From the IMG/VR virus record IMGVR_UViG_3300034105_002232: a stretch of DNA of 64,000 nucleotides; one strand, 5' to 3'. Numbering within the stretch: the first letter of the stretch is position 1; each line of letters begins with the position of its first letter. Shown piece after piece: positions 1 to 64,000 of this stretch. The notes beneath the pieces are model-generated. The model had not been told where the DNA came from. It did not search any database and saw only the letters and a list, made by a program, of their open reading frames with translations. Source of the stretch: a virus. Position numbers and translations under genes: made by a program.

Positions 1-1346
1 TGCTTGTCAGGCGCAGCAAAGATACTATCAACAATATCTTTGAAAAATTCATGAGTTGGTCCGCTGTATCGCATCATGGCAGGATAGCTACCAGCATCGT
101 ATTCACGATTGGCACGCTGCACAGATTCAATGTGTGTCCATACATTGTGTCCCATTAGCAAGGCATAGCTGAAACTATCCCATGATGTTTTTCCTTCTTT
201 ACCATTTTTATTTAGGTCTCCGGGTTTGTATATACAAATATCTTTCATTTGCAACTGTTGACTAATTGGACTTTCATCAAAATGATCCCAGAAACCATCC
301 GCTACAGTAGCGGCACCGTAACTGCGTGTGTCTGCGGAATATTTTTTATCATCCGCACTGGGGTTCATCCGGTAACTCCATTTTTCTCCTGGAGTAACGT
401 CAATTTCGTGATACACCTGACCATTTGCAGTAGCCAGGAACGGACTTGCACAATCAAAACTGATAGTAAATGCAGGATTGATATATTTTCTGACAGACCT
501 TTGAATATCAGTCAACAACAATGCCCATTCTAGTTTACTAGTACCCAGGAAGTGCATCCAATCATGCACGCCTTCTTGCAATAAATTATCATAGCGTAGT
601 TCAACCAACCGCCTAAGAATTAAATGTACATCACACATGTTCTGACCGCCCATGGCCCAACCATTAAAATGAGTATCTGGGTACACAGCAGGATCACAGT
701 AATGCTTCATCTCATGATACCAATCATCTGCCTCGGTATGATTTGCACCTTGTAACACATTAAGGATCTTGGTACCACCGTTTTTATAACCTCGACGGTG
801 TTTCATAAAATAATCGTTGTTGTACTTGGTAGCGTTGACGGCTTCTTGGTGCGTGGTAATTTGACATGCTGCACTGGCTTTGGGACTATGAACTACCCAG
901 GTAGGAATATCCAAGGTCATGGCATAATCACTGATGCCATCTAACCACTTCAAGACTGCTTCGCGCTTGGCCTGTGCCCGAGGGCAACCTGAGTTGGCCT
1001 TCCAGTCACCTTCCCACAAGCCCTTGGCAATCTGGAATCCGCCTGAGTCTCCCAGCATGAACGTGCCTGGCTCACGCTTACGAACCATGTCCTCGCCGGG
1101 ATCGTCTTTGGTTAAGTCTAGATTTGCGTGTCCTGCTGAGTAGAGACTCCAATGGTACGGAAACAGTGCTTGTTGACTGTTGAGCCAGTTGAGTTGCTCC
1201 ATGTGGGGTATTCCCTGTGGCATACGAGCAGGATCAACATAATCATTGTTAACACGTTGTTTTCCTATAAATGTGGCATAGAAGCCAGATATTGCTGGCA
1301 AGAATACCGCATAGTCGTTTTGTTTACTTGTTAAATCATCCTGCAT
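1..1346 (-). CDS. dpdA: TGT/DpdA-family guanine transglycosylase (3' end beyond window; absent from ORF track)
   Basis: Hand translation from ATG 1346: MQDDLTSKQNDYAVFLPAISGFY...MLGDSGGFQIAKG...AMTLDIP...LNVLQG...GWAMGG...MHFLGT...ISFDCAS. The DSGGFQ, LD, VLQG, HxLG and SFD motifs match the TGT barrel. Confidence 0.8.
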   Translation of the reverse strand, partial: MQDDLTSKQNDYAVFLPAISGFYATFIGKQRVNNDYVDPARMPQGIPHMEQLNWLNSQQALFPYHWSLYSAGHANLDLTKDDPGEDMVRKREPGTFMLGDSGGFQIAKGLWEGDWKANSGCPRAQAKREAVLKWLDGISDYAMTLDIPTWVVHSPKASAACQITTHQEAVNATKYNNDYFMKHRRGYKNGGTKILNVLQGANHTEADDWYHEMKHYCDPAVYPDTHFNGWAMGGQNMCDVHLILRRLVELRYDNLLQEGVHDWMHFLGTSKLEWALLLTDIQRSVRKYINPAFTISFDCASPFLATANGQVYHEIDVTPGEKWSYRMNPSADDKKYSADTRSYGAATVADGFWDHFDESPISQQLQMKDICIYKPGDLNKNGKEGKTSWDSFSYALLMGHNVWTHIESVQRANREYDAGSYPAMMRYSGPTHEFFKDIVDSIFAAPDK

Positions 1347-2001
1347 AAAATTTTACCGAGTTAATTAGATTGTAGTCTGGTTGAAGGTATTCTAATAATT
1401 TTTGTTTATGTTCAATATTGCCTGGGTCAGCTAAAAATGCTACTAAATTTACGTAAAGTGGTCTATTAAGGAACATAGGGTTAATTTTTTTATCATCCAA
1501 CGGAAGATCAATATTAACAGAAGCAAGCCATTGCCTTATTTGACTTCCAGTATTGTCGTTCAGATAAAAAAAAGTTATTTTTTCTAAATCAATAAGTTGT
1601 ATATACTCAATTTGAAGTTGTGTGTGCCAATCAAGATTAAATTTGTTACGTGAGAAAAAGTATATAAAAGAAGATTTAACATCCTTGGTTAACAATTGAC
1701 AAAAACGATCTAGTAGTTTAACTGAGTCAGCAGGTAGATTTGCACGACCTTCTGGTGTTTCAATTGACAAACAGCATGTAATAAAAGCAGTGATCCATCG
1801 CTCTAGTGGATCACGCAGAACACAAAATATATTTTTATTAGCCAGCAGATCCTTTAAATCTGCAGGTGCAAGATTACTAATATAAAACCACGATGCATTA
1901 CAAAAAGCCTCGGTCAGTTTAGTATGAGCATTTTTCGCAATTGGCATATATAAAAATTTGTTGGAATTATCAATATAAAATTGTAAATCAAGGCGTTCCA
2001 T
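1336..2001 (-). CDS. Sulfotransferase family 2-like protein
   Basis: PIAKNAHT (5'-PSB-like) and LRDPLERWIT (3'-PB-like) motifs. Confidence 0.7.
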   Translation of the reverse strand: MERLDLQFYIDNSNKFLYMPIAKNAHTKLTEAFCNASWFYISNLAPADLKDLLANKNIFCVLRDPLERWITAFITCCLSIETPEGRANLPADSVKLLDRFCQLLTKDVKSSFIYFFSRNKFNLDWHTQLQIEYIQLIDLEKITFFYLNDNTGSQIRQWLASVNIDLPLDDKKINPMFLNRPLYVNLVAFLADPGNIEHKQKLLEYLQPDYNLINSVKFYAG

Positions 2002-2617
2002 AAAATTTTATCAAATTAATTAAGTTATGGTCTTTGCTAAAGTACTGAGTTACCTGTTCAAAATATTTAGGTTTTTCTTCTAATGCTTTTTTAAAAATTT
2101 GTTTAAATCTAAAACGTTCACTACTGTTTTCTGTCACATGTTGATAATTGTATTTAAAGTACCGATTAGTCATGCCATGACTACTCAGAAATTGACTAAA
2201 CAGCTGCCGGTAGCTTGAGTCGCACAAAAAAAATGTGCAGTTATCTAAATTGATACCATCTAGAAATAACACTTGTTGTTCAGTGTGATCATCAAAGGCA
2301 ACACGATCAAATACTAAATCAAAAAAGGCATCCAAAAACTGCAAAGGATCCAATTGGTTATGATACAAGAACATGTATTCTGCGATCCCGCTTAACCAAC
2401 GATCAACCGGATCTCGCAATACAACCAAGGCATGTTTGTGATACAGATTGTCGGTATGGTAATTGTAAATCTCCCATCCCCAATCTTTCAAATTGGGTTT
2501 GGTCCACGACGTGGCATTTTTAGGAATATTGATATACATTAGGTCAGAGTCTGGCTTTGACATACATTCGCCAAACACATGACCCTTTAATTTATAATAT
2601 TCTAAAAAATCAATCAC
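1988..2617 (-). CDS. Sulfotransferase family 2-like protein
   Basis: NIPKNATS and LRDPVDRWLS motifs; paralogue of the adjacent gene. Confidence 0.75.
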   Translation of the reverse strand: MIDFLEYYKLKGHVFGECMSKPDSDLMYINIPKNATSWTKPNLKDWGWEIYNYHTDNLYHKHALVVLRDPVDRWLSGIAEYMFLYHNQLDPLQFLDAFFDLVFDRVAFDDHTEQQVLFLDGINLDNCTFFLCDSSYRQLFSQFLSSHGMTNRYFKYNYQHVTENSSERFRFKQIFKKALEEKPKYFEQVTQYFSKDHNLINLIKFYGTP

Positions 2618-3345
2618 TTTTGCTGTGCAGGAATTATGTAATTGTAAACTGCTAGGCCGCTGTCAACTGTGATCTGTGCAGCACCTTCGTCGCTAAATCG
2701 AATCATTTTATCACCTGGCAGCCCAAGGATACTGATAACAGCACTGATGGGCCAGTGCCATGCTTTGGTCAACGACCCTGCCACGTCGTGGGCAAATACA
2801 AAGTTGCCGGCATGACTACTATGATCACCAAAGTAAAATACTAGATTGCCGTTTTCTGTTTTGGCAATAAATGTAGTTTCTTCGCTGTTGGCCTGTGATT
2901 GGAAACGTAGACGCTGAATAGCTGCTACACTGGGCTCAATTTCCACGCCCCACTTGACACCTTTGAACTTGACTGTTTTGAGTTTGTCGTTTACAATTTC
3001 TGCGCTCATGAAGCGATAGTCATTTTTAAAGTCGCCAGCCTTGTTTTCAAAATGTATGCCTCCAGGTTCGGCAACGCCATCTTTATCTCTTGTGATAATA
3101 CTCAATTTAGCATCTTCTCGGTATTCGGGAATACCAAGAATAGTATTAAGTTTACCCAAACTTGGCATACCAAACGTGCCTACAAAATCTGGAACAGGAG
3201 TATGAAATTGTGCTTGCACAATGGCAATACGTTCTTCGCTGACTGCATCAATTGATGTAATGGAATCTGTGCCAGTGATTTTAACTAAATCAATAATGCC
3301 TAAGCTGTGGGTGTGTGAAACTATGTCAAGTAAGTAATCTCGCAT
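2614..3345 (-). CDS. DNA polymerase sliding clamp (gp45-like)
   Basis: 243 aa with clamp-like beta/alpha pattern, near PolB, AGGAG SD. Confidence 0.65.
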   Translation of the reverse strand: MRDYLLDIVSHTHSLGIIDLVKITGTDSITSIDAVSEERIAIVQAQFHTPVPDFVGTFGMPSLGKLNTILGIPEYREDAKLSIITRDKDGVAEPGGIHFENKAGDFKNDYRFMSAEIVNDKLKTVKFKGVKWGVEIEPSVAAIQRLRFQSQANSEETTFIAKTENGNLVFYFGDHSSHAGNFVFAHDVAGSLTKAWHWPISAVISILGLPGDKMIRFSDEGAAQITVDSGLAVYNYIIPAQQK

Positions 3346-3368
3346 GTAATTCTCCTAATAAGTGTGTA

Positions 3369-3397
3369 AGTATAACAATTGTATTTAGAAAAGTCAA
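3369..3397 (-). promoter_or_regulatory. sigma70-type promoter for the clamp gene
   Basis: TTGACT-17bp-TATACT. Confidence 0.8.
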
Positions 3398-3400
3398 CAC

Positions 3401-4363
3401 CTAACGATATTTTATTTCGCCAAGGACCTGATGAGCTTTAACTGTGGATAAGGTGCCGGGTTTTTTTAATTCTACCCAGCTGGTAGATGGCAAGAAATCT
3501 GGAGCGTCAACAACTTCAAAGCCTAAACTTTCAGCCAGTGGCAACAACATACTTTTTGGTACATAGGTCATGAAATAGCTTTCGCTTAATCCTGCGCTTG
3601 CACTCAGATCTCCGTTGTTGTAGGTAAACAATATGATTCCACCGGGCTTTAACCAAGTCAACGACTGAATCAAAAATTGTTTTATACTGTCCAGACTCAA
3701 GTAATTAAAAAAGTTATAGCTAAAGATAAACCCAAATTGATTCGCAGGTAGTTGGTTTATCTTGTAATCAACAATTAGATATTTTCTTAGGCGAGCCTGG
3801 TATTCTGGTGTAAATTGATTATTTGTGTTGTCAAGGAATTCTTGATGCATGTCACTGACATAAAGCGGGTCCGAAGATACCAGATGTTTGGTCCACTCGC
3901 CATCCCTGCATCCAATTTCCAATGCAGGATATTTCCACCCGCTGTACAGTCTGATTCGATTGATCAGAGTGGTATCAGATCCTTCAACCATGGCCATTCG
4001 TTTGATATCTCGTATGATACCTGGGCTGGTATGGGTGTATTCAGTCTGGTAGTTCTTTTCAAAAAACTTTTTGGTCTTTACATCAATTTCATGATCTACC
4101 TGGTCAATTATGTGTTGTATGCTGGCTAAATCTTGGTCCAAATTGGTAAAAATTTTGTTGTGTAATTCAGCTGCAGCATTTGTGATTTGTTGCTGGTATT
4201 TCTCGTTGCCAAGTGTGGCCATGGATTGCAAGGATGCTTTATTTTTTTCAAGCTCGAGCTTGATCGTAGAGAGCTCTATGGCCTTCTGTAATTCATTACG
4301 CAATAATACCAATTCGTGCAGTTTCATTGATCTTTGCCACACACCGTTAATGATTGTGTACAT
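3401..4363 (-). CDS. Coiled-coil plus class I SAM-dependent methyltransferase (alternative start 4327)
   Basis: ALEIGCRDG motif I and LKPGGII motif. Confidence 0.75.
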   Translation of the reverse strand: MYTIINGVWQRSMKLHELVLLRNELQKAIELSTIKLELEKNKASLQSMATLGNEKYQQQITNAAAELHNKIFTNLDQDLASIQHIIDQVDHEIDVKTKKFFEKNYQTEYTHTSPGIIRDIKRMAMVEGSDTTLINRIRLYSGWKYPALEIGCRDGEWTKHLVSSDPLYVSDMHQEFLDNTNNQFTPEYQARLRKYLIVDYKINQLPANQFGFIFSYNFFNYLSLDSIKQFLIQSLTWLKPGGIILFTYNNGDLSASAGLSESYFMTYVPKSMLLPLAESLGFEVVDAPDFLPSTSWVELKKPGTLSTVKAHQVLGEIKYR

Positions 4364-4369
4364 AGATAT

Positions 4370-7033
4370 TTAATCAAACGAGAATAGGCTATCAAAAGTT
4401 GTCTTGATATCTGTGTGACTGGGAATATCCCATGCCAATACTCCCAACAAGTTCTCCACCTTTTGGTCAACAATGGTGGCTTCCATTAGATTGTCGTCAA
4501 ACGGTAGATCTTTAAACCATTGTGGGATATGTGTTTCATCTGTTGGGTAACCCACACTGGTATAGCCCAGCGGATTGTCTCGTAGTTTGCACACAATGGT
4601 TTTCATCCCGTCTACGATAGCGATGCTGTAATTGTCTCCGTGCATGCGACGTAGATTGTTCCAGTTAAGTGCAGCACGAACATGCCCGGGCATGTTGGCA
4701 CGACCCAGTCGTTCTTCTTCTTTGCCATACTTGGTCAAGTTGTTCACACGTTTGGGTGTACCTTTTTCCCATGCAGGTCGGTCTTGAAATGCAATCTTGA
4801 ACTCACGCACACGATCGTATATCTCTTCTCGTTTGGCGTCAGTGAGCACAGCAGTCAACAACTCACTCAAGAAATCTTGCACCACTTTGGGAGTATCGCT
4901 ACGTTTGAGATCCAGCCCCATGGCCTTGACCTTGCCTGGCTTGCCGTGGGTATCTAGTCTGACGCCTTCGTAATCATACATTAGTAGAGCATAGCGTTTC
5001 TTCTTGATAAACAAACCTTTACTGGCTACAAGTTCACGTCCACCTTTGATTAGCTCACCGTTAGATCTGGGTACATGACAGGCTCGTTCCATAAATGCCG
5101 GAAAGCTGGCATTGACTTGGTCTGCAATGGTGTCGTACAACTGAGTGCAAATGTCTTGGTTCCATTCCATTCTGCCGGATTCAACTTCTTCTCTAACTGC
5201 TGGCCAAGCTGTGAAATAACATGAATCAGTGTCTCCGTAGATGATACTTTTACCCACATGGTCATATTCACCGAATATGCACTCATTGATATATGCATCC
5301 ATGTGCCTAGCAATGATGCGTCCAGTAAGAGTAGTACTTTGACCAATCCTTTTATCGAAAAATCTACAACCTGGATTAAGGATCGCACCGTAGAGACTGT
5401 TAAGGTTAATCTTTTTGACAAGTTGTCGTTTGTCCCAGAAGGCTCGATCTTCGTCAGTTGTGGATTCCTTTTTCTTTGCCTGGAGTTCTTTTCGTTCCGC
5501 GTACCATCGTTCCAGTAATCCGGGTACAACGGCTTTTTGTTCATAGCTAAAGATCGTGCCATTTGCACTAAGCATCCAAGGTTTATTTGAGTCAAAGACC
5601 AGTCTCCATACATCTGCAGCACTCAACACATCACTACGACCGTCACCTTCCCAGTCAATGGTGATCTCGGTACCTGCTTCACCTGCCATTACTGCTGTAT
5701 ACTCAAGACTGCCGAACATGTTTTCCCAGGCATCGGCAAAACTTGAACCTGCTGCAATCTTGTCAGCAATGTACCGCTCAGTCATTATTGGCCGGAGTTG
5801 CCCGACAATACTTTCTTGCGCCATGTTAAGGGCTCTAATAGCCGAGGGATAGAGCGAGTTGATGTCAATTGCTCCAATCCAGTCGTGCATGCCTTTTTTT
5901 GGGAAAGCAACATAGGCACCTGCCGCTTGTGTGTCACCTTGATCATCTCTGTTCTTTCTGTTAGGAACTACTAGACCACGTTGATGTGCTTCGTTGATGA
6001 TTGCTTGCTCTGTAACTGCCACTGCGCCCATTGTGGTGGGCAACAGCACTGTGTTGTCGTGCGCCAGTTCGTTGGCCAGGTCAAGAAAGCGCAGTTTCTG
6101 ATCCAGCTTGGCCAAAATCATGGTATCTTGTCTGTTGTAATCAATGAACTTTTCAAAGTCTTTGTTGTACAATTGATCAAGAGTTCCTTCGTACTGCAAC
6201 TTACGTTCACCTAACTCATATTCAGCAATGGCATCCAGACTATAACTATGCCGTTCTTCGTAAGTGTACTTGCGATACAACTGCATGTAGTCTAGATGTA
6301 CTCGACCAATCAAGTCAAAGGTAAGTTGTTCTGCGCCAAATCGTTCAAAGGTACGCTGTTTGGGCATTTGTCCCCACAAGCATAACCGTCGAGTGTCGTC
6401 TTTGCTCAACACTTTAATTATACGCATGGTAGTGTATGGAATATCAAATCCCTCACTGTTCCAGCCACTTAGAATATCTGCATCATCTATCAGATCAAGG
6501 AATGTGTTCAGCATATCCTCTTCACGTTCAAACAAGAAACAGTTGTCAAAGCGATCACAGATCTCCTGTGCAGTTTCCCAACTGTAGCTCTTGGGCGGAA
6601 CCACCATGGTTACCATTTTGTCCAGCCAGTCCAGATAGACCGAGATACTGGTAATTGCATTAAACGGATCTTCGGGACGACTGTAGCCGCGTACCAGATC
6701 AAAATCAACTTCAATGTCAAAGAAAGCTGTGTGTAACTTGGGTGACTGCACACCTGAATAATGTTCTTCCAGGCAGCGAAACACCGGATTGATGTCACTT
6801 TCCCATAGTCGTTTGTTTGAATTAACTCTTACTTCTTTTTGATATTCCTTGCCGTTGCGAGTACTAAATCTTGAAACTGGCGTACCGTAAACTGTGCGAA
6901 ACTTGCCTTTGGGGTCATCGTAGTAGAATAGATAGTTGGCAGGGTATTCTTTGTATACTCGTTCACCGTTGATTCTTTCTACAACATGAATGCGATCTTT
7001 GTCTCTTGCAAATAGTGCGTCAATGTAGCTCAT
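4370..7033 (-). CDS. polB: Family B DNA polymerase (T4 gp43-like)
   Basis: Exonuclease FDIE and WNSEGFD motifs; polymerase DINSLYPS, KINLNSLYG, YGDTDS and KKRY motifs. Confidence 0.97.
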   Translation of the reverse strand: MSYIDALFARDKDRIHVVERINGERVYKEYPANYLFYYDDPKGKFRTVYGTPVSRFSTRNGKEYQKEVRVNSNKRLWESDINPVFRCLEEHYSGVQSPKLHTAFFDIEVDFDLVRGYSRPEDPFNAITSISVYLDWLDKMVTMVVPPKSYSWETAQEICDRFDNCFLFEREEDMLNTFLDLIDDADILSGWNSEGFDIPYTTMRIIKVLSKDDTRRLCLWGQMPKQRTFERFGAEQLTFDLIGRVHLDYMQLYRKYTYEERHSYSLDAIAEYELGERKLQYEGTLDQLYNKDFEKFIDYNRQDTMILAKLDQKLRFLDLANELAHDNTVLLPTTMGAVAVTEQAIINEAHQRGLVVPNRKNRDDQGDTQAAGAYVAFPKKGMHDWIGAIDINSLYPSAIRALNMAQESIVGQLRPIMTERYIADKIAAGSSFADAWENMFGSLEYTAVMAGEAGTEITIDWEGDGRSDVLSAADVWRLVFDSNKPWMLSANGTIFSYEQKAVVPGLLERWYAERKELQAKKKESTTDEDRAFWDKRQLVKKINLNSLYGAILNPGCRFFDKRIGQSTTLTGRIIARHMDAYINECIFGEYDHVGKSIIYGDTDSCYFTAWPAVREEVESGRMEWNQDICTQLYDTIADQVNASFPAFMERACHVPRSNGELIKGGRELVASKGLFIKKKRYALLMYDYEGVRLDTHGKPGKVKAMGLDLKRSDTPKVVQDFLSELLTAVLTDAKREEIYDRVREFKIAFQDRPAWEKGTPKRVNNLTKYGKEEERLGRANMPGHVRAALNWNNLRRMHGDNYSIAIVDGMKTIVCKLRDNPLGYTSVGYPTDETHIPQWFKDLPFDDNLMEATIVDQKVENLLGVLAWDIPSHTDIKTTFDSLFSFD

Positions 7034-7320
7034 TAGTCGTCGCCAAAATCAAACAAGTGTTTGGCATCAGGATGCGTTTCGTAATTTTCTGTTTCTAACA
7101 ACTTCATACCTTGTAAACTTAACACTGCAAAAGATACAATTTTCTCGCTGACATTTTTTGCTGTTAGATTAAAAACTATATCATGATCCTCGCCATCATA
7201 CCAATCAATTGTGTAATTATTTGGTATATTTATATCAGCCCACTGTTTTATTTTTGGTGGTGTGTCAGTACCATCAACCCATGTTTTGTTAAAACCTAGT
7301 GTAATTTTTTTATAAGTCAT
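7033..7320 (-). CDS. Hypothetical protein (likely start MTYKK)
   Basis: ORF coupled to polB through TAATG. Confidence 0.6.
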   Translation of the reverse strand: MTYKKITLGFNKTWVDGTDTPPKIKQWADINIPNNYTIDWYDGEDHDIVFNLTAKNVSEKIVSFAVLSLQGMKLLETENYETHPDAKHLFDFGDD

Positions 7321-7333
7321 AGGATGTATTATA

Positions 7334-7624
7334 TTAGTTAAGTAGTAATCTTGCAAGACCAATGGAATCTATGGTAGTTAGTAACAGGTAGTTGGCCAAC
7401 ATACCAAAAGATCTTCGGGTGATAGCAGCCCAGGAGTACAAAGCACACCCAAGAATCCATAATGGATAAAGTACAATTAACGGAACATTTGGCACCGTGA
7501 GTGACATGGTAAGAGCACACCCAATGGATATGAGCCAGGCCATGCACTCAATGATAAAACGAACAGGGTGAGAGTGATAATCATCTTGAATCCATTGGAT
7601 AGTGCCCTTGACAATGTCAATCAA
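7334..7624 (-). CDS. Small 3-TM membrane protein
   Basis: Three hydrophobic segments. Confidence 0.7.
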   Translation of the reverse strand: MIDIVKGTIQWIQDDYHSHPVRFIIECMAWLISIGCALTMSLTVPNVPLIVLYPLWILGCALYSWAAITRRSFGMLANYLLLTTIDSIGLARLLLN

Positions 7625-7884
7625 AGAGTTTTGCCCACAGTTTCTAAAATGCTGTTTAGTTCTTCATGATCAGCATTTTCGTCGCCTAGTTTGGCTTTGT
7701 GTGCAACTTTGATTGCTTTTTTGAGTACAGCAGGTTTAATTTCCATCTCCTCTGCAATTGCTTTGATGGTATCACTGAGTCCTGCATTAAGGTCTTCAAC
7801 TTCTTGCATGACTGCCATGCCTTCATTGAAGATTTGAGTGAGTTTGGCTTTTTGTTCTGATGAGAACATTCTTGATCCGGACAT
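7621..7884 (-). CDS. Phage DsbA/GapR-like dsDNA-binding protein
   Basis: 87-aa helical protein with IKAIAEEMEIKPAVLKKAIK pattern; AGGAG SD. Confidence 0.6.
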   Translation of the reverse strand: MSGSRMFSSEQKAKLTQIFNEGMAVMQEVEDLNAGLSDTIKAIAEEMEIKPAVLKKAIKVAHKAKLGDENADHEELNSILETVGKTL

Positions 7885-7906
7885 ACAGTCTCCTAGTTAA
7901 AGCACT

Positions 7907-7935
7907 AGTATATAGTATTGCCAAGGAAATAGCAA
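7907..7935 (-). promoter_or_regulatory. sigma70-type promoter for the DsbA-like to polB operon
   Basis: TTGCTA-17bp-TATACT. Confidence 0.7.
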
Positions 7936-7946
7936 TATAAATTTGC

Positions 7947-8022
7947 TCACTTTTAAAATGCATCAGGGCACGACTCCCTATCATGTTAGCGCAGCAGCCG
8001 CGCCCTCACGGTCCTAAAGTGA
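7947..8022 (-). ncRNA. Candidate structured RNA (closing stem, two hairpins, complementary loops)
   Basis: TCACTTT/AAAGTGA closing stem; GCGC-GGCTGCT-GCGC and AGGG-AGTCGTG-CCCT hairpins. Confidence 0.45.
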
Positions 8023-8211
8023 AGACTTTGCTCGAGACTCGCAAATGCGAGTCCTATATACTGTTCCGTCGGCGTGTTTTTCTTCGTTCCAAGCAGAACA
8101 TGTTTGCTCTTGTTTGACTGGTTGGTCAGGGAGTATTTTATCCACTGTCCAGTTTGCACCCATCCAGCCCATGGCACTAAAAAATCCCCATACCAGCATT
8201 TCACCTATCAT
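8014..8211 (-). CDS. Small membrane-anchored hypothetical protein
   Basis: N-terminal hydrophobic segment; coupled to upstream gene through ATGA. Confidence 0.6.
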   Translation of the reverse strand: MIGEMLVWGFFSAMGWMGANWTVDKILPDQPVKQEQTCSAWNEEKHADGTVYRTRICESRAKSSL

Positions 8212-8780
8212 TGTGGTAACCTTTGTTGAATAAGTTTAACAACCTCGGTGTTCAATACCACTTCATAATGATTACAGTCCAGTTCAATCAGTTCCATGAT
8301 ATCATTGCGTTTCTTTTGGCTGGACACTGTTACTACTCCGTCGTTGGGTTTAGATAACCAAGGTGAATCACCTTGTGTAGTAACTATGTTGCACCATGGC
8401 TGTTTTACTTGGATATCTCTGGCATACCGCATGGCCCACGAATTTGGTCCAATGTCTTTTAACAGTCTGCTGTACGGCAAAAAATACTTGGCCACATCAG
8501 CAACTTCGGCGCCGCCATAAGGAGTGCTTAGTGTAATTGCTCCCAGCACCTGATCCGGGAATTCAGCTGCCAGGTGCAAGGCATACACACCACCTAGACT
8601 ATGACAAACGAAGAACATGTCTTTTTTGTTTGCCAACTGATAACGCATATCAGCTAGATTTTTTTCAAACCCGTTACGACTATCATAATTGATCAGCCAA
8701 TCGTTGCCGCCCACGTGTTCTCTAATATAGTTGAAACTCTCACTAGTAGCACTGGCACCATGGATATAAACTATTACCAT
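8208..8780 (-). CDS. Alpha/beta hydrolase
   Basis: YIHG, HSLGG nucleophile elbow, NDGVV and NH triad motifs. Confidence 0.85.
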   Translation of the reverse strand: MVIVYIHGASATSESFNYIREHVGGNDWLINYDSRNGFEKNLADMRYQLANKKDMFFVCHSLGGVYALHLAAEFPDQVLGAITLSTPYGGAEVADVAKYFLPYSRLLKDIGPNSWAMRYARDIQVKQPWCNIVTTQGDSPWLSKPNDGVVTVSSQKKRNDIMELIELDCNHYEVVLNTEVVKLIQQRLPQ

Positions 8781-9934
8781 TATGTTCGATACTCCGGCCA
8801 TAAGTCAGCAAACCGGTATTTGAAGTCGGGCCAATAAGTCTGCTCTTGCTTGGAGTGCCACTCATATAAATCATTGCAGTTGTCTTTGCTGGTAGTTGTG
8901 TTTCTAATGCTGTTGGCCATTTCTTGTAAGAAAGTTTTTTGTCTATGCCATTTATGGTACGGTATAGATTTTTCTAACTCTTGTGCTGCCAGATCCCTAA
9001 ATTGTTTAGGTAAATTAATTACTGATAATACAACAGGGTTATTAAGTTCATTCCATCTCATATTTGGCAAATTATTATCGGCAAAGTATTCGTGTACCTG
9101 TGATAAATTTAATGCGTTGTAAACCGAATACACACTGGCTACCCCAATTAAATGCCCAGGCCGATCCTTTACAGCATCCTGCAGATACCTGATATTTTTT
9201 AACAGTAAATCCCAACTGGCTCCATGCCTGACATACTCAAATTTCTGCTCTACTGTGTCAAAGCTGATATCCCACACCACACGATTTTTGTCCAGTAACT
9301 TTTTAAATATTTGATTATTTTCTAATGGAACACTTAGGTTTGTTATTAGATTGATATGTACATCAGGGCCAATGGCATCCAGCAATTGATCATTTTCTTT
9401 TTGCAATAATGGTTCACCACCAAGTAGTCCTAGATTTTTCAATGTACTTTGATTTGACTCAATGAATGCGATTATTCCAGGCATGGTGTTCCTGTAGTCT
9501 AATCTTTCTAACGGAATTTTCTGATGAGACGCCCATATACTACTTGCTTCGGGACCGCAATAGGTACAACTAAGATTGCAGGTATTAGACCAACGTATAT
9601 CTAAGTTTTGTAGATGCTGATCTTGGATAGTATCAAGATTAATAGTTTTTCTTTCTGATATATCATTATACCAATTTCTTTCGCTGGTACTAGTCATTTG
9701 TTCCTGTCTTTCACAGATAGAACAATTCTCATGAGTTTTATTTTCTGCAATTGCCTGTTTGATATGTAAGATCTGGCTAGATTTAATTACATCTTGTATT
9801 GGGGTTATTCGTAAATCTGCCAGGGCAACTTCGCCAGCACAGCAGGTTTTGTAAGACCCTTGTGGATTGATGTGTATGTTGGTCCAAGGTGCGTAGCAAA
9901 AGTTTTTGCCAATTGAATTATCAAGTTTTATCAT
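8780..9934 (-). CDS. Radical SAM protein with N-terminal twitch/SPASM-like Fe-S domain
   Basis: CNLSCTYC, GGEP; N-terminal CYAPW..CC..CxxC. Confidence 0.9.
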   Translation of the reverse strand: MIKLDNSIGKNFCYAPWTNIHINPQGSYKTCCAGEVALADLRITPIQDVIKSSQILHIKQAIAENKTHENCSICERQEQMTSTSERNWYNDISERKTINLDTIQDQHLQNLDIRWSNTCNLSCTYCGPEASSIWASHQKIPLERLDYRNTMPGIIAFIESNQSTLKNLGLLGGEPLLQKENDQLLDAIGPDVHINLITNLSVPLENNQIFKKLLDKNRVVWDISFDTVEQKFEYVRHGASWDLLLKNIRYLQDAVKDRPGHLIGVASVYSVYNALNLSQVHEYFADNNLPNMRWNELNNPVVLSVINLPKQFRDLAAQELEKSIPYHKWHRQKTFLQEMANSIRNTTTSKDNCNDLYEWHSKQEQTYWPDFKYRFADLWPEYRT

Positions 9935-9945
9935 TGAATTACCGT

Positions 9946-9968
9946 TAAAATGCGGCCTAGGCCGCATT
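9946..9968 (-). terminator. Intrinsic terminator after dps
   Basis: AATGCGGC-CTAG-GCCGCATT followed by T run. Confidence 0.7.
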
Positions 9969-9969
9969 G

Positions 9970-10404
9970 TTATTTAAGTGTTGAACGTAACTGCCAACTA
10001 TGTTTTGCATGTGCGTCTTGTCGATCAGCCAAGAAATTACTTAGACCGTGTTCGCCTAATTCTTCGGCTGCCATGAACACAATCTTGAACATCTCCTGCA
10101 TTTTTACAGAGTCTGCCAACAATTGTGCTACCATCTCATCAGGTTGCAGTATGTCTGTCTCGTCATCAATGCCCGACAGCATGCTGAACCGAGAAAACGA
10201 TCCGGGCGTATAAGATCCAATCTTGCGAATATTTTCAGCAAATGGATCAATGCTACCGTACACTTCTTCGTATATGTTGCCAAACAAGTCATGCAACTGT
10301 GAGAATAGCGGTCCCTCCACGTTCCAATGAAAATAGTGCGCTTTTAAATAAAAAGCAAATTCACTTGCAAATGCTATCTTCAACGCCTTTTGTAATTCAT
10401 TCAT
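9970..10404 (-). CDS. dps: Dps ferritin-like DNA protection protein
   Basis: HWNVEGPLFSQLHDLF..D..AE signature. Confidence 0.92.
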   Translation of the reverse strand: MNELQKALKIAFASEFAFYLKAHYFHWNVEGPLFSQLHDLFGNIYEEVYGSIDPFAENIRKIGSYTPGSFSRFSMLSGIDDETDILQPDEMVAQLLADSVKMQEMFKIVFMAAEELGEHGLSNFLADRQDAHAKHSWQLRSTLK

Positions 10405-10538
10405 TATCTACCTTGTCCTCTGTATGCTTTATGACTTTGTTTCTGTACCTTGTTCATGGAACTGGTTTTTACACGGCCGCCTTGGCTGGTGCGCTTGCTG
10501 ACTGCATTGATTTTACTGTTTGAATTTTTTACTGCCAT
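10404..10538 (-). CDS. 44-aa basic peptide ending YRGQGR (not in ORF track)
   Basis: AGGAG SD; MAVKNSNSKINAVSKRTSQGGRVKTSSMNKVQKQSHKAYRGQGR; TAATG overlap with dps. Confidence 0.75.
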   Translation of the reverse strand: MAVKNSNSKINAVSKRTSQGGRVKTSSMNKVQKQSHKAYRGQGR

Positions 10539-10549
10539 GATTGATCTCC

Positions 10550-12397
10550 TTATTTGGGTACACAGTTATTTACTCTTACTCCGCCCTTGACTTTGGTTTT
10601 AGGGCTGCCAATTTTTTTGCCCTTCCAACATTTAGGATCTAGGCGAACTTTTTCTTCCTGTAGTCCGTATCCGGCACGTTCAAGTTCTTCCATGTAACTC
10701 TCAATGGATTCAGTCATGCTGCGATCATGTGCGCGATGTGCTGCACGATCACGGTCAGCATCAGGTTCGTGTCCTGTGGTTTTTTTCTTTGGTGCATCAT
10801 ATTGGTCGCCACGGATGCCTTTGTACACACGTTTGCCAGTTTTAGGATCATCCTCGTAGTGATGACGTTCACCTGGGCGTAGACTTTCCTTCATGCTTTT
10901 GGCTTGGTCAGCTGCAATTTCTGCACGTAGTGCATCAATTTCTGCTTGTTTTTGTGCAGCCAGTTTCTTGTAATAGCTGGGGTCTGGCAATCCACGCTTC
11001 TTGCGTAGTTCTTGATGCTGTTGATGCAACTTGTCCTGCACTGAAGTTTCTGTCATGCTGTAGCCAGGGCATTCCATCATGCCGTGTTCGCTGCAGTAAC
11101 GACCTTCGTTGGTCATGTTACAACCAGCTTCACCTAAGCCAAGTGCTTTTTCCTGTTGCTGTTTTATTTTGTCAAGCTGTTTGAATCTGTTTCGCTTATA
11201 CTCGGTGTGTAATTTGGCACCGTAAGTTTCCTCTACACCTTGTTCGTTCTTGATCCATTCGTCCGGAGTCATTCCATATTTTTCAACAAACTGGTCGTGC
11301 AATTCTTTAGGAGTAACATTTGACTTGTTGGCAATGGTCTGCATCATATGATCTATTGCGTTATAACTATGCGGATTTTTTAAATCTTTTGCTAAGTCTT
11401 CAACAGCACCTTCCGCTACACCTACATTTGCTGTATGTACAACTTTGAAATCTTGATGATTAGCAAACATCTTGGTCATGAGATATTTTTGTGCTTGATC
11501 TTTGGTTTCAAAACTAGGAGTGTTCAATACTGGATTGCCAGAATTTTTATACACAATATGATAACCGGTCAAAGGCTCATCAAATCTGTTGCCTTCCGCC
11601 ACACCTTGCCGCTCGGCAAAGTTTTCTTTAGCAATATGTTTAGTTGGATCAAATTGTTTACCTGACATAGAGGCAATAATTTGTTGATATTTGTGATCTC
11701 CAAGGAATCCTGGATCGTTAAGTTTTTGTTTTACTAAGTCCTTAAACTCAGGACGCTCACGCCAGTTCCAAGAATCACCATTGAGTGGTGTAACAAGACT
11801 AAATCCTGGTTTGCGAGGATCACCATTGTTGTCAGTTACTTTTAGATGCTTGCCGTAGATTTCATCAAAATTCAAGCCTTCCGCCACACCTTGTTGACCA
11901 ATCTGTACTAGCCACTCAAGTTCATCCTCAACTTCTTTAACAGCGAAGAATTTGACATTAGGAATTTGTTTTGTATCAAACCATTTGTTAGCTACTTTGA
12001 CCATCCAAGCACGATGTTGAGGGTCGCTTGAGTTTGGTTCATACTCACCGGTCATGTTAATCCAAAGTGGATGTACATTGCCGTCCATATCGTACCCTAC
12101 TAGTTCGCGCCATTCTTGTTCCAATTGATCAGGAACAAACTGATCTAATTCAGTATCGCTCATCCACTCTTGGCCAATGTCCAAGCCTTCAGCCACACCT
12201 TGTTGTTCACGCTTTCTCAATTCCCGGCGAATCAATGTTTTAAATTTTAATTCATTACGACCCATTACACCTGGTCTTAGCATTGCTTTCAGTTCATCGG
12301 TACTATGTTTGCTGTAGTCTGCACCACCTGGCGCTATCTGGTCAACTCGGCCTTCCGCCACACCTTGCTTTTTATTAAAAAAATCATTAATAAACAT
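10550..12397 (-). CDS. Modular putative head-internal polyprotein with QGVAEG repeats
   Basis: Six GVAE/GVEE linkers separate unrelated segments; C-terminal CWKG..GGVRVNNCVP. Confidence 0.75.
   Translation of the reverse strand: MFINDFFNKKQGVAEGRVDQIAPGGADYSKHSTDELKAMLRPGVMGRNELKFKTLIRRELRKREQQGVAEGLDIGQEWMSDTELDQFVPDQLEQEWRELVGYDMDGNVHPLWINMTGEYEPNSSDPQHRAWMVKVANKWFDTKQIPNVKFFAVKEVEDELEWLVQIGQQGVAEGLNFDEIYGKHLKVTDNNGDPRKPGFSLVTPLNGDSWNWRERPEFKDLVKQKLNDPGFLGDHKYQQIIASMSGKQFDPTKHIAKENFAERQGVAEGNRFDEPLTGYHIVYKNSGNPVLNTPSFETKDQAQKYLMTKMFANHQDFKVVHTANVGVAEGAVEDLAKDLKNPHSYNAIDHMMQTIANKSNVTPKELHDQFVEKYGMTPDEWIKNEQGVEETYGAKLHTEYKRNRFKQLDKIKQQQEKALGLGEAGCNMTNEGRYCSEHGMMECPGYSMTETSVQDKLHQQHQELRKKRGLPDPSYYKKLAAQKQAEIDALRAEIAADQAKSMKESLRPGERHHYEDDPKTGKRVYKGIRGDQYDAPKKKTTGHEPDADRDRAAHRAHDRSMTESIESYMEELERAGYGLQEEKVRLDPKCWKGKKIGSPKTKVKGGVRVNNCVPK
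11225..12367 (-). repeat. Dispersed 18-bp direct repeat CAAGGTGTGGCGGAAGGC
   Basis: Copies at 12350-12367, 12185-12202 (1 mismatch), 11876-11893 and 11591-11608; degenerate copies at 11408-11425 and about 11225-11242. Confidence 0.92.
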
Positions 12398-12406
12398 AAT
12401 ATCCTC

Positions 12407-12916
12407 TTAAATTGCCTGGGTTCTTAGTGCTGCTATTTGCGACGTTAGGTCTTCAATTTGTCCTTGAATGGCAATTTTTTGTGACTGAGTATCTCTAAGA
12501 CTCATGGCTTTTTCAACTGGATTGGCACCTTGTGGGAAAGCTCTGTTCAGCTGTGCAATTTGTCCTCGTGCTCCAGCCAGCTGTGCAGTTAATCCACCAA
12601 CTTGGCCTTTTATTTCGTCTTTCTGAGCTTTACGTTGCTGACCCATGGCAAACTCCTCTGCAGGGTTTCTGGCTGTGTCGTTACCAATACCGGATCCAGG
12701 TGCACCGTATTCTGCAAGATACTGTTCAAATTCCGCACGCAGGCTTTGTTCAACACTTTCGTCTGTGCCACCATCACCTACCAGGCGTCCTTTAAAAGGA
12801 TGACCTTTCTTGCTTGTGCGAGCTTTTTCTGTGCCACGCACTTGATCACCGGGCTTTTGACCCACTGCTTGTCCAGCAAATGACATCTTCTCTAATAGGT
12901 CGCGCATGTTGCTCAT
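12407..12916 (-). CDS. Putative head-internal protein
   Basis: KPGDQVRG and HPFKGRLVG motifs, coiled-coil C-terminus, xxE sites. Confidence 0.55.
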   Translation of the reverse strand: MSNMRDLLEKMSFAGQAVGQKPGDQVRGTEKARTSKKGHPFKGRLVGDGGTDESVEQSLRAEFEQYLAEYGAPGSGIGNDTARNPAEEFAMGQQRKAQKDEIKGQVGGLTAQLAGARGQIAQLNRAFPQGANPVEKAMSLRDTQSQKIAIQGQIEDLTSQIAALRTQAI

Positions 12917-13740
12917 TAGTAAACGCCTTTGCCCACAGCAACTTTTTTCATCTTGGCAGCATTGCCCAGTTTCTTAGGTACGCCTGATGTTGGCTTGTGT
13001 GCTGGTCCGCCCATGCTTGTGGCAACACCTGCTGAACTTGATCCACCACCTGTGGCCATTTCGCTGACCTGACGACTTTCGTCGTATTTGTTGTACTTGT
13101 CTCTAATCTTGTCTAAATCTTTGCCTTCACGACCTGCTTTAGCCAATGCCGCCATGCCCTCTTTGCCGTACTTCTCATGGCCTTTGGCAGCACGACTCAT
13201 GCCTTTTTGGCCATCCTCGCCTAGGCTAGCTTGTCCTGCAACAGCTTTACCTGTTGGCTTAGAACTTATTCCTGTGCGACTTGATTTCATTTTTTCTTTG
13301 CCGCCACCAATGTGTCTACTACCGCCTAAACGTTCAGATTGTCTTGGTTTATGTGTTTTACCTACTGTGGGTTTGTTCTTAGATAAGAAATCAGCCACAG
13401 CATCATCATAATCATCTTCTACTAGCAGCTGATCAAATGCATACTCTGCAGCTTCAGCTGTGAAGCTCATCATGACCTGCTCTTGATCATGCGCCATTTC
13501 GTGTGACAAATACTCATGTACTGTACGCAAATAGTCATTTGCTAGAGTGATCTTTTCGCTTACCCAGCCATCCAGGCCTTGCTGTTCGCTAACTTCTTTA
13601 AGCATACGGTGCAGTTCAATTGCATATTTGGCTGCACTATAGCAATCACTGCGGGCCATTTGTACTTCATGGTCAGAATGCATGTCATCTGCTTCTTGTG
13701 CAATTTGACTAGTTTCTACAATAAATTCTGTTGGTTTCAT
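12916..13740 (-). CDS. Putative head-internal protein with T4 CTS-like N-terminus
   Basis: MKPTEFIVE resembles T4 IP leader MKTYQEFIAE; upstream ATAAATA. Confidence 0.55.
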   Translation of the reverse strand: MKPTEFIVETSQIAQEADDMHSDHEVQMARSDCYSAAKYAIELHRMLKEVSEQQGLDGWVSEKITLANDYLRTVHEYLSHEMAHDQEQVMMSFTAEAAEYAFDQLLVEDDYDDAVADFLSKNKPTVGKTHKPRQSERLGGSRHIGGGKEKMKSSRTGISSKPTGKAVAGQASLGEDGQKGMSRAAKGHEKYGKEGMAALAKAGREGKDLDKIRDKYNKYDESRQVSEMATGGGSSSAGVATSMGGPAHKPTSGVPKKLGNAAKMKKVAVGKGVY

Positions 13741-13769
13741 GTTGGTTACCTATTAGTAATATGTATTTA

Positions 13770-14069
13770 TTAGCTTACGACAAAGGTCAGTTGTTTGCTG
13801 CCTGGGTCAATGTGATTGGGGTGTAATGCGCCGGGATTGCCTTCAACAACCAGATTTTCTAATTTAAAATCGCCATGGCACGAACAATTCTCAACTCTCA
13901 CAGTGTGAATGCCAGGATCTAAATTGCAAACCATATGCTCACGAATATAAATTTGATAACCTGCCCAACTAAACGTGCGTTCTGTCAGCAGGTCGTTATC
14001 AACATAAATTCTATAACTTGGAGGTGCTTCGCTCCAATGACAATGCACATCGGCTGACATGTGTATCAC
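13770..14069 (-). CDS. Hypothetical beta-sandwich protein
   Basis: ORF with beta-rich pattern (YRIYVD, LDPGIHTVRV). Confidence 0.6.
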   Translation of the reverse strand: MIHMSADVHCHWSEAPPSYRIYVDNDLLTERTFSWAGYQIYIREHMVCNLDPGIHTVRVENCSCHGDFKLENLVVEGNPGALHPNHIDPGSKQLTFVVS

Positions 14070-14911
14070 GGCTGCCTGTTCTTTCTAGCGGCCAGTTGAG
14101 TATGAATCATGTCCATTTGTTCTTTGAGCTTTTTATAGCGCTTGGTTAGATGGAGCCCAGCCATCATCTTGGGCAATGTGGCAGCAGTTACATCATTGTC
14201 GTTGCCCATGGTGGCCATGCTGTAACGTGGGTCATTGCCATTTTTGACCACCCCTACTCCAGCTGCATCTTCGGCCATGGTTTGCGGAATCTTGTCTAGC
14301 ACACGGCCCAGTTCTGCATCATCTCTGCCGTACATTTGCAGCAAAAATGCACTACGCTGCTTGGGGTCGTTGCGTACTAGATTCCAGGCCTGTCTGGTTT
14401 GAGTACCATGACTGACATCTACTGATTGTCCGTTGATATCAATTACTTTGTGTCTTTCGTCTGCTATTATAACATAGCCGTGTTGATCTGCTGTGGCACA
14501 TTCTTTTAAATTTTTGAAGGTTTTAAAGTACCCAGGATTGCCATCTTTTTTGACACTGTCTGGCGCTAGACGCTGTGCATCCGGTGCACCCACTGCTGCT
14601 ACAAAGATGGTATTTGCAGCATTAAACTGTGCAGGCAGTTTATACGGACTTGCGACTTCTAATATACGGTCACTGGGAATGCCCGCAGCATGCATCAGTA
14701 TACTTTTGTCTGTAAAATTGAATGGGCTTTTTGGAGGTTCGGTCTTGTTACTGGTTGCAATAAACACACTGTCACGACCAAATTTACCTTGCAGGCTTTG
14801 AAATACTTCCCGATGCCCCAAATGAAAAGGCTGGAACCGACCTGGATATAATACCACCAGTTGCGGTGCAGCCTCGTCTAAATACCTCTCAAATAAATTA
14901 GCAATAAACAT
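14066..14911 (-). CDS. HxGH nucleotidyltransferase (cytidylyltransferase-like)
   Basis: YPGRFQPFHLGH motif. Confidence 0.85.
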   Translation of the reverse strand: MFIANLFERYLDEAAPQLVVLYPGRFQPFHLGHREVFQSLQGKFGRDSVFIATSNKTEPPKSPFNFTDKSILMHAAGIPSDRILEVASPYKLPAQFNAANTIFVAAVGAPDAQRLAPDSVKKDGNPGYFKTFKNLKECATADQHGYVIIADERHKVIDINGQSVDVSHGTQTRQAWNLVRNDPKQRSAFLLQMYGRDDAELGRVLDKIPQTMAEDAAGVGVVKNGNDPRYSMATMGNDNDVTAATLPKMMAGLHLTKRYKKLKEQMDMIHTQLAARKNRQP

Positions 14912-14940
14912 AAAAAATCCGTTCTATTGCTATATTTAGT

Positions 14941-15405
14941 TTATAAGTTTTCTAATAGCCAAATGTAGAATGGACTAGCAAAAGGCAACTTCCAGGTGCC
15001 GTTCCACCCTAGATCCACAAACCCTTTGAGTTCCTTGATCTGCTTCTGTGTTTCATCCAGATACGAATCAGGATAGTCCGGAAAATAGCTGCTGGCAGTC
15101 CATTTTAGTGTTCCAATGTCAATTTCATCAATTTCAATGCTTTCAACATGCAGTAGCATATCCTCGACGATATTTCCGGAATCATCTGTTTTGGTATCAG
15201 TAGAAGTCTTATTTAAAAAACAAATGTTCAAGCAATGATCGCCTTCAGACAGTTCCGCATCAAATTCAAAGTATTCAGTCAACGTGCTCGATAACGTTTC
15301 ATGCACATGTTCTATGTCATTGATTTTAATTTGAAACTCAGGGTATCGGGTTAACGACGCACTACTTAGTCCAATTTTAAAGTGCAACTTCTCTTTATCT
15401 TCCAT
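14941..15405 (-). CDS. Hypothetical protein, paralogue of 33318..33914
   Basis: Shared NK..DT..DD.G.I..D and G.NG..K..PFY.W motifs. Confidence 0.65.
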   Translation of the reverse strand: MEDKEKLHFKIGLSSASLTRYPEFQIKINDIEHVHETLSSTLTEYFEFDAELSEGDHCLNICFLNKTSTDTKTDDSGNIVEDMLLHVESIEIDEIDIGTLKWTASSYFPDYPDSYLDETQKQIKELKGFVDLGWNGTWKLPFASPFYIWLLENL

Positions 15406-15417
15406 TGGCAGACTCCT

Positions 15418-16368
15418 TTATGCTGGTGCTTTTTGTGCCATCTTGATTGCATCTTGAAGCGCAGCTGGAGTACCTGGATCCATTTGAGGAGTATCACCTG
15501 TGGGACCAAATTGCGGCATCTTGGCCAAGTCACCAACAAACTCATAGTGTCCAATGTGATTGAGCAGTACCTTGCCGTGAGCCCAGATCTCGCCACCAAT
15601 TGCACTCCAGCGTCTGCAGAACAACCAGTCCTCGCTTAGATAATGACCTTTTTCGTCAATTTCACAATCAAAAATGCTGTACATGGTAGGCTCGTATTGT
15701 TTGCCCAAGCCCACATCGTCCACATACTTGCATTCAGGATGTACTTCGCATAATTTAGAGTACACATCACGCTTGAACAACAAGAAACCTGTTCCCATGG
15801 TATCTACTGTAAAGATATCACCTTGTACTTTGGTTTCGCGCCTTAGGTTAATGACATAGTTAACTGGCAATGCTTTCTTGGGATACAGCCCGCCAATAAC
15901 ATCTTTGTCACAGGCCATCATCTGCAGAATACTTTCTGGTTGGAAACGAATGTCTGCGTCGATGAACATGAAGTGTGTGGCAGCTTTATTGGTCATCATT
16001 TTAGCCATCAAGTTGTTACGTGCTCTAGTGACCAAGCTCTCATTGACCATGGTATCCAGGCTCCAGTTTAGTCCTACCTGTTGCGCCATGAGAATGAACC
16101 GCAACAATGAAGTCATTGTTGGTTCACTGACCATGCCGCCGTAACATGGAATACCAATATGCAAATGGCATTTGGCAAAATCAAATGGTTGACCTTGCAC
16201 TTGTTGCTGTGGTTGTTGTGTTTGCTGCGCTGCTGCTGCCTTGATCAGTGCAACTGCATCTGCAGGACTTGGCGCCGGGCTGGCAGGTCGGGCTGCTGCT
16301 GCCGCTTTGATTGCTGCCACCGCGTCTGCCTGAGTGGAGGCCGTTTCTCCAATTACTTTTTTGGTCAT
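15418..16368 (-). CDS. GT-A fold glycosyltransferase with Ala/Gln-rich N-terminus
   Basis: IPCYGG, RARNN, FIDADI (DxD), GTGF and SEDWLFC motifs. Confidence 0.85.
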   Translation of the reverse strand: MTKKVIGETASTQADAVAAIKAAAAARPASPAPSPADAVALIKAAAAQQTQQPQQQVQGQPFDFAKCHLHIGIPCYGGMVSEPTMTSLLRFILMAQQVGLNWSLDTMVNESLVTRARNNLMAKMMTNKAATHFMFIDADIRFQPESILQMMACDKDVIGGLYPKKALPVNYVINLRRETKVQGDIFTVDTMGTGFLLFKRDVYSKLCEVHPECKYVDDVGLGKQYEPTMYSIFDCEIDEKGHYLSEDWLFCRRWSAIGGEIWAHGKVLLNHIGHYEFVGDLAKMPQFGPTGDTPQMDPGTPAALQDAIKMAQKAPA

Positions 16369-16394
16369 TGATTTCTCTCTTGGTTAAATTTTGA

Positions 16395-16565
16395 TTAGGC
16401 TTTGTTTACTTCGACAACAACACCGTTGCCAAATAATTCTTCTGCTACTGATCCTAAAGCTGCAATAATCTCCACATTGGCAAGATCGGGTGCATCTGCT
16501 GCATCGGAGTCTTTTACTAATTTGCTAACTGTAATTACAATTACTTCTTCATGTACTTTCGCCAT
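16395..16565 (-). CDS. 56-aa hypothetical protein (not in ORF track)
   Basis: MAKVHEEVIVITVSKLVKD...VVVEVNKA; AAGGAG SD; upstream ATAAATA. Confidence 0.75.
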   Translation of the reverse strand: MAKVHEEVIVITVSKLVKDSDAADAPDLANVEIIAALGSVAEELFGNGVVVEVNKA

Positions 16566-16592
16566 CCGGGGCTCCTTGAATTATAACAGTAT

Positions 16593-17315
16593 TTATTCCT
16601 GTATACACACCAGCTCACAAACTTCTCTTATGATGTCTGGACAGATAATACGTACCAAATTAGCTACACCAACATCGTTGGTGTAAAAATAACAATTCCA
16701 CATCCAATCTCCATCTTTGACCAACTGCTCTGTGGTATTTTTAGGCAGCTTGACCAAATCTCCCAGTTGCTGCAGATAGTTATGGACCTGCGTCCTTGAT
16801 TTTATGTCAAACCGTTTCTCTTTAAGGTATATTCGATATCTAAATTTTGGTTGTCTATTTACTATTATTGCGTTGCCTTGCAACCACTGACTACTGACAT
16901 CAGATTCTGGGCCTGTAGCAGACAGTATCTGATGTCGAAACTGGACACCAATGGCCAATGCTATGGATTGTAGTATTGATTCTGATTCGGCATAGAAGCT
17001 GATTTTTGGCTCTTCAATCCTGACCCTTATGTCAGCATGTTTGTGTATCAGTCTTTTGAGATCAATCAGCAGACCCAGATCAGCTTCTTTGAGTTGCTCT
17101 TTTAGCTTACGGTCCCACCACGATCCGCCTCCCAGTGAATACGATCGAGCACATGATTGCCGGTGCTGTAGATTGGCCTTGATATCATCGTACCGGATAC
17201 TCTTGCAACCAGGAGCGTAAATTTCTAATCGATAAAGATACTGTTTAAAATACTGTTTGGCAGTATATTGTATCTTTGTATCTTTAGACAGGTTCTGCCA
17301 GAACAATGTATCCAT
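16593..17315 (-). CDS. Hypothetical protein
   Basis: 240-aa ORF in the operon. Confidence 0.65.
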   Translation of the reverse strand: MDTLFWQNLSKDTKIQYTAKQYFKQYLYRLEIYAPGCKSIRYDDIKANLQHRQSCARSYSLGGGSWWDRKLKEQLKEADLGLLIDLKRLIHKHADIRVRIEEPKISFYAESESILQSIALAIGVQFRHQILSATGPESDVSSQWLQGNAIIVNRQPKFRYRIYLKEKRFDIKSRTQVHNYLQQLGDLVKLPKNTTEQLVKDGDWMWNCYFYTNDVGVANLVRIICPDIIREVCELVCIQE

Positions 17316-19563
17316 TTTCGTCTATTCTATAGGTTGAATCGGTATTCGCGATTGGTTGAAATGTAAACTCTTTGTCATGAAAATCAATTATGATAGTGCT
17401 CACTGGCGCAATCTTGTCAAACAATATGCGTTTACTCAATGGCACTTTGATTAGATCGTTGATTTTTCTCTGCAAAGGTCTTGCACCCATTTTGGGATCA
17501 AATCCTGTGGTAATCAATTCATCAACAGCAGCTTCAGTTAGTCTTACACGTAACTGTTTGTCTATTAGAAGATCATTTAATTCTGCAATAAACTTGCTAA
17601 CAATTTTACGCATACTTAGATCATCTAATTTAGAAAATTTAACAATACCATCTAAACGATTTCGGAATTCAGGTTTAAAGAATTCTTTAACAGCACGATC
17701 ATCTTCTTGATTTTTTTGTAACTCTTTACCAAAGCCAATGTTGTTTTTTTCGTTGTCTGCTGCACCAAGATTGCTGGTTAAAATAATCATGGCATTACGA
17801 CAGTCAGCTTTCTTACCATTGCTGCTGGTAATTGTGCCTTCGTCCATCATTTGCAGCAAAATGTTACTAACGTCGGGATGAGCTTTTTCAATTTCATCCA
17901 TCAAGATAATGCAATTGGGATTTTTTTCAATGTCACTGATCAGCAACCCACCACCCAGATTGCCATCCTCGTAGCCAACATAACCAGGGGGTGCACCAAT
18001 AAGTTTAGCAACAGTATGTCGCTCTTGGTATTCACTCATGTCATACCGCAGCAGTTTCATACCAAGATTTTCTGCCAGCAACTTGGCCAGTTCTGTTTTG
18101 CCTGTGCCAGTTGGTCCCAAGAACAAGAAGTTACCAATTGGTTTGTTTAGGGCTTTTAATCCTGCACGGCTCACATAGATTTTTTCTAATACTGTATCTA
18201 CTGCAGCATCTTGACCGTACAGTCGATCCTTGATGCCAACTTCAAGATTTTCAATTCCTTTGGCACCTTCGGTGTTGCCAATTGATTCAATTGGCAATCT
18301 TGTCAACCGGCTGATGGTGTGTACAATATCGGCACCCGAAACAATCCAATTGGTATCTTTGATTTTGAGTCGAGCACACGACGCATCTATTAGGTCAATG
18401 GCTTTGTCGGGCAATTTTTTATCAGTTTGATAACGCACACTTAGATCAACTGCGGTGTTAATGGCATCATCAGTGATGGTGCCTCCGTGGAATTTTTCAA
18501 AGTGTAATCTTAACCCAAACAAGATATCTTTGGCAACTTCAGCACTGGGCTCATCAATGGTGATCCGTTGGAATCTGCGCATCAGAGCACGATCTTTTTC
18601 AAAACTCTGGCTATATTCTTCCCAGGTAGTACTAGCAATAACTTTAATTCGGCCTTTGCTCAATGCAGGTTTGATCATGTTACTAAAGTCCACACTGCTT
18701 TGACTTCCTGCTCCTGCTCCACGCATCTGGTGTGCTTCATCGATGAACAAGATCGCTTTGCCTTTTACATTTAGTGCAGCCAGTACCTCGTGAATTTTTT
18801 CTTCAAAGTCGCCGCGATACTTGCTACCTGCTAGCAAACTACTAATATCAAGATTGTACACTGTGTAGTCTAATAGATATTCTGGTACCGTTTTTAACAC
18901 AATTGCCAAAGCCAATCCTTCTGCAATAGCAGTCTTACCAACGCCAGGATCGCCTACCATTAGTATATTGCTTTTGTTGCGGCGTGCAAGAATTTCTACT
19001 ATTTCGTTGGTCTCGGCAGCACGTCCAATCACTGGGTCAATCTTGCCGTCCTCGGCCTGGGTGTTGAGATTGTCACAATACCGTTCAAGTATCTTGTCTG
19101 CCTGGCCGGCATTTGCAACTGTCTTGCCTGCGTCTGATTTATACTCTTTGTTGTATGTCTCTATTAGTTTTGCACGATCAAGACCATACTTGACCATGAA
19201 ATAATGTGCGTAGCTGTTGGATTCTGCATGTATGCTCAAGAATAAATCTAATATTTGAATATGCGTTCTTGCACTAAACAGGACCTGAGTAAATGCTCGA
19301 TTAAACACCCGTTCCAGAGCATGGGTTTTTTTAGGATCACTGGTATCGTTGACAAGATATGTTTGATTGGCAAGATAATCTTCGATGTCGGTTTCTAATC
19401 CTTTGATATCTGTTCCGTATCCGGATAGAAGCTCTTGGAAGGGAGTATATCGTATCATGCTTAAAAACACATGTTCAAGGGTCACATACTCATGACTTAA
19501 ACTTTTAGCCAGTTCAGTGGCTTCAACTACAATGTAATCAATTTCAGGGTTGGTTTGTAACAT
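17284..19563 (-). CDS. clpA: ClpA-type AAA+ unfoldase
   Basis: Clp N-domain; two Walker A motifs (GDPGVGKT, GPTGTGKT); IGF ClpP-docking loop; no ClpB M-domain. Confidence 0.92.
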   Translation of the reverse strand: MLQTNPEIDYIVVEATELAKSLSHEYVTLEHVFLSMIRYTPFQELLSGYGTDIKGLETDIEDYLANQTYLVNDTSDPKKTHALERVFNRAFTQVLFSARTHIQILDLFLSIHAESNSYAHYFMVKYGLDRAKLIETYNKEYKSDAGKTVANAGQADKILERYCDNLNTQAEDGKIDPVIGRAAETNEIVEILARRNKSNILMVGDPGVGKTAIAEGLALAIVLKTVPEYLLDYTVYNLDISSLLAGSKYRGDFEEKIHEVLAALNVKGKAILFIDEAHQMRGAGAGSQSSVDFSNMIKPALSKGRIKVIASTTWEEYSQSFEKDRALMRRFQRITIDEPSAEVAKDILFGLRLHFEKFHGGTITDDAINTAVDLSVRYQTDKKLPDKAIDLIDASCARLKIKDTNWIVSGADIVHTISRLTRLPIESIGNTEGAKGIENLEVGIKDRLYGQDAAVDTVLEKIYVSRAGLKALNKPIGNFLFLGPTGTGKTELAKLLAENLGMKLLRYDMSEYQERHTVAKLIGAPPGYVGYEDGNLGGGLLISDIEKNPNCIILMDEIEKAHPDVSNILLQMMDEGTITSSNGKKADCRNAMIILTSNLGAADNEKNNIGFGKELQKNQEDDRAVKEFFKPEFRNRLDGIVKFSKLDDLSMRKIVSKFIAELNDLLIDKQLRVRLTEAAVDELITTGFDPKMGARPLQRKINDLIKVPLSKRILFDKIAPVSTIIIDFHDKEFTFQPIANTDSTYRIDENGYIVLAEPV

Positions 19564-19571
19564 AATAATAT

Positions 19572-20441
19572 TTATTGGTTAGAGAGTAAATTTTTAATGG
19601 AAAGTTTCTGTGACTCATTTAAATCAGTAGGTACTATGATGTTAATAACAATTATTAAATTTCCTCTATGTGATTGATTCATTGCATACAAACCCTGTTG
19701 CTGTATTCTAAATCTTGATCCTGGTTGAGTACCTGCAGGAACAGCCAGATCAAATTTACGACCGTCTAATCCTTGTAATTGAATAGTGGCACCCACAATG
19801 GCATCTAAGCAATTTAGATCCACAGCTTTAATTAGATCTAAATTGTCAACATTAAAACCTGACGCACCTTCAACATGCAGTCTAACATACAAGTCGCCGC
19901 GTGTTAAACTAGGAAAAAAGTTATCACCTAGTCCAGGATACTTGATTGTGCTGTTGGGTGTAACACCTCGGGGTATCTGGACCTCAACAGTGACACGCTC
20001 ACCGTTTGTGGTTTGAACACTAATAGTCTTTGTTTGAATGTCCAAGGTACTAACCAGGCTGACCACTACATCAACCTGGATGTCTTTGTTTTTTCTTGGT
20101 TGCCTAAATTGCGAAAATGGATCGCTGTGTGCTGCAAATCCTGGGCCAAAACTGAACCCAAAATTTCTCAGCATGTCTTCCATGTGTGATGGTATGTCAC
20201 CGTTGGTATCGTGCCCATTCACAGTAAATCTGAATCCACCGTGATGTCCTTGTCGTTCAGCATCATACTGTGCCCGAGTCTGATCTGTGCCTATTGTGTC
20301 GTAGGCATGTTGTATTTTCTGGAAGTGGGTAGTATCCCCACCTTTGTCAGGATGGTGTTGATTGGCCAACTTACGATATGCTTTTTTAATTTCATCCAGA
20401 CTGGCAGACTCAGGAACTCCCAAGGTATCATAATGTGTCAT
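19572..20441 (-). CDS. dnaJ: DnaJ-class co-chaperone (CbpA type, no Zn finger)
   Basis: J-domain HPD, G/F region, C-terminal domain. Confidence 0.92.
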   Translation of the reverse strand: MTHYDTLGVPESASLDEIKKAYRKLANQHHPDKGGDTTHFQKIQHAYDTIGTDQTRAQYDAERQGHHGGFRFTVNGHDTNGDIPSHMEDMLRNFGFSFGPGFAAHSDPFSQFRQPRKNKDIQVDVVVSLVSTLDIQTKTISVQTTNGERVTVEVQIPRGVTPNSTIKYPGLGDNFFPSLTRGDLYVRLHVEGASGFNVDNLDLIKAVDLNCLDAIVGATIQLQGLDGRKFDLAVPAGTQPGSRFRIQQQGLYAMNQSHRGNLIIVINIIVPTDLNESQKLSIKNLLSNQ

Positions 20442-20447
20442 AGTAAT

Positions 20448-20476
20448 ATTATATAGTATAAATGAAATACGGTCAA
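20448..20476 (-). promoter_or_regulatory. sigma70 promoter predicted to give a leaderless dnaJ mRNA
   Basis: TTGACC-17bp-TATAAT, 6 nt before ATG, no SD. Confidence 0.75.
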
Positions 20477-20496
20477 TACTTTTGGCATTGACCGTA
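20460..20496 (-). terminator. Terminator of the lysis operon overlapping the dnaJ -35
   Basis: TACGGTCAAT/ATTGACCGTA stem then TTTCATTT. Confidence 0.65.
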
Positions 20497-20514
20497 CAAT
20501 TGAGTTACAGAGGA

Positions 20515-20706
20515 TTACTTCTTTTTACCATCTGGAATGGCAGTACCTTCAAGTTTCTTGTGAACCTTGATAGTCTTGCAAACTTCTTTTTCCTTCTTGG
20601 TTTTTGGATCCATTTGTTTTACACATGCCTTTTTAGTTTCTGCTTCGGCATGTACTGCTGTAGTTGCAAATAAACCAATTGTTAAAGCTAATAGATATTT
20701 TGTCAT
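20515..20706 (-). CDS. Small exported basic protein
   Basis: Signal peptide ending VHA; two Cys. Confidence 0.7.
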   Translation of the reverse strand: MTKYLLALTIGLFATTAVHAEAETKKACVKQMDPKTKKEKEVCKTIKVHKKLEGTAIPDGKKK

Positions 20707-20927
20707 TTTGTACCCTTTTTAGTAAATTTTTCAGACGCTGTAAGTCCCAACCCGCCTAACACAATATACATCATTGCATCAAATGTGGTAGCACTTACTT
20801 TTTTTTCAAAAAACAACTCTGTAACGAAACCAATTGCTACCAGTACAAAAGCTAGTAATGTAATTACTCTCTTACTACTTGGATTGATTTCGCCTTCTGC
20901 TTTTAACATATCAGTTAAAAAACTCAT
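20703..20927 (-). CDS. 2-TM membrane protein, holin candidate
   Basis: Two TM segments, basic C-terminus, in lysis cassette. Confidence 0.55.
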   Translation of the reverse strand: MSFLTDMLKAEGEINPSSKRVITLLAFVLVAIGFVTELFFEKKVSATTFDAMMYIVLGGLGLTASEKFTKKGTK

Positions 20928-20939
20928 TTTACCTTTTCC

Positions 20940-21395
20940 TTAAATTTCTGGAAATGCTGGCTGTATTGGAGCTGGCTTACCATTTACCATTTGTATTGCG
21001 TCGCCAAATGGAGCTGCTGCCATTGGTGCTGCGCCAAAACTAGGTGCTGCGCCAAAACTAGGTGCAGCTACGGAAGGTGGTGGGGGTGGTGTGTACGGTT
21101 TAGTTGCAGCATCAATCGCTTTACCACGCAAATCTTTGTCGTCACCGGCCAACATAATGCCTGACAGGGTGCCTGTCAAGAATGTGGCAACAGGAATAAT
21201 AAGCTCAAAGAACTTGTTATCCACTGGACTCATCCCATTCATTGGTTGTGTAACAAAAATCAAACTAAACAAAACAACAAACACAATGCCAAACAAGGTT
21301 AAACCAAGAATGATGCCGATAAAAAACTTTAATCGTGCATTTAGCTCATCTGTTGTGTATTTTTCTCCGGACCATAATTGTTGAATCATTTGCAA
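20940..21395 (-). CDS. 2-TM membrane protein with Pro/Ala-rich tail
   Basis: Two hydrophobic helices; AAPSFG tandem repeat. Confidence 0.6.
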   Translation of the reverse strand: MQMIQQLWSGEKYTTDELNARLKFFIGIILGLTLFGIVFVVLFSLIFVTQPMNGMSPVDNKFFELIIPVATFLTGTLSGIMLAGDDKDLRGKAIDAATKPYTPPPPPSVAAPSFGAAPSFGAAPMAAAPFGDAIQMVNGKPAPIQPAFPEI

Positions 21396-21631
21396 TCTCC
21401 TTTAGATGTATATTGTGGTGCAAGTGGTACCATAGATTGAATAGGTTTACCTGCTTTGTCTTTATTGTAGTGCTGTAGGTCTTCGGGACAAGTTCCGTTT
21501 GCACTACAGTACGGCTTCTTGCATTGCTGACTATCCCAGTTTTCGGGATCCTGACAGGGATACCGATAACGCTCGCCACAAGCAACGAGCAATGGTAGCA
21601 ATAATACTGCCAGAGTATATCTCATTGTCAT
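21386..21631 (-). CDS. Cys-rich lipoprotein
   Basis: LLVAC lipobox; further Cys residues. Confidence 0.7.
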   Translation of the reverse strand: MTMRYTLAVLLLPLLVACGERYRYPCQDPENWDSQQCKKPYCSANGTCPEDLQHYNKDKAGKPIQSMVPLAPQYTSKGDCK

Positions 21632-22242
21632 GCTCCTAGTACGTGCAACATGTGATTATAATGCTTGATGCGATCGTCTAAGCCAATATAACCACCATTG
21701 ATCTTTTTGGTCATTTGTTTGATATCACCAGCATCAGCTTCTTTGTTTAAGTTATTACTTTCCCAAAACCAACAGGCACTTTGTGCAGCACCCTCGAATG
21801 TTTCTAGGTATGCACTGGCTTCTTCGGGATTGACTTCAATACTGGCTGCAAACCATTCATAGTTTGTTTTACCAGTCAATTGAATTAGTCCACGTCCACG
21901 ATACTTAAAGCCATCGCCTGAGGCTTCGTCTCCGTTGCCCATACGATTTCCGTAAATTTTATTTGCAATCTTTGCAGGCTGCTTTTCATAAGCTTTTGCA
22001 GTGCCCATGTCTTGGAAGTATTTTGGAAATACTTTCATTAAACTTTCTGCTTTATAATTCAAGTTCTCAGACAGAAACCTAAATCCTCCCGACTCATGAG
22101 CACACTGAGCAACAAATGCTGCTACTCGCTTGGGTGTGTTGATTTCATAATCAGGTAATAATTGATTCAGAGCTTTAACCCAATGGTCAGCATACAGAAT
22201 ACCGGGAACCATCTCTTTTAATTGACTTACCGTTAATTGCAT
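21628..22242 (-). CDS. GH19 chitinase-like endolysin
   Basis: AQCAHESGGF, ENLNY, YRGRGLIQLTGKTNY and INGG motifs. Confidence 0.92.
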   Translation of the reverse strand: MQLTVSQLKEMVPGILYADHWVKALNQLLPDYEINTPKRVAAFVAQCAHESGGFRFLSENLNYKAESLMKVFPKYFQDMGTAKAYEKQPAKIANKIYGNRMGNGDEASGDGFKYRGRGLIQLTGKTNYEWFAASIEVNPEEASAYLETFEGAAQSACWFWESNNLNKEADAGDIKQMTKKINGGYIGLDDRIKHYNHMLHVLGA

Positions 22243-22254
22243 TTCATCTCCTTG

Positions 22255-22308
22255 TTATTTGTTGTGTTTGCCGCCACATACAGGACAGCTTTCTTGTTCT
22301 TGATTCAT
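22255..22308 (-). CDS. 17-aa micro-ORF MNQEQESCPVCGGKHNK
   Basis: ATGA overlap with o-spanin stop; GAGG upstream. Confidence 0.45.
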   Translation of the reverse strand: MNQEQESCPVCGGKHNK

Positions 22309-22577
22309 TTGACTTCCTCGAATATCTGTTTCTGCTTGGTGTACCAGTCATTCCAAAGTTCCACTTTGAGTTGACATTCTTTATACTGACCGTAGTTTTC
22401 TACCACCACTGACAAAGTTTTACTCAGCTCAGTGGTACCTTCGGGCACCATTTTTAAGTCAGGACAGGCTTGTTTTAATTCTTCGGGCACATCAGGAAAC
22501 GTGCGTTTGACTGGAACATGATTTACAGCACACGAGGTCAATAACAATACAGGAATTAAGGCCAATAATTGTTTCAC
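22305..22577 (-). CDS. o-spanin (Rz1-like lipoprotein)
   Basis: LLTSC lipobox, Pro-rich, ENYGQYKEC. Confidence 0.75.
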   Translation of the reverse strand: MKQLLALIPVLLLTSCAVNHVPVKRTFPDVPEELKQACPDLKMVPEGTTELSKTLSVVVENYGQYKECQLKVELWNDWYTKQKQIFEEVK

Positions 22578-23056
22578 TGTGGATCCTCACGTTTTAGTGG
22601 CTGCACTTCCACTGTGGACTTGCGTGACTTTGCTGCTTCATTTAGCAAATTGATTGCTTCCGGGGCAACGCGACAGTCTTGGTCAATGATCTTTTGTACT
22701 TCTCGTATCTTTTCTTGCACAACAACCACGTCTTGTTTGACCACTTTGATTCGGTCAATGTAGACTTTCTTAATTACGGTGTTTGTTTCAACACTTTTCT
22801 TTTCAGAATCAGCAACTTGTTGTTGTAACGCAGCCACTTGCTCACGCCAGATCATTTCTGTAGTATAGCCGCCGTACCAGTATACTCCGCTGCAGAACAG
22901 CACAATTGAAACAATTTGTATTGGGGTGCGATAGATATTGATCCAAGGGATGAATCTGATGAAAAAACCCAACAGAATGCCCAGAGCGCCTAGTCCCATG
23001 AGCGCATATACTATTAGTAAAATAAAACTATCTGGTAATAAATGTAGTAGCCACAT
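22574..23056 (-). CDS. i-spanin (Rz-like)
   Basis: N-terminal TM segments, coiled coil, C-terminal Cys; upstream of o-spanin. Confidence 0.7.
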   Translation of the reverse strand: MWLLHLLPDSFILLIVYALMGLGALGILLGFFIRFIPWINIYRTPIQIVSIVLFCSGVYWYGGYTTEMIWREQVAALQQQVADSEKKSVETNTVIKKVYIDRIKVVKQDVVVVQEKIREVQKIIDQDCRVAPEAINLLNEAAKSRKSTVEVQPLKREDPQ

Positions 23057-23103
23057 AACCTATACTGTATAATTGATATACAGTATTTATGGTTTTGAGC
23101 GTT

Positions 23104-23655
23104 TTACAGGATGCCGGCCAGGCTGCGCAGGCTTTGTGTGTAGTCATTTTTGGGTGCTTTGGTGGTTACAGCAACACCAGCTGCATTACGCATCTCGTCT
23201 AATTCTTTAGTGCCAAACTTGCGTAGGTAGTCCTGCGTGGTCAACGGGACGTTTGTGCCAATAGAATCTGCAGTAAGCTCAAGTTCAGCTGGATTTGATC
23301 TAACAATCATGCGCCAATCATCCAAGTCTTGATCCGTTAAATTCATTAGATCTTTCATCATGCTCATGACAAGATCGGGAATATCGCGAGTTCTGTCACA
23401 TTCAACAAATACTATGTAGTCACCGTCATTCATTTCACCGGCGCTGATATCAGCGTCAATTACCCATTCATACCCTTTTTCAATGAAATTTACCAGATCT
23501 TCAGCTGGCTCACGGCCTGTTACTTTGAAACTCAGTACAATAATATCTTCATCGCGACCCATCTTGCTTTTGTATTCGTCAATGTGCAACTCAGGATGTA
23601 CCAAGCGCATCAAATTGTTGGCTTCTAGCCCTTCGTTAATATTAGAATCCTGCAT
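23104..23655 (-). CDS. Hypothetical phage protein
   Basis: ORF with IDEYKSKMG motif; start chosen at MQDS. Confidence 0.65.
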   Translation of the reverse strand: MQDSNINEGLEANNLMRLVHPELHIDEYKSKMGRDEDIIVLSFKVTGREPAEDLVNFIEKGYEWVIDADISAGEMNDGDYIVFVECDRTRDIPDLVMSMMKDLMNLTDQDLDDWRMIVRSNPAELELTADSIGTNVPLTTQDYLRKFGTKELDEMRNAAGVAVTTKAPKNDYTQSLRSLAGIL

Positions 23656-24214
23656 TTTGTTGTCCTTGGGTAGTAGATTCAATTCCTTGCGCAGCATTTA
23701 CCGGAGCAGCACTATCAGTCTTGTACATGTTATCTTCGGTACCAGTTTCGTAGCTTTGTTCGATGTCCTCAACGTCAATGGTGCCAGATTCCAGCTCTAG
23801 ACTACCTTGATTGATTTCTTGCATCAGCTGTTTGGGCATAACAATTTCCACAAGCCAAATTGGTACTCGGGCTTGTTTGGGTACGTGGGTACCTGGCTTA
23901 AAATCCTTGGGATCCTTGACTTTGACGGGATACTGTAAATGATCTTTTTTGTAGCGCACTTCGCACCCGTAATCTAGTAGTCTTTGCCCACCCCGCGGGT
24001 CCGGCATAAACTTATAGGGCCACATAAAAGTACAGGTTATAAAATACTTTTCATATTCAGGCCCTTGTACCAATTCGCCACGTTTCCAATTTTCAAACAC
24101 ATAAACATCTAGCTCGTCAATTACTCGCTCAAAGTCCAACAGGCTGTTTACAGCACTGTCTGTCAATGAAATAGTCTTGATGTTTTCGATTATATCTTTA
24201 ATATCTGTGGCCAT
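23642..24214 (-). CDS. Hypothetical phage protein
   Basis: ORF with MPDPRGG motif; upstream ATAAATA. Confidence 0.7.
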   Translation of the reverse strand: MATDIKDIIENIKTISLTDSAVNSLLDFERVIDELDVYVFENWKRGELVQGPEYEKYFITCTFMWPYKFMPDPRGGQRLLDYGCEVRYKKDHLQYPVKVKDPKDFKPGTHVPKQARVPIWLVEIVMPKQLMQEINQGSLELESGTIDVEDIEQSYETGTEDNMYKTDSAAPVNAAQGIESTTQGQQNAGF

Positions 24215-24230
24215 ATTAATTCCTGTTCAA

Positions 24231-24779
24231 TTATTTATCGAATAATTCAGCTATCTCATTGGGAATCCAGGGAACTAGCATACGCTCAGGATGCCATACT
24301 ATGCCGGCCAAGTTACCATCTATCCATGCTTCGCAGTTGCCTTGGTCGTCATTGACTAGCACTGTTGCTTTTGTATGTGGCCGTTTAATATACAACGTAT
24401 GATAACTATTTACATGTTTGATTCCACTAAAATAACTAACGTTGTGAGTCACGTCAGCATGTCCACTAATATTGCCTATTTGCCCACCAAGTATATCAGT
24501 TAGTAAAAAACACCCATGACAGATTCCGATTACTGGCTTTTGTAACACCATCATGGCATGAGCCAGTCTAATTTCAGTTAAACGCCTGATTGTGCTATCG
24601 TTGCCGCCAGTTATAACAAAACAATCCAATTGATGCGCAATTGATTCAAAATTTTGATTGGGCCTGTTTGCAATAGGAAAAAGCGTATGTGTGTTAAAGA
24701 AGGAATACCACCCTTGCTCTAATGCATCATACGCTCTTTTTTTATGTAACAGGACTCGTTGGCTGAGCCCAATATTCAT
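24231..24779 (-). CDS. Class I glutamine amidotransferase / peptidase C26-like protein
   Basis: TGGND, GICHG, VNSYH and WHPER motifs. Confidence 0.88.
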   Translation of the reverse strand: MNIGLSQRVLLHKKRAYDALEQGWYSFFNTHTLFPIANRPNQNFESIAHQLDCFVITGGNDSTIRRLTEIRLAHAMMVLQKPVIGICHGCFLLTDILGGQIGNISGHADVTHNVSYFSGIKHVNSYHTLYIKRPHTKATVLVNDDQGNCEAWIDGNLAGIVWHPERMLVPWIPNEIAELFDK

Positions 24780-25475
24780 TTACCAACCGTAAGCATCTGC
24801 AACAAGTTGTCGTCCGTCAACATTGGCAGTAGTGTTACGGCAGCTAATGTCATATAGATCCTTGCGCATCAAATTGACTAAAGATTCAATTCGTGTTTGC
24901 TCCTCGGCACTACTAACTAACTTCTCTAATGCCATTGCACCAATCTTACTATGGAAGCCTTCATCTTTGGCAATCTTGGCATAGGCATTACTAACAAATT
25001 CATCTTCAATGCAATCAGCCATTTGATTCCATACTGCTTCGGCACGGCCTTCGGCAACCAATTGATAAGCGGCTAGTGCTGCCGGGTCAGTTTCTGCACA
25101 GTATTTTTGTAATAGACTAGCACCTTTTGCTGTTGGGTTGGCAGCTTCAGCAGCAATAGCAGCAGCAACATTAACTGGGGAACCTTGGATATGTTCAATT
25201 ACTTCCTTGACCAGGCGAAAATGCACTGCTTCGTCGTGTGCTTGTTGGGTCAACAGTTGTAGTTCAACAGGATCTGCATCTGCAGGCATATTAGCCACTT
25301 GTTGAGCAATTTCTACCATGTTCATACGCTCGTTGATCATGCGACCGATAAAATGTGTAATCAATTCCTCTTGCGGGGGTTTACTATCAAAGTATGCTTT
25401 TACATTGATTTGACTTGCTTTAAACAATGCTTGATTTTCATCACGCAATTTGTTTACAAATTGTTTTGCGTTCAC
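24780..25475 (-). CDS. Ferritin-like di-iron carboxylate protein
   Basis: E..DEAVH..E..DEGFH ligand pattern; GTG start with AAGGAG SD. Confidence 0.8.
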   Translation of the reverse strand: MNAKQFVNKLRDENQALFKASQINVKAYFDSKPPQEELITHFIGRMINERMNMVEIAQQVANMPADADPVELQLLTQQAHDEAVHFRLVKEVIEHIQGSPVNVAAAIAAEAANPTAKGASLLQKYCAETDPAALAAYQLVAEGRAEAVWNQMADCIEDEFVSNAYAKIAKDEGFHSKIGAMALEKLVSSAEEQTRIESLVNLMRKDLYDISCRNTTANVDGRQLVADAYGW

Positions 25476-25514
25476 GGGGATTCTCCTTGTGTATATACCC
25501 TAATATTTATCAAT

Positions 25515-26189
25515 TTAACCGGTTGTTGGTCCATTTATGTTTCTTTCTTTATAAGTTCGACGACCTGCACGAATATGTTCATCCAACCAATGAGTTTCAA
25601 TTGGAGTTACGTACTTGTGATTGGCGTCTTTGTCAATGAACGCATTAATTGAATCGTTGTCCCATGCAATAGGAAAATCTAATATACCTGACAACCATTT
25701 GAGATAATACTTACCATGTAGGAAAAAAGCTTCATGATCTACAAAATGTACAGCATGCTCGCCGGGTAATATGTTTTCGTAATAATATTGTTGTGCAAGT
25801 GATAATGAACTGAACCCATTCATTAACCGTTGTTGTTGTACAGTATTGATATTCTTATCACGTACAATAATAGCAATGGTTACACGAATTCCCAATTCTG
25901 CTGCACGGTCGGCAACTTCGCGTATCTTAGGGACAATACGTACTCCGTCCATGTACACCGGACAACTTACATTGGCTAAAAAGTACTGACTGTTAGCAAA
26001 CTTGTCTGCAGTTAATCGTTCAGGATATTGCCAGTACTCTGCAAAGGGCTCAATATCGCTAGGAACCCAATATTGAGATTTTAAATCTTCCCAACCTTTA
26101 ACATCCGGATGTTGACTCAAAATCCTACTAAAAAAATGATTGCCGGACCCTTGTGGTCCAGTGACAATCAATAGATGTTTTTCCTGCAT
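25515..26189 (-). CDS. P-loop sulfotransferase/kinase-like protein
   Basis: VTGPQGSGNH and IIVRD motifs. Confidence 0.6.
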   Translation of the reverse strand: MQEKHLLIVTGPQGSGNHFFSRILSQHPDVKGWEDLKSQYWVPSDIEPFAEYWQYPERLTADKFANSQYFLANVSCPVYMDGVRIVPKIREVADRAAELGIRVTIAIIVRDKNINTVQQQRLMNGFSSLSLAQQYYYENILPGEHAVHFVDHEAFFLHGKYYLKWLSGILDFPIAWDNDSINAFIDKDANHKYVTPIETHWLDEHIRAGRRTYKERNINGPTTG

Positions 26190-26197
26190 AATTTTTC

Positions 26198-26431
26198 CTA
26201 TTTAAAAAAGTATATGTAAATTAGGCCCGGGATGATAATAAAGTATTGCGGAATAAAATTAAGCATCAATGCTTTCTCATTCCATCGCCATCCCACATAA
26301 ATCCAGCCTGCTGCTCCTACCATTTGCAGTAAACTATTCCACGGAGTTAACCCTAGTACATGAAATACCATTGCAACTAAAATTGTGCATGCACTTGCAT
26401 ACTTAATATACCAAACGTGATCGTGTTTCAT
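26198..26431 (-). CDS. Small 3-TM membrane protein
   Basis: Hydrophobic pattern. Confidence 0.7.
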   Translation of the reverse strand: MKHDHVWYIKYASACTILVAMVFHVLGLTPWNSLLQMVGAAGWIYVGWRWNEKALMLNFIPQYFIIIPGLIYIYFFK

Positions 26432-27012
26432 TTAATCAATGCTACTAGCACATCGGGATAAGTTCTGTCTACTGTAACAGTTTGGCCCATATTTGTTAAC
26501 ACCCAATTGGCTGTAAAGTATTCCCACGTGACATTGTTCTTACACCCATATTCTAATATCTGTTGGTTTGATCTTGATATCTCGTACAACATGTTAGTAC
26601 TATCTTTGTACCATTTATAATCTGGGTACTGAATTTGAAAGCCACCAGCTTCGTGCCACCAGGAGTAACTGGTCAGGTCAGGACGATACACCAGCATTAT
26701 CCAGTCATCTGAATAACATTTTTCTATTTCGTCAAACTTGTCAGGCCAGTTATGACTCTTAACTAAACGACAACCACCTGGGTTTGCCCATGCTTGATCA
26801 ATATAATTATGATCTGACCACAAGATCAATGGTTCAAACTCCATACCCCACCCAAAATAAGCACCAAGATGGCCAGTATAGGCATGATGTGTATAGGTTC
26901 TGCTAGGTAAGCGATCACTGGTATTAAATCCTGCACCAGATTCTAATGCCTGAGCAATACCGCTCCATCGGCTTCCCGGAACACCAGTAAAAAAGATCCT
27001 ATTGGGTAACAT
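26428..27012 (-). CDS. P-loop sulfotransferase-like protein
   Basis: FTGVPGSRWS, VKSH and LVYRP motifs. Confidence 0.55.
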   Translation of the reverse strand: MLPNRIFFTGVPGSRWSGIAQALESGAGFNTSDRLPSRTYTHHAYTGHLGAYFGWGMEFEPLILWSDHNYIDQAWANPGGCRLVKSHNWPDKFDEIEKCYSDDWIMLVYRPDLTSYSWWHEAGGFQIQYPDYKWYKDSTNMLYEISRSNQQILEYGCKNNVTWEYFTANWVLTNMGQTVTVDRTYPDVLVALIK

Positions 27013-27026
27013 GTATAACTATAGTT

Positions 27027-27554
27027 ATGCATACTCAACAATCGCTTAATAATTATTTCAGCAATCACTGGCGAGGCTACTTGAATCTATATCAGTATTC
27101 TGGAGTTAATCTTGCCAAAAAGATTCAACACAATGAATATGTTTTAGACGTAGGATGTGGATTAAACGCTTTTAAATCACTAGTGCCCAATTTGATAGGT
27201 ATTGATCCTGCGTTCCCGCAAGCAGATCATCAGATTGCTATAGAAGATTTTAGAACAACTCAATTATTTGATGTTGCTTTTTGTTTAGGAAGTATTAACT
27301 TTGGTAATGAAACCAAGATTAAAAATCAGATTCAGCGTGTAATAAGTTTGCTCAAACCTGCTGCTAGGATATACTGGCGTTGTAACCCCGGACGACAGGA
27401 TCACGGTAATACAGAATGTAAGTCAATTGAATTTTTTCCGTGGAGCCCGGAGTTATTAATAGAATATGCAACTCAATTTGGTTTTGAGGTACTGGATATT
27501 AAGAATGACCTAAACAACAGGATCTATTGTGAGTGGGCACGGTCTATTACTTAG
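27027..27554 (+). CDS. Class I SAM-dependent methyltransferase
   Basis: VLDVGCG and FDVAFC motifs. Confidence 0.85.
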   Translation: MHTQQSLNNYFSNHWRGYLNLYQYSGVNLAKKIQHNEYVLDVGCGLNAFKSLVPNLIGIDPAFPQADHQIAIEDFRTTQLFDVAFCLGSINFGNETKIKNQIQRVISLLKPAARIYWRCNPGRQDHGNTECKSIEFFPWSPELLIEYATQFGFEVLDIKNDLNNRIYCEWARSIT

Positions 27555-27651
27555 TTTATAAAAATATTTTATCTATAGTGTTTAAATGAACAATTCAAAC
27601 TCTTAAATATTTGAGTAGACGTTGAGTCTACACCATAACCAGGAGGCAGTC

Positions 27652-28389
27652 TTGAGCAAACGCCGTCGCAGCGAAGTAGCACAATTAACCGTAGTAAGCA
27701 ACAATAACACAACTAGTTTTGATACCTACCAAAAGCAACGTAAACCAATAGCATTAACCCCTAAAAGTCGTAACCAAGAAACCTACATAGATTTACTAGA
27801 AAATCCACAACGCTTAATAGTATTTGCATCAGGCCCGGCAGGCACAGGCAAAACTATGCTGGCTGTGTTGGCTGCATTAAAAGCATTTAGAGCTGGAGAA
27901 TGCTCTCGAATTGTTATTACCAGGCCCGCAGTAGGCGTTGATGACGAGCAACATGGATTTTTGCCGGGTACACTAAATCAAAAGATGGAGCCGTGGACAC
28001 GCCCCATATTTGATATTATAGAAGAGTATTATAAACCACAGGAAGTGGCTCGTTTGCTAGACGAAAAATATATAGAGATTGCTCCACTAGCTTACATGCG
28101 TGGGCGGACATTTAAAAACTCGTGGATCATTGCTGATGAAATGCAGAATGCCACACCTTCTCAGATGAAAATGCTGCTCACTAGACTAGGAGAAAATTCC
28201 AAGATGGTTGTAACCGGGGACACCCAGCAGGCCGACCGTAAGGCCAAGGACAACGGATTGCTAGATTTTCAGCGGCTATTAGCCAACTTTGGAAACAGCC
28301 AATACATTGCTGGTGTTGAATTTGCTATCAAAGATGTTCGTAGACATCCAGCTGTAGCAGAAGTTCTTAAATTGTACGGGGAGGAATAG
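27652..28389 (+). CDS. phoH: PhoH-family ATPase (TTG start after AGGAGG)
   Basis: GPAGTGKT, GFLPG, YMRGRTF, DEMQN and TGDTQQ motifs. Confidence 0.95.
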   Translation: MSKRRRSEVAQLTVVSNNNTTSFDTYQKQRKPIALTPKSRNQETYIDLLENPQRLIVFASGPAGTGKTMLAVLAALKAFRAGECSRIVITRPAVGVDDEQHGFLPGTLNQKMEPWTRPIFDIIEEYYKPQEVARLLDEKYIEIAPLAYMRGRTFKNSWIIADEMQNATPSQMKMLLTRLGENSKMVVTGDTQQADRKAKDNGLLDFQRLLANFGNSQYIAGVEFAIKDVRRHPAVAEVLKLYGEE

Positions 28390-28406
28390 GTTATCGTAAA
28401 TACTGG

Positions 28407-29408
28407 ATGCTGAACTACAAAGATATACGCCGCGTACACCTTGAGATAAGCACCAGGTGTAATGCGGCGTGCCCTGAATGTCCACGAAATTTTCGTGGTG
28501 TTGACATAGTAGACACCTATCCCATATGTGATATGAGTTTAGATCAGGCAAAAAAGATCTTTACAACTTCTTTTTTATTACAATTAGATCAAATTCTCAT
28601 CAATGGCAATTACGGTGATTTTATCACTGCACATGATGGTCTGGAGATTGTGGAATATTTTTTAACAGTCAATCCCAACATAAAAATCATAATCAGCACA
28701 AATGCCAGCGGCCGTCCACATATATGGCGTCAATTAGGTGAGCTTGGGGTAGAAGTTCAGTTTAGAATTGATGGACTAGCAGATACTCATCATCTGTATA
28801 GACAATATACAAACTTTGAATTAATATTGGAGAATGCATTAAAGTTTATACAAGCAGGAGGCTATGCCATATGGGCAATGATTAAATTTGATCATAACAA
28901 ACATCAGATATCTCAGGCTGAAATATTATCTAAAGCAATGGGATTTAAAAGATTTGAATTGGTTGATGCTGGTAGGGACACCACTGTGGTCTTTACTAGA
29001 GATAAACAACTTAGTCACGTAATAGGCAATTATCAAGGACCAACAGACTATGATTTATTATATGATCAATATCAACAGTATATTAGCAATCCTGACATTA
29101 CTTTAAAAAAAGTACAAATACAAGAACGAACCATTAAATGTTATTCAAAAGAAAATAAAGAAGTATATGTGTCTGCCAATGGAGAAATATATCCTTGTTG
29201 TTGGTTAGGATTTTATCCTCTTAGTAAACAAGGAAATCCTAGTACGTTTCAGTTACGGCCGTTAATTAAAGAAAATAATGCACTTGAATATAGCATAGAA
29301 CATGCAATCGCATGGTTTAATCAAATTGAGTCTACGTGGAGTAAAACAGTACTAGATGGAAAAATCTATACTTGCAATGAGACCTGCGGGAGTAGAGCTG
29401 TAAGTTGA
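28407..29408 (+). CDS. Radical SAM protein with C-terminal SPASM/twitch domain
   Basis: CNAACPEC; YPCC..CxxxC. Confidence 0.9.
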   Translation: MLNYKDIRRVHLEISTRCNAACPECPRNFRGVDIVDTYPICDMSLDQAKKIFTTSFLLQLDQILINGNYGDFITAHDGLEIVEYFLTVNPNIKIIISTNASGRPHIWRQLGELGVEVQFRIDGLADTHHLYRQYTNFELILENALKFIQAGGYAIWAMIKFDHNKHQISQAEILSKAMGFKRFELVDAGRDTTVVFTRDKQLSHVIGNYQGPTDYDLLYDQYQQYISNPDITLKKVQIQERTIKCYSKENKEVYVSANGEIYPCCWLGFYPLSKQGNPSTFQLRPLIKENNALEYSIEHAIAWFNQIESTWSKTVLDGKIYTCNETCGSRAVS

Positions 29409-29869
29409 TTAACAGTATCCTCATAATCTTTATGCAATATACCTATACCACCAGAGACACGCCATTCTTCAATGTTGCTTCTCCGATCATCAATTAGTAT
29501 ATCCCCAGGCTGACAATGTTGATGTTTGTCCTTGCTAAAAGGACCAAACATAACAGGTATGGTTGCAAAGTAATTACGTGCCCAATACACTTTATCATTG
29601 AAAGCCCAGGGCACATCATTACCTTTTGGTACTGCAGTTAGAAATTTAAGATCGTAGTGTGTTTGTTTGCAAAACTGTTCACACTGATAAACCAATTGGG
29701 TTGCATAAGGAGTTGTTATTAGATCACGATAAAGTCTAGCATTGGTTGCTAGTTTGTACCAAATTTCGTCAGGATAGATTCCTTGGCTTGGTGGAACACT
29801 CAGGGTGCGAGCAGCGTATTCGTCGAAGTCGGCGACTACGCCGTCCATGTCTAAGTAAAGTGTTGGCAT
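29366..29869 (-). CDS. HAD 5'(3')-deoxyribonucleotidase-like protein
   Basis: LDMDGVVADF and LIDDR motifs. Confidence 0.85.
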   Translation of the reverse strand: MPTLYLDMDGVVADFDEYAARTLSVPPSQGIYPDEIWYKLATNARLYRDLITTPYATQLVYQCEQFCKQTHYDLKFLTAVPKGNDVPWAFNDKVYWARNYFATIPVMFGPFSKDKHQHCQPGDILIDDRRSNIEEWRVSGGIGILHKDYEDTVNQLTALLPQVSLQV

Positions 29870-30106
29870 TTATTTTTTAAGTTTTGAATGTAATGCTTGT
29901 AGATAATTGGTTTGATTGTTTAACTTATTCTCAAGACGCTGTACTGTGTCTTTTAGTCTATGTACATCACTGGACAACATATTAATAACTGTTTCTTGGT
30001 CACGCAATTTCACTTGATGAGTCATTAGATTAGGGCGCGGTGGTGCGTTAGGATCAACAGCACGTTTTTTCTTAGACCGCATGGCCTTAAACAATTTTGG
30101 GTTCAT
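29870..30106 (-). CDS. Basic coiled-coil hypothetical protein
   Basis: ORF directly after TAAATA. Confidence 0.65.
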   Translation of the reverse strand: MNPKLFKAMRSKKKRAVDPNAPPRPNLMTHQVKLRDQETVINMLSSDVHRLKDTVQRLENKLNNQTNYLQALHSKLKK

Positions 30107-30115
30107 ATATAGTAT

Positions 30116-31255
30116 TTACTCCTTTAACAAAGCCGTTAGTTTTGGTAAGTAATCATTTATGTTCAAATTTCTAAACTCCTTTGTAAGATTGATTTCTTCA
30201 AAAAATTTATTCCGCATAGACGATGAGTAATTTACTGTTTTAATATAATCAACTAAAAATGATAAATTAAAGTTTATTTCCTGCAAATATGTAATTATAC
30301 TATGCTTTTCTTTATCATTGAATATTTGTAGAGAGTAATGCAACGGATATTCGCAAAATATCCATGCAGGTTCAATTTTTAGTTCTTGCACTAATTCGAT
30401 AACAGGATCCAAATACAATATGTTTAACGCACTTATTACAGTATGAGTATTAAAACTGATGTTAGATTCACGCAAAAATTTAATATTATTTAAAACAGCA
30501 TCCCAACTACCTGTAGTTCTAATGTAATAAAATTGCTCTTTGGTGGCATCTAAGCTTAATGTGATATGTACTTTTTTAAATTTCTTAAGTGTATCGTGCA
30601 TTTTACCATGAATTTCTACAGTTCCGTTAGAAGTGTAATATAAGGTACAATTTGATGAGTTGCCGTCACTAATAATCTTTTCTAATATCTTCAGATGACT
30701 TAAATTTAAGAAAGGTTCACCGCCCATAATAGATACTTTTTCGACTGAACTAAAATCTTCGTTACAAACATTCTCTAATAGAGATTGTGTGTATCCGGCA
30801 CCTGTATATTTTTTATTTGGGAATAATTTCTTATGCTTCCATTCATCCTCAATCCAATGACTAGAACTTGACCATGATCCGCAGGTCCTGCAGGCCAAGT
30901 TACAATTGATCCCGCTATTAATTACTAAATTTTTTATTTTCTTATCAACGATCTGTTTGTTGTATGTGTCATGTAATTGTTCCAAGGTTGGATTATCATC
31001 TTGAAATAGCGCATATTGCCGTAAACTTGTTATTCCGTTGTTCTCATCGTCCCAGCACCCGCTACATTCAACACTTTTTATTCCTTTTAAAATATTTTTT
31101 TGGATATTCACAACTGTAGGAGAATTAATTAGGTTATGGAACGTTATGTTTTTTTGTCCTGGTATCGAAACCTCGCAACAAATGTTTGATAATCGATGAT
31201 CAAATCCACCAAAGGCATTGGTGCAATAGGTGTTAAGATTTAATTTGTCTGTCAT
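30116..31255 (-). CDS. Radical SAM protein with N-terminal Fe-S domain
   Basis: CNLACRTC, GGEP; same architecture as 8780..9934. Confidence 0.9.
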   Translation of the reverse strand: MTDKLNLNTYCTNAFGGFDHRLSNICCEVSIPGQKNITFHNLINSPTVVNIQKNILKGIKSVECSGCWDDENNGITSLRQYALFQDDNPTLEQLHDTYNKQIVDKKIKNLVINSGINCNLACRTCGSWSSSSHWIEDEWKHKKLFPNKKYTGAGYTQSLLENVCNEDFSSVEKVSIMGGEPFLNLSHLKILEKIISDGNSSNCTLYYTSNGTVEIHGKMHDTLKKFKKVHITLSLDATKEQFYYIRTTGSWDAVLNNIKFLRESNISFNTHTVISALNILYLDPVIELVQELKIEPAWIFCEYPLHYSLQIFNDKEKHSIITYLQEINFNLSFLVDYIKTVNYSSSMRNKFFEEINLTKEFRNLNINDYLPKLTALLKE

Positions 31256-31575
31256 ATGTAATACTTATCACTGGGTATGCTAGGAAACTTGATTGCAACT
31301 ACGCTGGTATCTTCTAGATATTCAGCATAATAATGTTCTCCAGGCTCGGACATATAAATATCGCCAGCAGCAAACTCTACATTGTTGATAATCATACGAC
31401 CACTGGTAATCAGCTGCAACTCTGTTATCACACGGTGGTAGTGAGGAGTGTCCTTTGTACCGGCAGCATTGCTCTGCCAACACACTTCAAAGTCTTTGGT
31501 TCTAACAGCAGCACCATCAAAATCTCCAACGAACCAACCTCTAGCACCCAACTCACTGAGTTTCAATTTCTTCAT
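31252..31575 (-). CDS. Cupin-domain protein (start MKKLKL)
   Basis: GWFVGDF and HYH...E cupin motif. Confidence 0.75.
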   Translation of the reverse strand: MKKLKLSELGARGWFVGDFDGAAVRTKDFEVCWQSNAAGTKDTPHYHRVITELQLITSGRMIINNVEFAAGDIYMSEPGEHYYAEYLEDTSVVAIKFPSIPSDKYYI

Positions 31576-31927
31576 GCCGGCCTGCGTCAACTTCTGATTG
31601 CATTTCATCCAACATCCGATTAAAGTATTTGGCATCCAAATTGGTCATCACTTCGGTCACGTACTTGTGATAACCCTTGAAGAAATATTTAAACATCTCA
31701 TTGAAGTCCTTGTTGTTGTTAAACCCGTTACGCTCAACTGTTTTTGTTGATAGGTTTAACACAACTTTGGCACTGACATCTTTGTTGCGCAGTTTGGTTT
31801 GTATTGCCACTTGCTCGTCATATTGATGATTGGCCGGATCTTTCATATACCCTGGAATATAAGTTTTCTTGGGATCTCGCGGCTTTGTTACATAGTTGGC
31901 TACAAGGTAAATTGATTTTGTCTTCAT
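31553..31927 (-). CDS. Hypothetical protein
   Basis: 124-aa ORF. Confidence 0.65.
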   Translation of the reverse strand: MKTKSIYLVANYVTKPRDPKKTYIPGYMKDPANHQYDEQVAIQTKLRNKDVSAKVVLNLSTKTVERNGFNNNKDFNEMFKYFFKGYHKYVTEVMTNLDAKYFNRMLDEMQSEVDAGRHEEIETQ

Positions 31928-31930
31928 AGA

Positions 31931-33361
31931 TTATTTAAGATAAGTTTTAAGATTTTCGTTCCACTCAATAAGTTTTGTTTCTAGTCTATCTAGTGGCCAT
32001 TTTTGCCTTCTTGCTTCGGTTAATATGTTTATTGTTCGCTGGTAGCGTTCTGCTACAGTAAAATCTTTATTTTTTTTGCTACGATAAAATAATACTTTGT
32101 TTGCAGTTTGATTTTTAACATCGTCTGTATAATACAAATTGGGGTCAGCAGACAGTCTAGTATCAGCTAGTAGTCCTGGGTGTCCGTTTATTGCTGCAGA
32201 TGAGATAGTGCCATCTGCAACATATGGCCGCCATCTTTTAAAAATTTCAAGATATTCTAAATGTTCTTGACTGGTTTCGGACGGCCATGTGGTCATTAAC
32301 TGAAATTGATTTGTTAACCCTACTCTGCTGCAGTTTTCTAGATGCCAATCTACGTCTTCGTTAGTAAATTTTTTATCCATTTCAAATCTTATACGATCAA
32401 CGCCAGTCTCTATGCCTACATTAAGAAAGAAACCACCGGAGTTCTTAATCATATCAAACACCTCTTTGCTATGACTGGCACTAGGTCTTATGATAAAGAA
32501 TCCGCTCCATTTAAAATTACGTGCATCAGGGTAATTATTCAAAGTTGCGCAAAATTTGCTAAATTCTTTTAGACTACCGTTAAGTAAACTATCTGCAAAA
32601 TAGAAATTTTTAGTGCCATGAGTTTCGTAGTATCTAATCATTTCCTGCGCTATGCTACTACCTTTTCTATAACGATATTTAGGCCAATATTTTTCTATAT
32701 CACAAAACGTACATTTCTTAACGCACCCCCTGCTGCCATAAACATAAAAATCGCGCTCGTTATTGGGATAATCGTACATATCTAGGTTATAATAGTTATA
32801 GTTTGGTAGCGGTAAAACCTCAATATCTTCAATTTGCTTGGCTGGGATCCCATTAATACCGGGGTATTTGGTATTACCTTTAAATAATTCTACTAAACAT
32901 ATTTCGCCCTCGCCTTGTATGTAATAGTCTACTAAATTCTTATTATACAATAACTCACCGCAAGTTTCCAGATTAAATTTAAATTCAGTGCCTGGCCCAC
33001 CTACAACAATTTTTGCTCTAGTTTTTCCTTTTAGCCACTTACACAAATCATAGAGACTAGCAAAGTCAAACATTGTCAACTGTGACAACAAGATCCAGTC
33101 AACGTCTAGAGTACTAGCAGTAAGATTATATTCATACAGATATTCTGGTACTATGTCAATATCGTACACAAATGAATATGTTTTCTTTTTATTTTGCCAC
33201 CATAAATTTTCATTATCGCGAAATAAATTTATATTTAAGTCTATAGCATGAACTTCGTGCCCGTTCTGTCTGGCTACCTCGCAGAGAATTGCTCCAGCAA
33301 TTGGTGGCCGATGGGGTTCAAGGTAAGGTGTGTTTATTACTAGCGTCTTTGTTTTTTGCAT
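31931..33361 (-). CDS. B12-binding (class B) radical SAM enzyme
   Basis: VVGGPG, GEGE and SRGCVKKCTFC motifs. Confidence 0.9.
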   Translation of the reverse strand: MQKTKTLVINTPYLEPHRPPIAGAILCEVARQNGHEVHAIDLNINLFRDNENLWWQNKKKTYSFVYDIDIVPEYLYEYNLTASTLDVDWILLSQLTMFDFASLYDLCKWLKGKTRAKIVVGGPGTEFKFNLETCGELLYNKNLVDYYIQGEGEICLVELFKGNTKYPGINGIPAKQIEDIEVLPLPNYNYYNLDMYDYPNNERDFYVYGSRGCVKKCTFCDIEKYWPKYRYRKGSSIAQEMIRYYETHGTKNFYFADSLLNGSLKEFSKFCATLNNYPDARNFKWSGFFIIRPSASHSKEVFDMIKNSGGFFLNVGIETGVDRIRFEMDKKFTNEDVDWHLENCSRVGLTNQFQLMTTWPSETSQEHLEYLEIFKRWRPYVADGTISSAAINGHPGLLADTRLSADPNLYYTDDVKNQTANKVLFYRSKKNKDFTVAERYQRTINILTEARRQKWPLDRLETKLIEWNENLKTYLK

Positions 33362-33914
33362 TATCTACCAATTGCTGTAGTTGGTCTAATAGAACATCAA
33401 TATTTATATCATCATATTTGTAAACATAGTTATTAATAAAAGGAAGACCACTTTGTTTATCTTTGGACGTAGTTACTATATCCGCTTCTCGTAAATTCTG
33501 CACCCAATCGTAAAATGGTTCAGAGTATGTAATTTTAATAACTCCATTAACACCCATAAATCCATGGGTTAATTCATGTGGACTACCATCATACTTCTGT
33601 AAAGCTAATTTTCTAATTAAAAAATTTAGATTGCATTTATTAATACCCACACCAGTTATTTTTATATATTGATCTCTAAGAATGGTACCGCGATCATCAA
33701 TTAATGTGTCCCATATTTTTGGACCAAATCTTTTGTTAGTGTAATGTAATTCAATTTGATTATGATCCAACGAGTCAAAGCTTAAATTAATAATTTGAGA
33801 ATCTTGAACAAATTCTTCAAATAATTTTTTTTTGTTTATTATTATTTGTAATAAAGGCCATTGATGATCATAGGCACATCTGGCTTCAATGGCCAATATC
33901 AAATTAGATTGCAT
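33318..33914 (-). CDS. Hypothetical protein, paralogue of 14941..15405
   Basis: Shared motifs with 14941..15405. Confidence 0.65.
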   Translation of the reverse strand: MQSNLILAIEARCAYDHQWPLLQIIINKKKLFEEFVQDSQIINLSFDSLDHNQIELHYTNKRFGPKIWDTLIDDRGTILRDQYIKITGVGINKCNLNFLIRKLALQKYDGSPHELTHGFMGVNGVIKITYSEPFYDWVQNLREADIVTTSKDKQSGLPFINNYVYKYDDINIDVLLDQLQQLVDNAKNKDASNKHTLP

Positions 33915-34837
33915 TACACAATTTGACTAAGTTCTACTAAGGTTGCTGATAGGTTGATTTCAGGGTCAGCAACCAATGGTGCAGTTGCTAGTCCTTTACG
34001 AATAATTTTAATTGCTTCGTCTTGTTGCTCTGGAGTTTTACCCCATAGTTCCAGATTATGATACATCCAGGTAAACACTTCTTCCATCTCCTCGGGAGAA
34101 GTATGTGTGCATAACATGGTACGTGCTTCACGCACTTTACCTGTTTTGAACAAATCTACCACGGCCAATTTATGATCGGCTGTACCAGCATCGCCGCTGC
34201 TTTTTGACACAGTCAACGTACCACTCACACTATTTCCTTGCAGTAGCTTTAAACAACTACGTAAATCAGGATACGTGGCACGAACATAACTGTCAATGGT
34301 ATCTAAGTCAAACTCAACACTTTCGTGCACCAGCACTGTGGCCGCTCTTGCAGTAAATTCATTCATATCAGTTTTGTCAATCACAAATTGCTGACAACGA
34401 CTTTTCAACGGCGTAATAATTTTATGTGCAAGATTACATGTCAAAATAAATCTGGCTTGAGCAGCATAAGTTTCCATTAATCCGCGCAACAAGGCCTGTG
34501 CATTATGCGACAAATAATCTGCTTCATCCAACAACACAATCTTTAACTCACCAAATGGCATAGTACTAACAAAGCCTTCGATTTGTTTTTTTAAGAAATC
34601 GACTCCGTTGTCTCTTGATGCATTGACCTGTAAGAAATCATATGGATCAATGTCTAGACTGTTTACTAGAATTTTTGCTAGAGTGGTTTTACCTGTGCCA
34701 GCTGGCCCAACAAACAACAGATGCGGAATACTCTTTTCCTTGATAAAATACTCAATCTGTTCCCGTTGTCCGGGATCAGTGAATACATACCCATCTATTG
34801 TTTTAGGGCGATACTTTTCAGTCCAAAGTTCTTTCAT
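33914..34837 (-). CDS. Clamp loader AAA+ subunit (gp44/RFC-small-like)
   Basis: WTEKYRP, GPAGTGKT, DEAD and SRC motifs. Confidence 0.93.
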   Translation of the reverse strand: MKELWTEKYRPKTIDGYVFTDPGQREQIEYFIKEKSIPHLLFVGPAGTGKTTLAKILVNSLDIDPYDFLQVNASRDNGVDFLKKQIEGFVSTMPFGELKIVLLDEADYLSHNAQALLRGLMETYAAQARFILTCNLAHKIITPLKSRCQQFVIDKTDMNEFTARAATVLVHESVEFDLDTIDSYVRATYPDLRSCLKLLQGNSVSGTLTVSKSSGDAGTADHKLAVVDLFKTGKVREARTMLCTHTSPEEMEEVFTWMYHNLELWGKTPEQQDEAIKIIRKGLATAPLVADPEINLSATLVELSQIV

Positions 34838-35622
34838 AGATTATCTCGATGTACGCAGACTAAATCCTCGCTACGAATGCTAGGGTCTGCAGGTTCCATT
34901 GTTTCTGGGTCAAATGCTTGGTATCCGGCTTCGTCAATCACTTGAAATAATTCTGCAGTATCTGCAGCACTATATGCACCAAACCATTCCGTAAACAACA
35001 CTGGTTTATATTTTTGCAAAAATGCTCGGCTGTTACGTATAATTTCAATATCGTGCCCTTCTGTATCTGTTTTCACAAACCCAATATTGGCAATTTCTTC
35101 TGCTGTCAGATACTTGTTGCACATTGATTCCAAGGTCATTCCTGACACAGTAATACTTTCACCGCTCATTCCTGCCACACGTTGGGTTGTTTCAGCATCC
35201 CAAGTTTCACCAACAAGACCGCCGTTGCACATGGCATTCTGATGATCTTTGAATGTGAGTCCTTCAGCGTTCTGATTTGTCACTGCTTCAGTGGCAATTA
35301 CAAAATTTCCTAGATGACTGTTAACCGCACAGTTAAACTGCAAGTAAGGTAGTATAACAGGATTAGGCTCAACTGTCAACACAGTAGCACGACACTGTGA
35401 CATCATTGGGATGGCAGTATCGCCACTGTGCCCTCCAATGTCAATCACAGTCATACCGGGTTTGATCCAGGTTGACCAATGATTTTTTACCATATAATAG
35501 TCAAATATTGTTTGAAAGTCTGGTACACGTTCTCTTGGATGATCCATTTCAAACCAAAAACAACTCTCGCCGTCGGCAAGGTCTAATTTGTATCCTGTGC
35601 GTAATTTAACTGATGTTTGCAT
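34834..35622 (-). CDS. FkbM-family methyltransferase
   Basis: IDIGGHSG, VEPNP and KTDTEG motifs. Confidence 0.85.
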   Translation of the reverse strand: MQTSVKLRTGYKLDLADGESCFWFEMDHPRERVPDFQTIFDYYMVKNHWSTWIKPGMTVIDIGGHSGDTAIPMMSQCRATVLTVEPNPVILPYLQFNCAVNSHLGNFVIATEAVTNQNAEGLTFKDHQNAMCNGGLVGETWDAETTQRVAGMSGESITVSGMTLESMCNKYLTAEEIANIGFVKTDTEGHDIEIIRNSRAFLQKYKPVLFTEWFGAYSAADTAELFQVIDEAGYQAFDPETMEPADPSIRSEDLVCVHRDNL

Positions 35623-35885
35623 TATACTATCTCCTCAATGATTCCTAGAACTTCTGCTACCACAATACACACACCAGCTAACCAAAAGTTACCGGTCATT
35701 AGCACACCGCCGGCAAATATTCTAATTGCACTTTTGGCTAGGCTGACACGAAAATGTCCCAGACTGGGATCTTTGGGTTGAACAGCCAACAGTGGCGGAT
35801 GGTGCGGGCATCTGCCCTGGTTAAAATCGCATGTTGGACTGTAAGGTTTACGACAAATAGCGCATTTGGATGATTTGGTGCTCAC
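35622..35885 (-). CDS. Hypothetical protein (Cys-rich N-terminus, hydrophobic C-terminus)
   Basis: CAIC..C..CPHH followed by TM segments. Confidence 0.6.
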   Translation of the reverse strand: MSTKSSKCAICRKPYSPTCDFNQGRCPHHPPLLAVQPKDPSLGHFRVSLAKSAIRIFAGGVLMTGNFWLAGVCIVVAEVLGIIEEIV

Positions 35886-36292
35886 AATGATTTACGCTCC
35901 GCTGGCACAGCGGTTGAGATTGTTTCATCAGTGTCAGGTTGTTCGTCGCTGACAAATATAATTGCCGTTGGATCTGCTCTGCGTATTACAAATTCTTCAT
36001 GGTCTTTTTCAATTTTAAGACCACGGCTCCAGCGCCCATGTTCTACCAGAATCCACTGCCCAACTTTGACATCATGTTGGGTAGGACCAACAGCGTACAC
36101 TTGACCCCAACGTGGACGAATACCATCGGTCTTTCCGTCGTCTCCGAGTAAAATAACTCCACTGCTTAATTTGCGTCCGGTAAAGTCCATGTCTTTTACA
36201 ATGACTGAATCTCTTAACGGTGTAATTTTACCATCTATTTCAATGGTATGTTGATATCCACGTTTTTGATCAAACGGATTTGTGACTGCCAT
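35882..36292 (-). CDS. groES: GroES-like co-chaperonin
   Basis: PLRDSVIV, SSGVIL and VYAVGP..VKVG motifs. Confidence 0.8.
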   Translation of the reverse strand: MAVTNPFDQKRGYQHTIEIDGKITPLRDSVIVKDMDFTGRKLSSGVILLGDDGKTDGIRPRWGQVYAVGPTQHDVKVGQWILVEHGRWSRGLKIEKDHEEFVIRRADPTAIIFVSDEQPDTDETISTAVPAERKSL

Positions 36293-36304
36293 TTTTTCCT
36301 CTTT

Positions 36305-36715
36305 TTAAATTCGTTGTGGTCCAGGTTCTACAGGTTGTTCTTGTTCGGCTGGTTTGTTTTTTGCTACCGAGTCTGCTAGGCTGCCTCTCAACGGTCTTTT
36401 TTGTGTATCAGTTGGGGGTGCAGGATCAGTGTTCTCGTCAACGTCTGCTGCAACTTCGACCCAGTCATCGGTAAGATCCTTCTTGGGTACTCGCTTGTGC
36501 GATTCTGGCACATAGTCTGTTGCTACTGGAGTGTTTAATTTGTAATAATCTGCCATGGCCTTGTGCTTGGGCACTTCAACTGTGCCGCCAGGTCCCAATT
36601 GATCGCCTTTGGCGTTCACTTTCATGTTTCCCACTGCAATTGTGCTTTCGTTTTGAGCAATAATTGCGTCAATATTTACACGTTTTCCATTTGCTGTAGT
36701 ATATACTCTTTTCAT
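36305..36715 (-). CDS. Hypothetical protein
   Basis: AVGNMKVNAKGDQLG motif; AAGGAG SD. Confidence 0.7.
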   Translation of the reverse strand: MKRVYTTANGKRVNIDAIIAQNESTIAVGNMKVNAKGDQLGPGGTVEVPKHKAMADYYKLNTPVATDYVPESHKRVPKKDLTDDWVEVAADVDENTDPAPPTDTQKRPLRGSLADSVAKNKPAEQEQPVEPGPQRI

Positions 36716-36739
36716 AGTGTTTCTCCTTGTTAGCGGTAT

Positions 36740-37258
36740 TTACCGTAAAAACTCACTGACATCTAAATCATAATACATGCTGTTAATTCGATGAACACCT
36801 ATTAGGTACAGCACATAACTTGCCACGCTTGATCCACGGCCTACACCCCAGACAATATTATTGGTACGCCAGGTATCCACTACGTATTTTAATTGTCGTA
36901 GTAAGTCAAATAAATTTCTTTCTTGGTACAATAGTAGTTCTTGGCCCACACGTTGTAATTCTTCTTGTGTTTTACATTGACCCAACACCCACTGTGCAAT
37001 ATCTAAACTCAAATATTCTTCGGGCATGTGCCACAAACTTTGTTGAGTTTGATGAAACACATCAACATCGTAATCGGGTGGACAAGGGTGATATTCTCCA
37101 ACCAATGGAAGATCAGCATAGGTACTCTTAACTGCACTGTTGTACTGATCCCAATCTTGTACTAGAAATTTACTAACATCAACTTCTGGCCGTTGGTACA
37201 ATATCTCGCATAGTGTGTTGCTGGTAGCGTAGGCCTGACCAAATTGATCATAATTCAT
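36740..37258 (-). CDS. DNA polymerase III alpha (DnaE) fragment
   Basis: WGVGRGSSVASYVLYLIGV..YDL..EFL matches the DnaE GRGS segment; ends before the catalytic DxD. Confidence 0.75.
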   Translation of the reverse strand: MNYDQFGQAYATSNTLCEILYQRPEVDVSKFLVQDWDQYNSAVKSTYADLPLVGEYHPCPPDYDVDVFHQTQQSLWHMPEEYLSLDIAQWVLGQCKTQEELQRVGQELLLYQERNLFDLLRQLKYVVDTWRTNNIVWGVGRGSSVASYVLYLIGVHRINSMYYDLDVSEFLR

Positions 37259-37491
37259 TTGATATCAATGATGCCTTTGAATTTGTCGCCCTTGGCCTCC
37301 ATTTCCTCTAGCGTTTTACGATTACGATTGTCCATCTCGTAACGATAATTTTCCAGAATCATTTGCATTTGTGGAATAATACTAGTAGGACCTGATCTAT
37401 AAGCCTGATTCATTTTGGACATAAGGTCGTTGTATTTTTTATGAAGATCTTCGTTAGAAAGCCCAGACAAGTCAGTAACAAGTGGGTGCAT
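37255..37491 (-). CDS. Small helical hypothetical protein
   Basis: Coupled ORF. Confidence 0.65.
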   Translation of the reverse strand: MHPLVTDLSGLSNEDLHKKYNDLMSKMNQAYRSGPTSIIPQMQMILENYRYEMDNRNRKTLEEMEAKGDKFKGIIDIK

Positions 37492-37925
37492 CAGATATCT
37501 CCTTGTTGTCTATTTTCCGATGAATGTACGTTAAACGTGCCGCCGGGATAACGGCTCATGAGTTTGTTTACATTTTCTTCAATTACCGCGTTGGGATCTA
37601 GGTTCAAGGCACGACATGCATTGACCCAGTACCACATGACGTCACCCAGTTCACGTTTCATATGGAACAAGCTTTCTTCCGTAAGTGGCTTACCTTGGAA
37701 CAACATTTTCTTTGGAATTTCACAGAACTCGCCGGTCTCTGCTGCCAGTCCCAGCGCCGCAGTGATCAACAGTGGCACATTAACGTCTGGGCCGTGTGTG
37801 TCAGTCTCAAAATTAAAATTTCCATCCAGCTGATCTAGACGATCCATGAATGTGGTTAGGTCTTTGCTGGGTTCACTGGTAACTGCACCAACAAACTCGC
37901 TGTAACGATTTAAATTTACGGTCAT
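37491..37925 (-). CDS. MazG-like NTP pyrophosphohydrolase
   Basis: GLAAETGEF..KK, ELGDVMWY and N..KL..RY motifs. Confidence 0.85.
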   Translation of the reverse strand: MTVNLNRYSEFVGAVTSEPSKDLTTFMDRLDQLDGNFNFETDTHGPDVNVPLLITAALGLAAETGEFCEIPKKMLFQGKPLTEESLFHMKRELGDVMWYWVNACRALNLDPNAVIEENVNKLMSRYPGGTFNVHSSENRQQGDI

Positions 37926-37946
37926 AAAAAACTCCTAGTTTGCATA

Positions 37947-37975
37947 ATTATACACTATGCCCATCTAGGAGTCAA
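37947..37975 (-). promoter_or_regulatory. sigma70 promoter inside an inverted repeat
   Basis: TTGACT-17bp-TATAAT. Confidence 0.8.
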
Positions 37976-37996
37976 TTATTTTGGATTAGATATTTG

Positions 37997-39181
37997 TTAA
38001 ACGTTAAACCAACGTCCAACGGCGGCACTATACATTAGTTTAATTGAAACAGAACTAGTAATACTAGCTGAATTTGCCCAAGTATTGGCCAATCCATAAA
38101 CTGAAGTTACACCAGGAGTCATGTTTGAAACAAAACAACTGGTAATTGCTGTCATTGTTGTAAATTGTAATTCTCTACCATCTTCAACTGAATTAGGTAG
38201 TGTAATAAACAAGTTGGCTACAGTTCCAGTAGGACTTGCGTTAGCAATAAATCTGTTGTAATCTACGTTTGCACGAAGATTCTGCCCAGTAACTACGTTG
38301 GCCAAGAAATAATCTGGGTTAATAATTCCGCCATTGGTAATTAAATTACCATTAACAAAAATGTTACCGGCCACACCAACACCGCCCGCAACTACCAGTG
38401 CACCAGTAGTAGTACTGGTTGAGCCTACATTTGAGCGTACTACAACGTTGCTACCAGTAGTGTCGTTGATGGCCGAACCCAATGATACATTGCTTGCAAT
38501 GGTTGAATTGTAAGTTGAAACAGTTAATCCATCTAATGTTAAATTACCAGTGATACTCATGCCTGACAGATCAATGTCTCTGTTTCTAATTAGATCCTTG
38601 ATACCAATTGTGGTGCCACCATCAACTGTGAAGAATTCAAAAAGATAGTCTGTGTTGTTGGCGATTTCTGCACTGCTAAAGGTTATAATTGGTGGACTGG
38701 TACCTGCCAACCCAGCAATTGAATCTGGATCGCCTAAAGTACATGCAGTTGGTAACGTCAATGTATAACTGGCGTTTGTGTTGTTGACCCACAGCTTGAT
38801 GCTTGCATACTGATTGCTGGTATTGGTAGGAAAGCTAAATGCAAGAGTGGTTGATCCGCTCATGGTAATTTTTTGGAAATTGCCATTTGTAAAATTAACT
38901 GTAACACTGCCACTCGCACTACCTATGTTGTTGTAGTTTTGTCTCCAGGCAGATAAGCTTGGGTTACTAATGGTGTTTCCGGAGAAATCATTGTCTAATA
39001 CTGTATTGGTCAATGCACTCTTCAAGACTGCTTTGTTCTGCAGATCCTCAACTTCGGCTTTGACATATACTAAATTGTTTCGAATATTGGTAAAATTGTC
39101 ACGAAAACCTTGACTGTCATTGTCTTGGCCTGCAACAGGATATGTACCATCAATATTATTTGGATTTACTTGGCTTGTCAT
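37997..39181 (-). CDS. Virion tail/baseplate-associated protein
   Basis: YPVAGQDNDSQGFRDNF N-terminus; T/S/N/G-rich beta repeats. Confidence 0.65.
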   Translation of the reverse strand: MTSQVNPNNIDGTYPVAGQDNDSQGFRDNFTNIRNNLVYVKAEVEDLQNKAVLKSALTNTVLDNDFSGNTISNPSLSAWRQNYNNIGSASGSVTVNFTNGNFQKITMSGSTTLAFSFPTNTSNQYASIKLWVNNTNASYTLTLPTACTLGDPDSIAGLAGTSPPIITFSSAEIANNTDYLFEFFTVDGGTTIGIKDLIRNRDIDLSGMSITGNLTLDGLTVSTYNSTIASNVSLGSAINDTTGSNVVVRSNVGSTSTTTGALVVAGGVGVAGNIFVNGNLITNGGIINPDYFLANVVTGQNLRANVDYNRFIANASPTGTVANLFITLPNSVEDGRELQFTTMTAITSCFVSNMTPGVTSVYGLANTWANSASITSSVSIKLMYSAAVGRWFNV

Positions 39182-42100
39182 TTATACGAATACTCCATTT
39201 TGTGGGAACTTGATATATTTATCCTTACTTTCGGGTTTGATATATTTGTCTCTATTGGTACTAAACGCTGTTCCACCGCGTATACCACGACGACCTGCTT
39301 GAATGTCTTTTTCACGTACACAGCAACTACCACCGTCAAATGTGGTTTCTGCTGTTCTAATTGTGGTAGCAGTTGGTATAAAGTACGGAACTGAACCAAA
39401 ATCTCCAGTGGTATAGCTCAATATACTGGCCGGATAACTCTTACCTGTTCTAATAGACACTGACTGATTAAACAACACTTCGGACACAAATACCAGTTGA
39501 AGTTCGCTGTTGTCGCCTTGATCAAATCGACTGTAATATAGATCCGGACTTTCACTGTCAAACCCAACGTTGTCGTCGTCAAATCCCAAGACTGGCAGTG
39601 CTCTAAACACCATTCTCCATAATCCGCTTCTAAGGTTAACAGTTGATGTCTGACTAATTTTATCTAAATAGCCTGGAATTACAGTGCCGTCACTGTAGAC
39701 CCATCCATCGTAATCTTCACCCGCAAATCCAAATTGTGTTTTAAAAATAATTACTTCGTTGTTTAGGAAACTGTATACTCCGTCAATCCATAAATTATCT
39801 CTTACCACAGTCAACAAAGAACCATCAATGGTGTTAAAGGATTGACTCACTGCATAGTCTGCCTTGGCTTCGCCAATGATTCTAATTTCTGCATTGATGT
39901 CAGAATTGACATCGTTTGACAAATAAAGTTGATCGTTGACAACATTAGTTACCACGGTATTGGCTGGTATTTCGCTGGCAGCGTCTCTACTTTCAACCAC
40001 CCACCCAAGACCAACTACAACACTGTCGGGTATACTGATCACGTTAGAATTAGTAACAGCTTGGGTCACAGTTGTTATTACAATATCTCCACTGGATTCA
40101 TTGGTATACTTGTCAAAGGTAGTGTCTCTACTTGGCTCAAATTGTCCTGTTGTGGGATCATAAAAGGTTGAAAGATAATTGTCCCATTGATATCTGTCGG
40201 CTATAAAAGTAAAATTGCCTGAGTTTTCTTCTAGACTTTTTTGCAATCTATATTTGATCAGTTTAGAAGAGCCAACTTTGACATAGGCCAAAATAATAGC
40301 TCGGGTCAATCCCAACACTAGCCCGTTTTCTTGAACACTGGTCATCCACTTGGGCAATGCGCCACGATTGGTGTACCCAACAGTGTTTTCGAATCTGGTC
40401 TGCATGTTGTTAAAACTGTTGGGATAGATTGTTTTGTATTCAGTACCATTAAAATAAAATCCATACTGAACATCCAGTGCTGTTGATATTTCTGGGCCAA
40501 TGGTATTGTATGCTTGATTGTCCTGGGCATCTACATAGACCACTTCGTATACTGGTACACCTTGAGGATCTTTGGCCACGGCCGTTTTTAATGTGCCAAA
40601 ATTAATAACTTTATTGTAATGATTGTACTGTATCGCGTCTACAAAAGTGGCAGCTGCCGATGGACTTAGGCCTGGCAGGAATAAGAATTTAAATGACTTT
40701 GCAACACCAAAGTTTGGATCATCAGGTCTATAGATCAAGTTTGGTGGGAACACAGACACATCTGTGGTAATGGCCTTTAACAAGTTACGTTGTTCTATAG
40801 ATGGCAGTGATTTCAAGTAAACATTTTCGTAAGGGGCCAAATTGTATGGTACGACCTTGACAGTAAAAGTTTTTTTACTAGATATAGATTTGTCAATGGC
40901 TTCGGCCTTGACAGTAAACGAACTCAGTTGGTCAAATGTGGTTGCTCCGCCATCAACTGCAGTTGAAATAGAATTGGATGTGGTACTAACAACCTTGGTT
41001 ACGGTGATATTGGTAAATGTTAACAGTGTGCCTTGGCTGACATAAATGGCTGGACGAACTTCAATGGTGTTGCTGTCTACAATGGCAGATATTTTACAAC
41101 CGGATGTTACCCCAGGCCCTTGCACCAACATTCCTACTTCTAAGTCTGTGGTTGACACAATGTTTAATTTTGCCGAGGTTCCATCCAGGGAAAAATATCT
41201 AAATGTGGTTCTTCCGGTGAATCTGCCAGATCTTAAAAATTTTAAACCTTGTGGCGTTTTACGATAGTTTTCAAATACTATGGTATAATCTAGCTCTTTG
41301 CCCAGGGTGTTATAAGCATCAACATAAAGTTCGCTGATTGCTCCGTTATCCATTTCTCCTAGATCTGCAGGCGAAGTCCAGATGATCTCTTCGTTTAATG
41401 TTCGTTTGACTGTGATGCTAAACGTAATTTCATCGCTGGCCAGACCTGGTTGCAGTGTGCGATATGCACGAATTTTAAATTCGTAAGTATTGGTCTCGGC
41501 AGTAAACGTTGGATCTTGCTGCGGTGTAGGCAACGTTCCTATTGCCCAGCCAGTGTCTGAGTTGATAGACAGGCCTATAGGCAAGCCAAATGCACCTTGA
41601 TCAAACAACAAGGTATCAAAGCCATAATTTACTTCAATAAACGTTACTTCTATATTGTTTGTTGCACCAGGAACTGCAGACACAAAGGTCAATTGGTCGC
41701 CTGTCACAGTATAACCTGTTGTGGCAGTCAATAGTACGGTGTCAAGCCGGACAGTAATTCTTCCAGCATTTAAAGGAGTTTGATTCAGAGTGTAAGGACC
41801 AGCTGTACCGTTGCCGACAAATTCTTGAACCTGGAGGTCTTCATTGAGATCAAGGTCGTCCATGCCACTAAAGGCCAATTCGTCAATGGACCAAGAAATG
41901 TCTGCATCTTCGGGGTCAAATGCTAAAAATCTATAAGCAAAGGTGGAGCCTGATACCAATGTTGGTAAACTGTCCGGAGCATTGAGTATGATAGGCCGAT
42001 ATTTGTCATCTGCGTCAATTGATATAAATGTATTGTTAATAAAAGTGAGATCATTGTCTGACGTGAAACTGCTCTTGCTCACAACCAGGATTCTAACATT

Positions 42101-42721
42101 CAGTGTGTCAAATTTAATACCATCGCTGACCTGCAATGTAAAATTGTAGTACCTGTCACGACTTTTAATCAATGGATCGTAGATCTCGTAATCAACTGGA
42201 ACAGCATCAAAACCCAGTAGATCAGGATTGGCAGCAATAATGTCAACAAATCCAGACAGTCTACCTGCTGTGGACAAGCTGGTACCCGGCGGTAATTGCC
42301 CGTCTACGATTTTCCATTCTATTGTGCCTGTAGAGCTTTCGTTGGCCGCTTCAAATTGGTAATCTAGATAAGTACCGTCAAACCATGCACCTACTAGGGT
42401 GTTATCTAATAATATCTGTGGACCAGTTACATTGCTGACAGTGACAGCAAAAGATCTGTCTGCCACTACTCCGTCGGGATTGGTGGCTCGTACCACAAAG
42501 GCAGATATTTCATTTTTTTGATATTGATCTGTGATTGACGGAGTACCTTGCAGCCTTCCGTCCCTGGTCAGATACATGCCGCCAGGCAATTGACCACTCA
42601 AGAAACTGTAGAATAGTTCTTGCTCGGCACTGTCAACAGCCACAAGCTGGTAAGAGTAATATTGTAACTCCGGGATCACTCCCACTGTTCCGGACTTAGT
42701 TGACCAAGATACCACGCTCAT
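39182..42721 (-). CDS. Large baseplate/virion protein with Ig-like repeats
   Basis: Repeated GQLP.G..L...G.L.G putative Ig motifs; 1179 aa. Confidence 0.7.
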   Translation of the reverse strand: MSVVSWSTKSGTVGVIPELQYYSYQLVAVDSAEQELFYSFLSGQLPGGMYLTRDGRLQGTPSITDQYQKNEISAFVVRATNPDGVVADRSFAVTVSNVTGPQILLDNTLVGAWFDGTYLDYQFEAANESSTGTIEWKIVDGQLPPGTSLSTAGRLSGFVDIIAANPDLLGFDAVPVDYEIYDPLIKSRDRYYNFTLQVSDGIKFDTLNVRILVVSKSSFTSDNDLTFINNTFISIDADDKYRPIILNAPDSLPTLVSGSTFAYRFLAFDPEDADISWSIDELAFSGMDDLDLNEDLQVQEFVGNGTAGPYTLNQTPLNAGRITVRLDTVLLTATTGYTVTGDQLTFVSAVPGATNNIEVTFIEVNYGFDTLLFDQGAFGLPIGLSINSDTGWAIGTLPTPQQDPTFTAETNTYEFKIRAYRTLQPGLASDEITFSITVKRTLNEEIIWTSPADLGEMDNGAISELYVDAYNTLGKELDYTIVFENYRKTPQGLKFLRSGRFTGRTTFRYFSLDGTSAKLNIVSTTDLEVGMLVQGPGVTSGCKISAIVDSNTIEVRPAIYVSQGTLLTFTNITVTKVVSTTSNSISTAVDGGATTFDQLSSFTVKAEAIDKSISSKKTFTVKVVPYNLAPYENVYLKSLPSIEQRNLLKAITTDVSVFPPNLIYRPDDPNFGVAKSFKFLFLPGLSPSAAATFVDAIQYNHYNKVINFGTLKTAVAKDPQGVPVYEVVYVDAQDNQAYNTIGPEISTALDVQYGFYFNGTEYKTIYPNSFNNMQTRFENTVGYTNRGALPKWMTSVQENGLVLGLTRAIILAYVKVGSSKLIKYRLQKSLEENSGNFTFIADRYQWDNYLSTFYDPTTGQFEPSRDTTFDKYTNESSGDIVITTVTQAVTNSNVISIPDSVVVGLGWVVESRDAASEIPANTVVTNVVNDQLYLSNDVNSDINAEIRIIGEAKADYAVSQSFNTIDGSLLTVVRDNLWIDGVYSFLNNEVIIFKTQFGFAGEDYDGWVYSDGTVIPGYLDKISQTSTVNLRSGLWRMVFRALPVLGFDDDNVGFDSESPDLYYSRFDQGDNSELQLVFVSEVLFNQSVSIRTGKSYPASILSYTTGDFGSVPYFIPTATTIRTAETTFDGGSCCVREKDIQAGRRGIRGGTAFSTNRDKYIKPESKDKYIKFPQNGVFV

Positions 42722-44928
42722 TATAGGATCACTGCCTCAATTATGTTTGTGCCGTTGTTGGTGTTTACTTCAAGACTCTTGGCAAAAATTCTAACACCAA
42801 ATCCAGTGTCTGAGCCAACACTTCTGGCATAGCCTGGAGTGGTTGAGGTCACCAGCAAATCACCTTTGGCCACTGGTCCGGAAACTCTAACTAATACTCG
42901 GCCTCTCAAGGCCACTGGCAATCCACTCACAGCAGCATTCATAAGATATGCTGGATTGGCACTGATTACACCAGCCACACGATGATCGGCAAATTCATTT
43001 GTGACTGTAATTTCGGCATCACCGCCAAATACCACCACAGTACCAATTTCGTAGTTATCATCTGCTACATAGTTTTCTGCCAAGTCAGCATATTGTGCCT
43101 GAGTTGACACGCCGTACAGCGTACCCCACCAGTTGGTAGTAGATCCTAAGTCCTGGGTAGTGTTAGCGCTGGGTATAATCCATCCTGCTGTGTAAACATT
43201 TCCGGTTATGCCAGCGCCACCTTTGATAATCAATGCACCAGTAGAATCTGATGTTGCAGAAGCAGTATTGCTCACAATCACTGCACCGTTTGATACTATC
43301 CTAAGTCCAGCTGCATAATCAGCCCACGGCGTAATAGTTAAGTTTGCATTGTTGCTACCACCGTTGCCTGAAAAATAAATTAACGAATCACCAATTCTTG
43401 TAGACGGATTGTATGCACCGGCAGAAGCATTTGCAACAAAACTAAAAAATCCAGTGCTGTTATACAATGACAAATCAGGTGAACTGCTTGATACTGCCGA
43501 TGAGTTAGTTATTTTTACCGCACCTGTCGCATCAATGGACTTGCCAGCACTACCGCCAATGTACAAATTACCAGTAGCAACACTGATACCACCAGTCACT
43601 TGTACTGCACCAGTTGTGGTGCTAGTGGCCTTGGTATTATTTCCAAATTGCGTTACAGCGTCGCCACCAATCCTGACAGTGGTTGCGGTTGTATTGAATA
43701 ATTCACCAACTGCGGTAGTGGTCGTCACAGCAGCAGCAGTGCCGGTATTAATAGCAATGTTTGCAGTGGTTGTTAATACACCAGCCAAGGTCATTGCACC
43801 GCTAAAGTCTGTGTCGAATGCCCAAATCTTACTATAACGAGTGCTAGTACTAGAACCAATTGTGTAGGTCAGATTTGTTTCTGGTACAATGTTTCTGGAA
43901 TTAATTTGTCCTTGGACTGAAAGCCCAGTTAATGTGCCCAGGCTGGTGATGTATGGTTGTGCAGCAGTAAAAATATTACCCTGCACGTTGGCACGTACAT
44001 TGCCACCAATGTTGGCCTGAAGATTACCAGCCCAGACGTTACCTGCAACACCAATGCCGCCTTTGACCGTTACAGCACCAGTCACTGCAGATGTAGATTG
44101 TGTAGTATCGTTAAAGATAGTGGCCAACCCAATGGTGCCACCATCAAATGCTTGTGCAGCAGTTTGTACCGGACTGCCGTTGATATAAATGGTATCTGCA
44201 CCGGCAAAGTTCATGTTGCCAATATGGTATCCAGTAATTGCAAGGTTACCAATGTTGGCAAAAGTGGAAACAACATTGCCTGCTACATACAGGTTACCAG
44301 CAACACTGGCTCCACCTGATACCTTTAATGCACCGGTCACGTTGCTGATTGACGATGTGGTGTTACTGAGCAATAAAGATCCAAACTGCACATTGCCTGG
44401 AGTACCAGCGGTGATAATGTTCGCTGAATCGGTTATGTCATCAAGATAAACCAAACTTCTAGTGGAGTTCTGCCATCCCAGGAATGACTTGAACTCGGCT
44501 CCTTCGTAATATTGCCATTCAAGTCCGATGTCTTTGGCGTCGTCAGTGACCAATGGTGTAGCAGAATAGTGTATTTGTAAAATTGGCGAACTGGAATTTT
44601 GCGAGGTTTGGGCCAGCTGAGTCCCGGACACTGTCAAGTTACCAAAGATTGTAACATTACCAAAAATTAATGCGCCGTTACTTTGGACTGTTAAGTTGCC
44701 TGCACTAGTGATAGTATTGGACACAATTGAGTTGGCATTTACCCAGGTGTTTGAATAGATGTATCCTGCAGTGACGCTGACTGCACTGATAATACTAGAT
44801 TGTGTTCCAGCAAACAATCCACCGTTGATAAAGTCAAAATTGTCATTGACTGTGTCAAAGGCATTCCTGATTACATCGCCGGTACCGTCATTTGCTGTTG
44901 CTCCTGTATTAATTAAATTAATTGCCAT
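42721..44928 (-). CDS. Tail fibre with C-terminal autocleaving chaperone (peptidase G2-like)
   Basis: N-terminal ANDGTGD; STTTGA.V.GG repeats; QYADLAENY..GVIS..PVALRGRV. Confidence 0.75.
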   Translation of the reverse strand: MAINLINTGATANDGTGDVIRNAFDTVNDNFDFINGGLFAGTQSSIISAVSVTAGYIYSNTWVNANSIVSNTITSAGNLTVQSNGALIFGNVTIFGNLTVSGTQLAQTSQNSSSPILQIHYSATPLVTDDAKDIGLEWQYYEGAEFKSFLGWQNSTRSLVYLDDITDSANIITAGTPGNVQFGSLLLSNTTSSISNVTGALKVSGGASVAGNLYVAGNVVSTFANIGNLAITGYHIGNMNFAGADTIYINGSPVQTAAQAFDGGTIGLATIFNDTTQSTSAVTGAVTVKGGIGVAGNVWAGNLQANIGGNVRANVQGNIFTAAQPYITSLGTLTGLSVQGQINSRNIVPETNLTYTIGSSTSTRYSKIWAFDTDFSGAMTLAGVLTTTANIAINTGTAAAVTTTTAVGELFNTTATTVRIGGDAVTQFGNNTKATSTTTGAVQVTGGISVATGNLYIGGSAGKSIDATGAVKITNSSAVSSSSPDLSLYNSTGFFSFVANASAGAYNPSTRIGDSLIYFSGNGGSNNANLTITPWADYAAGLRIVSNGAVIVSNTASATSDSTGALIIKGGAGITGNVYTAGWIIPSANTTQDLGSTTNWWGTLYGVSTQAQYADLAENYVADDNYEIGTVVVFGGDAEITVTNEFADHRVAGVISANPAYLMNAAVSGLPVALRGRVLVRVSGPVAKGDLLVTSTTPGYARSVGSDTGFGVRIFAKSLEVNTNNGTNIIEAVIL

Positions 44929-44948
44929 GTTTTATCCATTTTACTTAT

Positions 44949-47582
44949 TTAACCACCCAACAACTTCAATCTTTCTGCCAGCTGATCCAATGCATTGCCT
45001 ATAGTACTCACGTTGCTAGTCCAATTTTGGTAATTGCCCATGGTGTATCCAACTGCGCCTAAACTGATATTACCTATATTGGCATCAAGCACAGGGATAG
45101 TAATACTAACAATATTACCTATATTGGCATCAAGCACAGGGATAGTAATACTAACGATATTACCTATATTGGCATCAATGGTAGGAATAGTAACACTAAC
45201 AATATTACCTATATTGGCATCTAGTCCTTGAACACTTGACGCTCCGTTATTATAAAAAACATCACCAACAGTGAAAATGCCCTGAGCAGCAACGTAAAAA
45301 GGACCATCTTTAGTCAGACCTGCTACAGAAGTGTTAGCGACAAACCATACATTGCCGTCGGTCCTAATAGCGGCATTACCACCTATTACAGTCAAGTATC
45401 CGTCGTGTGCATATTCGGCTGTGCCAGTGTCACCAGCCGGCACAACAAAATTGCCGGACCAGTTACTGGAATTCATTCCAATGTTTAAATAATTTGCAGT
45501 ATCACTGCCATCATCGGCTGTGATCACAATGTCGCCCGAAGCGTCAGCTCCAGAATTGGTGTTTTGTACCACCAATTGATAATAGCCGTTGACATTACCA
45601 GTAAACACACCGGCCTGATTAGGATACACAATTGGGGACGGCGCACCAACTATTAACGATCCAGTGGCTGTGATATTTGCATTAGCTGTAATATTTTCTG
45701 CCTGTACATTGCCGTTAAAAATTTGTCCGGAAATATTTGCAGAGTAGGTCTGTAAGGTTAGTATATCTGCAGTGTTTAAACCGGTATCATAAAGAAGCGT
45801 ACTTATATTGGATTGTTGAGTGGCTGCATTTGCAGTTAACGTGGTGATACTGGCTGCCTGGGTTGCTGCGTTTGCAGTCAACGTGGTGATGTTTGTAGTA
45901 GCAGTACCTAGGTTTGCATCAATTGTTGTCAACGATGTTGCCTGGGCTGCTGCATTGGCAATCAAGGTGTTTAATATACCCGACTGTGATCCTGCGTTTG
46001 CATACAGAGCATCAATATCCAATGCTTGGGCTGCAGCATTTGCAGTCAACGTGGTAAGTGTAGTTGCCTGGGTTGCTGCGTTTGCATACAGAGCATCAAT
46101 ATCCAATGCTTGGGCTGCAGCATTTGCAGTCAACGTGGTAAGTGTAGTTGCCTGGGCGGCTGCGTTTGCAGTCAACGTGGTGATGCTGGTTGCTTGAGTG
46201 GCTGCATTTGCAGTCAATGTAGATGCTTGTGTTGCCGCGTTTGTCCGTAAACTATCAATATCTAATGCCTGGGCTGCTGCGTTTGCAGTCAACGTGGTTA
46301 ATGTAGATGCTTGTGTTGCTGCATTTGCAGTCAACGTGGTGATGCTGGCTGCCTGTGTTGCTGCATTTGCAGTTAATGCATCAATTGCTAACGCTTGTGT
46401 TGCTGCGTTTGCAGTCAACGTGGTAAGTGTAGTTGCCTGGGTCGCTGCATTTGCAGTCAATGTTGATAAGTTTGCGTACTGGGCGGCTGCGTTTGCATAC
46501 AGAGCATCAATTTCTAATGTCTGACTGGCTGCGTTTGCAGTCAACGTGGTAAGTGTAGTTGCCTGGGCGGCTGCGTTTGCAATCAATGTGGTAAGCGTAG
46601 TTGCCTGAGCTGCTGCATTACTGAATAACGTAGTAATGTTGGCTGATAATATGCCAATGTCAGCAGCCTGGGCTGCTGCGTTTGCAGTCAATGTGTTTAG
46701 TGTACCCGACTGTGATCCTGCATTAGATAACAGGCTGTTAATATCCAATGCTTGACTGGCTGCATTAGATTGTAATAAAGATATTGCAACATTAGCTGCA
46801 GACACATTGGCCCGTAAGGCCACCATCTCTGTAGATTGGCTTGCTGCATTGGCAATCAAGGTGTTTAATGTGCTGCCTTGCGTTCCTGCATTGGCTTGTA
46901 ACGCAACTATATCACTAGTCTGACTAGCTGCATTGGCCGTTAAAGTGGTCAACGTGGTAGCCTGACTGGCAGCATTTGACAACAAAGAGGATATGTTGGC
47001 AGACTGAGTAGCTGCATTGGCAACCAGGGTGTTTAGTGTAACTGCCTGACTGGCAGCGTTTGCCTGTAATACCGCAATAGCAGCGTTGGCAGCAGTGATG
47101 TTTGCATTGATTACTGTCAAGTTTGAAGCAATTGCAGAATTTGATAATGCGCTAGTGATGCTGGAATCAACATAAGTCACATTGGCTTTGACACTGACCA
47201 GGCTGTTTATCTGGGTAGCCTGAGCAGCAGAATTGCTTTCAAGTGTGGTTATTCTTGCTGAATGATTACTTATAACTGCATTAGCAGCGGCAACATTTGC
47301 ATTAATTGAGTTGTATGTTGCGCCCGACACATTGGCTATATTTGCAGCAATTGCAGCATTTACATAGGCTTTACTAACGCCGCCAGTAATATCATTTACA
47401 GTTAGTACTACATTTCCAACACGTCCGGCTACAGAATGTACCAATACATTAGCGGCCGTAACTTCAACGTTGCCGCTGTAAAGTTCGGTGAAATTATCAT
47501 TAATTTTTGTAAATGCAACACGTAAGTCGTCGCCAGTTCCGTCACTAGCCGAGGTACCTACTTCAACAGTTTGTTTTGCCAT
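44949..47582 (-). CDS. Long fibre protein with 14-aa coiled-coil repeats
   Basis: N-terminal DGTGDDLR..F.KIN.NF; many ANAA(T/A)QA repeats. Confidence 0.75.
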   Translation of the reverse strand: MAKQTVEVGTSASDGTGDDLRVAFTKINDNFTELYSGNVEVTAANVLVHSVAGRVGNVVLTVNDITGGVSKAYVNAAIAANIANVSGATYNSINANVAAANAVISNHSARITTLESNSAAQATQINSLVSVKANVTYVDSSITSALSNSAIASNLTVINANITAANAAIAVLQANAASQAVTLNTLVANAATQSANISSLLSNAASQATTLTTLTANAASQTSDIVALQANAGTQGSTLNTLIANAASQSTEMVALRANVSAANVAISLLQSNAASQALDINSLLSNAGSQSGTLNTLTANAAAQAADIGILSANITTLFSNAAAQATTLTTLIANAAAQATTLTTLTANAASQTLEIDALYANAAAQYANLSTLTANAATQATTLTTLTANAATQALAIDALTANAATQAASITTLTANAATQASTLTTLTANAAAQALDIDSLRTNAATQASTLTANAATQATSITTLTANAAAQATTLTTLTANAAAQALDIDALYANAATQATTLTTLTANAAAQALDIDALYANAGSQSGILNTLIANAAAQATSLTTIDANLGTATTNITTLTANAATQAASITTLTANAATQQSNISTLLYDTGLNTADILTLQTYSANISGQIFNGNVQAENITANANITATGSLIVGAPSPIVYPNQAGVFTGNVNGYYQLVVQNTNSGADASGDIVITADDGSDTANYLNIGMNSSNWSGNFVVPAGDTGTAEYAHDGYLTVIGGNAAIRTDGNVWFVANTSVAGLTKDGPFYVAAQGIFTVGDVFYNNGASSVQGLDANIGNIVSVTIPTIDANIGNIVSITIPVLDANIGNIVSITIPVLDANIGNISLGAVGYTMGNYQNWTSNVSTIGNALDQLAERLKLLGG
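45067..45221 (-). repeat. 45-bp tandem repeat (DANIGNIVSITIPVL), about 3.5 copies
   Basis: atattacctatattggcatc at 45067, 45112, 45157 and 45202. Confidence 0.9.
45810..47090 (-). repeat. 42-bp degenerate tandem repeat (14-aa unit)
   Basis: Recurrent gcgtttgcagtcaacgtggt; near-identical 84-bp duplication at 45994 and 46078. Confidence 0.9.
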
Positions 47583-47638
47583 AAATCATCCTTGTACAAG
47601 GTATTTATGGCTTTTGTAGAGATTGGTTGTTTGGGCAA

Positions 47639-47962
47639 CTACACGCTGAAGCTGCTGCCGCATCCGCATGAAGTTACAGCCTGGGGATTGTCAATGACAA
47701 AACTGGCCCCCATTGTGTCTTCTTTGTAATTGACTTTGGCATTTTGTAGGTATTGCGCACTCATGCTGTCAACCAGCAAAGATACGCCATCAAAGTCCAT
47801 GGTAAAATCATCCTCGCCGGTTTCTTCGTCAAAGGTGAACCCATATTGCATACCTGAGCATCCGCCGCCCTGCACAAATACACGCAGTTTAAGATTGGGA
47901 TTATCTTCTTCTGCAATCAGTTGTTTGATCTTGCTCACTGCACTTTCGTTTAGTTCTATCAT
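47639..47962 (-). CDS. erpA: A-type Fe-S carrier ErpA/IscA
   Basis: [13 protein letters not shown] and CGCGSSF motifs. Confidence 0.9.
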
Positions 47963-48510
47963 GCTCGGTCTCCGGCGTAAATTCTGCGATTGACGTATTC
48001 CCAATTTATAATACGCCATATGTTGGTTAGGTATTTCTTTTTATCAGCGCCATAATCTTGTATGTATGAGTGTTCCCACCAATCTACCAGTAAAGCAATA
48101 TCTGTGCGCTTGGCATGATTTTTGATGGTTTTTATCTGTCCACCACGGCTAAGATAAATCCAGTTTGATCCCTGCAGCTTCATTGCTTGTTCTGCAAATT
48201 CTTTCTTGAAATCAGTAAATGTGCCAAAATGCCTGTTTATCAATGCTAGGCTTGCACCACTTGGGCTGTTTCCATTTTTTGGTGCTCTAAGTTGTGGAAA
48301 AAAGATGTTGTGCAAATACGCACCTGCTTCGTTAAAACTAGCATCGCCCTCACCGCGATTATAACGATCAACGTAACCACGAGCCAGTTTACCATAGTGA
48401 TTGTCTAGAGTAGTTTTGCTCATAACTGGCGCAAGACTGGTCATGCTGTAGGGCAATTTCCTAAGCTCTAGTTTTGGTTTATCTTCTGTAAGATCAATAA
48501 TTTCACGCAT
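47959..48510 (-). CDS. sod: Fe/Mn superoxide dismutase
   Basis: LPY..LAP, HYGK, HN.FF, GSNW and DWWEHSY motifs. Confidence 0.9.
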
Positions 48511-48514
48511 ACTG

Positions 48515-48733
48515 CTATTTATTACGATACACTATACGCCCGCGACTTAAATCGTATGGGCTCATTTCTATATCAACACTGTCCCCGGCCAGTATGCGTA
48601 TATTATTCTTACGCAAACGACCACTAATTGTGGCAATTATTGGGTGGTTATTTTCCAATACAACTCTGAACATGGCATTGGGCAGCAATTCCTCTACCAC
48701 GCCTGTCATTCTGATTAGGTCTTCTTTACTCAC
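48515..48733 (-). CDS. infA: Translation initiation factor IF-1
   Basis: [15 protein letters not shown] and [10 protein letters not shown] motifs. Confidence 0.95.
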
Positions 48734-48755
48734 ACATTCCTTAAAAAACTATTTA

Positions 48756-49253
48756 TTAAATAGCTAGTGCCATTTCTTCGAATGTTTTGCATTTGTGATT
48801 CCACATGTTATTACTAATTTTAGGTGCACCTGTGTCTTTGTCAAACGGGATGGTATGTTCTTTTAGTATAGCAGGAAACGAAAAATAGTAAAATTTCTCC
48901 TGGATTCCTTCGTACACACAGGCAAGAATATGTTCTTTGTTATCACATCCTGCTATGCCAGCAGCATAGCTGGCACCCCGGTTATACCGTCTTGCTATGC
49001 TAAATTTAGCATCTGCACCATTGTCAAAATCAGACCCTACGCCTAATGTAATTGAAATCTTTTTATTAACTGTAGCGATTGCAATTTCAAGTAAATCTTC
49101 ATAACCAAGGCAATAAAGTTTTTTAATTTCAAACGGAAAATAAGCACCTTTATGCTTTTCTATTATCAAAATTAAATGTTTTTGAATTTTGGTATTTTGT
49201 TTAATTTTTTTGTCGTACCAATCTGCTTTAAATCTATCTCTAGTAACTGACAC
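48756..49253 (-). CDS. AT-rich hypothetical protein, possibly PD-(D/E)xK nuclease-like
   Basis: E..SD..DAK spacing; weak support. Confidence 0.4.
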   Translation of the reverse strand: MSVTRDRFKADWYDKKIKQNTKIQKHLILIIEKHKGAYFPFEIKKLYCLGYEDLLEIAIATVNKKISITLGVGSDFDNGADAKFSIARRYNRGASYAAGIAGCDNKEHILACVYEGIQEKFYYFSFPAILKEHTIPFDKDTGAPKISNNMWNHKCKTFEEMALAI

Positions 49254-49255
49254 AA

Positions 49256-49645
49256 TTATCTCCTCATTGAACTGATGTCTTTGGCTTCTTGGTCGCTAAA
49301 AATAGGCACTGCATTACTTTTATGCATGGTACCAATGCCCACAATCTTATCGCCGGTATATTGCGGAGTTTGTTTGATGGTGACTGCGCCAGTGTGGCCG
49401 GTATCCAGGCTGGGCAATGATCTCAATTCGGCCAGACGTGGATTAACTGGTGCCTTGTATGGCGCTGCACGGAGTCCACGAATACGACGTTTCTCATCAG
49501 CATCAACACCCCATTTGGCCTGTAGCTGTTTCCAATCTTGATCCAATTGTTCGGCTTGTTGTTTTTGGGCAGCACTGGACCATTTTTGCTTACCCTTGCG
49601 TTTGCCATTTGTGGATAACCACGGACCTTCCATGTGCATTGACAT
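49256..49645 (-). CDS. Hypothetical phage protein
   Basis: GIGTMHKSNAVPIF motif. Confidence 0.7.
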   Translation of the reverse strand: MSMHMEGPWLSTNGKRKGKQKWSSAAQKQQAEQLDQDWKQLQAKWGVDADEKRRIRGLRAAPYKAPVNPRLAELRSLPSLDTGHTGAVTIKQTPQYTGDKIVGIGTMHKSNAVPIFSDQEAKDISSMRR

Positions 49646-49676
49646 AATTAATCCCAAAATAAGTGTATAGAGTTAC

Positions 49677-49705
49677 AGTATAGCAGAGTTGGTATTTTAG
49701 GTCAA
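49677..49705 (-). promoter_or_regulatory. sigma70-type promoter
   Basis: TTGACC-17bp-TATACT with extended TG. Confidence 0.75.
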
Positions 49706-50125
49706 CGGTCCAACCACTTCAAACCCGTCTATTTGTTGCTTGTACGCATCGTCGAGTCCCAAATATAGGTATCTAAATCCACGAGCCCGATACACTGCGC
49801 ACTCGTTTTTTAGGCTGTGTATGCCCAATCTCAGTTCAGGATCAACATAATCCCATGCAAATTGCACACATTCGGCATTTTGTGTATCGTAGCGTTTGAT
49901 CAAGCTAAAAGCTATTAACTGTTTGTTGTGATAGTATCCAATTACATCTGTGCCAGGATCTTGGTATTGACTGTCAAATATGGGCATCACACTGACAAAT
50001 TTTTTGTATTCGCAATAGCGGCGGTAGATTTGATTCAATTGATCAATAGGCGGTGTGGTCAGGTACTGCCAATTGTTCAGGATACTGTAGTTTGTTTGAT
50101 CAAGAACAATTCTAGAAAACTTCAT
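49697..50125 (-). CDS. Aminoacyl-tRNA-protein transferase (ATE/Bpt C-terminal domain-like)
   Basis: YY..QLIAF..WDY....RLG..SL..E....R..G.RYLYLG pattern. Confidence 0.65.
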   Translation of the reverse strand: MKFSRIVLDQTNYSILNNWQYLTTPPIDQLNQIYRRYCEYKKFVSVMPIFDSQYQDPGTDVIGYYHNKQLIAFSLIKRYDTQNAECVQFAWDYVDPELRLGIHSLKNECAVYRARGFRYLYLGLDDAYKQQIDGFEVVGPLT

Positions 50126-50610
50126 GTTTGTATATATCGCCAATCAACCACTTGGGCTAAATTTTCTTCACTCCAACCATCATAATAGCCTTTGGCTCGC
50201 AGCAGATCTGCAGACTCATTGATCTTGGTCAACTTCTGTAATACCATGAGTCCACAGTGACCAAAATTCATGCAAACTCCTGATATCATTTCTTCAGCGT
50301 CAGGATGATCTTCTAGCACCACGTAATCTTTATACATCAGGATACTGTTTATGTGTTTGGTGAATAATTCTATCTGACTAGCGGAAAATTTTGTGTGATC
50401 AAAACATAACACCACAACATCATAATCATCCAAAAAGGTGACATAATTAGCAATCTCTAAAGGGTTGTCAAATACCACGTGGATTTTATTGGCAATCCTG
50501 GCCTGCCGTGCATAAGGACAAGGAGCCCAGTTAGCAAGTAACGGATTTGGGTTTTCAACAAAGTTGATCAACCATTGAGTCAGTTGTTGTCTGATTTGAT
50601 CTTGATCCAT
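50122..50610 (-). CDS. DUF1415-like protein
   Basis: W...FVE..PCPYA and DHP motifs. Confidence 0.5.
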   Translation of the reverse strand: MDQDQIRQQLTQWLINFVENPNPLLANWAPCPYARQARIANKIHVVFDNPLEIANYVTFLDDYDVVVLCFDHTKFSASQIELFTKHINSILMYKDYVVLEDHPDAEEMISGVCMNFGHCGLMVLQKLTKINESADLLRAKGYYDGWSEENLAQVVDWRYIQT

Positions 50611-50897
50611 TGCAGTTCTTCATTTTTGTATGTTGATATATTGATCTTAGGGTAACGCTGTTGTGCCAACGCAATTACCTGTTCTTTGGTATCGGCCTGG
50701 GCAACAAAATTGTTATCAACATCGTAACAAAGAACAACATTGTGGCCGTTTTGCTCAACTTGCTCAAAAACCACCATCTTGTGATGTTGCTCAATGGATT
50801 CCGCAGTTGAAGACTTGATATTGTGTACAGTTAGCCATACCGTGACCACACGATACAGAAACCAGATAGTTATTGCATAACCAAGCAATTCAAACAT
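50580..50897 (-). CDS. Membrane-anchored hypothetical protein
   Basis: N-terminal TM segment. Confidence 0.6.
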   Translation of the reverse strand: MFELLGYAITIWFLYRVVTVWLTVHNIKSSTAESIEQHHKMVVFEQVEQNGHNVVLCYDVDNNFVAQADTKEQVIALAQQRYPKINISTYKNEELQWIKIKSDNN

Positions 50898-50905
50898 GTT
50901 TGATC

Positions 50906-51037
50906 CTAGGCATAATCACGAATAATTTGTTCAACTTGCTCAAGGTCCACGCCCAGTGCCCGAGCAATTTTGATTGCTGGGTGTCCTTCTTTGTGCATCT
51001 CTAACACATCAAGTATTAGTCCTTTGTATGCTGCCAT
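50906..51037 (-). CDS. 43-aa helix-turn-helix protein (not in ORF track)
   Basis: MAAYKGLILDVLEMHKEGHPAIKIARALGVDLEQVEQIIRDYA; AAGGA SD. Confidence 0.7.
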   Translation of the reverse strand: MAAYKGLILDVLEMHKEGHPAIKIARALGVDLEQVEQIIRDYA

Positions 51038-51047
51038 CACGTTTCCT

Positions 51048-51878
51048 TTACGTCCAAAGTGCATCTCTAATTTTGATCAGGCGAATCATCATGGCCTCAT
51101 CCTCCGTGCTGTACTTATCTTCTAGCTCACGCATTTTCTCATGCATGGCGTCAGTGTTAACTGCATCATCACCGTAGTCATCTAGATCGTCTAATATACC
51201 TCGACCATTACCCCATCTTGTCTCGCAGTAGGCTGTCCATCCGCTGGCTTCCATGGGCTCTACACGCATGGGTCGATACACAGTCCACCAGTAATACAGG
51301 TCAAGTATTTCCTGTGCGCGAACAGCTTGATAAGTGGGTTTGCCATACTCGGGATTATCTTTGTCCGTCCACTCATCATCTTGTTTGAGACCACGTGCCC
51401 AGTCAAGACTGGCTATACCAGCAGCCGGGCTGCGCCAAGTGCGCCAACGAAACCATCCAGTAGTATACCAAGGTGCAGCAAATTGCTTGTAGGCATCCTG
51501 GTTCCAGGCCACATGACTCCAGGCCTGTTCTACTTCTACAAAATCAACAAGCTCATTGAACAGGCAATAAAGAAACCGGTTACCAACGTCCAGCCAACTA
51601 CCGGGTTTGATATCTCGTGGATGGGCAGTAAGAGCATGAGTGCGAGTAACCCAACGGTTATTAACATAATACTTAATATCATACAATTTGTCCGGGATGT
51701 AAAAAATAAAGTTCTGCAGATAAGTTAGCCCATCGTCGGCCAACCAGTAACGAACAGGATGTGCCTGTTTGGCTCGGGCTGTCCACTCACGCCAACCTTT
51801 ACTGGTCTCTGCAGCGGGGCTTGCTGTGCCACGCAGCCAGTCGGCAAATTTACTGCAACTCCAATAGTGATTTCTCAT
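51048..51878 (-). CDS. Trp-rich hypothetical protein
   Basis: Start MRNHYW via ATGA overlap. Confidence 0.7.
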   Translation of the reverse strand: MRNHYWSCSKFADWLRGTASPAAETSKGWREWTARAKQAHPVRYWLADDGLTYLQNFIFYIPDKLYDIKYYVNNRWVTRTHALTAHPRDIKPGSWLDVGNRFLYCLFNELVDFVEVEQAWSHVAWNQDAYKQFAAPWYTTGWFRWRTWRSPAAGIASLDWARGLKQDDEWTDKDNPEYGKPTYQAVRAQEILDLYYWWTVYRPMRVEPMEASGWTAYCETRWGNGRGILDDLDDYGDDAVNTDAMHEKMRELEDKYSTEDEAMMIRLIKIRDALWT

Positions 51879-52162
51879 TGTTTGATCTCTTTCTGTACAG
51901 CCGGATCTGTTTGTTTTTCGTTCACACAATAGCCGCCTTTGAACTGATAAACTGTTGATTCCACAGACATTCTTTCATAAATTTCATTGTTGAAACACTT
52001 GTACGGGTCTTTGTATATGTTTATACCATAATAATACACGCCATATCCGATACCACCCAGTACACCCAGTACCAATACCAAAATCACAATGCTTTTGAGG
52101 TTGCCCATGAGACTGGGTATAAACGCCAGTATCTGCGGCAAGAACTTTAATATGTCTTTCAT
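51875..52162 (-). CDS. Membrane protein
   Basis: TM segment. Confidence 0.6.
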   Translation of the reverse strand: MKDILKFLPQILAFIPSLMGNLKSIVILVLVLGVLGGIGYGVYYYGINIYKDPYKCFNNEIYERMSVESTVYQFKGGYCVNEKQTDPAVQKEIKQ

Positions 52163-52377
52163 TCAGCAATCCCAAAATGTTTTTTGATTTCGTACTCTAG
52201 TATACTTGAACTCTTGGCTTGTGTAAACCCTTGTGGGGTATTTTCTGCATCTTTGATTACCTGAATGCATTCTGCTATCAGCCTGTTTGCGAAACGTTGC
52301 CCGGTTGAATTCCACATAGGGCTAAGGTAAATGTTAAAATGCGACTGTTCGGCTAGTTCTTTAAAAGGATCATCCAT
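52159..52377 (-). CDS. Diverged MNERI/KFAELIV/HFGVEE family member
   Basis: ELAEQ, RFANRLIAEC and IKKHFGIAE. Confidence 0.7.
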   Translation of the reverse strand: MDDPFKELAEQSHFNIYLSPMWNSTGQRFANRLIAECIQVIKDAENTPQGFTQAKSSSILEYEIKKHFGIAE

Positions 52378-52394
52378 TGTTCAATTCCAAAAGG

Positions 52395-52781
52395 TCAAGG
52401 TGTGTCTTGATTGGATAGGTCAGCCCCATCCTTGAATGCTTGTTTTATATTCTTTTTAAAATCTTCTTGCTTACTACTATTTTCAATCCTGGCACGGCGA
52501 TCATATTGTGATTCTGCGCTGTTAATATCGGAAGGAGGATAATAACGACCTATACCTTCCACGGTAGGTTCGGCTATACCAAACTTCTTTCTTAGATTGG
52601 ATTGATCTGTTTGGCTACCCAAAGAATTAATACATTCCCGCACAATCAACTCGGCGAACTTTTGTTCAAACATTTCATTATAATACTTTGTAGACCATTC
52701 AGTAGGGTCTTGAGTGAGTTCTACTTTCGCAAAAGCATACTGCCTAGCCTGTTCAGCAAGTAGTCGAATTCGTTCGTTCAT
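52395..52781 (-). CDS. MNERI/KFAELIV family member with C-terminal extension
   Basis: MNERIRLLAEQA..KFAELIVREC..KFGIAE. Confidence 0.8.
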   Translation of the reverse strand: MNERIRLLAEQARQYAFAKVELTQDPTEWSTKYYNEMFEQKFAELIVRECINSLGSQTDQSNLRKKFGIAEPTVEGIGRYYPPSDINSAESQYDRRARIENSSKQEDFKKNIKQAFKDGADLSNQDTP

Positions 52782-52876
52782 AGTCCAAGCCTTCCTAAAA
52801 TATTGCCCAACCACATCATTCCAACTCCAAGCATAATGGTGCCAACGATTAATATTTTGATTTCAGTTCTATTCAT
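52778..52876 (-). CDS. 32-aa single-TM peptide (not in ORF track)
   Basis: MNRTEIKILIVGTIMLGVGMMWLGNILGRLGL; ATGA overlaps at both ends. Confidence 0.7.
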   Translation of the reverse strand: MNRTEIKILIVGTIMLGVGMMWLGNILGRLGL

Positions 52877-53091
52877 TCTTCTACTCCGAAATGTAATATA
52901 CCACCTGTGCCGTTGTCAAAGTGTTGTTCAATACGCTGGGCATAATGGTCGCCTTCTTTGGTGCCATCCATTACAGCATTAGTACATTCAAATACGATCA
53001 ACTCGGCGAACTTTTCTATAATATCTTCAAAATCATCGCCATACTTATAAAACCCTGCTTGTTTAGCAAATTCTTTAATTCGTTCGTTCAT
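52873..53091 (-). CDS. MNERI/KFAELIV/HFGVEE family member
   Basis: All three blocks present. Confidence 0.8.
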   Translation of the reverse strand: MNERIKEFAKQAGFYKYGDDFEDIIEKFAELIVFECTNAVMDGTKEGDHYAQRIEQHFDNGTGGILHFGVEE

Positions 53092-53297
53092 CGCCATTCT
53101 CCTGATCTACGGATTTCTTCGTCAGTAAACTGTCCGCCCATACGGTCTGGATTCTCAATCCAATCACGGGTAGATTTAGTTTGGTCAATGACCATTTTAA
53201 GTTGCTGGATTTCTTTGTCTTTCATCGTCAACATGACCTTGGCCATCTCTAATCGTTCTTCAACGGGAAATGCCTCATTGTCTAAAATCTTGTTCAT
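53088..53297 (-). CDS. Unrelated hypothetical protein inside the array
   Basis: ATGA overlaps at both ends; PDRMGGQF motif. Confidence 0.7.
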   Translation of the reverse strand: MNKILDNEAFPVEERLEMAKVMLTMKDKEIQQLKMVIDQTKSTRDWIENPDRMGGQFTDEEIRRSGEWR

Positions 53298-53533
53298 TCT
53301 TCAACTCCGAAATGTTCTGCGATACGGTTGACTGCTAAATCAACATAATAAACACAATCCTCTGGTGTACTTGTATAACTGTCGCCTGCAACTTCCATAC
53401 ACTCACGCACAATCAACTGGGCGAACTTTTCTATATGTTCCTCTACCGCCAACTCATGACCTTTATAGTCAACTGGCATATATGCTCCAAGACCAGAGCG
53501 ATCATATAGTGCTAGTAAAAGTCTTTTGTTCAT
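53294..53533 (-). CDS. KFAQLIV/HFGVEE family member
   Basis: Blocks B and C present. Confidence 0.8.
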   Translation of the reverse strand: MNKRLLLALYDRSGLGAYMPVDYKGHELAVEEHIEKFAQLIVRECMEVAGDSYTSTPEDCVYYVDLAVNRIAEHFGVEE

Positions 53534-53742
53534 TCTTCAACTCCGAAATGTTCTTTAATCGCTTTGTGGATCATGTGACTTCTATCTGCTTTTTCCAAGT
53601 TATGTTGTCTAGCAAATTCAGCACATTCTCTAACAATCAACTCGGCGAACTTTTTACATTCTGGCATATCCCAGTGCCCAATACCAAACATATCTTTTTC
53701 GTACCCAGCCTGTTCAGCAAGTAGTCGAATTCGTTCGTTCAT
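53530..53742 (-). CDS. MNERI/KFAELIV/HFGVEE family member
   Basis: All three blocks present. Confidence 0.8.
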   Translation of the reverse strand: MNERIRLLAEQAGYEKDMFGIGHWDMPECKKFAELIVRECAEFARQHNLEKADRSHMIHKAIKEHFGVEE

Positions 53743-53969
53743 TCTTCAACTCCAAAATGTCGTGCTATTGCTAATCCTACCCACGCTACACCTGTTTTTT
53801 CTTTATTATCATCAAGCATAGCATCTACTTTATCAACCTGTGCCAAGCATTCCTTAACAATCAACTCGGCGAACTTTTGTGCATCAAAATGTAGATGCCC
53901 ATCAATCAGTACTCCGTTGACGTAATGGCTCCAGCATTGCTTTTCAAATTCTCGAATTTGTTCGTTCAT
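53739..53969 (-). CDS. MNEQI/KFAELIV/HFGVEE family member
   Basis: All three blocks present. Confidence 0.8.
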   Translation of the reverse strand: MNEQIREFEKQCWSHYVNGVLIDGHLHFDAQKFAELIVKECLAQVDKVDAMLDDNKEKTGVAWVGLAIARHFGVEE

Positions 53970-54223
53970 TCTTTTTCTCCTACCTGGATATTGATCCCAA
54001 AATGCTTCTTGATTGCATCAGCATACTCATGCCCAGTCCTGGCAGTCTTGTTCTTCCTGATCACAATACAGGCTTCTAACAACAACAGGTGAGCCAGAAC
54101 CTCTGCGTACAATGTTACATCTGTATATATTCCAAAAGGACAATATATCTTACCATCTCTACCAGGGTACACCAATTTGGATTGCCGTAGTAGTTGCAAT
54201 ATGTGTTTGTTAATATCTGACAT
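53966..54223 (-). CDS. Diverged member of the same family
   Basis: LAHLLLLEAC and IKKHFG. Confidence 0.6.
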   Translation of the reverse strand: MSDINKHILQLLRQSKLVYPGRDGKIYCPFGIYTDVTLYAEVLAHLLLLEACIVIRKNKTARTGHEYADAIKKHFGINIQVGEKE

Positions 54224-54225
54224 GA

Positions 54226-55065
54226 TCAAACCTCTAGGTATTTAAGTTGAAAATGATCTGCCTGCTCTTCCTGTCCATCGTAACCCCTGGGATTACATAC
54301 CACACGGCAAGTACCAATCATGTAATCAAACTCGTGATGGGTATGACCGTGTGTCCATAGCTTGATATTGCGATTATCTAAGATAAACTCATCTAGATTG
54401 GTACTGTAGGCTCCGTTCATGATGTGCTCATGTTTGTAGCGAGGATGCGTACTGGCCTTGCTGGGGGCGTGATGCCCCACCACCACGGTCTTCTGTGTGG
54501 GATACACTGCCAGTACCTTTCTGAGTACCTCCAAGAACTTCTTGTGATCCTGTACAGAGTCTTCAGGCAAGAATTTTCTAGTATAGAACCCTTCACGCTT
54601 GGTGGTATTCTTCACAGATTGATAGTCATTCATCATGAAACGAATCTGTTGCATAGTAACAGGATCTTCACCGTTCATGTCTGTCCACAGTGTACCACCA
54701 TAAAACAACACACCGTTGATGATACGCCATTCTTTGTCTAAAAAATGTACATTGTGCAAGTCACCAAAGGTGCCACGAATCGTTTTGGCAGTAGCGGCAT
54801 AGTCACCGTGGTAGTGTTCGTGATTGCCCATGATCAAGATCACCTGCGGGAATCGTTTACTGCAACGTTCAACAAAATCAAAATAACGGCGAGCACGTAG
54901 ATTCATACGAGTGGGCATCAACACATCATTAAATGGTTCAAGATAGTTTAAGTCTTCAACCACAAAGATATCACCACCCAGGATCAAAACATCCGCATCT
55001 TGATCATTGACCAGATCAAGATCACCAAATTCCAAATGCAAATCACTGCACACTGCAATTTTCAT
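54226..55065 (-). CDS. Calcineurin-like metallophosphoesterase
   Basis: SDLH, GGD, GNHE and HGHTH motifs. Confidence 0.9.
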   Translation of the reverse strand: MKIAVCSDLHLEFGDLDLVNDQDADVLILGGDIFVVEDLNYLEPFNDVLMPTRMNLRARRYFDFVERCSKRFPQVILIMGNHEHYHGDYAATAKTIRGTFGDLHNVHFLDKEWRIINGVLFYGGTLWTDMNGEDPVTMQQIRFMMNDYQSVKNTTKREGFYTRKFLPEDSVQDHKKFLEVLRKVLAVYPTQKTVVVGHHAPSKASTHPRYKHEHIMNGAYSTNLDEFILDNRNIKLWTHGHTHHEFDYMIGTCRVVCNPRGYDGQEEQADHFQLKYLEV

Positions 55066-55066
55066 A

Positions 55067-55237
55067 TCATTTCCATTTTAGTGCAAAATGCGATGCTGCT
55101 GCATTACTGGTGAATCCAAAGGTATAAATGGCACGTATATGTGTATCCATGTCCAACTGCCAATCGTAATCTTGACTTTGTAACCACGTGGCTGCTTGTG
55201 TAGCAGCATCAGTTCCGGTAATTGTTATTTTATACAT
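55067..55237 (-). CDS. Small hypothetical protein (leaderless start MYKI)
   Basis: Ends F.LKW; ATG 6 nt after the -10. Confidence 0.65.
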   Translation of the reverse strand: MYKITITGTDAATQAATWLQSQDYDWQLDMDTHIRAIYTFGFTSNAAASHFALKWK

Positions 55238-55243
55238 ATACAC

Positions 55244-55272
55244 ATTATAACACACTTACAATTTTAGGTCTA
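55244..55272 (-). promoter_or_regulatory. sigma70 promoter for the phosphoesterase and small-gene array operon
   Basis: TAGACC-17bp-TATAAT with extended TG. Confidence 0.7.
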
Positions 55273-55713
55273 CTTGTTTTTGAGGATGTCAAATATCCGT
55301 TGTTGTTCCAACAACTTTTGTTCCAGTGCTCGATACTGGTCGCCTAGTGTTTTCAGTTGCTGGTAGTCTTGTTCCAGTGCTGGATTGGGTTCAAGCATGC
55401 CCAGTCGGGATTCTACTGCGGTCAACCAGTCGGACAAGTTCCTGCCTTGCAGTATCACGTTGCCTTCAAATTCTGCTGTTCCGCTGACCTTGAGTGATCC
55501 TGGGTTTAGATCAGTGAGATTTGTGTTCCATGATGTGCCTTGGTTTGCCCAGACTGAACTAGGTATGGTAGTACCACCACCTTTTATAGCATATGTAGGA
55601 CTCAGCGGCGCAGTTACTGATCGGGCCGGTCCTTGCGGGATAGCAACATCGTCGACAATTATTGGCACTATACCGTCCCATGTAGATGTACTGCGTTTTG
55701 ATGGTGCGGACAT
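55270..55713 (-). CDS. Hypothetical protein (start uncertain)
   Basis: C-terminal coiled coil. Confidence 0.6.
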   Translation of the reverse strand: MSAPSKRSTSTWDGIVPIIVDDVAIPQGPARSVTAPLSPTYAIKGGGTTIPSSVWANQGTSWNTNLTDLNPGSLKVSGTAEFEGNVILQGRNLSDWLTAVESRLGMLEPNPALEQDYQQLKTLGDQYRALEQKLLEQQRIFDILKNK

Positions 55714-55904
55714 GTTGTAGTTTCTGTCAATTTTGTATTTTTTATTTGTTTGTGCATAATGATTATATTGTAAACATAAATATAACAGTAATGTATTTAT
55801 TTGCGGATATATCATGTAAAATTTAGATTATTAGCAGGTGTAATTGTACTAAGAATTACTGATTACGAGAATAAATAGTTAAAATACGTTAATAGGAATT
55901 AAAA

Positions 55905-56249
55905 ATGATAGAGCTAATTGATACCTTTATAAAACCAGATTCAGCTGAATGGTATGAATATGCTAGTCCACAAGGGTTAGCGGATATTAAAATAATAGAG
56001 GCAGCAATTGATAATTTTATCTCTCTTTCTTTGGGAGAATCCCGGATAAAGATGTACAACGGTAATACAGGCACCGCTACCATTGTTCTTGCAGATTGGG
56101 ATAGAGAAAACGAATGGTACAATTATGTAGACGAGAACCCAGATTTCTTAAATAGTCTAATAAATTGGTTGGTGTACAATAGAGATAACGGGATCAGTCA
56201 AAGTGAGTCACAGCAAAGATTGCTAGATGAACATGTTGACCATGGTTAA
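55905..56249 (+). CDS. Acidic hypothetical protein
   Basis: AGGA SD; upstream ATAAATA. Confidence 0.65.
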   Translation: MIELIDTFIKPDSAEWYEYASPQGLADIKIIEAAIDNFISLSLGESRIKMYNGNTGTATIVLADWDRENEWYNYVDENPDFLNSLINWLVYNRDNGISQSESQQRLLDEHVDHG

Positions 56250-56266
56250 AAATTACTAAGTGATTT

Positions 56267-56340
56267 TGGTTGCAGGACCAGGAATCGAACCTGGGACTGT
56301 AGCTTATGAGACTACCGTTTTACCGCTTCACTATCCTGCG
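56267..56340 (-). tRNA. tRNA-Met(CAT), initiator-like
   Basis: Cloverleaf with C1-A72 mismatch, CAT anticodon, encoded CCA. Confidence 0.8.
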
Positions 56341-56386
56341 ATTGTTCTTACACCAATTTAAAACGCTTTAATACTTGTTCGATTCT

Positions 56387-56581
56387 TTAAATGGAATTAC
56401 TGGCACGCTTGGCCTCTTTTGCATTGTAATGCTCCTCAATTGCTAGTATTGCCCAGGCCACCAATGCAGACATATTGGCATACACCGCAGCCGGGTTATC
56501 TGCGCCGTAGCAGACAATCAAGTTAAACACAGTGATGATGCAAATAGTGGCCGGGAACCATCGTTTGAAAAATATAATCAT
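56387..56581 (-). CDS. 2-TM small protein (start MIIFF)
   Basis: AAGGAG SD. Confidence 0.65.
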   Translation of the reverse strand: MIIFFKRWFPATICIITVFNLIVCYGADNPAAVYANMSALVAWAILAIEEHYNAKEAKRASNSI

Positions 56582-56605
56582 TGCCAACTCCTTGATAGAA
56601 AAATA

Positions 56606-56679
56606 TGGCTCCGGTGGAGAGAATCGAACTCCCACCAGCGGTTTTGGAGACCGCTGCGCTGCCATTACGCCACACCGGA
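56606..56679 (-). tRNA. tRNA-Trp(CCA)
   Basis: GCGGT-CTCCAAA-ACCGC anticodon arm, TTCGA, encoded CCA. Confidence 0.93.
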
Positions 56680-56693
56680 ATTTACTGTACTAA

Positions 56694-56933
56694 TTACTTT
56701 TGAAGAACTTTGTTCAGTCGTTGAACGCTCTCGTCAATCTGCTCTTCCAGTTTCAATTGATTCAGCATGGCTCGATACATGGTCCAGATCAAGCATACAA
56801 TTACACCTGCTGCAAAGACCCACATGAACATTTCAGGATTGAGTTGAAACAACATAACGGTCAATGCTGGGGAAACGATACACAATGCAAAAAATCCAGC
56901 TGTACGTGCTGCTGCACGAATTCGTATATCCAT
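56694..56933 (-). CDS. 2-TM small protein
   Basis: AAGGAG SD; two TM segments. Confidence 0.65.
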   Translation of the reverse strand: MDIRIRAAARTAGFFALCIVSPALTVMLFQLNPEMFMWVFAAGVIVCLIWTMYRAMLNQLKLEEQIDESVQRLNKVLQK

Positions 56934-56955
56934 TCTGTTACTCCTTGATAAAAAA

Positions 56956-57132
56956 TTATTTTAGTTTACGCAAATACTCGATACCATACAGGCCTTTTTC
57001 AAATTCATTGAGTGCTGTTACACAATCACGGTTGGCAGTACCCACAGTACTTTTGTGTCCGTTACGCAATTCGCGTACTCTGACACTGGCCATCAGTACT
57101 AAATTAAATCTATTTTCAATTGGTTTATGCAT
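56956..57132 (-). CDS. rpoZ: RNA polymerase omega subunit-like protein (58 aa, not in ORF track)
   Basis: MHKPIENRFNLVLMASVRVRELRNGHKSTVGTANRDCVTALNEFEKGLYGIEYLRKLK matches the NRF.LVL.A..R.R.L and V.AL.E...G omega signature. Confidence 0.8.
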   Translation of the reverse strand: MHKPIENRFNLVLMASVRVRELRNGHKSTVGTANRDCVTALNEFEKGLYGIEYLRKLK

Positions 57133-57182
57133 ATTTCTTTCATGTGTGTTTGCTTACTTAGCTAACGAACTTGTATTTAAGG

Positions 57183-57503
57183 TCAATGAAAACTTCCCTG
57201 AAAACAATGCCGCATTTCGTGTCCAATTTCATGCATGGTGCTGTGTTGTCCGGTTATCACAATGCATGAATTGCCTTCCCAAAACGAGCAAGCATCTACA
57301 CCAAATCCAAACCCACCAAGCCCACGACGTCGACTTTCTGCTTCGCAAGCCTTTTGCACGTTATCGGCAACAACCCATTTTATTGTGCTGGTGTTGGTAA
57401 AATTCTTGTTGGTGTTAAATCGTGCTTCGGGATCTTTCCACGATCCCGCAAAACTTGAAGTTGCAAAAATAGCAATTACAACAAAAGCAATAACGTTTTT
57501 CAT
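57183..57503 (-). CDS. Secreted protein with HExxH motifs
   Basis: Signal peptide ending SFA; HEIGHEMRH. Confidence 0.65.
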   Translation of the reverse strand: MKNVIAFVVIAIFATSSFAGSWKDPEARFNTNKNFTNTSTIKWVVADNVQKACEAESRRRGLGGFGFGVDACSFWEGNSCIVITGQHSTMHEIGHEMRHCFQGSFH

Positions 57504-57533
57504 AGTCAACACCTTATTAATTACTGTACAACT

Positions 57534-57562
57534 ATTATAGCAAAATGGGTATTTAAAGTCAA
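57534..57562 (-). promoter_or_regulatory. sigma70-type promoter
   Basis: TTGACT-17bp-TATAAT with extended TG. Confidence 0.8.
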
Positions 57563-57846
57563 CCTGATTTTTCGTTGCTATCTTTGTAATACTTTTGCTG
57601 CTTGTGCTTGCGTTCCTGCATGGTTTCTTGGCCCAGGGCTCGTCGCGGATTCATGCACATGTAACATCGGGGATCACCGCAGTTCAGTATTGCGGTTTTG
57701 TGGTTTCTATGTGGCTGTTCAATGTATTTCCACTTGGTGCCTTGATGCATGGCATAGGATTTGGCAATACCAACTTGGCGTTGTATCTTGGTTTCGTCGT
57801 TGAATCTACGACGACTGTTGCGAAACTTATCTTCCTCATGAGACAT
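57559..57846 (-). CDS. Basic hypothetical protein with CG.P.C.MC motif
   Basis: AAGGAG SD; start MSHEED. Confidence 0.7.
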   Translation of the reverse strand: MSHEEDKFRNSRRRFNDETKIQRQVGIAKSYAMHQGTKWKYIEQPHRNHKTAILNCGDPRCYMCMNPRRALGQETMQERKHKQQKYYKDSNEKSG

Positions 57847-57862
57847 AGCTTGCTCCTTAAAT

Positions 57863-57952
57863 TGGCGGAAGCGGTGAGATTCGAACTCACGGACCCATCT
57901 CTGAATCACTAGTTTTCAAGACTAGAGCAATCGTCCACTCTGCCACACTTCC
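57863..57952 (-). tRNA. tRNA-Ser(TGA)
   Basis: CTAGT-CTTGAAA-ACTAG arm, long variable arm, G73. Confidence 0.93.
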
Positions 57953-57970
57953 TTGCATTACTATTTAACC

Positions 57971-58048
57971 TGGAGCAACGGGCGTGATTCGAACACGCGG
58001 TTTTAGGGATTTGCAGTCCCTTGCATTGGGCCGCTCTGCCACCGTTGC
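57971..58048 (-). tRNA. tRNA-Cys(GCA)
   Basis: AGGGA-CTGCAAA-TCCCT arm, U73. Confidence 0.93.
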
Positions 58049-58058
58049 ATAAACTTTT

Positions 58059-58133
58059 TGGTCCGGCTAGCAGGAATCGAACCCACATTAAAGGAGTAGA
58101 AATCCTCTGTATTATCCATTATACTATAGCCAG
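58059..58133 (-). tRNA. tRNA-Arg(TCT)
   Basis: GAGGA-TTTCTAC-TCCTT arm, encoded CCA. Confidence 0.9.
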
Positions 58134-58471
58134 ACTAAACCTGCATGTACTTCGGCGTGACAATTAGCACACAATAAAGTACATTTATTAATTTCTTTTC
58201 TTAACTGCTCTATAGGAGCACCTCTTTTACCACTAATACCAAATTCTTTTATTGATGGATCAATGTGGTGCCACTGTAATGCCGCAAAAGATTTATCATA
58301 CTTGCATCTTTCGCACTTGCCGCCACGCTCAATAATTAACTGGTCTAATTTATCTCTAGCAACTTTATAGGTTCGTTTATTCCAGCATTTTTTGCATTGA
58401 TAACGATACCCCTTTGCATAGAAATGCGATGCTCCTTCGATGCCGCAATCTTTACAGACATACTCTTTCAT
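58124..58471 (-). CDS. HNH endonuclease (homing-type)
   Basis: CxxC pairs, WHH.DP and LLCANCHAEVH motifs; GGAG SD; ATAAATA upstream. Confidence 0.85.
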   Translation of the reverse strand: MKEYVCKDCGIEGASHFYAKGYRYQCKKCWNKRTYKVARDKLDQLIIERGGKCERCKYDKSFAALQWHHIDPSIKEFGISGKRGAPIEQLRKEINKCTLLCANCHAEVHAGLVWL

Positions 58472-58513
58472 TTTGCTCTCCTGGTTAGAGTATTTATCTC
58501 TAACCAAAGATCA

Positions 58514-58590
58514 TGGTGGGCCGGGTGAGACTCGAACTCACTGTCACCCGATTATGAGTCGGACGCTTATACCAGTTAAGCTTCCGGCCC
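58514..58590 (-). tRNA. tRNA-Ile2(CAT), lysidine type (or Met)
   Basis: CAT anticodon; C4-G69 and C5-G68 TilS-type pairs; A73. Confidence 0.8.
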
Positions 58591-58643
58591 ACGAGTGCCC
58601 GCTTGATTACTAGAACTTAATCTAGACCGCGCTACACAAAACT

Positions 58644-58726
58644 TGGTACCCGGAGCCGGACTTGAACCGGCACGCCATGAGCGGGAGATTTTAAGTCTCC
58701 TGTGTCTACCATTCCACCACCCGGGC
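58644..58726 (-). tRNA. tRNA-Leu(TAA)
   Basis: GGAGA-CTTAAAA-TCTCC arm, variable arm, A73. Confidence 0.93.
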
Positions 58727-58741
58727 AAAACTTTTAAAACT

Positions 58742-58815
58742 TGGTGCCCCTTGACAGAATCGAACTGCCAATTGATGATTACAAATCAACTGTTATACCA
58801 TTTAACTAAAAGGGC
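58742..58815 (-). tRNA. tRNA-Thr(TGT)
   Basis: Loop TTTGTAA, encoded CCA. Confidence 0.9.
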
Positions 58816-58821
58816 AAATCT

Positions 58822-58909
58822 TGGCGGAGAGTATAGGAATCGAACCTATCCACCGGTTACCCAGTGACAGTTTAGCAAACTGTTGCCTTAACCGCTCGGC
58901 CAACTCTCC
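58822..58909 (-). tRNA. tRNA-Ser(GCT)
   Basis: ACAGT-TTGCTAA-ACTGT arm, long variable arm. Confidence 0.93.
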
Positions 58910-58921
58910 TAACTTGTTACT

Positions 58922-58950
58922 ATTATATAGTGTAGTACCTTTAATGTCAA
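58922..58950 (-). promoter_or_regulatory. Consensus sigma70 promoter of tRNA cluster 1
   Basis: TTGACA-17bp-TATAAT. Confidence 0.88.
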
Positions 58951-59660
58951 GCAGTTTGTATATATGGATAGATTCTACGTAAGTCTTTACCAGCTAGACT
59001 CACTAGCTCATCTTTCTGAGTGCTTCTGTTAACGGCTAAACACGGGTGTATAACGGTTCCAGATTTTAGGGTCAATCCTTCTCCAAACACTTGACAGCTA
59101 AGACCCACATAAACATTATCTTCTAATGTGTTATAAACGTGAATACCTGCTTGCCGTTGTATTATACAATTTTTTCCAATAATGTTATGATGTCCAATTG
59201 CTGCATATGAAAAAATACCAGTAAAATCTCCAATGGTGTTATATCCAGAAATATAAACAAAAGAATCAATCAAAACATTTTTTCCAATAGAAACTGTTTT
59301 ATGTACACAGGCAGTAGGATCAACCACTGATATACATTCTAAATTATACATTTCTATCAGGTCTATGAACTTTTTTTTCTTTTGTCTATCCCTGGCTTGA
59401 ATTGGATTTTTTTCACTGGTCCAGTTTACTACTAAAAAAAAGTTAAAGTTTGATTTGTAAAATTCAAGTAAATTACTATCTTTAAAATTCTCTTCTGTAT
59501 CAATGACACTAATACCTTCAATGTTGTTGGTATTACCGTAATAATCATTGTCTATCAGACCGTGTACCTTGATATCTAATTTTTCAAATAGATCTTTATA
59601 ATACCACAAAGCTGCATTAGATCCTAAAAATATTACAGGTTTACTATTATCGTTAATCAT
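58947..59660 (-). CDS. Hexapeptide-repeat acetyltransferase (PglD/NeuD-like)
   Basis: N-terminal Rossmann-like domain plus IG.N left-handed beta-helix repeats. Confidence 0.8.
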   Translation of the reverse strand: MINDNSKPVIFLGSNAALWYYKDLFEKLDIKVHGLIDNDYYGNTNNIEGISVIDTEENFKDSNLLEFYKSNFNFFLVVNWTSEKNPIQARDRQKKKKFIDLIEMYNLECISVVDPTACVHKTVSIGKNVLIDSFVYISGYNTIGDFTGIFSYAAIGHHNIIGKNCIIQRQAGIHVYNTLEDNVYVGLSCQVFGEGLTLKSGTVIHPCLAVNRSTQKDELVSLAGKDLRRIYPYIQTA

Positions 59661-60235
59661 TGATTAATAAAATAAGGTTTAAAAAAATTAACAGTTTCTT
59701 GCCAAGACGAAAAGGTAGATGATTGAAATCTAAGACTAAACGTCCATCTATGTTGATTGCTATTATTTAAAATTCTATGAGGAATTGCTGCATTAATTAA
59801 TGTTGGTTTTAAAATTTGACAACGTTCAATTTCAGTTACTTCGTTGTCATCCCATTGCTGATATTCCATGTTGCTAAAATTCTTTTTAGATTGCGTAATC
59901 ATGTCATGATTATTGGGCTGGTACCAAATCATATATGAATCTAGCCCACTTAATACCCAATTAACACCAATTTGGTTAGTACCAGGTGGCCCATCACGAT
60001 GTATAATGCTGTTCATGTTGGGTGGACCACAAAAAAGATGACAATTGTTAATTTTTAATTTATGTTCGGCCGCCCAGTGTTGTATATCTAGATGCACTAC
60101 TTCCAAATTTTTATCTTCAACATAATGCCAGAGATACCATTTTTGTTGGTCAAAATTTTCTTGCTCGAGCGCAGGAAAAACAAAATTGTCTTTTAACGGA
60201 TTAGTAAAAAAGTTCAATTCATGATAATTTTTCAT
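59657..60235 (-). CDS. Cupin/2OG-Fe(II) oxygenase-like protein
   Basis: IHRD...PH.I.N...R..FSLR motif. Confidence 0.7.
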   Translation of the reverse strand: MKNYHELNFFTNPLKDNFVFPALEQENFDQQKWYLWHYVEDKNLEVVHLDIQHWAAEHKLKINNCHLFCGPPNMNSIIHRDGPPGTNQIGVNWVLSGLDSYMIWYQPNNHDMITQSKKNFSNMEYQQWDDNEVTEIERCQILKPTLINAAIPHRILNNSNQHRWTFSLRFQSSTFSSWQETVNFFKPYFINQ

Positions 60236-61292
60236 CTTGTACTGTATATTTTTCATACTTTGCTTTTTCGTTAAAAATATGTTCTCTATCTTTGTCAACT
60301 AGCCTAGCAAAATCATCTAGACTATATAATAACCCATTGTGTCTAATCTGAGAAGCTCTAAATGTCTGTGGAGTATTAAAAATTTTATTTAGATAACAAA
60401 TGGTTCTTGCCATGGTACGTTTATCGCCATCTTTGACATTGGTAGGTCTTTTATGCAACGTTATTTCTTGATCCATGAATACAATTTGGCCATCTTGCCA
60501 ATTTTGAGTATGCACATATTCTTCTTTGTACACAACTTTTTTTAATTCGTCCATTATACGATTACTTTCTGCAATAGACATACCAACGAATCCGTCAAAA
60601 CTATGACTAGGAATCTTCATACCCGATAACCCAGTTGCTGTTTCTCTATACAGCCGAGTCTCCATGCCATCAATAGGAACCATGTTATAATGTATAATCA
60701 ATGTTTGTACAGGATTCAATCCAGGGGCCATCACATGATCAACCCACTTGTGTTTTACAAACAATTCTTTAACTGTGCTGCGCATGTCTGAGCTCAATGA
60801 TTCATATGCATCGTGTGTGCATAAAAACTGCGTTTGACTGTTTACAGTATCGCTTATGCTTTTGAGACCAATGATCCGTTGCCCATCATCAAATGCACAC
60901 TGATCGCTGTGCCAATCCAATTCTCCATTTTGGAAGATTCCGGATGGTCTACCCTTGGGGCCTTTTTTATAACTCACCATGCTTACTGCCTTATGCATGT
61001 CGTTTCCTGCTGAATTACTGACGTAACCCAAGTTTACAAGAATTTCTCTCCAATGGCGGCCTTCAATTTTCTTTTCAGTCACATACTCGTGAATTAACGC
61101 TCTACTTGGATCACCCCATTCTAACATACTTTTATACAACATTTCTGTGGTAATATCTTGTTCAACAACTACTATACACTGTGATGCACACAATTTACCC
61201 AATTCTGTAATCTCGTCCGGCGACGCCCAATCAATATCGTATGCCTCGAGGCCAACACTGGCCCCATAATTTTTCAATGGTCTGGTTTTCAT
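60219..61292 (-). CDS. TauD/TfdA-family 2OG dioxygenase
   Basis: WHSD, TQF and W..G.IV..D...LH.R motifs. Confidence 0.85.
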   Translation of the reverse strand: MKTRPLKNYGASVGLEAYDIDWASPDEITELGKLCASQCIVVVEQDITTEMLYKSMLEWGDPSRALIHEYVTEKKIEGRHWREILVNLGYVSNSAGNDMHKAVSMVSYKKGPKGRPSGIFQNGELDWHSDQCAFDDGQRIIGLKSISDTVNSQTQFLCTHDAYESLSSDMRSTVKELFVKHKWVDHVMAPGLNPVQTLIIHYNMVPIDGMETRLYRETATGLSGMKIPSHSFDGFVGMSIAESNRIMDELKKVVYKEEYVHTQNWQDGQIVFMDQEITLHKRPTNVKDGDKRTMARTICYLNKIFNTPQTFRASQIRHNGLLYSLDDFARLVDKDREHIFNEKAKYEKYTVQDEKLS

Positions 61293-61318
61293 TTTTATCC
61301 TTTAGTAAATATATTGCT

Positions 61319-61424
61319 AGTAGAAGTTCTACTCACGGACGGCGTTCCGCATAATCTAATGCGGTAAAGAGGTAGCTCCCCAAGCGTCTAATAGACCGAC
61401 GTCAACACTATGTTGGCGCTGCAC
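61319..61424 (-). ncRNA. Candidate structured 5' leader RNA of the TauD operon
   Basis: Five consecutive hairpins downstream of TATAAATA (61428-61435). Confidence 0.45.
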
Positions 61425-61459
61425 TACTATTTATATTAGCGTAACAGTCCTGTCAACCT

Positions 61460-62023
61460 TTACATTGTAGGACCGTTACCGTTTTTAAATCCTACTTCAC
61501 CACCTTCTGCAACGATACGCTTGATCACATCTTCAAACAGCACGGGTGCAAAGTCAGTTTGTTCTACGCAGACGCAATGGTATCTAGTATCAACCGCACC
61601 ATCTTTCATTACTCTGTTACTGTGCAGATGTCCATGTATATTAGTACCAAAACGGCCTAGGCTGTCCGAGTGAATAGGAATATGACTCAGTATCATTCCG
61701 TTCATCACGTGGTAGGCACGTAATTCTCTAAAGTATTCGCGGTACTCGTCGTCACGGAAGATATCGTGATTACCACGTATCAGCACCTTGTCCCCGTTTA
61801 GGCGAGCCAATGTACTCAATGCTCTACGATTGATCACAACATCACCCAGGTGATAAACTTTATCGTTGGGCCCAACACGCTCGTTCCAGGCCTTGACCAT
61901 AAACTCATCCATTTCTTCTGGATCGTCCCAAGGACGCAGTTTGGTCACACCATCGTTGCGTAGGAATCTACATACGCCAGCATGACCAAAATGCGTGTCA
62001 CTTACTAAAAATACTGCTGGCAT
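61460..62023 (-). CDS. Calcineurin-like phosphoesterase
   Basis: SDTHFGH, HLGD, GNHD and HGHLH motifs. Confidence 0.9.
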   Translation of the reverse strand: MPAVFLVSDTHFGHAGVCRFLRNDGVTKLRPWDDPEEMDEFMVKAWNERVGPNDKVYHLGDVVINRRALSTLARLNGDKVLIRGNHDIFRDDEYREYFRELRAYHVMNGMILSHIPIHSDSLGRFGTNIHGHLHSNRVMKDGAVDTRYHCVCVEQTDFAPVLFEDVIKRIVAEGGEVGFKNGNGPTM

Positions 62024-62039
62024 ATTCAACTCCTTTCTA

Positions 62040-62276
62040 TTATCCAAATATTGCTTTTATTACACGATAGTTTTTATCAGTGCCACGAACTTCTACCCGA
62101 GTCTTGTCAATTTCAGCTAGTTCTTGTGCTACCCCTTTAGCCCAGGGCAAAGGTAATTCTACTCGTTCATTGTCATGATCGGGATAGCGTAGCGGCATCC
62201 ACTGTGCATACCCACCAAATCCCTCAGCATTAGTTTCTGTTTGGGGATTGGCAAGCCAAATTTCATATAATGCCAT
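62040..62276 (-). CDS. Hypothetical protein
   Basis: AAGGA SD. Confidence 0.6.
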   Translation of the reverse strand: MALYEIWLANPQTETNAEGFGGYAQWMPLRYPDHDNERVELPLPWAKGVAQELAEIDKTRVEVRGTDKNYRVIKAIFG

Positions 62277-62289
62277 AATACTTTCCTTT

Positions 62290-62595
62290 CTATGCTGTTA
62301 TCCAACGTTCTTGTTCTTTTAAATATATTGATTCATTACCATCGTATTCATCTACACGAAACACAGTTCCCTCTGGTAACCATAGTATGGACAAATCTTT
62401 GAGCCCGCCTACGTAGGCATCGGGATACTTCAGTGTTACGTAACTTAGAATTTTATCCGTTTCTTCGGCTTCTAGCCACGCCACAATGCTTGGATCAAAA
62501 AGCAATTCTTCAATCTGGTGACAACTATACCATCCGACACCATACTCGGGGCTATAAAGCACTGCCACTTGTCCGTCACGAATTACACGTTCCAT
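62290..62595 (-). CDS. Hypothetical phage protein
   Basis: VAVLYSP..G.GW and EYDG.E motifs; AGGAGG SD. Confidence 0.75.
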   Translation of the reverse strand: MERVIRDGQVAVLYSPEYGVGWYSCHQIEELLFDPSIVAWLEAEETDKILSYVTLKYPDAYVGGLKDLSILWLPEGTVFRVDEYDGNESIYLKEQERWITA

Positions 62596-62618
62596 TATGC
62601 CCTCCTTTCTAAATATTT

Positions 62619-62710
62619 TGGTACCAGCGGAGGGAATCGAACCCTCTCAAGAACGCTAATCTGGCGCTAAAAGGTTTATAAAACCTCTCTGACTACCAAG
62701 TCTCGCTGGC
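62619..62710 (-). tRNA. Non-canonical tRNA-like gene with TAT anticodon
   Basis: 7-bp acceptor plus ACCA, normal T-arm, 4-nt D-loop, long extra arm. Confidence 0.7.
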
Positions 62711-62719
62711 AATTGTTTT

Positions 62720-62793
62720 TGGAGCGGGGTAGGAGAATCGAACTCCTCGCTTTAGCTTGGAAGGCTAAGGTATTACCACTATACGAACCCCGC
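62720..62793 (-). tRNA. tRNA-Gly(TCC)
   Basis: TTAGC-CTTCCAA-GCTAA arm, U73. Confidence 0.93.
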
Positions 62794-62802
62794 TTTAAAA
62801 CT

Positions 62803-62877
62803 TGGTACACCGTAGGAGAATCGAACTCCTCTTACCTGCGTGAAAGGGATGTGTCCTAACCAATAGACGAACGGTGC
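62803..62877 (-). tRNA. tRNA-Glu(TTC) with mismatched anticodon stem
   Basis: CATCC-CTTTCAC-GCAGG arm; acceptor and T arms intact. Confidence 0.8.
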
Positions 62878-62881
62878 ATAA

Positions 62882-62965
62882 ACCATATTGAAGCACACTT
62901 TAGATAAGCCCTATGCGTCCGACACGAATGCCACGCATCCAAGGCAAAATGTGTTTCAATATGGT
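62882..62965 (-). ncRNA. Long stem-loop between tRNA-Leu and tRNA-Glu
   Basis: ACCATATTGAAACACATTTT / AAAGTGTGCTTCAATATGGT with nested stems. Confidence 0.55.
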
Positions 62966-63045
62966 GCCTGGGGCGAGACTCGAACTCGCACGTCTCTCGA
63001 CACTGGCTTCTAAGACCAGCATGGCTACCATTACATCACCCAGGC
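62962..63045 (-). tRNA. tRNA-Leu(TAG)
   Basis: CTGGT-CTTAGAA-GCCAG arm, variable arm, A73. Confidence 0.92.
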
Positions 63046-63059
63046 ATTACTTGTTAAAT

Positions 63060-63097
63060 TGTTAAAGAGTACTCATGTCAGCACACTGTTTGGTGCT
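63060..63097 (-). promoter_or_regulatory. rrn-like boxB hairpin plus boxA antitermination element
   Basis: AGCAC-N8-GTGCT then TACTCTTTAACA (consensus TGCTCTTTAACA). Confidence 0.65.
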
Positions 63098-63126
63098 TGC
63101 TGCTTACTGCTTGATTCAATACACAT

Positions 63127-63156
63127 ATTATAGCAAACTACTGATTTTTGTGTCTA
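63127..63156 (-). promoter_or_regulatory. sigma70 promoter of tRNA cluster 2
   Basis: TAGACA-18bp-TATAAT with extended TG. Confidence 0.7.
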
Positions 63157-63161
63157 CCGTT

Positions 63162-63359
63162 TTATGCAATTTGTTTTTCGTTTGCTTCAATTTCATTTGC
63201 AATGGTATTCACTACTACCATGACTGCGGTCCAAACTGCTGCCGGGTTGTCGCTTCCGCGGGCTATCTGATCCACGTACTCCATGGCTAGATCAAATGTT
63301 GCACGATCAGCAAACATGCCGTTACGCATGTTTTTGGCCAACTGAAGATTGCTGTTCAT
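63162..63359 (-). CDS. Small hypothetical early protein
   Basis: AAGGAG SD; own promoter. Confidence 0.7.
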   Translation of the reverse strand: MNSNLQLAKNMRNGMFADRATFDLAMEYVDQIARGSDNPAAVWTAVMVVVNTIANEIEANEKQIA

Positions 63360-63389
63360 TTAGTTCTCCTTGTTGTTTACTGTACATAC

Positions 63390-63418
63390 ATTATAGCAAA
63401 ATGGGCTTTTATGAGCAA
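63390..63418 (-). promoter_or_regulatory. sigma70-type promoter
   Basis: TTGCTC-17bp-TATAAT with extended TG. Confidence 0.7.
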
Positions 63419-63419
63419 C

Positions 63420-64000
63420 CTAAATTTCACGCAAAAAAGTTAACTCTTTTATAATCTTTTCATTAAATCCTGAGGTTAAATCTAAAGCAACATTGGTGGT
63501 TATGGTATCAACAACTTTTTTTGCTAATATTGCATGATTACTACGACGCAAATGGTTAGGTCTTGGGTCAGGCCATCTCTGCTCGTCAAATTGAGTAGCT
63601 AGTTCCGTTGTTGCAAATTCAGCAGCTGATACACTGTCAAGTGATCCGTCAGACATAATTAAATTTGTGTACCTGGCACAATCAATCACAGTGTCCGATA
63701 CTGCATTAATAATTACGATTTTTATTTTTAATTCTGCAGCCAGACTATCAACACTATGTAAAAAATTTACAACATGCAGTTTCATTTTAGTTGTGTGTAT
63801 ATCTGAAAAATTTGTTTGATAATATTTTATTGCCAACATCTCGTCTCTAGATATTTTTTTTCTTGACTCGGGCGGTACATAGTTTATTAACTCTGCCGAG
63901 GATAACACAGGAAAATCTTTAAAGAAATATCCTCTTCCTTCGTGGGTCAAACAAACTATAACTAAGTCATGTTTGGTTATATATTTTCTGCATTGTTCAA
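63420..64000 (-). CDS. SGNH-like hypothetical protein, 5' end beyond window
   Basis: Frame open to the window edge; D.RPNHL...NH..LA motif. Confidence 0.55.
   Translation of the reverse strand, partial: EQCRKYITKHDLVIVCLTHEGRGYFFKDFPVLSSAELINYVPPESRKKISRDEMLAIKYYQTNFSDIHTTKMKLHVVNFLHSVDSLAAELKIKIVIINAVSDTVIDCARYTNLIMSDGSLDSVSAAEFATTELATQFDEQRWPDPRPNHLRRSNHAILAKKVVDTITTNVALDLTSGFNEKIIKELTFLREI

Follow-up and report, generated by a model that had tools for sequence, protein, structure and literature searches.

Why would a phage join six unrelated protein segments within one open reading frame, and spell the short peptide between them with DNA that stays fixed even at silent sites? This question is raised by a gene in a 64-kb stretch of viral DNA (64,000 nucleotides of the IMG/VR record IMGVR_UViG_3300034105_002232, hereafter the window), in which a preliminary description made from the sequence had noticed an in-frame 18-bp repeat (the 18-mer) encoding Q-G-V-A-E-G and had proposed that it is both a cleavage site and a handle for recombination. 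The answer favored here, which we consider probable, is that the gene encodes an in-frame chain of cargo modules resembling the internal proteins of T4, that this chain is cut by the prohead protease, and that the joint between the modules doubles as a recombination handle.

The Source Phage

The window comes from the genome of a large uncultured phage, and carries genes for a T4-type DNA polymerase, a clamp loader and PhoH, together with 13 tRNA genes and several radical-SAM genes. Its DNA polymerase shares 43–50% identity with the polymerases of giant phages, among them Phosso, Atu_ph07 and GAP32, and the source phage belongs to the giant Atu_ph07/Rak2-like branch, which is related to T4 and lies outside Tequatrovirus; no near DNA match to the window was found among the GenBank phages. 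Within the 64-kb window no prohead protease gene was found, and the T4-type late promoter TATAAATA occurs at chance-level frequency, with no copy near the polyprotein gene.

The Gene and Its Repeated Joint

The gene is preceded by a ribosome-binding site (GAGGA, 5 nt 5′ of the ATG), and its features are collected in Table 1. Searching the window for the 18-mer returned three exact copies and one with a single synonymous mismatch (GCT replaces GCG), where 0.02 matches were expected by chance and none of 100 shuffled sequences reached four; two degenerate copies, encoding V-G-V-A-E-G and Q-G-V-E-E-T, follow further downstream in the gene. All six share a single frame of the 615-aa protein and start 165, 309, 285, 183 and 183 bp apart, in agreement with the preliminary description. 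The joints mark off a leader of 15 aa and modules of 55, 103, 95, 61, 61 and 225 aa. These modules, those of 55–103 aa having been described as unrelated from the outset, do indeed lack similarity to one another and are assigned to different families, with isoelectric points that span 4.2 to 10. The last ~35 aa of module 6 form a mini-module of their own (C-W...N-N-C-V), which is present in 62 IMG/VR loci.

Table 1. Features of the polyprotein gene and its neighbours in the window.
Feature	Position	Strand	Remarks
Polyprotein ORF, leader and six modules linked by the QGVAEG junction	10550..12397	minus	615 aa; ribosome-binding site; 442 partial homologues
Leader, N-terminal 15 aa, ending G-V-A-E in junction copy 1; capsid-targeting-like	12353..12397	minus	relatives have interchangeable leaders ending hydrophobic-x-E; T4 IPII/IPIII leader
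Junction copy 1, exact 18-mer	12350..12367	minus	sequence search
Junction copy 2, single synonymous mismatch (GCT)	12185..12202	minus	sequence search
Junction copy 3, exact 18-mer	11876..11893	minus	DNA identity with contig L001 starts within this copy
Junction copy 4, exact 18-mer	11591..11608	minus	sequence search
Junction copy 5, degenerate (V-G-V-A-E-G)	11408..11425	minus	break point common to many 97%-identical relatives
Junction copy 6, degenerate (Q-G-V-E-E-T)	11225..11242	minus	sequence reading
Module 1, aa 16–70, basic, pI 10	12188..12352	minus	missing from the otherwise 99.8%-identical P0005; stand-alone as P0242
Module 2, aa 71–173, acidic, the most widespread module	11879..12187	minus	predicted folded alpha/beta unit; stand-alone as P0166, P0167
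Module 3, aa 174–268	11594..11878	minus	missing from P0006; 98% DNA identity in L001/L081 with unrelated flanks; stand-alone behind a leader as P0172–P0184
Module 4, aa 269–329	11411..11593	minus	junctions on both sides in L177; stand-alone as P0213, P0214
Module 5, aa 330–390, helical bundle, weak AraC/Ada-HTH likeness	11228..11410	minus	common to S-CRM01 g34; stand-alone as P0219–P0225
Module 6, aa 391–615, basic, coiled-coil-like, with more hydrophobic-x-E sites	10553..11227	minus	sequence
Neighbour with weak scaffold/FlxA-like matches	12407..12916		domain search
274-aa neighbour protein, first nine residues much like the T4 capsid-targeting sequence	12916..13740	minus	same syntenic block
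Dps/ferritin-like gene, conserved downstream anchor of the variable locus	9970..10404	minus	homology, synteny

Several familiar kinds of repeat were considered for the joint and rejected. CRISPR-like arrays are non-coding, with regularly spaced repeats of 24–48 nt; the repeats here measure 18–21 nt, are spaced irregularly at 165–309 nt and all lie inside one translated ORF. A PeSL element does not fit a joint that is always coding and in frame, conserved over ~20 nt and devoid of an inverted repeat. Internal translation starts at the in-frame GTG were likewise rejected, since the purine-rich stretch abuts the GTG with no spacer.

Conservation of the Joint at Silent Sites

The exact 18-mer was found in at least 120 IMG/VR contigs. 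Nearly all of its core copies (411 of 414) are read in the G-V-A-E frame of an ORF with 100 codons or more, the exceptions being three copies truncated at the ends of their loci, and genomes of 260–370 kb hold 1–4 copies each, all in these genes. The conservation of synonymous positions, from which it had been argued early on that the DNA itself matters, is real: given the peptide, the window's own codon usage would yield the exact 18-mer with a probability of 6.6e-4. To obtain an unbiased sample, loci were collected not by the exact 18-mer, but by a K-Q-G-V-A-E-G pattern degenerate at all silent sites, which gave 92 matches. In this sample GCG accounts for 83% of the Ala codons of the joint versus 7% in the background, GTG for 77% of the Val codons versus 19%, and GGT for 90% of the Gly codons versus 44%, which is a clear mismatch with genome preference; the exact 18-mer makes up 40% of the sample, against an expectation of about 0.07%. 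The conservation has sharp edges, running from position −5 to +14, about 20 nt.

Two kinds of control were available from the same material. An unrelated GVAE in the window (ORF 2614–3345) is spelled with common codons, GGC GTT GCC GAA, and 85 N-terminal leaders of the type M-R-A-x-E-F-x-x-E from the same loci, although conserved as protein, use ordinary codons as well, with GCG at 2%. The fixation of silent sites is therefore specific to the internal joint, and it is a fixation with rare codons.

Gain, Loss and Exchange of Modules

The locus is syntenic in many contigs, with a cytidylyltransferase gene, p99, p274, p169, the variable genes and Dps in this order; the variable part measures about 2 to 3.5 kb and differs in content between contigs. 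In the IMG/VR loci examined there are 93 distinct open frames with 2–7 joints, whose modules fall into 45 families and 140 singletons in many different orders. Every module of the window protein recurs in other contigs and in other positions, the alignments stopping at the joints. Both the content and the order of the modules thus vary among syntenic contigs. The preliminary description's image of a repeat-spacer array is only an analogy; the nearest real precedents are the T-even internal-protein loci, whose leader is conserved as DNA.

The most direct comparisons come from close relatives. P0005 matches the window protein except that exactly module 1 is missing (55 aa, corresponding to the 165-bp repeat spacing), with 99.8% identity elsewhere, and in P0006 it is exactly module 3 that is missing (95 aa, 285 bp); both are exact repeat-to-repeat deletions in proteins whose remainder is 99.7–99.8% identical. 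In a dozen further relatives residues 326–615 are 97% identical, and different modules and leaders stand ahead of them. The break points in relatives, at aa 65, 168, 263 and 326, each coincide with a joint. In a comparison of 213 proteins, 45% of the internal match ends (at ≥70% identity) lie within 6 aa of a joint versus 6% under the null, and the median distance of a match end to a joint is 8 aa versus 66 aa for random positions, figures that derive from non-independent pairs and reflect a large effect. Compared as DNA, module 3 and its counterpart in contig L001/L081 are 98% identical over 288 nt; the identity starts inside the joint, and neither flank can be aligned. In L002 the same module is bounded by joints on both sides. 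Taken together, these comparisons show that modules have been gained, lost and exchanged at the joint within a syntenic, hypervariable locus.

Two observations touch on how such mosaics are read. Some of those on short metagenome contigs could be assembly chimeras formed at the common 18–21-mer; the DNA case on long contigs and the diversity among diverged phages are beyond what assembly chimeras can explain. Breakpoints at domain borders, for their part, could be due in part to selection for chimeras that are viable, and not to a handle in the mechanistic sense.

Leaders, Stand-Alone Homologues and the Probable Cleavage Site

In T4, a leader sends the internal proteins to the core of the prohead and is cut off by the gp21 protease, which cleaves C-terminal to Glu; these proteins have nothing in common except the leader, and act as injected anti-restriction factors (PMC3012670, PMC9958956, PMC5694885, PMC12373910). 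The leaders found among the relatives of the window protein closely resemble this T4 capsid-targeting sequence (CTS). Modules 1, 2, 3, 4 and 5 each occur elsewhere as stand-alone proteins of about 70–160 aa, in line with the expectation that modules would turn up in other genes, and these homologues begin with a leader of 7–12 residues of the type M-R-A-Q-E-F-V-T-E, the last T-E|G of which stands, in the alignment, exactly opposite V-A-E|G of the polyprotein. The same type of leader starts many of the long relatives, and the same leaders start whole arrays of adjacent genes in two other jumbo records. The window protein itself has a leader in the size range of about 10–20 aa ending in hydrophobic-x-Glu: its first 15 aa end in V-A-E, and joint copy 1 spans residues 11–16, exactly at the end of the leader. 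The alignments show that the fused modules are equivalent to leader-bearing stand-alone genes.

The joint thus occupies the position that in T4-like capsid-targeting leaders is the cleavage end, which supports its reading as a protease site; comparative support for QGVAEG as a probable cut site is strong. The P3 residue of the joint is Val; the textbook preference of the T4 prohead protease at P3 is Leu or Ile. A Peptidase_S77 and a gp23-type capsid protein are found in three of the five jumbo records that bear the motif, and the propeptide of that capsid protein contains L-L-E|G and L-A-E|N; S77 searches gave no match in the motif-bearing jumbo records G002, which is 99% complete, and G005. 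A related contig, L183, carries an S77 protease gene at 1366–2004.

Further information came from the T4 genome, where ipII and ipIII both start with the CTS leader and share 47 nt of exactly identical DNA covering the ribosome-binding site and the leader, diverging just past the cut site. This identity provides a direct precedent for a handle that is conserved as DNA.

The Putative Cargo, Its Structure and Cultured Relatives

Searches of the window protein with Pfam and PHROGs returned no significant domain and no recognised enzymatic domain, so that none of its six unrelated modules matches a known effector domain; relatives carry recognised domains between their joints, namely ADP-ribosyltransferase, ParB_N, Pol-beta nucleotidyltransferase (NTase), GNAT and dCMP deaminase, and further pterin dehydratase, cytidylyltransferase, GP88 and DUF6321. 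Scans of the window protein and of 17 relatives revealed no peptidase domain. The AF2 model of the window protein is weak overall (pLDDT 48.7), with folded units predicted at residues 74–168, 278–323 and 328–386 and confidence dipping at the joints. Foldseek against the PDB gave nothing below E 1e-3, the one resemblance being a weak AraC/Ada-HTH likeness of module 5, and the ESM Atlas gave no usable match for module 2.

Among cultured phages, a homologous module of any kind was found only in T4-like cyanophages, and tblastn of the whole protein against cultured phages matched a single module, in S-CRM01, whose g34 has module 5 and the C-terminal C-W...N-N-C-V mini-module. The nearest cultured homologue is ORF137 of S-CREM2, the orthologue of S-CRM01 g34. 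In purified S-CREM2 virions ORF137, its leader-bearing neighbour ORF136 and a cytidylyltransferase were all detected (PMC10665884, Table 3); the coverage of ORF137 amounted to 4.1% and is uninformative on processing. The peptide G-V-A-E-G is absent from Phosso, Atu_ph07, Vibrio 2.275.O and S-CRM01, and its one match in S-CREM2 is at chance level, so that among these five cultured relatives no laboratory phage system with the motif was found.

Proposed Mechanism and Alternatives

The mechanism we propose begins with the N-terminal leader, which, being of the T4 capsid-targeting type, would carry the whole chain into the prohead core. A prohead protease of the gp21 type, with its hydrophobic-x-Glu specificity, would then cut past the Glu of each Q-G-V-A-E|G joint and free six small proteins of 6–26 kDa, which would remain with the DNA and enter the host along with it. 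Cleavage at the joints, packaging in the head and injection of the products are here inferred from the likeness to T4. The DNA identity of the joint, in turn, would be kept because of its role in in-frame homologous recombination. The near-perfect ~20-nt DNA of the joint, its rare codons and the change of modules at this very place make it most likely that the joint has two roles, as a cut site and as a short stretch of homology by which recombination gets its handle. The stronger version, in which the joint is actively recognised, either as the binding site of a recombinase or nuclease of the phage or as a template-switch signal, and in which it drives an integron-like in-frame capture, deletion and reshuffling of cassettes, so as to maintain a fast-changing set of co-packaged, protease-released anti-host proteins, seems unlikely to us.

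The same silent-site fixation with rare codons, absent from the protein-conserved leaders of the same genes, and the sharp edges of the conservation could also mean that the ~20-nt element has a DNA or RNA function of its own, for instance as the target of a site-specific nuclease or recombinase or as a signal for mRNA pausing or processing, and that the peptide is secondary. We hold this to be unlikely as well: the element never occurs outside its one reading frame or outside ORFs, it is limited to its few copies per genome in these genes, the syntenic block holds no conserved nuclease or recombinase, and the element lacks self-complementarity and a conserved partner sequence was not seen. 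Likewise unlikely is an uncleaved multidomain protein in which QGVAEG is a flexible linker without a protease role and the DNA identity stems from the recent duplication and spread of cassettes. Such a protein would be in keeping with the low-confidence, probably flexible segments in which the AF2 model places the joints, and the virion detection of S-CREM2 ORF137, silent as it is on processing, would allow it as well. A linker, however, needs neither an invariant Glu nor rare codons, and would not be expected to align residue by residue with the leader cleavage end of stand-alone homologues, to have its first copy exactly where a leader ends, or to read hydrophobic-x-Glu followed by Gly, as is seen in related phages, both in leaders and in the capsid propeptide.

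A further reading, also unlikely, takes the protein for a component of the prohead core or scaffold, chopped at the joints and expelled as peptides in the manner of T4 gp22, gp67 and gp68, with no effector cargo at all. The breakdown of core proteins into small peptides by T4 gp21 (PMC9958956) gives it a model, the last 225 aa are helical and charged and hold many more hydrophobic-x-E sites, and the adjacent gene has weak scaffold/FlxA-like matches (Table 1). Scaffolds, however, are conserved, whereas the modules here are hypervariable and dispensable, whole ones being missing from near-identical relatives; the modules are predicted by AF2 as folded units, and the family includes domains of the injected-effector type (ADP-ribosyltransferase, ParB_N, NTase and deaminase).

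Significance of the Joint

The T4 proteins Ip1–3 each disarm a different GmrSD enzyme, so that injected internal proteins form a front-line counter-defence (PMC12373910). If the cargo chain proposed here is of this kind, many cargoes would be loaded by means of one leader and one translation product, protease site and in-frame recombination handle would coincide in a single short joint, and modules would convert freely between stand-alone genes and segments of a polyprotein. Leaders and QGVAEG joints would provide a simple sequence rule by which hundreds of candidate injected effectors might be mined from uncultured giant phages. The joint is also a clear natural example of silent sites under selection within a coding linker, and could be adopted as a design principle when several proteins are to be loaded into T4-type capsids.

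Comparison with Known Systems

In the literature searched, no paper on the motif itself in phages was found, nor any precedent for a polyprotein cut by a prohead protease, nor a description of an in-frame array with one DNA-fixed joint as cut site and handle. The T-even internal-protein loci, the polyvalent proteins and PeSL shuffling each cover part of the picture (PMC5512222, PMC2839356).

The polyproteins of picorna- and potyviruses resemble the present case in having a single translation product with reiterated short cut sites (cutting being inferred here), but there is no homology, and theirs is a fixed gene order with essential products and no DNA-level handle. Another likeness is seen in the polyvalent proteins of phages and conjugative elements, in which two to fifteen unrelated conflict or effector domains are joined in one polypeptide (Iyer et al. 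2017, PMC5512222). These are strongly mosaic, as is the protein family described here, and are predicted to be packaged and delivered along with the DNA and to end up, after processing, as separate units (PMC5512222). Their processing, however, is predicted to be carried out by a zincin-like MPTase domain of their own, whereas no peptidase domain was found here, and a repeated joint conserved at the DNA level has not been described for them. Short conserved DNA motifs beside variable units in hyperplastic regions are known from the PeSL cassettes of T4-type phages, where such motifs lie on either side of variable genes and bring about modular shuffling (Arbiol et al. 2010, PMC2839356; PMC4122927). 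The PeSL is intergenic and consists of an (early) promoter and a stem-loop (terminator), whereas the joint is coding and in frame, forms no stem-loop and doubles as a peptide signal.

The system that comes nearest is that of the T-even internal proteins IPI, IPII, IPIII and Alt. Both have a short N-terminal capsid-targeting leader that ends in hydrophobic-x-Glu, both have unrelated, variable and dispensable cargo at a variable (hyperplastic) locus, and in both there is conservation at the DNA level, in the ipII/ipIII leader of T4 and in the joint here; the ADP-ribosyltransferase activity of Alt, moreover, has its counterpart in the ADP-ribosyltransferase cargo of some members of the polyprotein family. 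The differences are that the units here are fused in frame in one ORF that has only one start and one leader, that the handle is an internal joint of 18–21 nt rather than the ribosome-binding site and leader, and that the joint peptide is QGVAEG in place of the T4 leader. The gene is, in short, the fused counterpart of the hyperplastic internal-protein loci of the T-even phages.

Genes surrounding the polyprotein

Immediately upstream of the polyprotein lies a block of four genes whose products are probably targeted to the capsid: a 274-aa protein has a start resembling the capsid-targeting sequence (CTS) of T4, a cytidylyltransferase-like enzyme has a leader-like start, and a coiled-coil protein of 169 aa is encoded in the same block as a 99-aa protein. 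The block and the polyprotein are syntenic in many IMG/VR loci. A cytidylyltransferase is packaged in the virion of S-CREM2 (PMC10665884).

On the other side, the small ORF preceding the Dps-like gene possibly encodes a genuine DNA-binding protein, and the radical-SAM gene directly downstream of the Dps-like gene is the one of the three that has a SPASM domain. Within the tRNA cluster, one gene was called as Ile (anticodon TAT) and two as Met (CAT).

Features in and around the polyprotein and elsewhere in the window
Feature	Position	Strand	Remark
Radical-SAM genes (three in 64 kb)	8780-9967; 28407-29408; 30116-31255		
44-aa ORF	10404-10538	minus	very basic; between polyprotein and Dps-like gene
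Two-Cys mini-module, C-W-x-G ... N-N-C-V	10553-10663		~35 aa; polyprotein aa 579-615
Candidate capsid-targeted protein block	12407-14911	minus	upstream of polyprotein; four genes
ClpA/B-like double AAA+ ATPase	17284-19563		
tRNA gene cluster	56267-63045	minus	13 genes

Shared signals and mobile modules

Many of the stand-alone proteins consisting of a leader and a single module (among P0172-P0225) end in a short basic tail, A-N-M-K-S-G-R/K-x-K, which is the same whichever module the protein bears and may be a second shared signal, located at the C-terminus. Two jumbo phage records, G002 (99% complete at 342,865 bp) and G005, likewise contain gene arrays that carry T4-CTS-like leaders and QGVAEG joints (the loci concerned are L274 and L275). 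The Peptidase_S77 and Gp23 models found no match in either record; these phages either have very divergent head genes or belong to another head lineage in which the same signals are used.

The two-Cys mini-module occurs in 62 IMG/VR loci as well as in g34 of the cyanomyophage S-CRM01 (locus L271), and its position differs from protein to protein, being N-terminal, central or C-terminal. The C-terminal module of g34 (aa ~440-516) is of the DUF6321 type and is also present in the T7-like podoviruses P60, S-TIP28, HTVC028P and Venkman, which to our knowledge do not have T4-type head proteases, indicating that some mini-modules have spread far beyond the T4-like phages.

Follow-up and report, generated by a model that had tools for sequence, protein, structure and literature searches.

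In loci of the Neisseria pilE/pilS and Borrelia vls type, conserved nucleotide blocks between variable minicassettes anchor segmental gene conversion, and a single expression site is supplied by silent donors in immune evasion. It has also long been proposed that conserved linker sequences guide module exchange in phages. The shuffling at PeSLs in T4-type phages offers a further likeness to the locus described here, in that small non-essential ORFs lie between short repeated DNA elements at which recombination occurs, and exchange there adds, removes or substitutes genes among close relatives. In the gp38 adhesins of T2/T6-type phages, glycine-rich conserved motifs separate hypervariable segments (PMC3157838); the likeness is that short, highly conserved, core-forming motifs alternate with segments that differ between phages (PMC3157838). 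In the internal proteins of T-even phages, a single conserved capsid-targeting sequence precedes payloads of diverse kinds (PMC3012670). These proteins resemble our locus in a short constant N-terminal block before unrelated, rapidly replaced bodies and in a phage counter-defence setting, which here is putative (PMC3012670).

Within a 64-kb stretch of DNA from an uncultured freshwater phage (the window), we analyzed an array of small genes that an earlier note had read as a platform for recombination-driven diversification and gene capture. We estimate a probability of about 0.75 that this is a co-translated array in which variable modules are swapped by recombination at constant blocks on a fixed scaffold.

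A chain of coupled genes with three constant blocks

Direct reading of the minus strand from 54229 to 52159 gave nine small translationally coupled genes, g9 to g1. Seven of the nine form one family, with MNERI at the N-terminus, KFAELIVREC in the center and HFGVEE at the C-terminus as its hallmarks; the other two, g5 and g3, are unrelated inserts. The conserved stretches are called blocks A, B and C, the segment between A and B is V1, and the segment between B and C is V2. The features are as follows, with E-values for the array genes from a family profile HMM made without sequences from the window.

54226-55065, minus strand: metallophosphoesterase gene directly upstream of the array (Pfam Metallophos 1.6e-12; phrog_1649 9e-57)
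53966-54229, minus strand: g9, diverged family member, 87 aa from TTG at 54229 or 85 aa from ATG at 54223 (3e-8)
53739-53969, minus strand: g8, family member, 76 aa, ATGA overlap on each side (5e-25)
53530-53742, minus strand: g7, family member, 70 aa, nearest to the family consensus and modeled with AF2 (4e-32)
53294-53533, minus strand: g6, family member, 79 aa (3e-20)
53088-53297, minus strand: g5, unrelated 69-aa ORF between block C and block A (0.58)
52873-53091, minus strand: g4, family member, 72 aa (74 aa from ATG at 53097), mosaic (2e-19)
52778-52876, minus strand: g3, 32-aa single-pass membrane mini-ORF found inside family arrays, recurring in related loci
52395-52781, minus strand: g2, family member, 128 aa, its block C non-canonical and its C-terminus extended by 58 aa (3e-19)
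52159-52377, minus strand: g1, diverged family member, 72 aa, its stop overlapping the start of the next ORF (2e-13)
51875-52162, minus strand: 95-aa membrane ORF coupled to g1 by an ATGA overlap, the downstream end of the chain
52642-52661 (g2), 52994-53013, 53409-53428, 53633-53652 and 53857-53876, minus strand: block B, AAGTTCGCCGAGTTGATTGT, at most 3 mismatches
53530-53550 (g7/g6 junction), 52873-52893, 53294-53314 and 53739-53759, minus strand: block C, four copies against 0.00 expected

The HMM matched all seven family members, did not recognize g5 (E 0.58) and returned no match for g3, in line with the claim that two unrelated ORFs sit between C and A blocks. The claim of seven paralogues built on three constant blocks was likewise borne out by this HMM, by the block searches and by a repeat search of the window, which recovered the same A, B and C block families. 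The weakest scores of the seven were those of g9 (3e-8) and g1 (2e-13), which agrees with the outermost copies being the most diverged. All seven copies are complete ORFs.

Eight ATGA start/stop overlaps were read in the sequence (g9/g8, g8/g7, g7/g6, g6/g5, g5/g4, g4/g3, g3/g2 and g1/95-aa membrane ORF), and the 17-nt gap between g2 and g1 is the sole break in the chain. The start of g9 overlaps the stop of the upstream metallophosphoesterase gene, which served as the synteny anchor with which 80 related viral loci were retrieved. Homologues of the 95-aa membrane ORF adjoin the metallophosphoesterase gene in 12 related loci.

Block A had been described as MNERI, which is exact only in g7, g4 and g2; g8 has the variant MNEQI and g6 has MNKRL. 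All five block B copies reported earlier (from 52642, 52994, 53409, 53633 and 53857) were recovered at no more than 3 mismatches, against 0.01 expected by chance per window, and no further copies occur anywhere else in the 64 kb. The four block C copies are all present, but they begin at 52873, 53294, 53530 and 53739, one base away from where they had been placed. Block C holds the H-F-G-V-E-E codons, a GGAG ribosome-binding site and the ATGA stop/start, and both signals can be read at the block C junctions, as had been stated.

Gene capture is supported indirectly. In the family as a whole, a block C end is coupled to a non-family ORF in 138 cases, and g3 is present in five further arrays (L008, L037, L090, L148 and L163). 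The copies in L008 and L037 are 100% identical to g3 in amino-acid sequence (97% in nucleotides), while the metallophosphoesterases of these two loci are only 65-69% identical to that of the window; in L008, L037 and L090, g3 starts in the stop of a family member. Among the related loci compared, only the near-identical contigs contain g5 whole; L160 and the cut edge of L008 have fragments of it. In Pfam, g5 had no match at the gathering threshold.

The array family is a very large, undescribed group of acidic helical proteins of about 70 residues from freshwater phages. It comprises at least 6,298 clusters at 50% identity (E ≤ 1e-3), almost all from freshwater viral metagenomes, and only 12 longer, fused forms, none with a known domain. 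No significant match in Pfam, PHROGs or NCBIfam was found for any of the nine array ORFs. Searches of 50,697 deposited phage records by megablast with the region and by tblastn with g7 gave no match, and the family seems to be absent from cultured phages. A full-text literature search did not retrieve the block B or block C peptide motifs and returned only unrelated words containing 'mneri'. The MAG context points to Burkholderiales, Actinobacteria or Bacteroidota of fresh water as candidate hosts. Giving the family a name would provide an annotation for a considerable fraction of the small 'hypothetical' genes of freshwater viromes.

Codon use and predicted structure of the blocks

The minor codons AAG, TTC, GCC, GAG and TTG are present in five of five block B copies of the window. 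Because two-fold sites inflate pS, pairwise pS within the blocks is unusable as a measure, and codon frequencies in the blocks were instead compared with background frequencies among 272 family members at no more than 80% identity. The preferred block codons in these members were AAG (87%, background 37%), GCC (74%, 29%), GAG (84%, 21%), TTG (86%, 31%), CGA (86%, 33%) and GGA (92%, 40%), whereas the adjacent valine (GTG 43%, GTT 40%) and the phenylalanine inside block C (52%/48%) vary freely. Block codons are kept family-wide, and minor codons are favored.

This conservation could instead mirror some DNA or RNA function, such that the blocks are primarily nucleotide elements (a regulator, small RNA, nuclease site or translation signal) and recombination is a by-product. 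Block C plainly has such a role, since it supplies the following gene with GGAG, spacer and ATGA, and the codon bias is position-specific as well as family-wide. At three of the four junctions the predicted fold is also weaker than that of shuffled sequence, which would suit initiation sites that stay open. However, for the mid-gene block B we found neither stable RNA structure (z +0.75 and +1.19) nor an Rfam match, nor another nucleotide-level role. Among the six regions folded (four junctions and two block B regions), one junction was more stable than shuffles (z -2.5) and the other five were not, with no common structure, while promoter-like sites (18 against 15.0 expected) and terminator-like sites (4 against 3.5 expected) in the array region were at chance level. 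We therefore regard a primary nucleotide role as unlikely. Such a role is compatible with module swapping at the blocks and does not exclude it.

An AF2 model of g7, made from an 83-row alignment, is a three-helix bundle (pLDDT 84) with helices at residues 3-12, 27-48 and 52-66, and blocks A, B and C fall in helices 1, 2 and 3. The model fits the constant helical scaffold with two variable regions that had been suggested from the sequence. The structures nearest to it belong to uncharacterized proteins from uncultured phages. A PDB sequence profile search retrieved designed helical repeats only (best E 0.015), Foldseek against the PDB gave nothing below E 4, VIA-align wide scored no higher than Z 5.0, a value typical of helices in general, and the ESM Atlas feature search gave no usable match.

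A homodimer model gave an ipSAE of 0.48 against 0.00 for the best control, with runs that agreed in at least 80% of contacts and a partner pLDDT of at least 68. Of 30 proteins solved as one-chain pairs 20 reached this mark, as did 1 of 23 known as single chains. The predicted interface consists mainly of residues 4-14, 31-41 and 61-66, that is, blocks A, B and C, and the variable parts make fewer contacts. The model supports putative binding of one chain to the other.

The model also bears on whether block A is a capsid-targeting leader, as in the T4 internal proteins, so that the family would be packaged, injected proteins with variable payloads. The family consensus opens with a stretch of about 10 residues ending in hydrophobic-Ala-Glu, which we take to resemble the T4 leader and its (L/I)-x-E cleavage motif. 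However, only 44% of members have the Glu and 62% the Ala, and block A is modeled as an integral helix of both the bundle and the dimer interface. No homology to T4 internal proteins was found, and the T4 late-promoter motif is not enriched and has no instance near the array. A leader function is thus improbable.

Mosaicism of modules, with breakpoints at block B

Four family genes of the window (g7, g6, g4 and g2) match relatives only as far as block B. The A-V1-B part of g7 is 93% identical to L088, in the g6 region (53560-53409) the window shares 89-90% identity with L011 and L008, and the A-V1-B part of g2 is 88% identical to L008 and L037; each of these matches ends at block B. The front part of g4 (53135-52979) is 94% identical to L008 (1-156) and its rear part (53015-52873) is 89% identical to L037 (7883-8025), with the two matches overlapping only in block B, and L037 joins V1 of g2 to V2 of g4. 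Among seven contigs that are otherwise 99.8-100% identical, three switch sequence at block B. One of them, L004, has perfect identity to the window down to 52997 and 30 mismatches that begin at 52996, inside block B of g4. The other two, L003 and L005, come from two samples; in both, block B of g2 is followed by a different V2-C of canonical form, which gives a 79-aa product.

Across 294 family genes from 90 loci, V1 and V2 assort independently. V1 was at least 85% identical in nucleotides and V2 less than 60% in 85 gene pairs, the reverse held for 31 pairs, and 26 pairs shared both modules. Recurrent V1 types were paired with two or more V2 types in 25 of 39 cases, and recurrent V2 types with two or more V1 types in 20 of 35. 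Most points at which identity collapses lie inside the 33-nt block B or within a few bases of it, and the remaining ones are a few bases inside the shared module. Among the best 119 database matches to g7, median identity is 0.94 in V1 and 0.29 in V2, and V1 of g7 is joined to 91 distinct V2 strings; its V2 was found joined to another V1 in protein record P0008.

The expected pattern of one A-B segment with different B-C segments was therefore found family-wide, in the window genes and among near-identical strains, and these mosaics uphold recombination-driven diversification, the core of the earlier note. Modules that co-evolve as whole genes with no breakpoints at the blocks, which the note had named as evidence to the contrary, were not what we observed. 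The two regions that it called hypervariable are indeed two variable slots, but they are not hypervariable by mutation: pN/pS between related modules is about 0.16, which denotes purifying selection, and because of this value we read the modules as discrete, shuffled cassettes rather than hypermutated stretches.

Every mosaic rests on metagenome contigs, and the blocks are exactly where chimeric joins would fall, each breakpoint being at a repeat common to many genes and many co-occurring phages. The mosaics could thus be chimeric assemblies joined at the repeated blocks. However, identical junctions were assembled independently in different samples (L003 and L005; L094 and L097; L128 and L129; L109, L110 and L112), and the V1/V2 mosaic pattern is also present in protein records from several sources. 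The exact repeats among the blocks are only 20-33 nt, less than the final k-mer lengths of the assemblers that produced these contigs (e.g. those with 'k141' names). Assembly chimerism is very improbable as the explanation.

Ordinary tandem paralogues that arose by duplication and divergence, with blocks kept for protein needs and no segment exchange, deserve hardly any credence: same-strand coupled tandem paralogues are common in phage accessory regions and the blocks coincide with predicted core and interface residues, but synonymous block sites are fixed on minor codons while their neighbors vary freely, the mosaics are reciprocal (near-identical V1 with unrelated V2 and vice versa) and strains differ by breakpoints at block B. 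We rejected a diversity-generating retroelement, since the variable modules are of different lengths and cannot be aligned, and the repeat search found constant blocks only and no second copy of any variable segment that could be a template. An integron-like system was rejected because attC-like inverted repeats and an integrase were not seen near the array in a non-exhaustive look.

Each gene of the family consists of block A (helix 1), V1 (a loop), block B (the center of helix 2), V2 (the end of helix 2, a turn and the start of helix 3) and block C, which provides the C-terminus together with the ribosome-binding site and ATGA stop/start for whichever gene comes next. Under our preferred explanation, recombination at the constant blocks, only the blocks would be alike enough for in-register homologous recombination, both between paralogues and between co-infecting phages. 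Exchange at the blocks would reassort V1 and V2 and move whole cassettes, including unrelated small ORFs, to give new combinations. No recombinase was identified in the window and no dedicated swapping machinery was found; ordinary homologous recombination, without a dedicated enzyme, may both swap the modules and keep the blocks uniform. When family members of different loci were paired at random, their longest exact run in block B had a median length of only 10 nt and reached 20 nt in only 12% of pairs. Because these runs are short, classical homology-dependent exchange is plausible mainly between closer relatives.

The blocks probably form the core and dimer interface and leave V1 and V2 as exposed binding surfaces, with which the proteins, as putative variable-surface binders, may bind variable host or phage targets. 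A more specific possibility, which we hold to be doubtful, is a combinatorial binder repertoire in which the blocks supply a shared dimer interface, V1 and V2 contact the targets, block DNA is kept for exchangeability, and the resulting library neutralizes variable host defense or takeover targets. Co-expressed paralogues would be able to pair because the constant blocks encode the shared interface, and the block nucleotide sequence would be maintained because it lets genes be exchanged both inside one phage genome and from phage to phage. Provided that the proteins do bind targets, the arrays would amount to a ready catalogue of small natural scaffolds, each with two surfaces open to exchange, and perhaps of counter-defense factors.

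Comparison with known systems

The likeness to gp38 is architectural only, without sequence relation (Pfam, PHROGs), and no fold match of the array family rises above the generic helical level (best Z 5.0). Whereas gp38 is a virion adhesin of about 260 residues encoded by a single gene, the array family consists of cytoplasmic-looking helical proteins of about 70 residues in multi-copy coupled arrays and has only two variable slots. For the array family, codon-level block conservation and slot reassortment have both been quantified.

T-even internal proteins, a family defined by packaging and cleavage, have one constant block only. In the array family the leader-like block A is conserved, but its terminal Glu, the candidate cleavage residue, occurs in just 44% of the proteins. 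A PeSL is a promoter-terminator unit between genes, whereas the array repeats are coding, with stop/start overlap junctions of 4 nt, and the promoter-like (18 against 15.0 expected) and terminator-like (4 against 3.5) sites, being at chance level, give no sign of the sigma-70-like early promoter and terminator stem-loop of a PeSL. Furthermore, the array has a mid-gene anchor, block B, so that half-genes are exchanged. Linker-guided exchange here would act inside a 210-nt gene, with breakpoints visible between otherwise identical strains.

Like the loci of cassette-based antigenic variation, the array has conserved nucleotide blocks between variable cassettes as putative exchange anchors. Silent-cassette loci combine one expressed copy with promoterless or truncated donors, whereas all seven copies of the array are complete genes, each with a ribosome-binding site of its own, in a chain broken only where 17 nt separate g2 from g1. 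In the array family, moreover, exchange takes place between genomes as well. A binder repertoire, if true, would make the array a viral counterpart of cassette-based variation systems.

An array of small genes built from constant blocks

The array occupies the minus strand and runs as nine small ORFs from 54229 down to 52159, with a 95-aa membrane ORF as its downstream neighbour.

54226-55065, metallophosphoesterase gene, directly upstream of the array
53966-54229, minus strand, g9, small ORF
53739-53969, minus strand, g8, small ORF
53530-53742, minus strand, g7, small ORF
53294-53533, minus strand, g6, small ORF
53088-53297, minus strand, g5, small ORF
52873-53091, minus strand, g4, small ORF
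52778-52876, minus strand, g3, small ORF (32-aa membrane ORF)
52395-52781, minus strand, g2, small ORF
52159-52377, minus strand, g1, small ORF

ATGA stop/start overlaps, read straight from the sequence, are present at eight junctions, and g2 and g1 are the sole separated pair (gap of 17 nt). The earlier note described seven paralogues sharing, to varying degrees, blocks A (MNERI), B (KFAELIV) and C (HFGVEE), and a repeat search of the window retrieved the same three block families. Block B was found in five copies with at most 3 mismatches (0.01 expected) and block C in four (0.00 expected), neither occurring elsewhere in the 64 kb; the positions first assigned to block C were one base off. 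A family profile built solely from non-window proteins matched seven of the nine ORFs (E 4e-32 to 3e-8) and did not recognise g5 and g3. The lowest profile scores belonged to g9 and g1, in keeping with the view that the outermost copies are the most diverged, and the variable modules V1 (between blocks A and B) and V2 (between blocks B and C), which had been called unrelated, were unalignable to one another within the window. The block-built array of small genes is a real feature, as first observed.

The window comes from a large, uncultured phage that encodes a family B DNA polymerase, a ClpA-like ATPase, DnaJ, a clamp-loader-like ATPase and tail or structural proteins; no close relative was found among deposited phage genomes. 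It also encodes three radical SAM enzymes, of which one carries a SPASM domain and another a B12-binding domain, as well as a TauD-family dioxygenase (8780-9967, 30116-31255, 31931-33361 and 60219-61292), a combination in a single phage window that suggests peptide or nucleotide modification chemistry.

All five window copies of block B use AAG, TTC, GCC, GAG and TTG, codons with a share of just 0.24-0.28 among synonyms in the phage's large genes. Codon use was surveyed across 272 family members at no more than 80% identity; their loci had been located via peptide patterns or a neighbouring gene and were therefore not codon-selected.

Codon frequency at block positions and in the background
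AAG: 87% at block position, 37% background
GCC: 74% at block position, 29% background
GAG: 84% at block position, 21% background
TTG: 86% at block position, 31% background
CGA (block A): 86% at block position, 33% background
GGA (block C): 92% at block position, 40% background

Because the Val codon directly after block B (GTG 43%, GTT 40%) and the Phe codon within block C (52%/48%) vary freely, synonymous sites are saturated where unconstrained and fixed inside the blocks. In block C part of this conservation is accounted for by a dual use, the block also supplying the next gene with its ribosome-binding site and start. A comparable nucleotide-level role for block B is not obvious; neither a stable RNA structure nor an Rfam match was found for it, and promoter-like sites were not in excess in the array region.

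Exchange of modules at the blocks

When 294 family genes from 90 loci were cut at profile columns into five parts (A, V1, B, V2 and C), the nucleotide identities of V1 and V2 were uncorrelated (r = 0.03). The mosaics anticipated in the earlier note, with V1 constant and V2 changed, were recovered in 85 pairs (V1 at least 85% and V2 below 60% identical) and the mirror case in 31, while both modules were shared in only 26. Recurrent V1 types were joined to at least two V2 types in 25 of 39 cases, and recurrent V2 types to at least two V1 types in 20 of 35. Identity collapsed mostly inside or a few bases from the 33-nt block B, and otherwise a few bases into the shared module. The best 119 database matches to g7, a protein set independent of the 294-gene nucleotide set, had a median identity of 0.94 in V1 and 0.29 in V2, with 91 distinct V2 strings; one protein (P0008) carries the V2 of g7 behind an unrelated V1. 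Differences between related modules are mainly synonymous (pN/pS ~0.16), and the modules are therefore conserved cassettes being reassorted, not hypermutated stretches.

Among the window genes, g7 matched one related locus (L088) at 93% from the gene start to block B and not beyond, and g6 matched two (L008 and L011) at ~90% between the upstream junction and block B. The gene g4 resembles L008 (94%) before block B and L037 (89%) from the block onward, the two matches overlapping in block B only, and L037 places the V2 of g4 behind the V1 of g2. The g3 cassette consists of block C, the 32-aa membrane ORF and block A. L008 and L037, two phages with a metallophosphoesterase just 65-69% identical to that of the window, carry this cassette at 97% identity, and it also occurs in L090, L148 and L163. 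Together, these matches indicate that exchanges use blocks A, B and C.

The earlier note had allowed for an array fixed among relatives, with which exchange would be at odds; near-identical contigs instead differ, with breakpoints at block B. Exact g7 is carried by seven contigs from seven samples, and two of them (L001, L002) match the window at 100% identity. Another (L004) is identical over ~1.5 kb down to 52997; from 52996, a position within block B of g4, it shows 30 mismatches, and the genes further downstream are different ones. Two contigs from different samples (L003, L005) keep 99.8-99.9% identity as far as block B of g2; beyond it lies a different V2-C, canonical and of a type shared with L011 and L165. 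In the window g2, the canonical block C and stop are missing and the protein is extended by 58 residues; the canonical 79-aa allele in those two other samples (L003 2656-2895, L005 1129-1350) differs only after block B. Separately, the strain contig L007 (632-838) differs from window 53163-53309 by 8 substitutions clustered in and beside g5, with zero elsewhere across 1 kb, and this cluster could be another small replacement tract.

The mosaic evidence comes from assembled contigs. The same junctions were re-assembled independently, and the repeats are just 20-33 nt long, which makes chimeric assembly an unlikely source of the mosaics. Exact identity at block B in random distant family pairs had a median of 10 nt and reached 20 nt in 12%, so closer relatives are the most plausible partners for homology-driven exchange. 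The clustering of breakpoints is probably reinforced by selection for products that stay in register and can fold. Block-anchored module exchange is a well-supported evolutionary mechanism.

A 4-nt start/stop overlap closes 216 of the 292 family genes with downstream sequence; the next ORF is another family member in 59 cases and an unrelated ORF with 30 aa or more in 138 (97 clusters). The earlier note held that any ORF placed after block C is translated and proposed the array as a gene-capture platform. These counts fit a generic translational coupler at the block C end, but on their own they do not prove capture. Among the unrelated ORFs, mini membrane peptides recur, as does a small Cys-rich ORF; these passengers are coupled downstream of family genes (e.g. 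L090 4941-5165, L099 4001-4189). The Cys-rich ORF (33-35 aa, CxxC...HxC pattern) was seen at 3 loci and a 40-aa membrane peptide at 6.

The protein family and its predicted structure

None of g1-g9 matched Pfam, PHROG or NCBIfam models, and the block B and block C peptide motifs were absent from the papers covered by a full-text literature search. A word-indexed search gave at least 2,286 family matches among 8,000 candidates, an exhaustive profile search 6,298 clusters at 50% identity (E<=1e-3), and IMG/VR at least 469 confirmed family stretches. Only 21 matches were found in 185,579 prokaryotic species genomes, all on freshwater-MAG contigs, mostly short, which are probably mis-binned phage DNA. 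Structural neighbours are uncharacterised 'uncultured Caudovirales phage' proteins. The family is very large, undescribed and unnamed.

Family proteins are acidic (median pI 4.9) and ~77 residues long. Multiple copies are usual, with at least two inside 8-13 kb at 67 of 90 loci; L008 (1-12822) holds 16 within 12.8 kb, flanking the metallophosphoesterase gene on both sides. Copy number is highly variable among relatives, and many loci fetched via the metallophosphoesterase have zero members. Longer or fused forms are rare and without known domain. Three proteins of 121-158 aa (P0128, P0164, P0233) have two family domains each and are probably read-through fusions at an ATGA junction. A 995-aa protein (P0175) with ten matches to profile positions 43-67 is possibly a repeat protein outside the family, or a spurious helical match.

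The AlphaFold2 model of g7 (83-row alignment, pLDDT 84) is a three-helix bundle (helices 3-12, 27-48 and 52-66) in which V1 forms the loop between helices 1 and 2, and V2 covers the distal end of helix 2, the turn and the first part of helix 3. Beyond generic helical packing, the model had no counterpart among solved structures. Prediction with two copies gave an ipSAE of 0.48 against 0.00 for the best control, with three runs sharing at least 80% of contacts and a pLDDT of at least 68 for the partner; among proteins solved as one-chain pairs 20 of 30 attained this mark, as did 1 of 23 solved as single chains, counts that hold only roughly with a custom alignment. The predicted interface is formed mainly by blocks A, B and C; the variable parts contribute fewer contacts, and a Cys40-Cys40 contact is included. 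This model supports, and does not show, dimerisation via the constant blocks; if it is correct, paralogues sharing blocks could pair together. We infer that the exposed V1 and V2 surfaces may bind variable targets.

The V1 type of g7 residues 13-29 and homologues (consensus GY..DMFGIGHWDMPEC) stands out as the most promiscuous module by a wide margin. Its own His and Cys come on top of Cys40 and His65, which are conserved, a hint of a candidate metal site.

Comparison with known systems

The logic of bacterial minicassette systems matches that of the array. The same logic is seen in PeSLs, with repeat-mediated shuffling of small ORFs (PMC2839356, PMC4122927), and in the T-even internal proteins, with a constant leader and diverse payloads (PMC3012670); gp38, like the array family, combines conserved motifs and variable segments in a protein (PMC3157838). 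The array differs from these precedents in that its anchors are coding, that one anchor lies mid-gene so that half-genes are exchanged, that the genes stand in coupled multi-copy arrays, and that the family itself is undescribed. The family probably belongs to none of these groups, and the array represents a variant on a kind of evolutionary mechanism already known, in a very large unnamed family.
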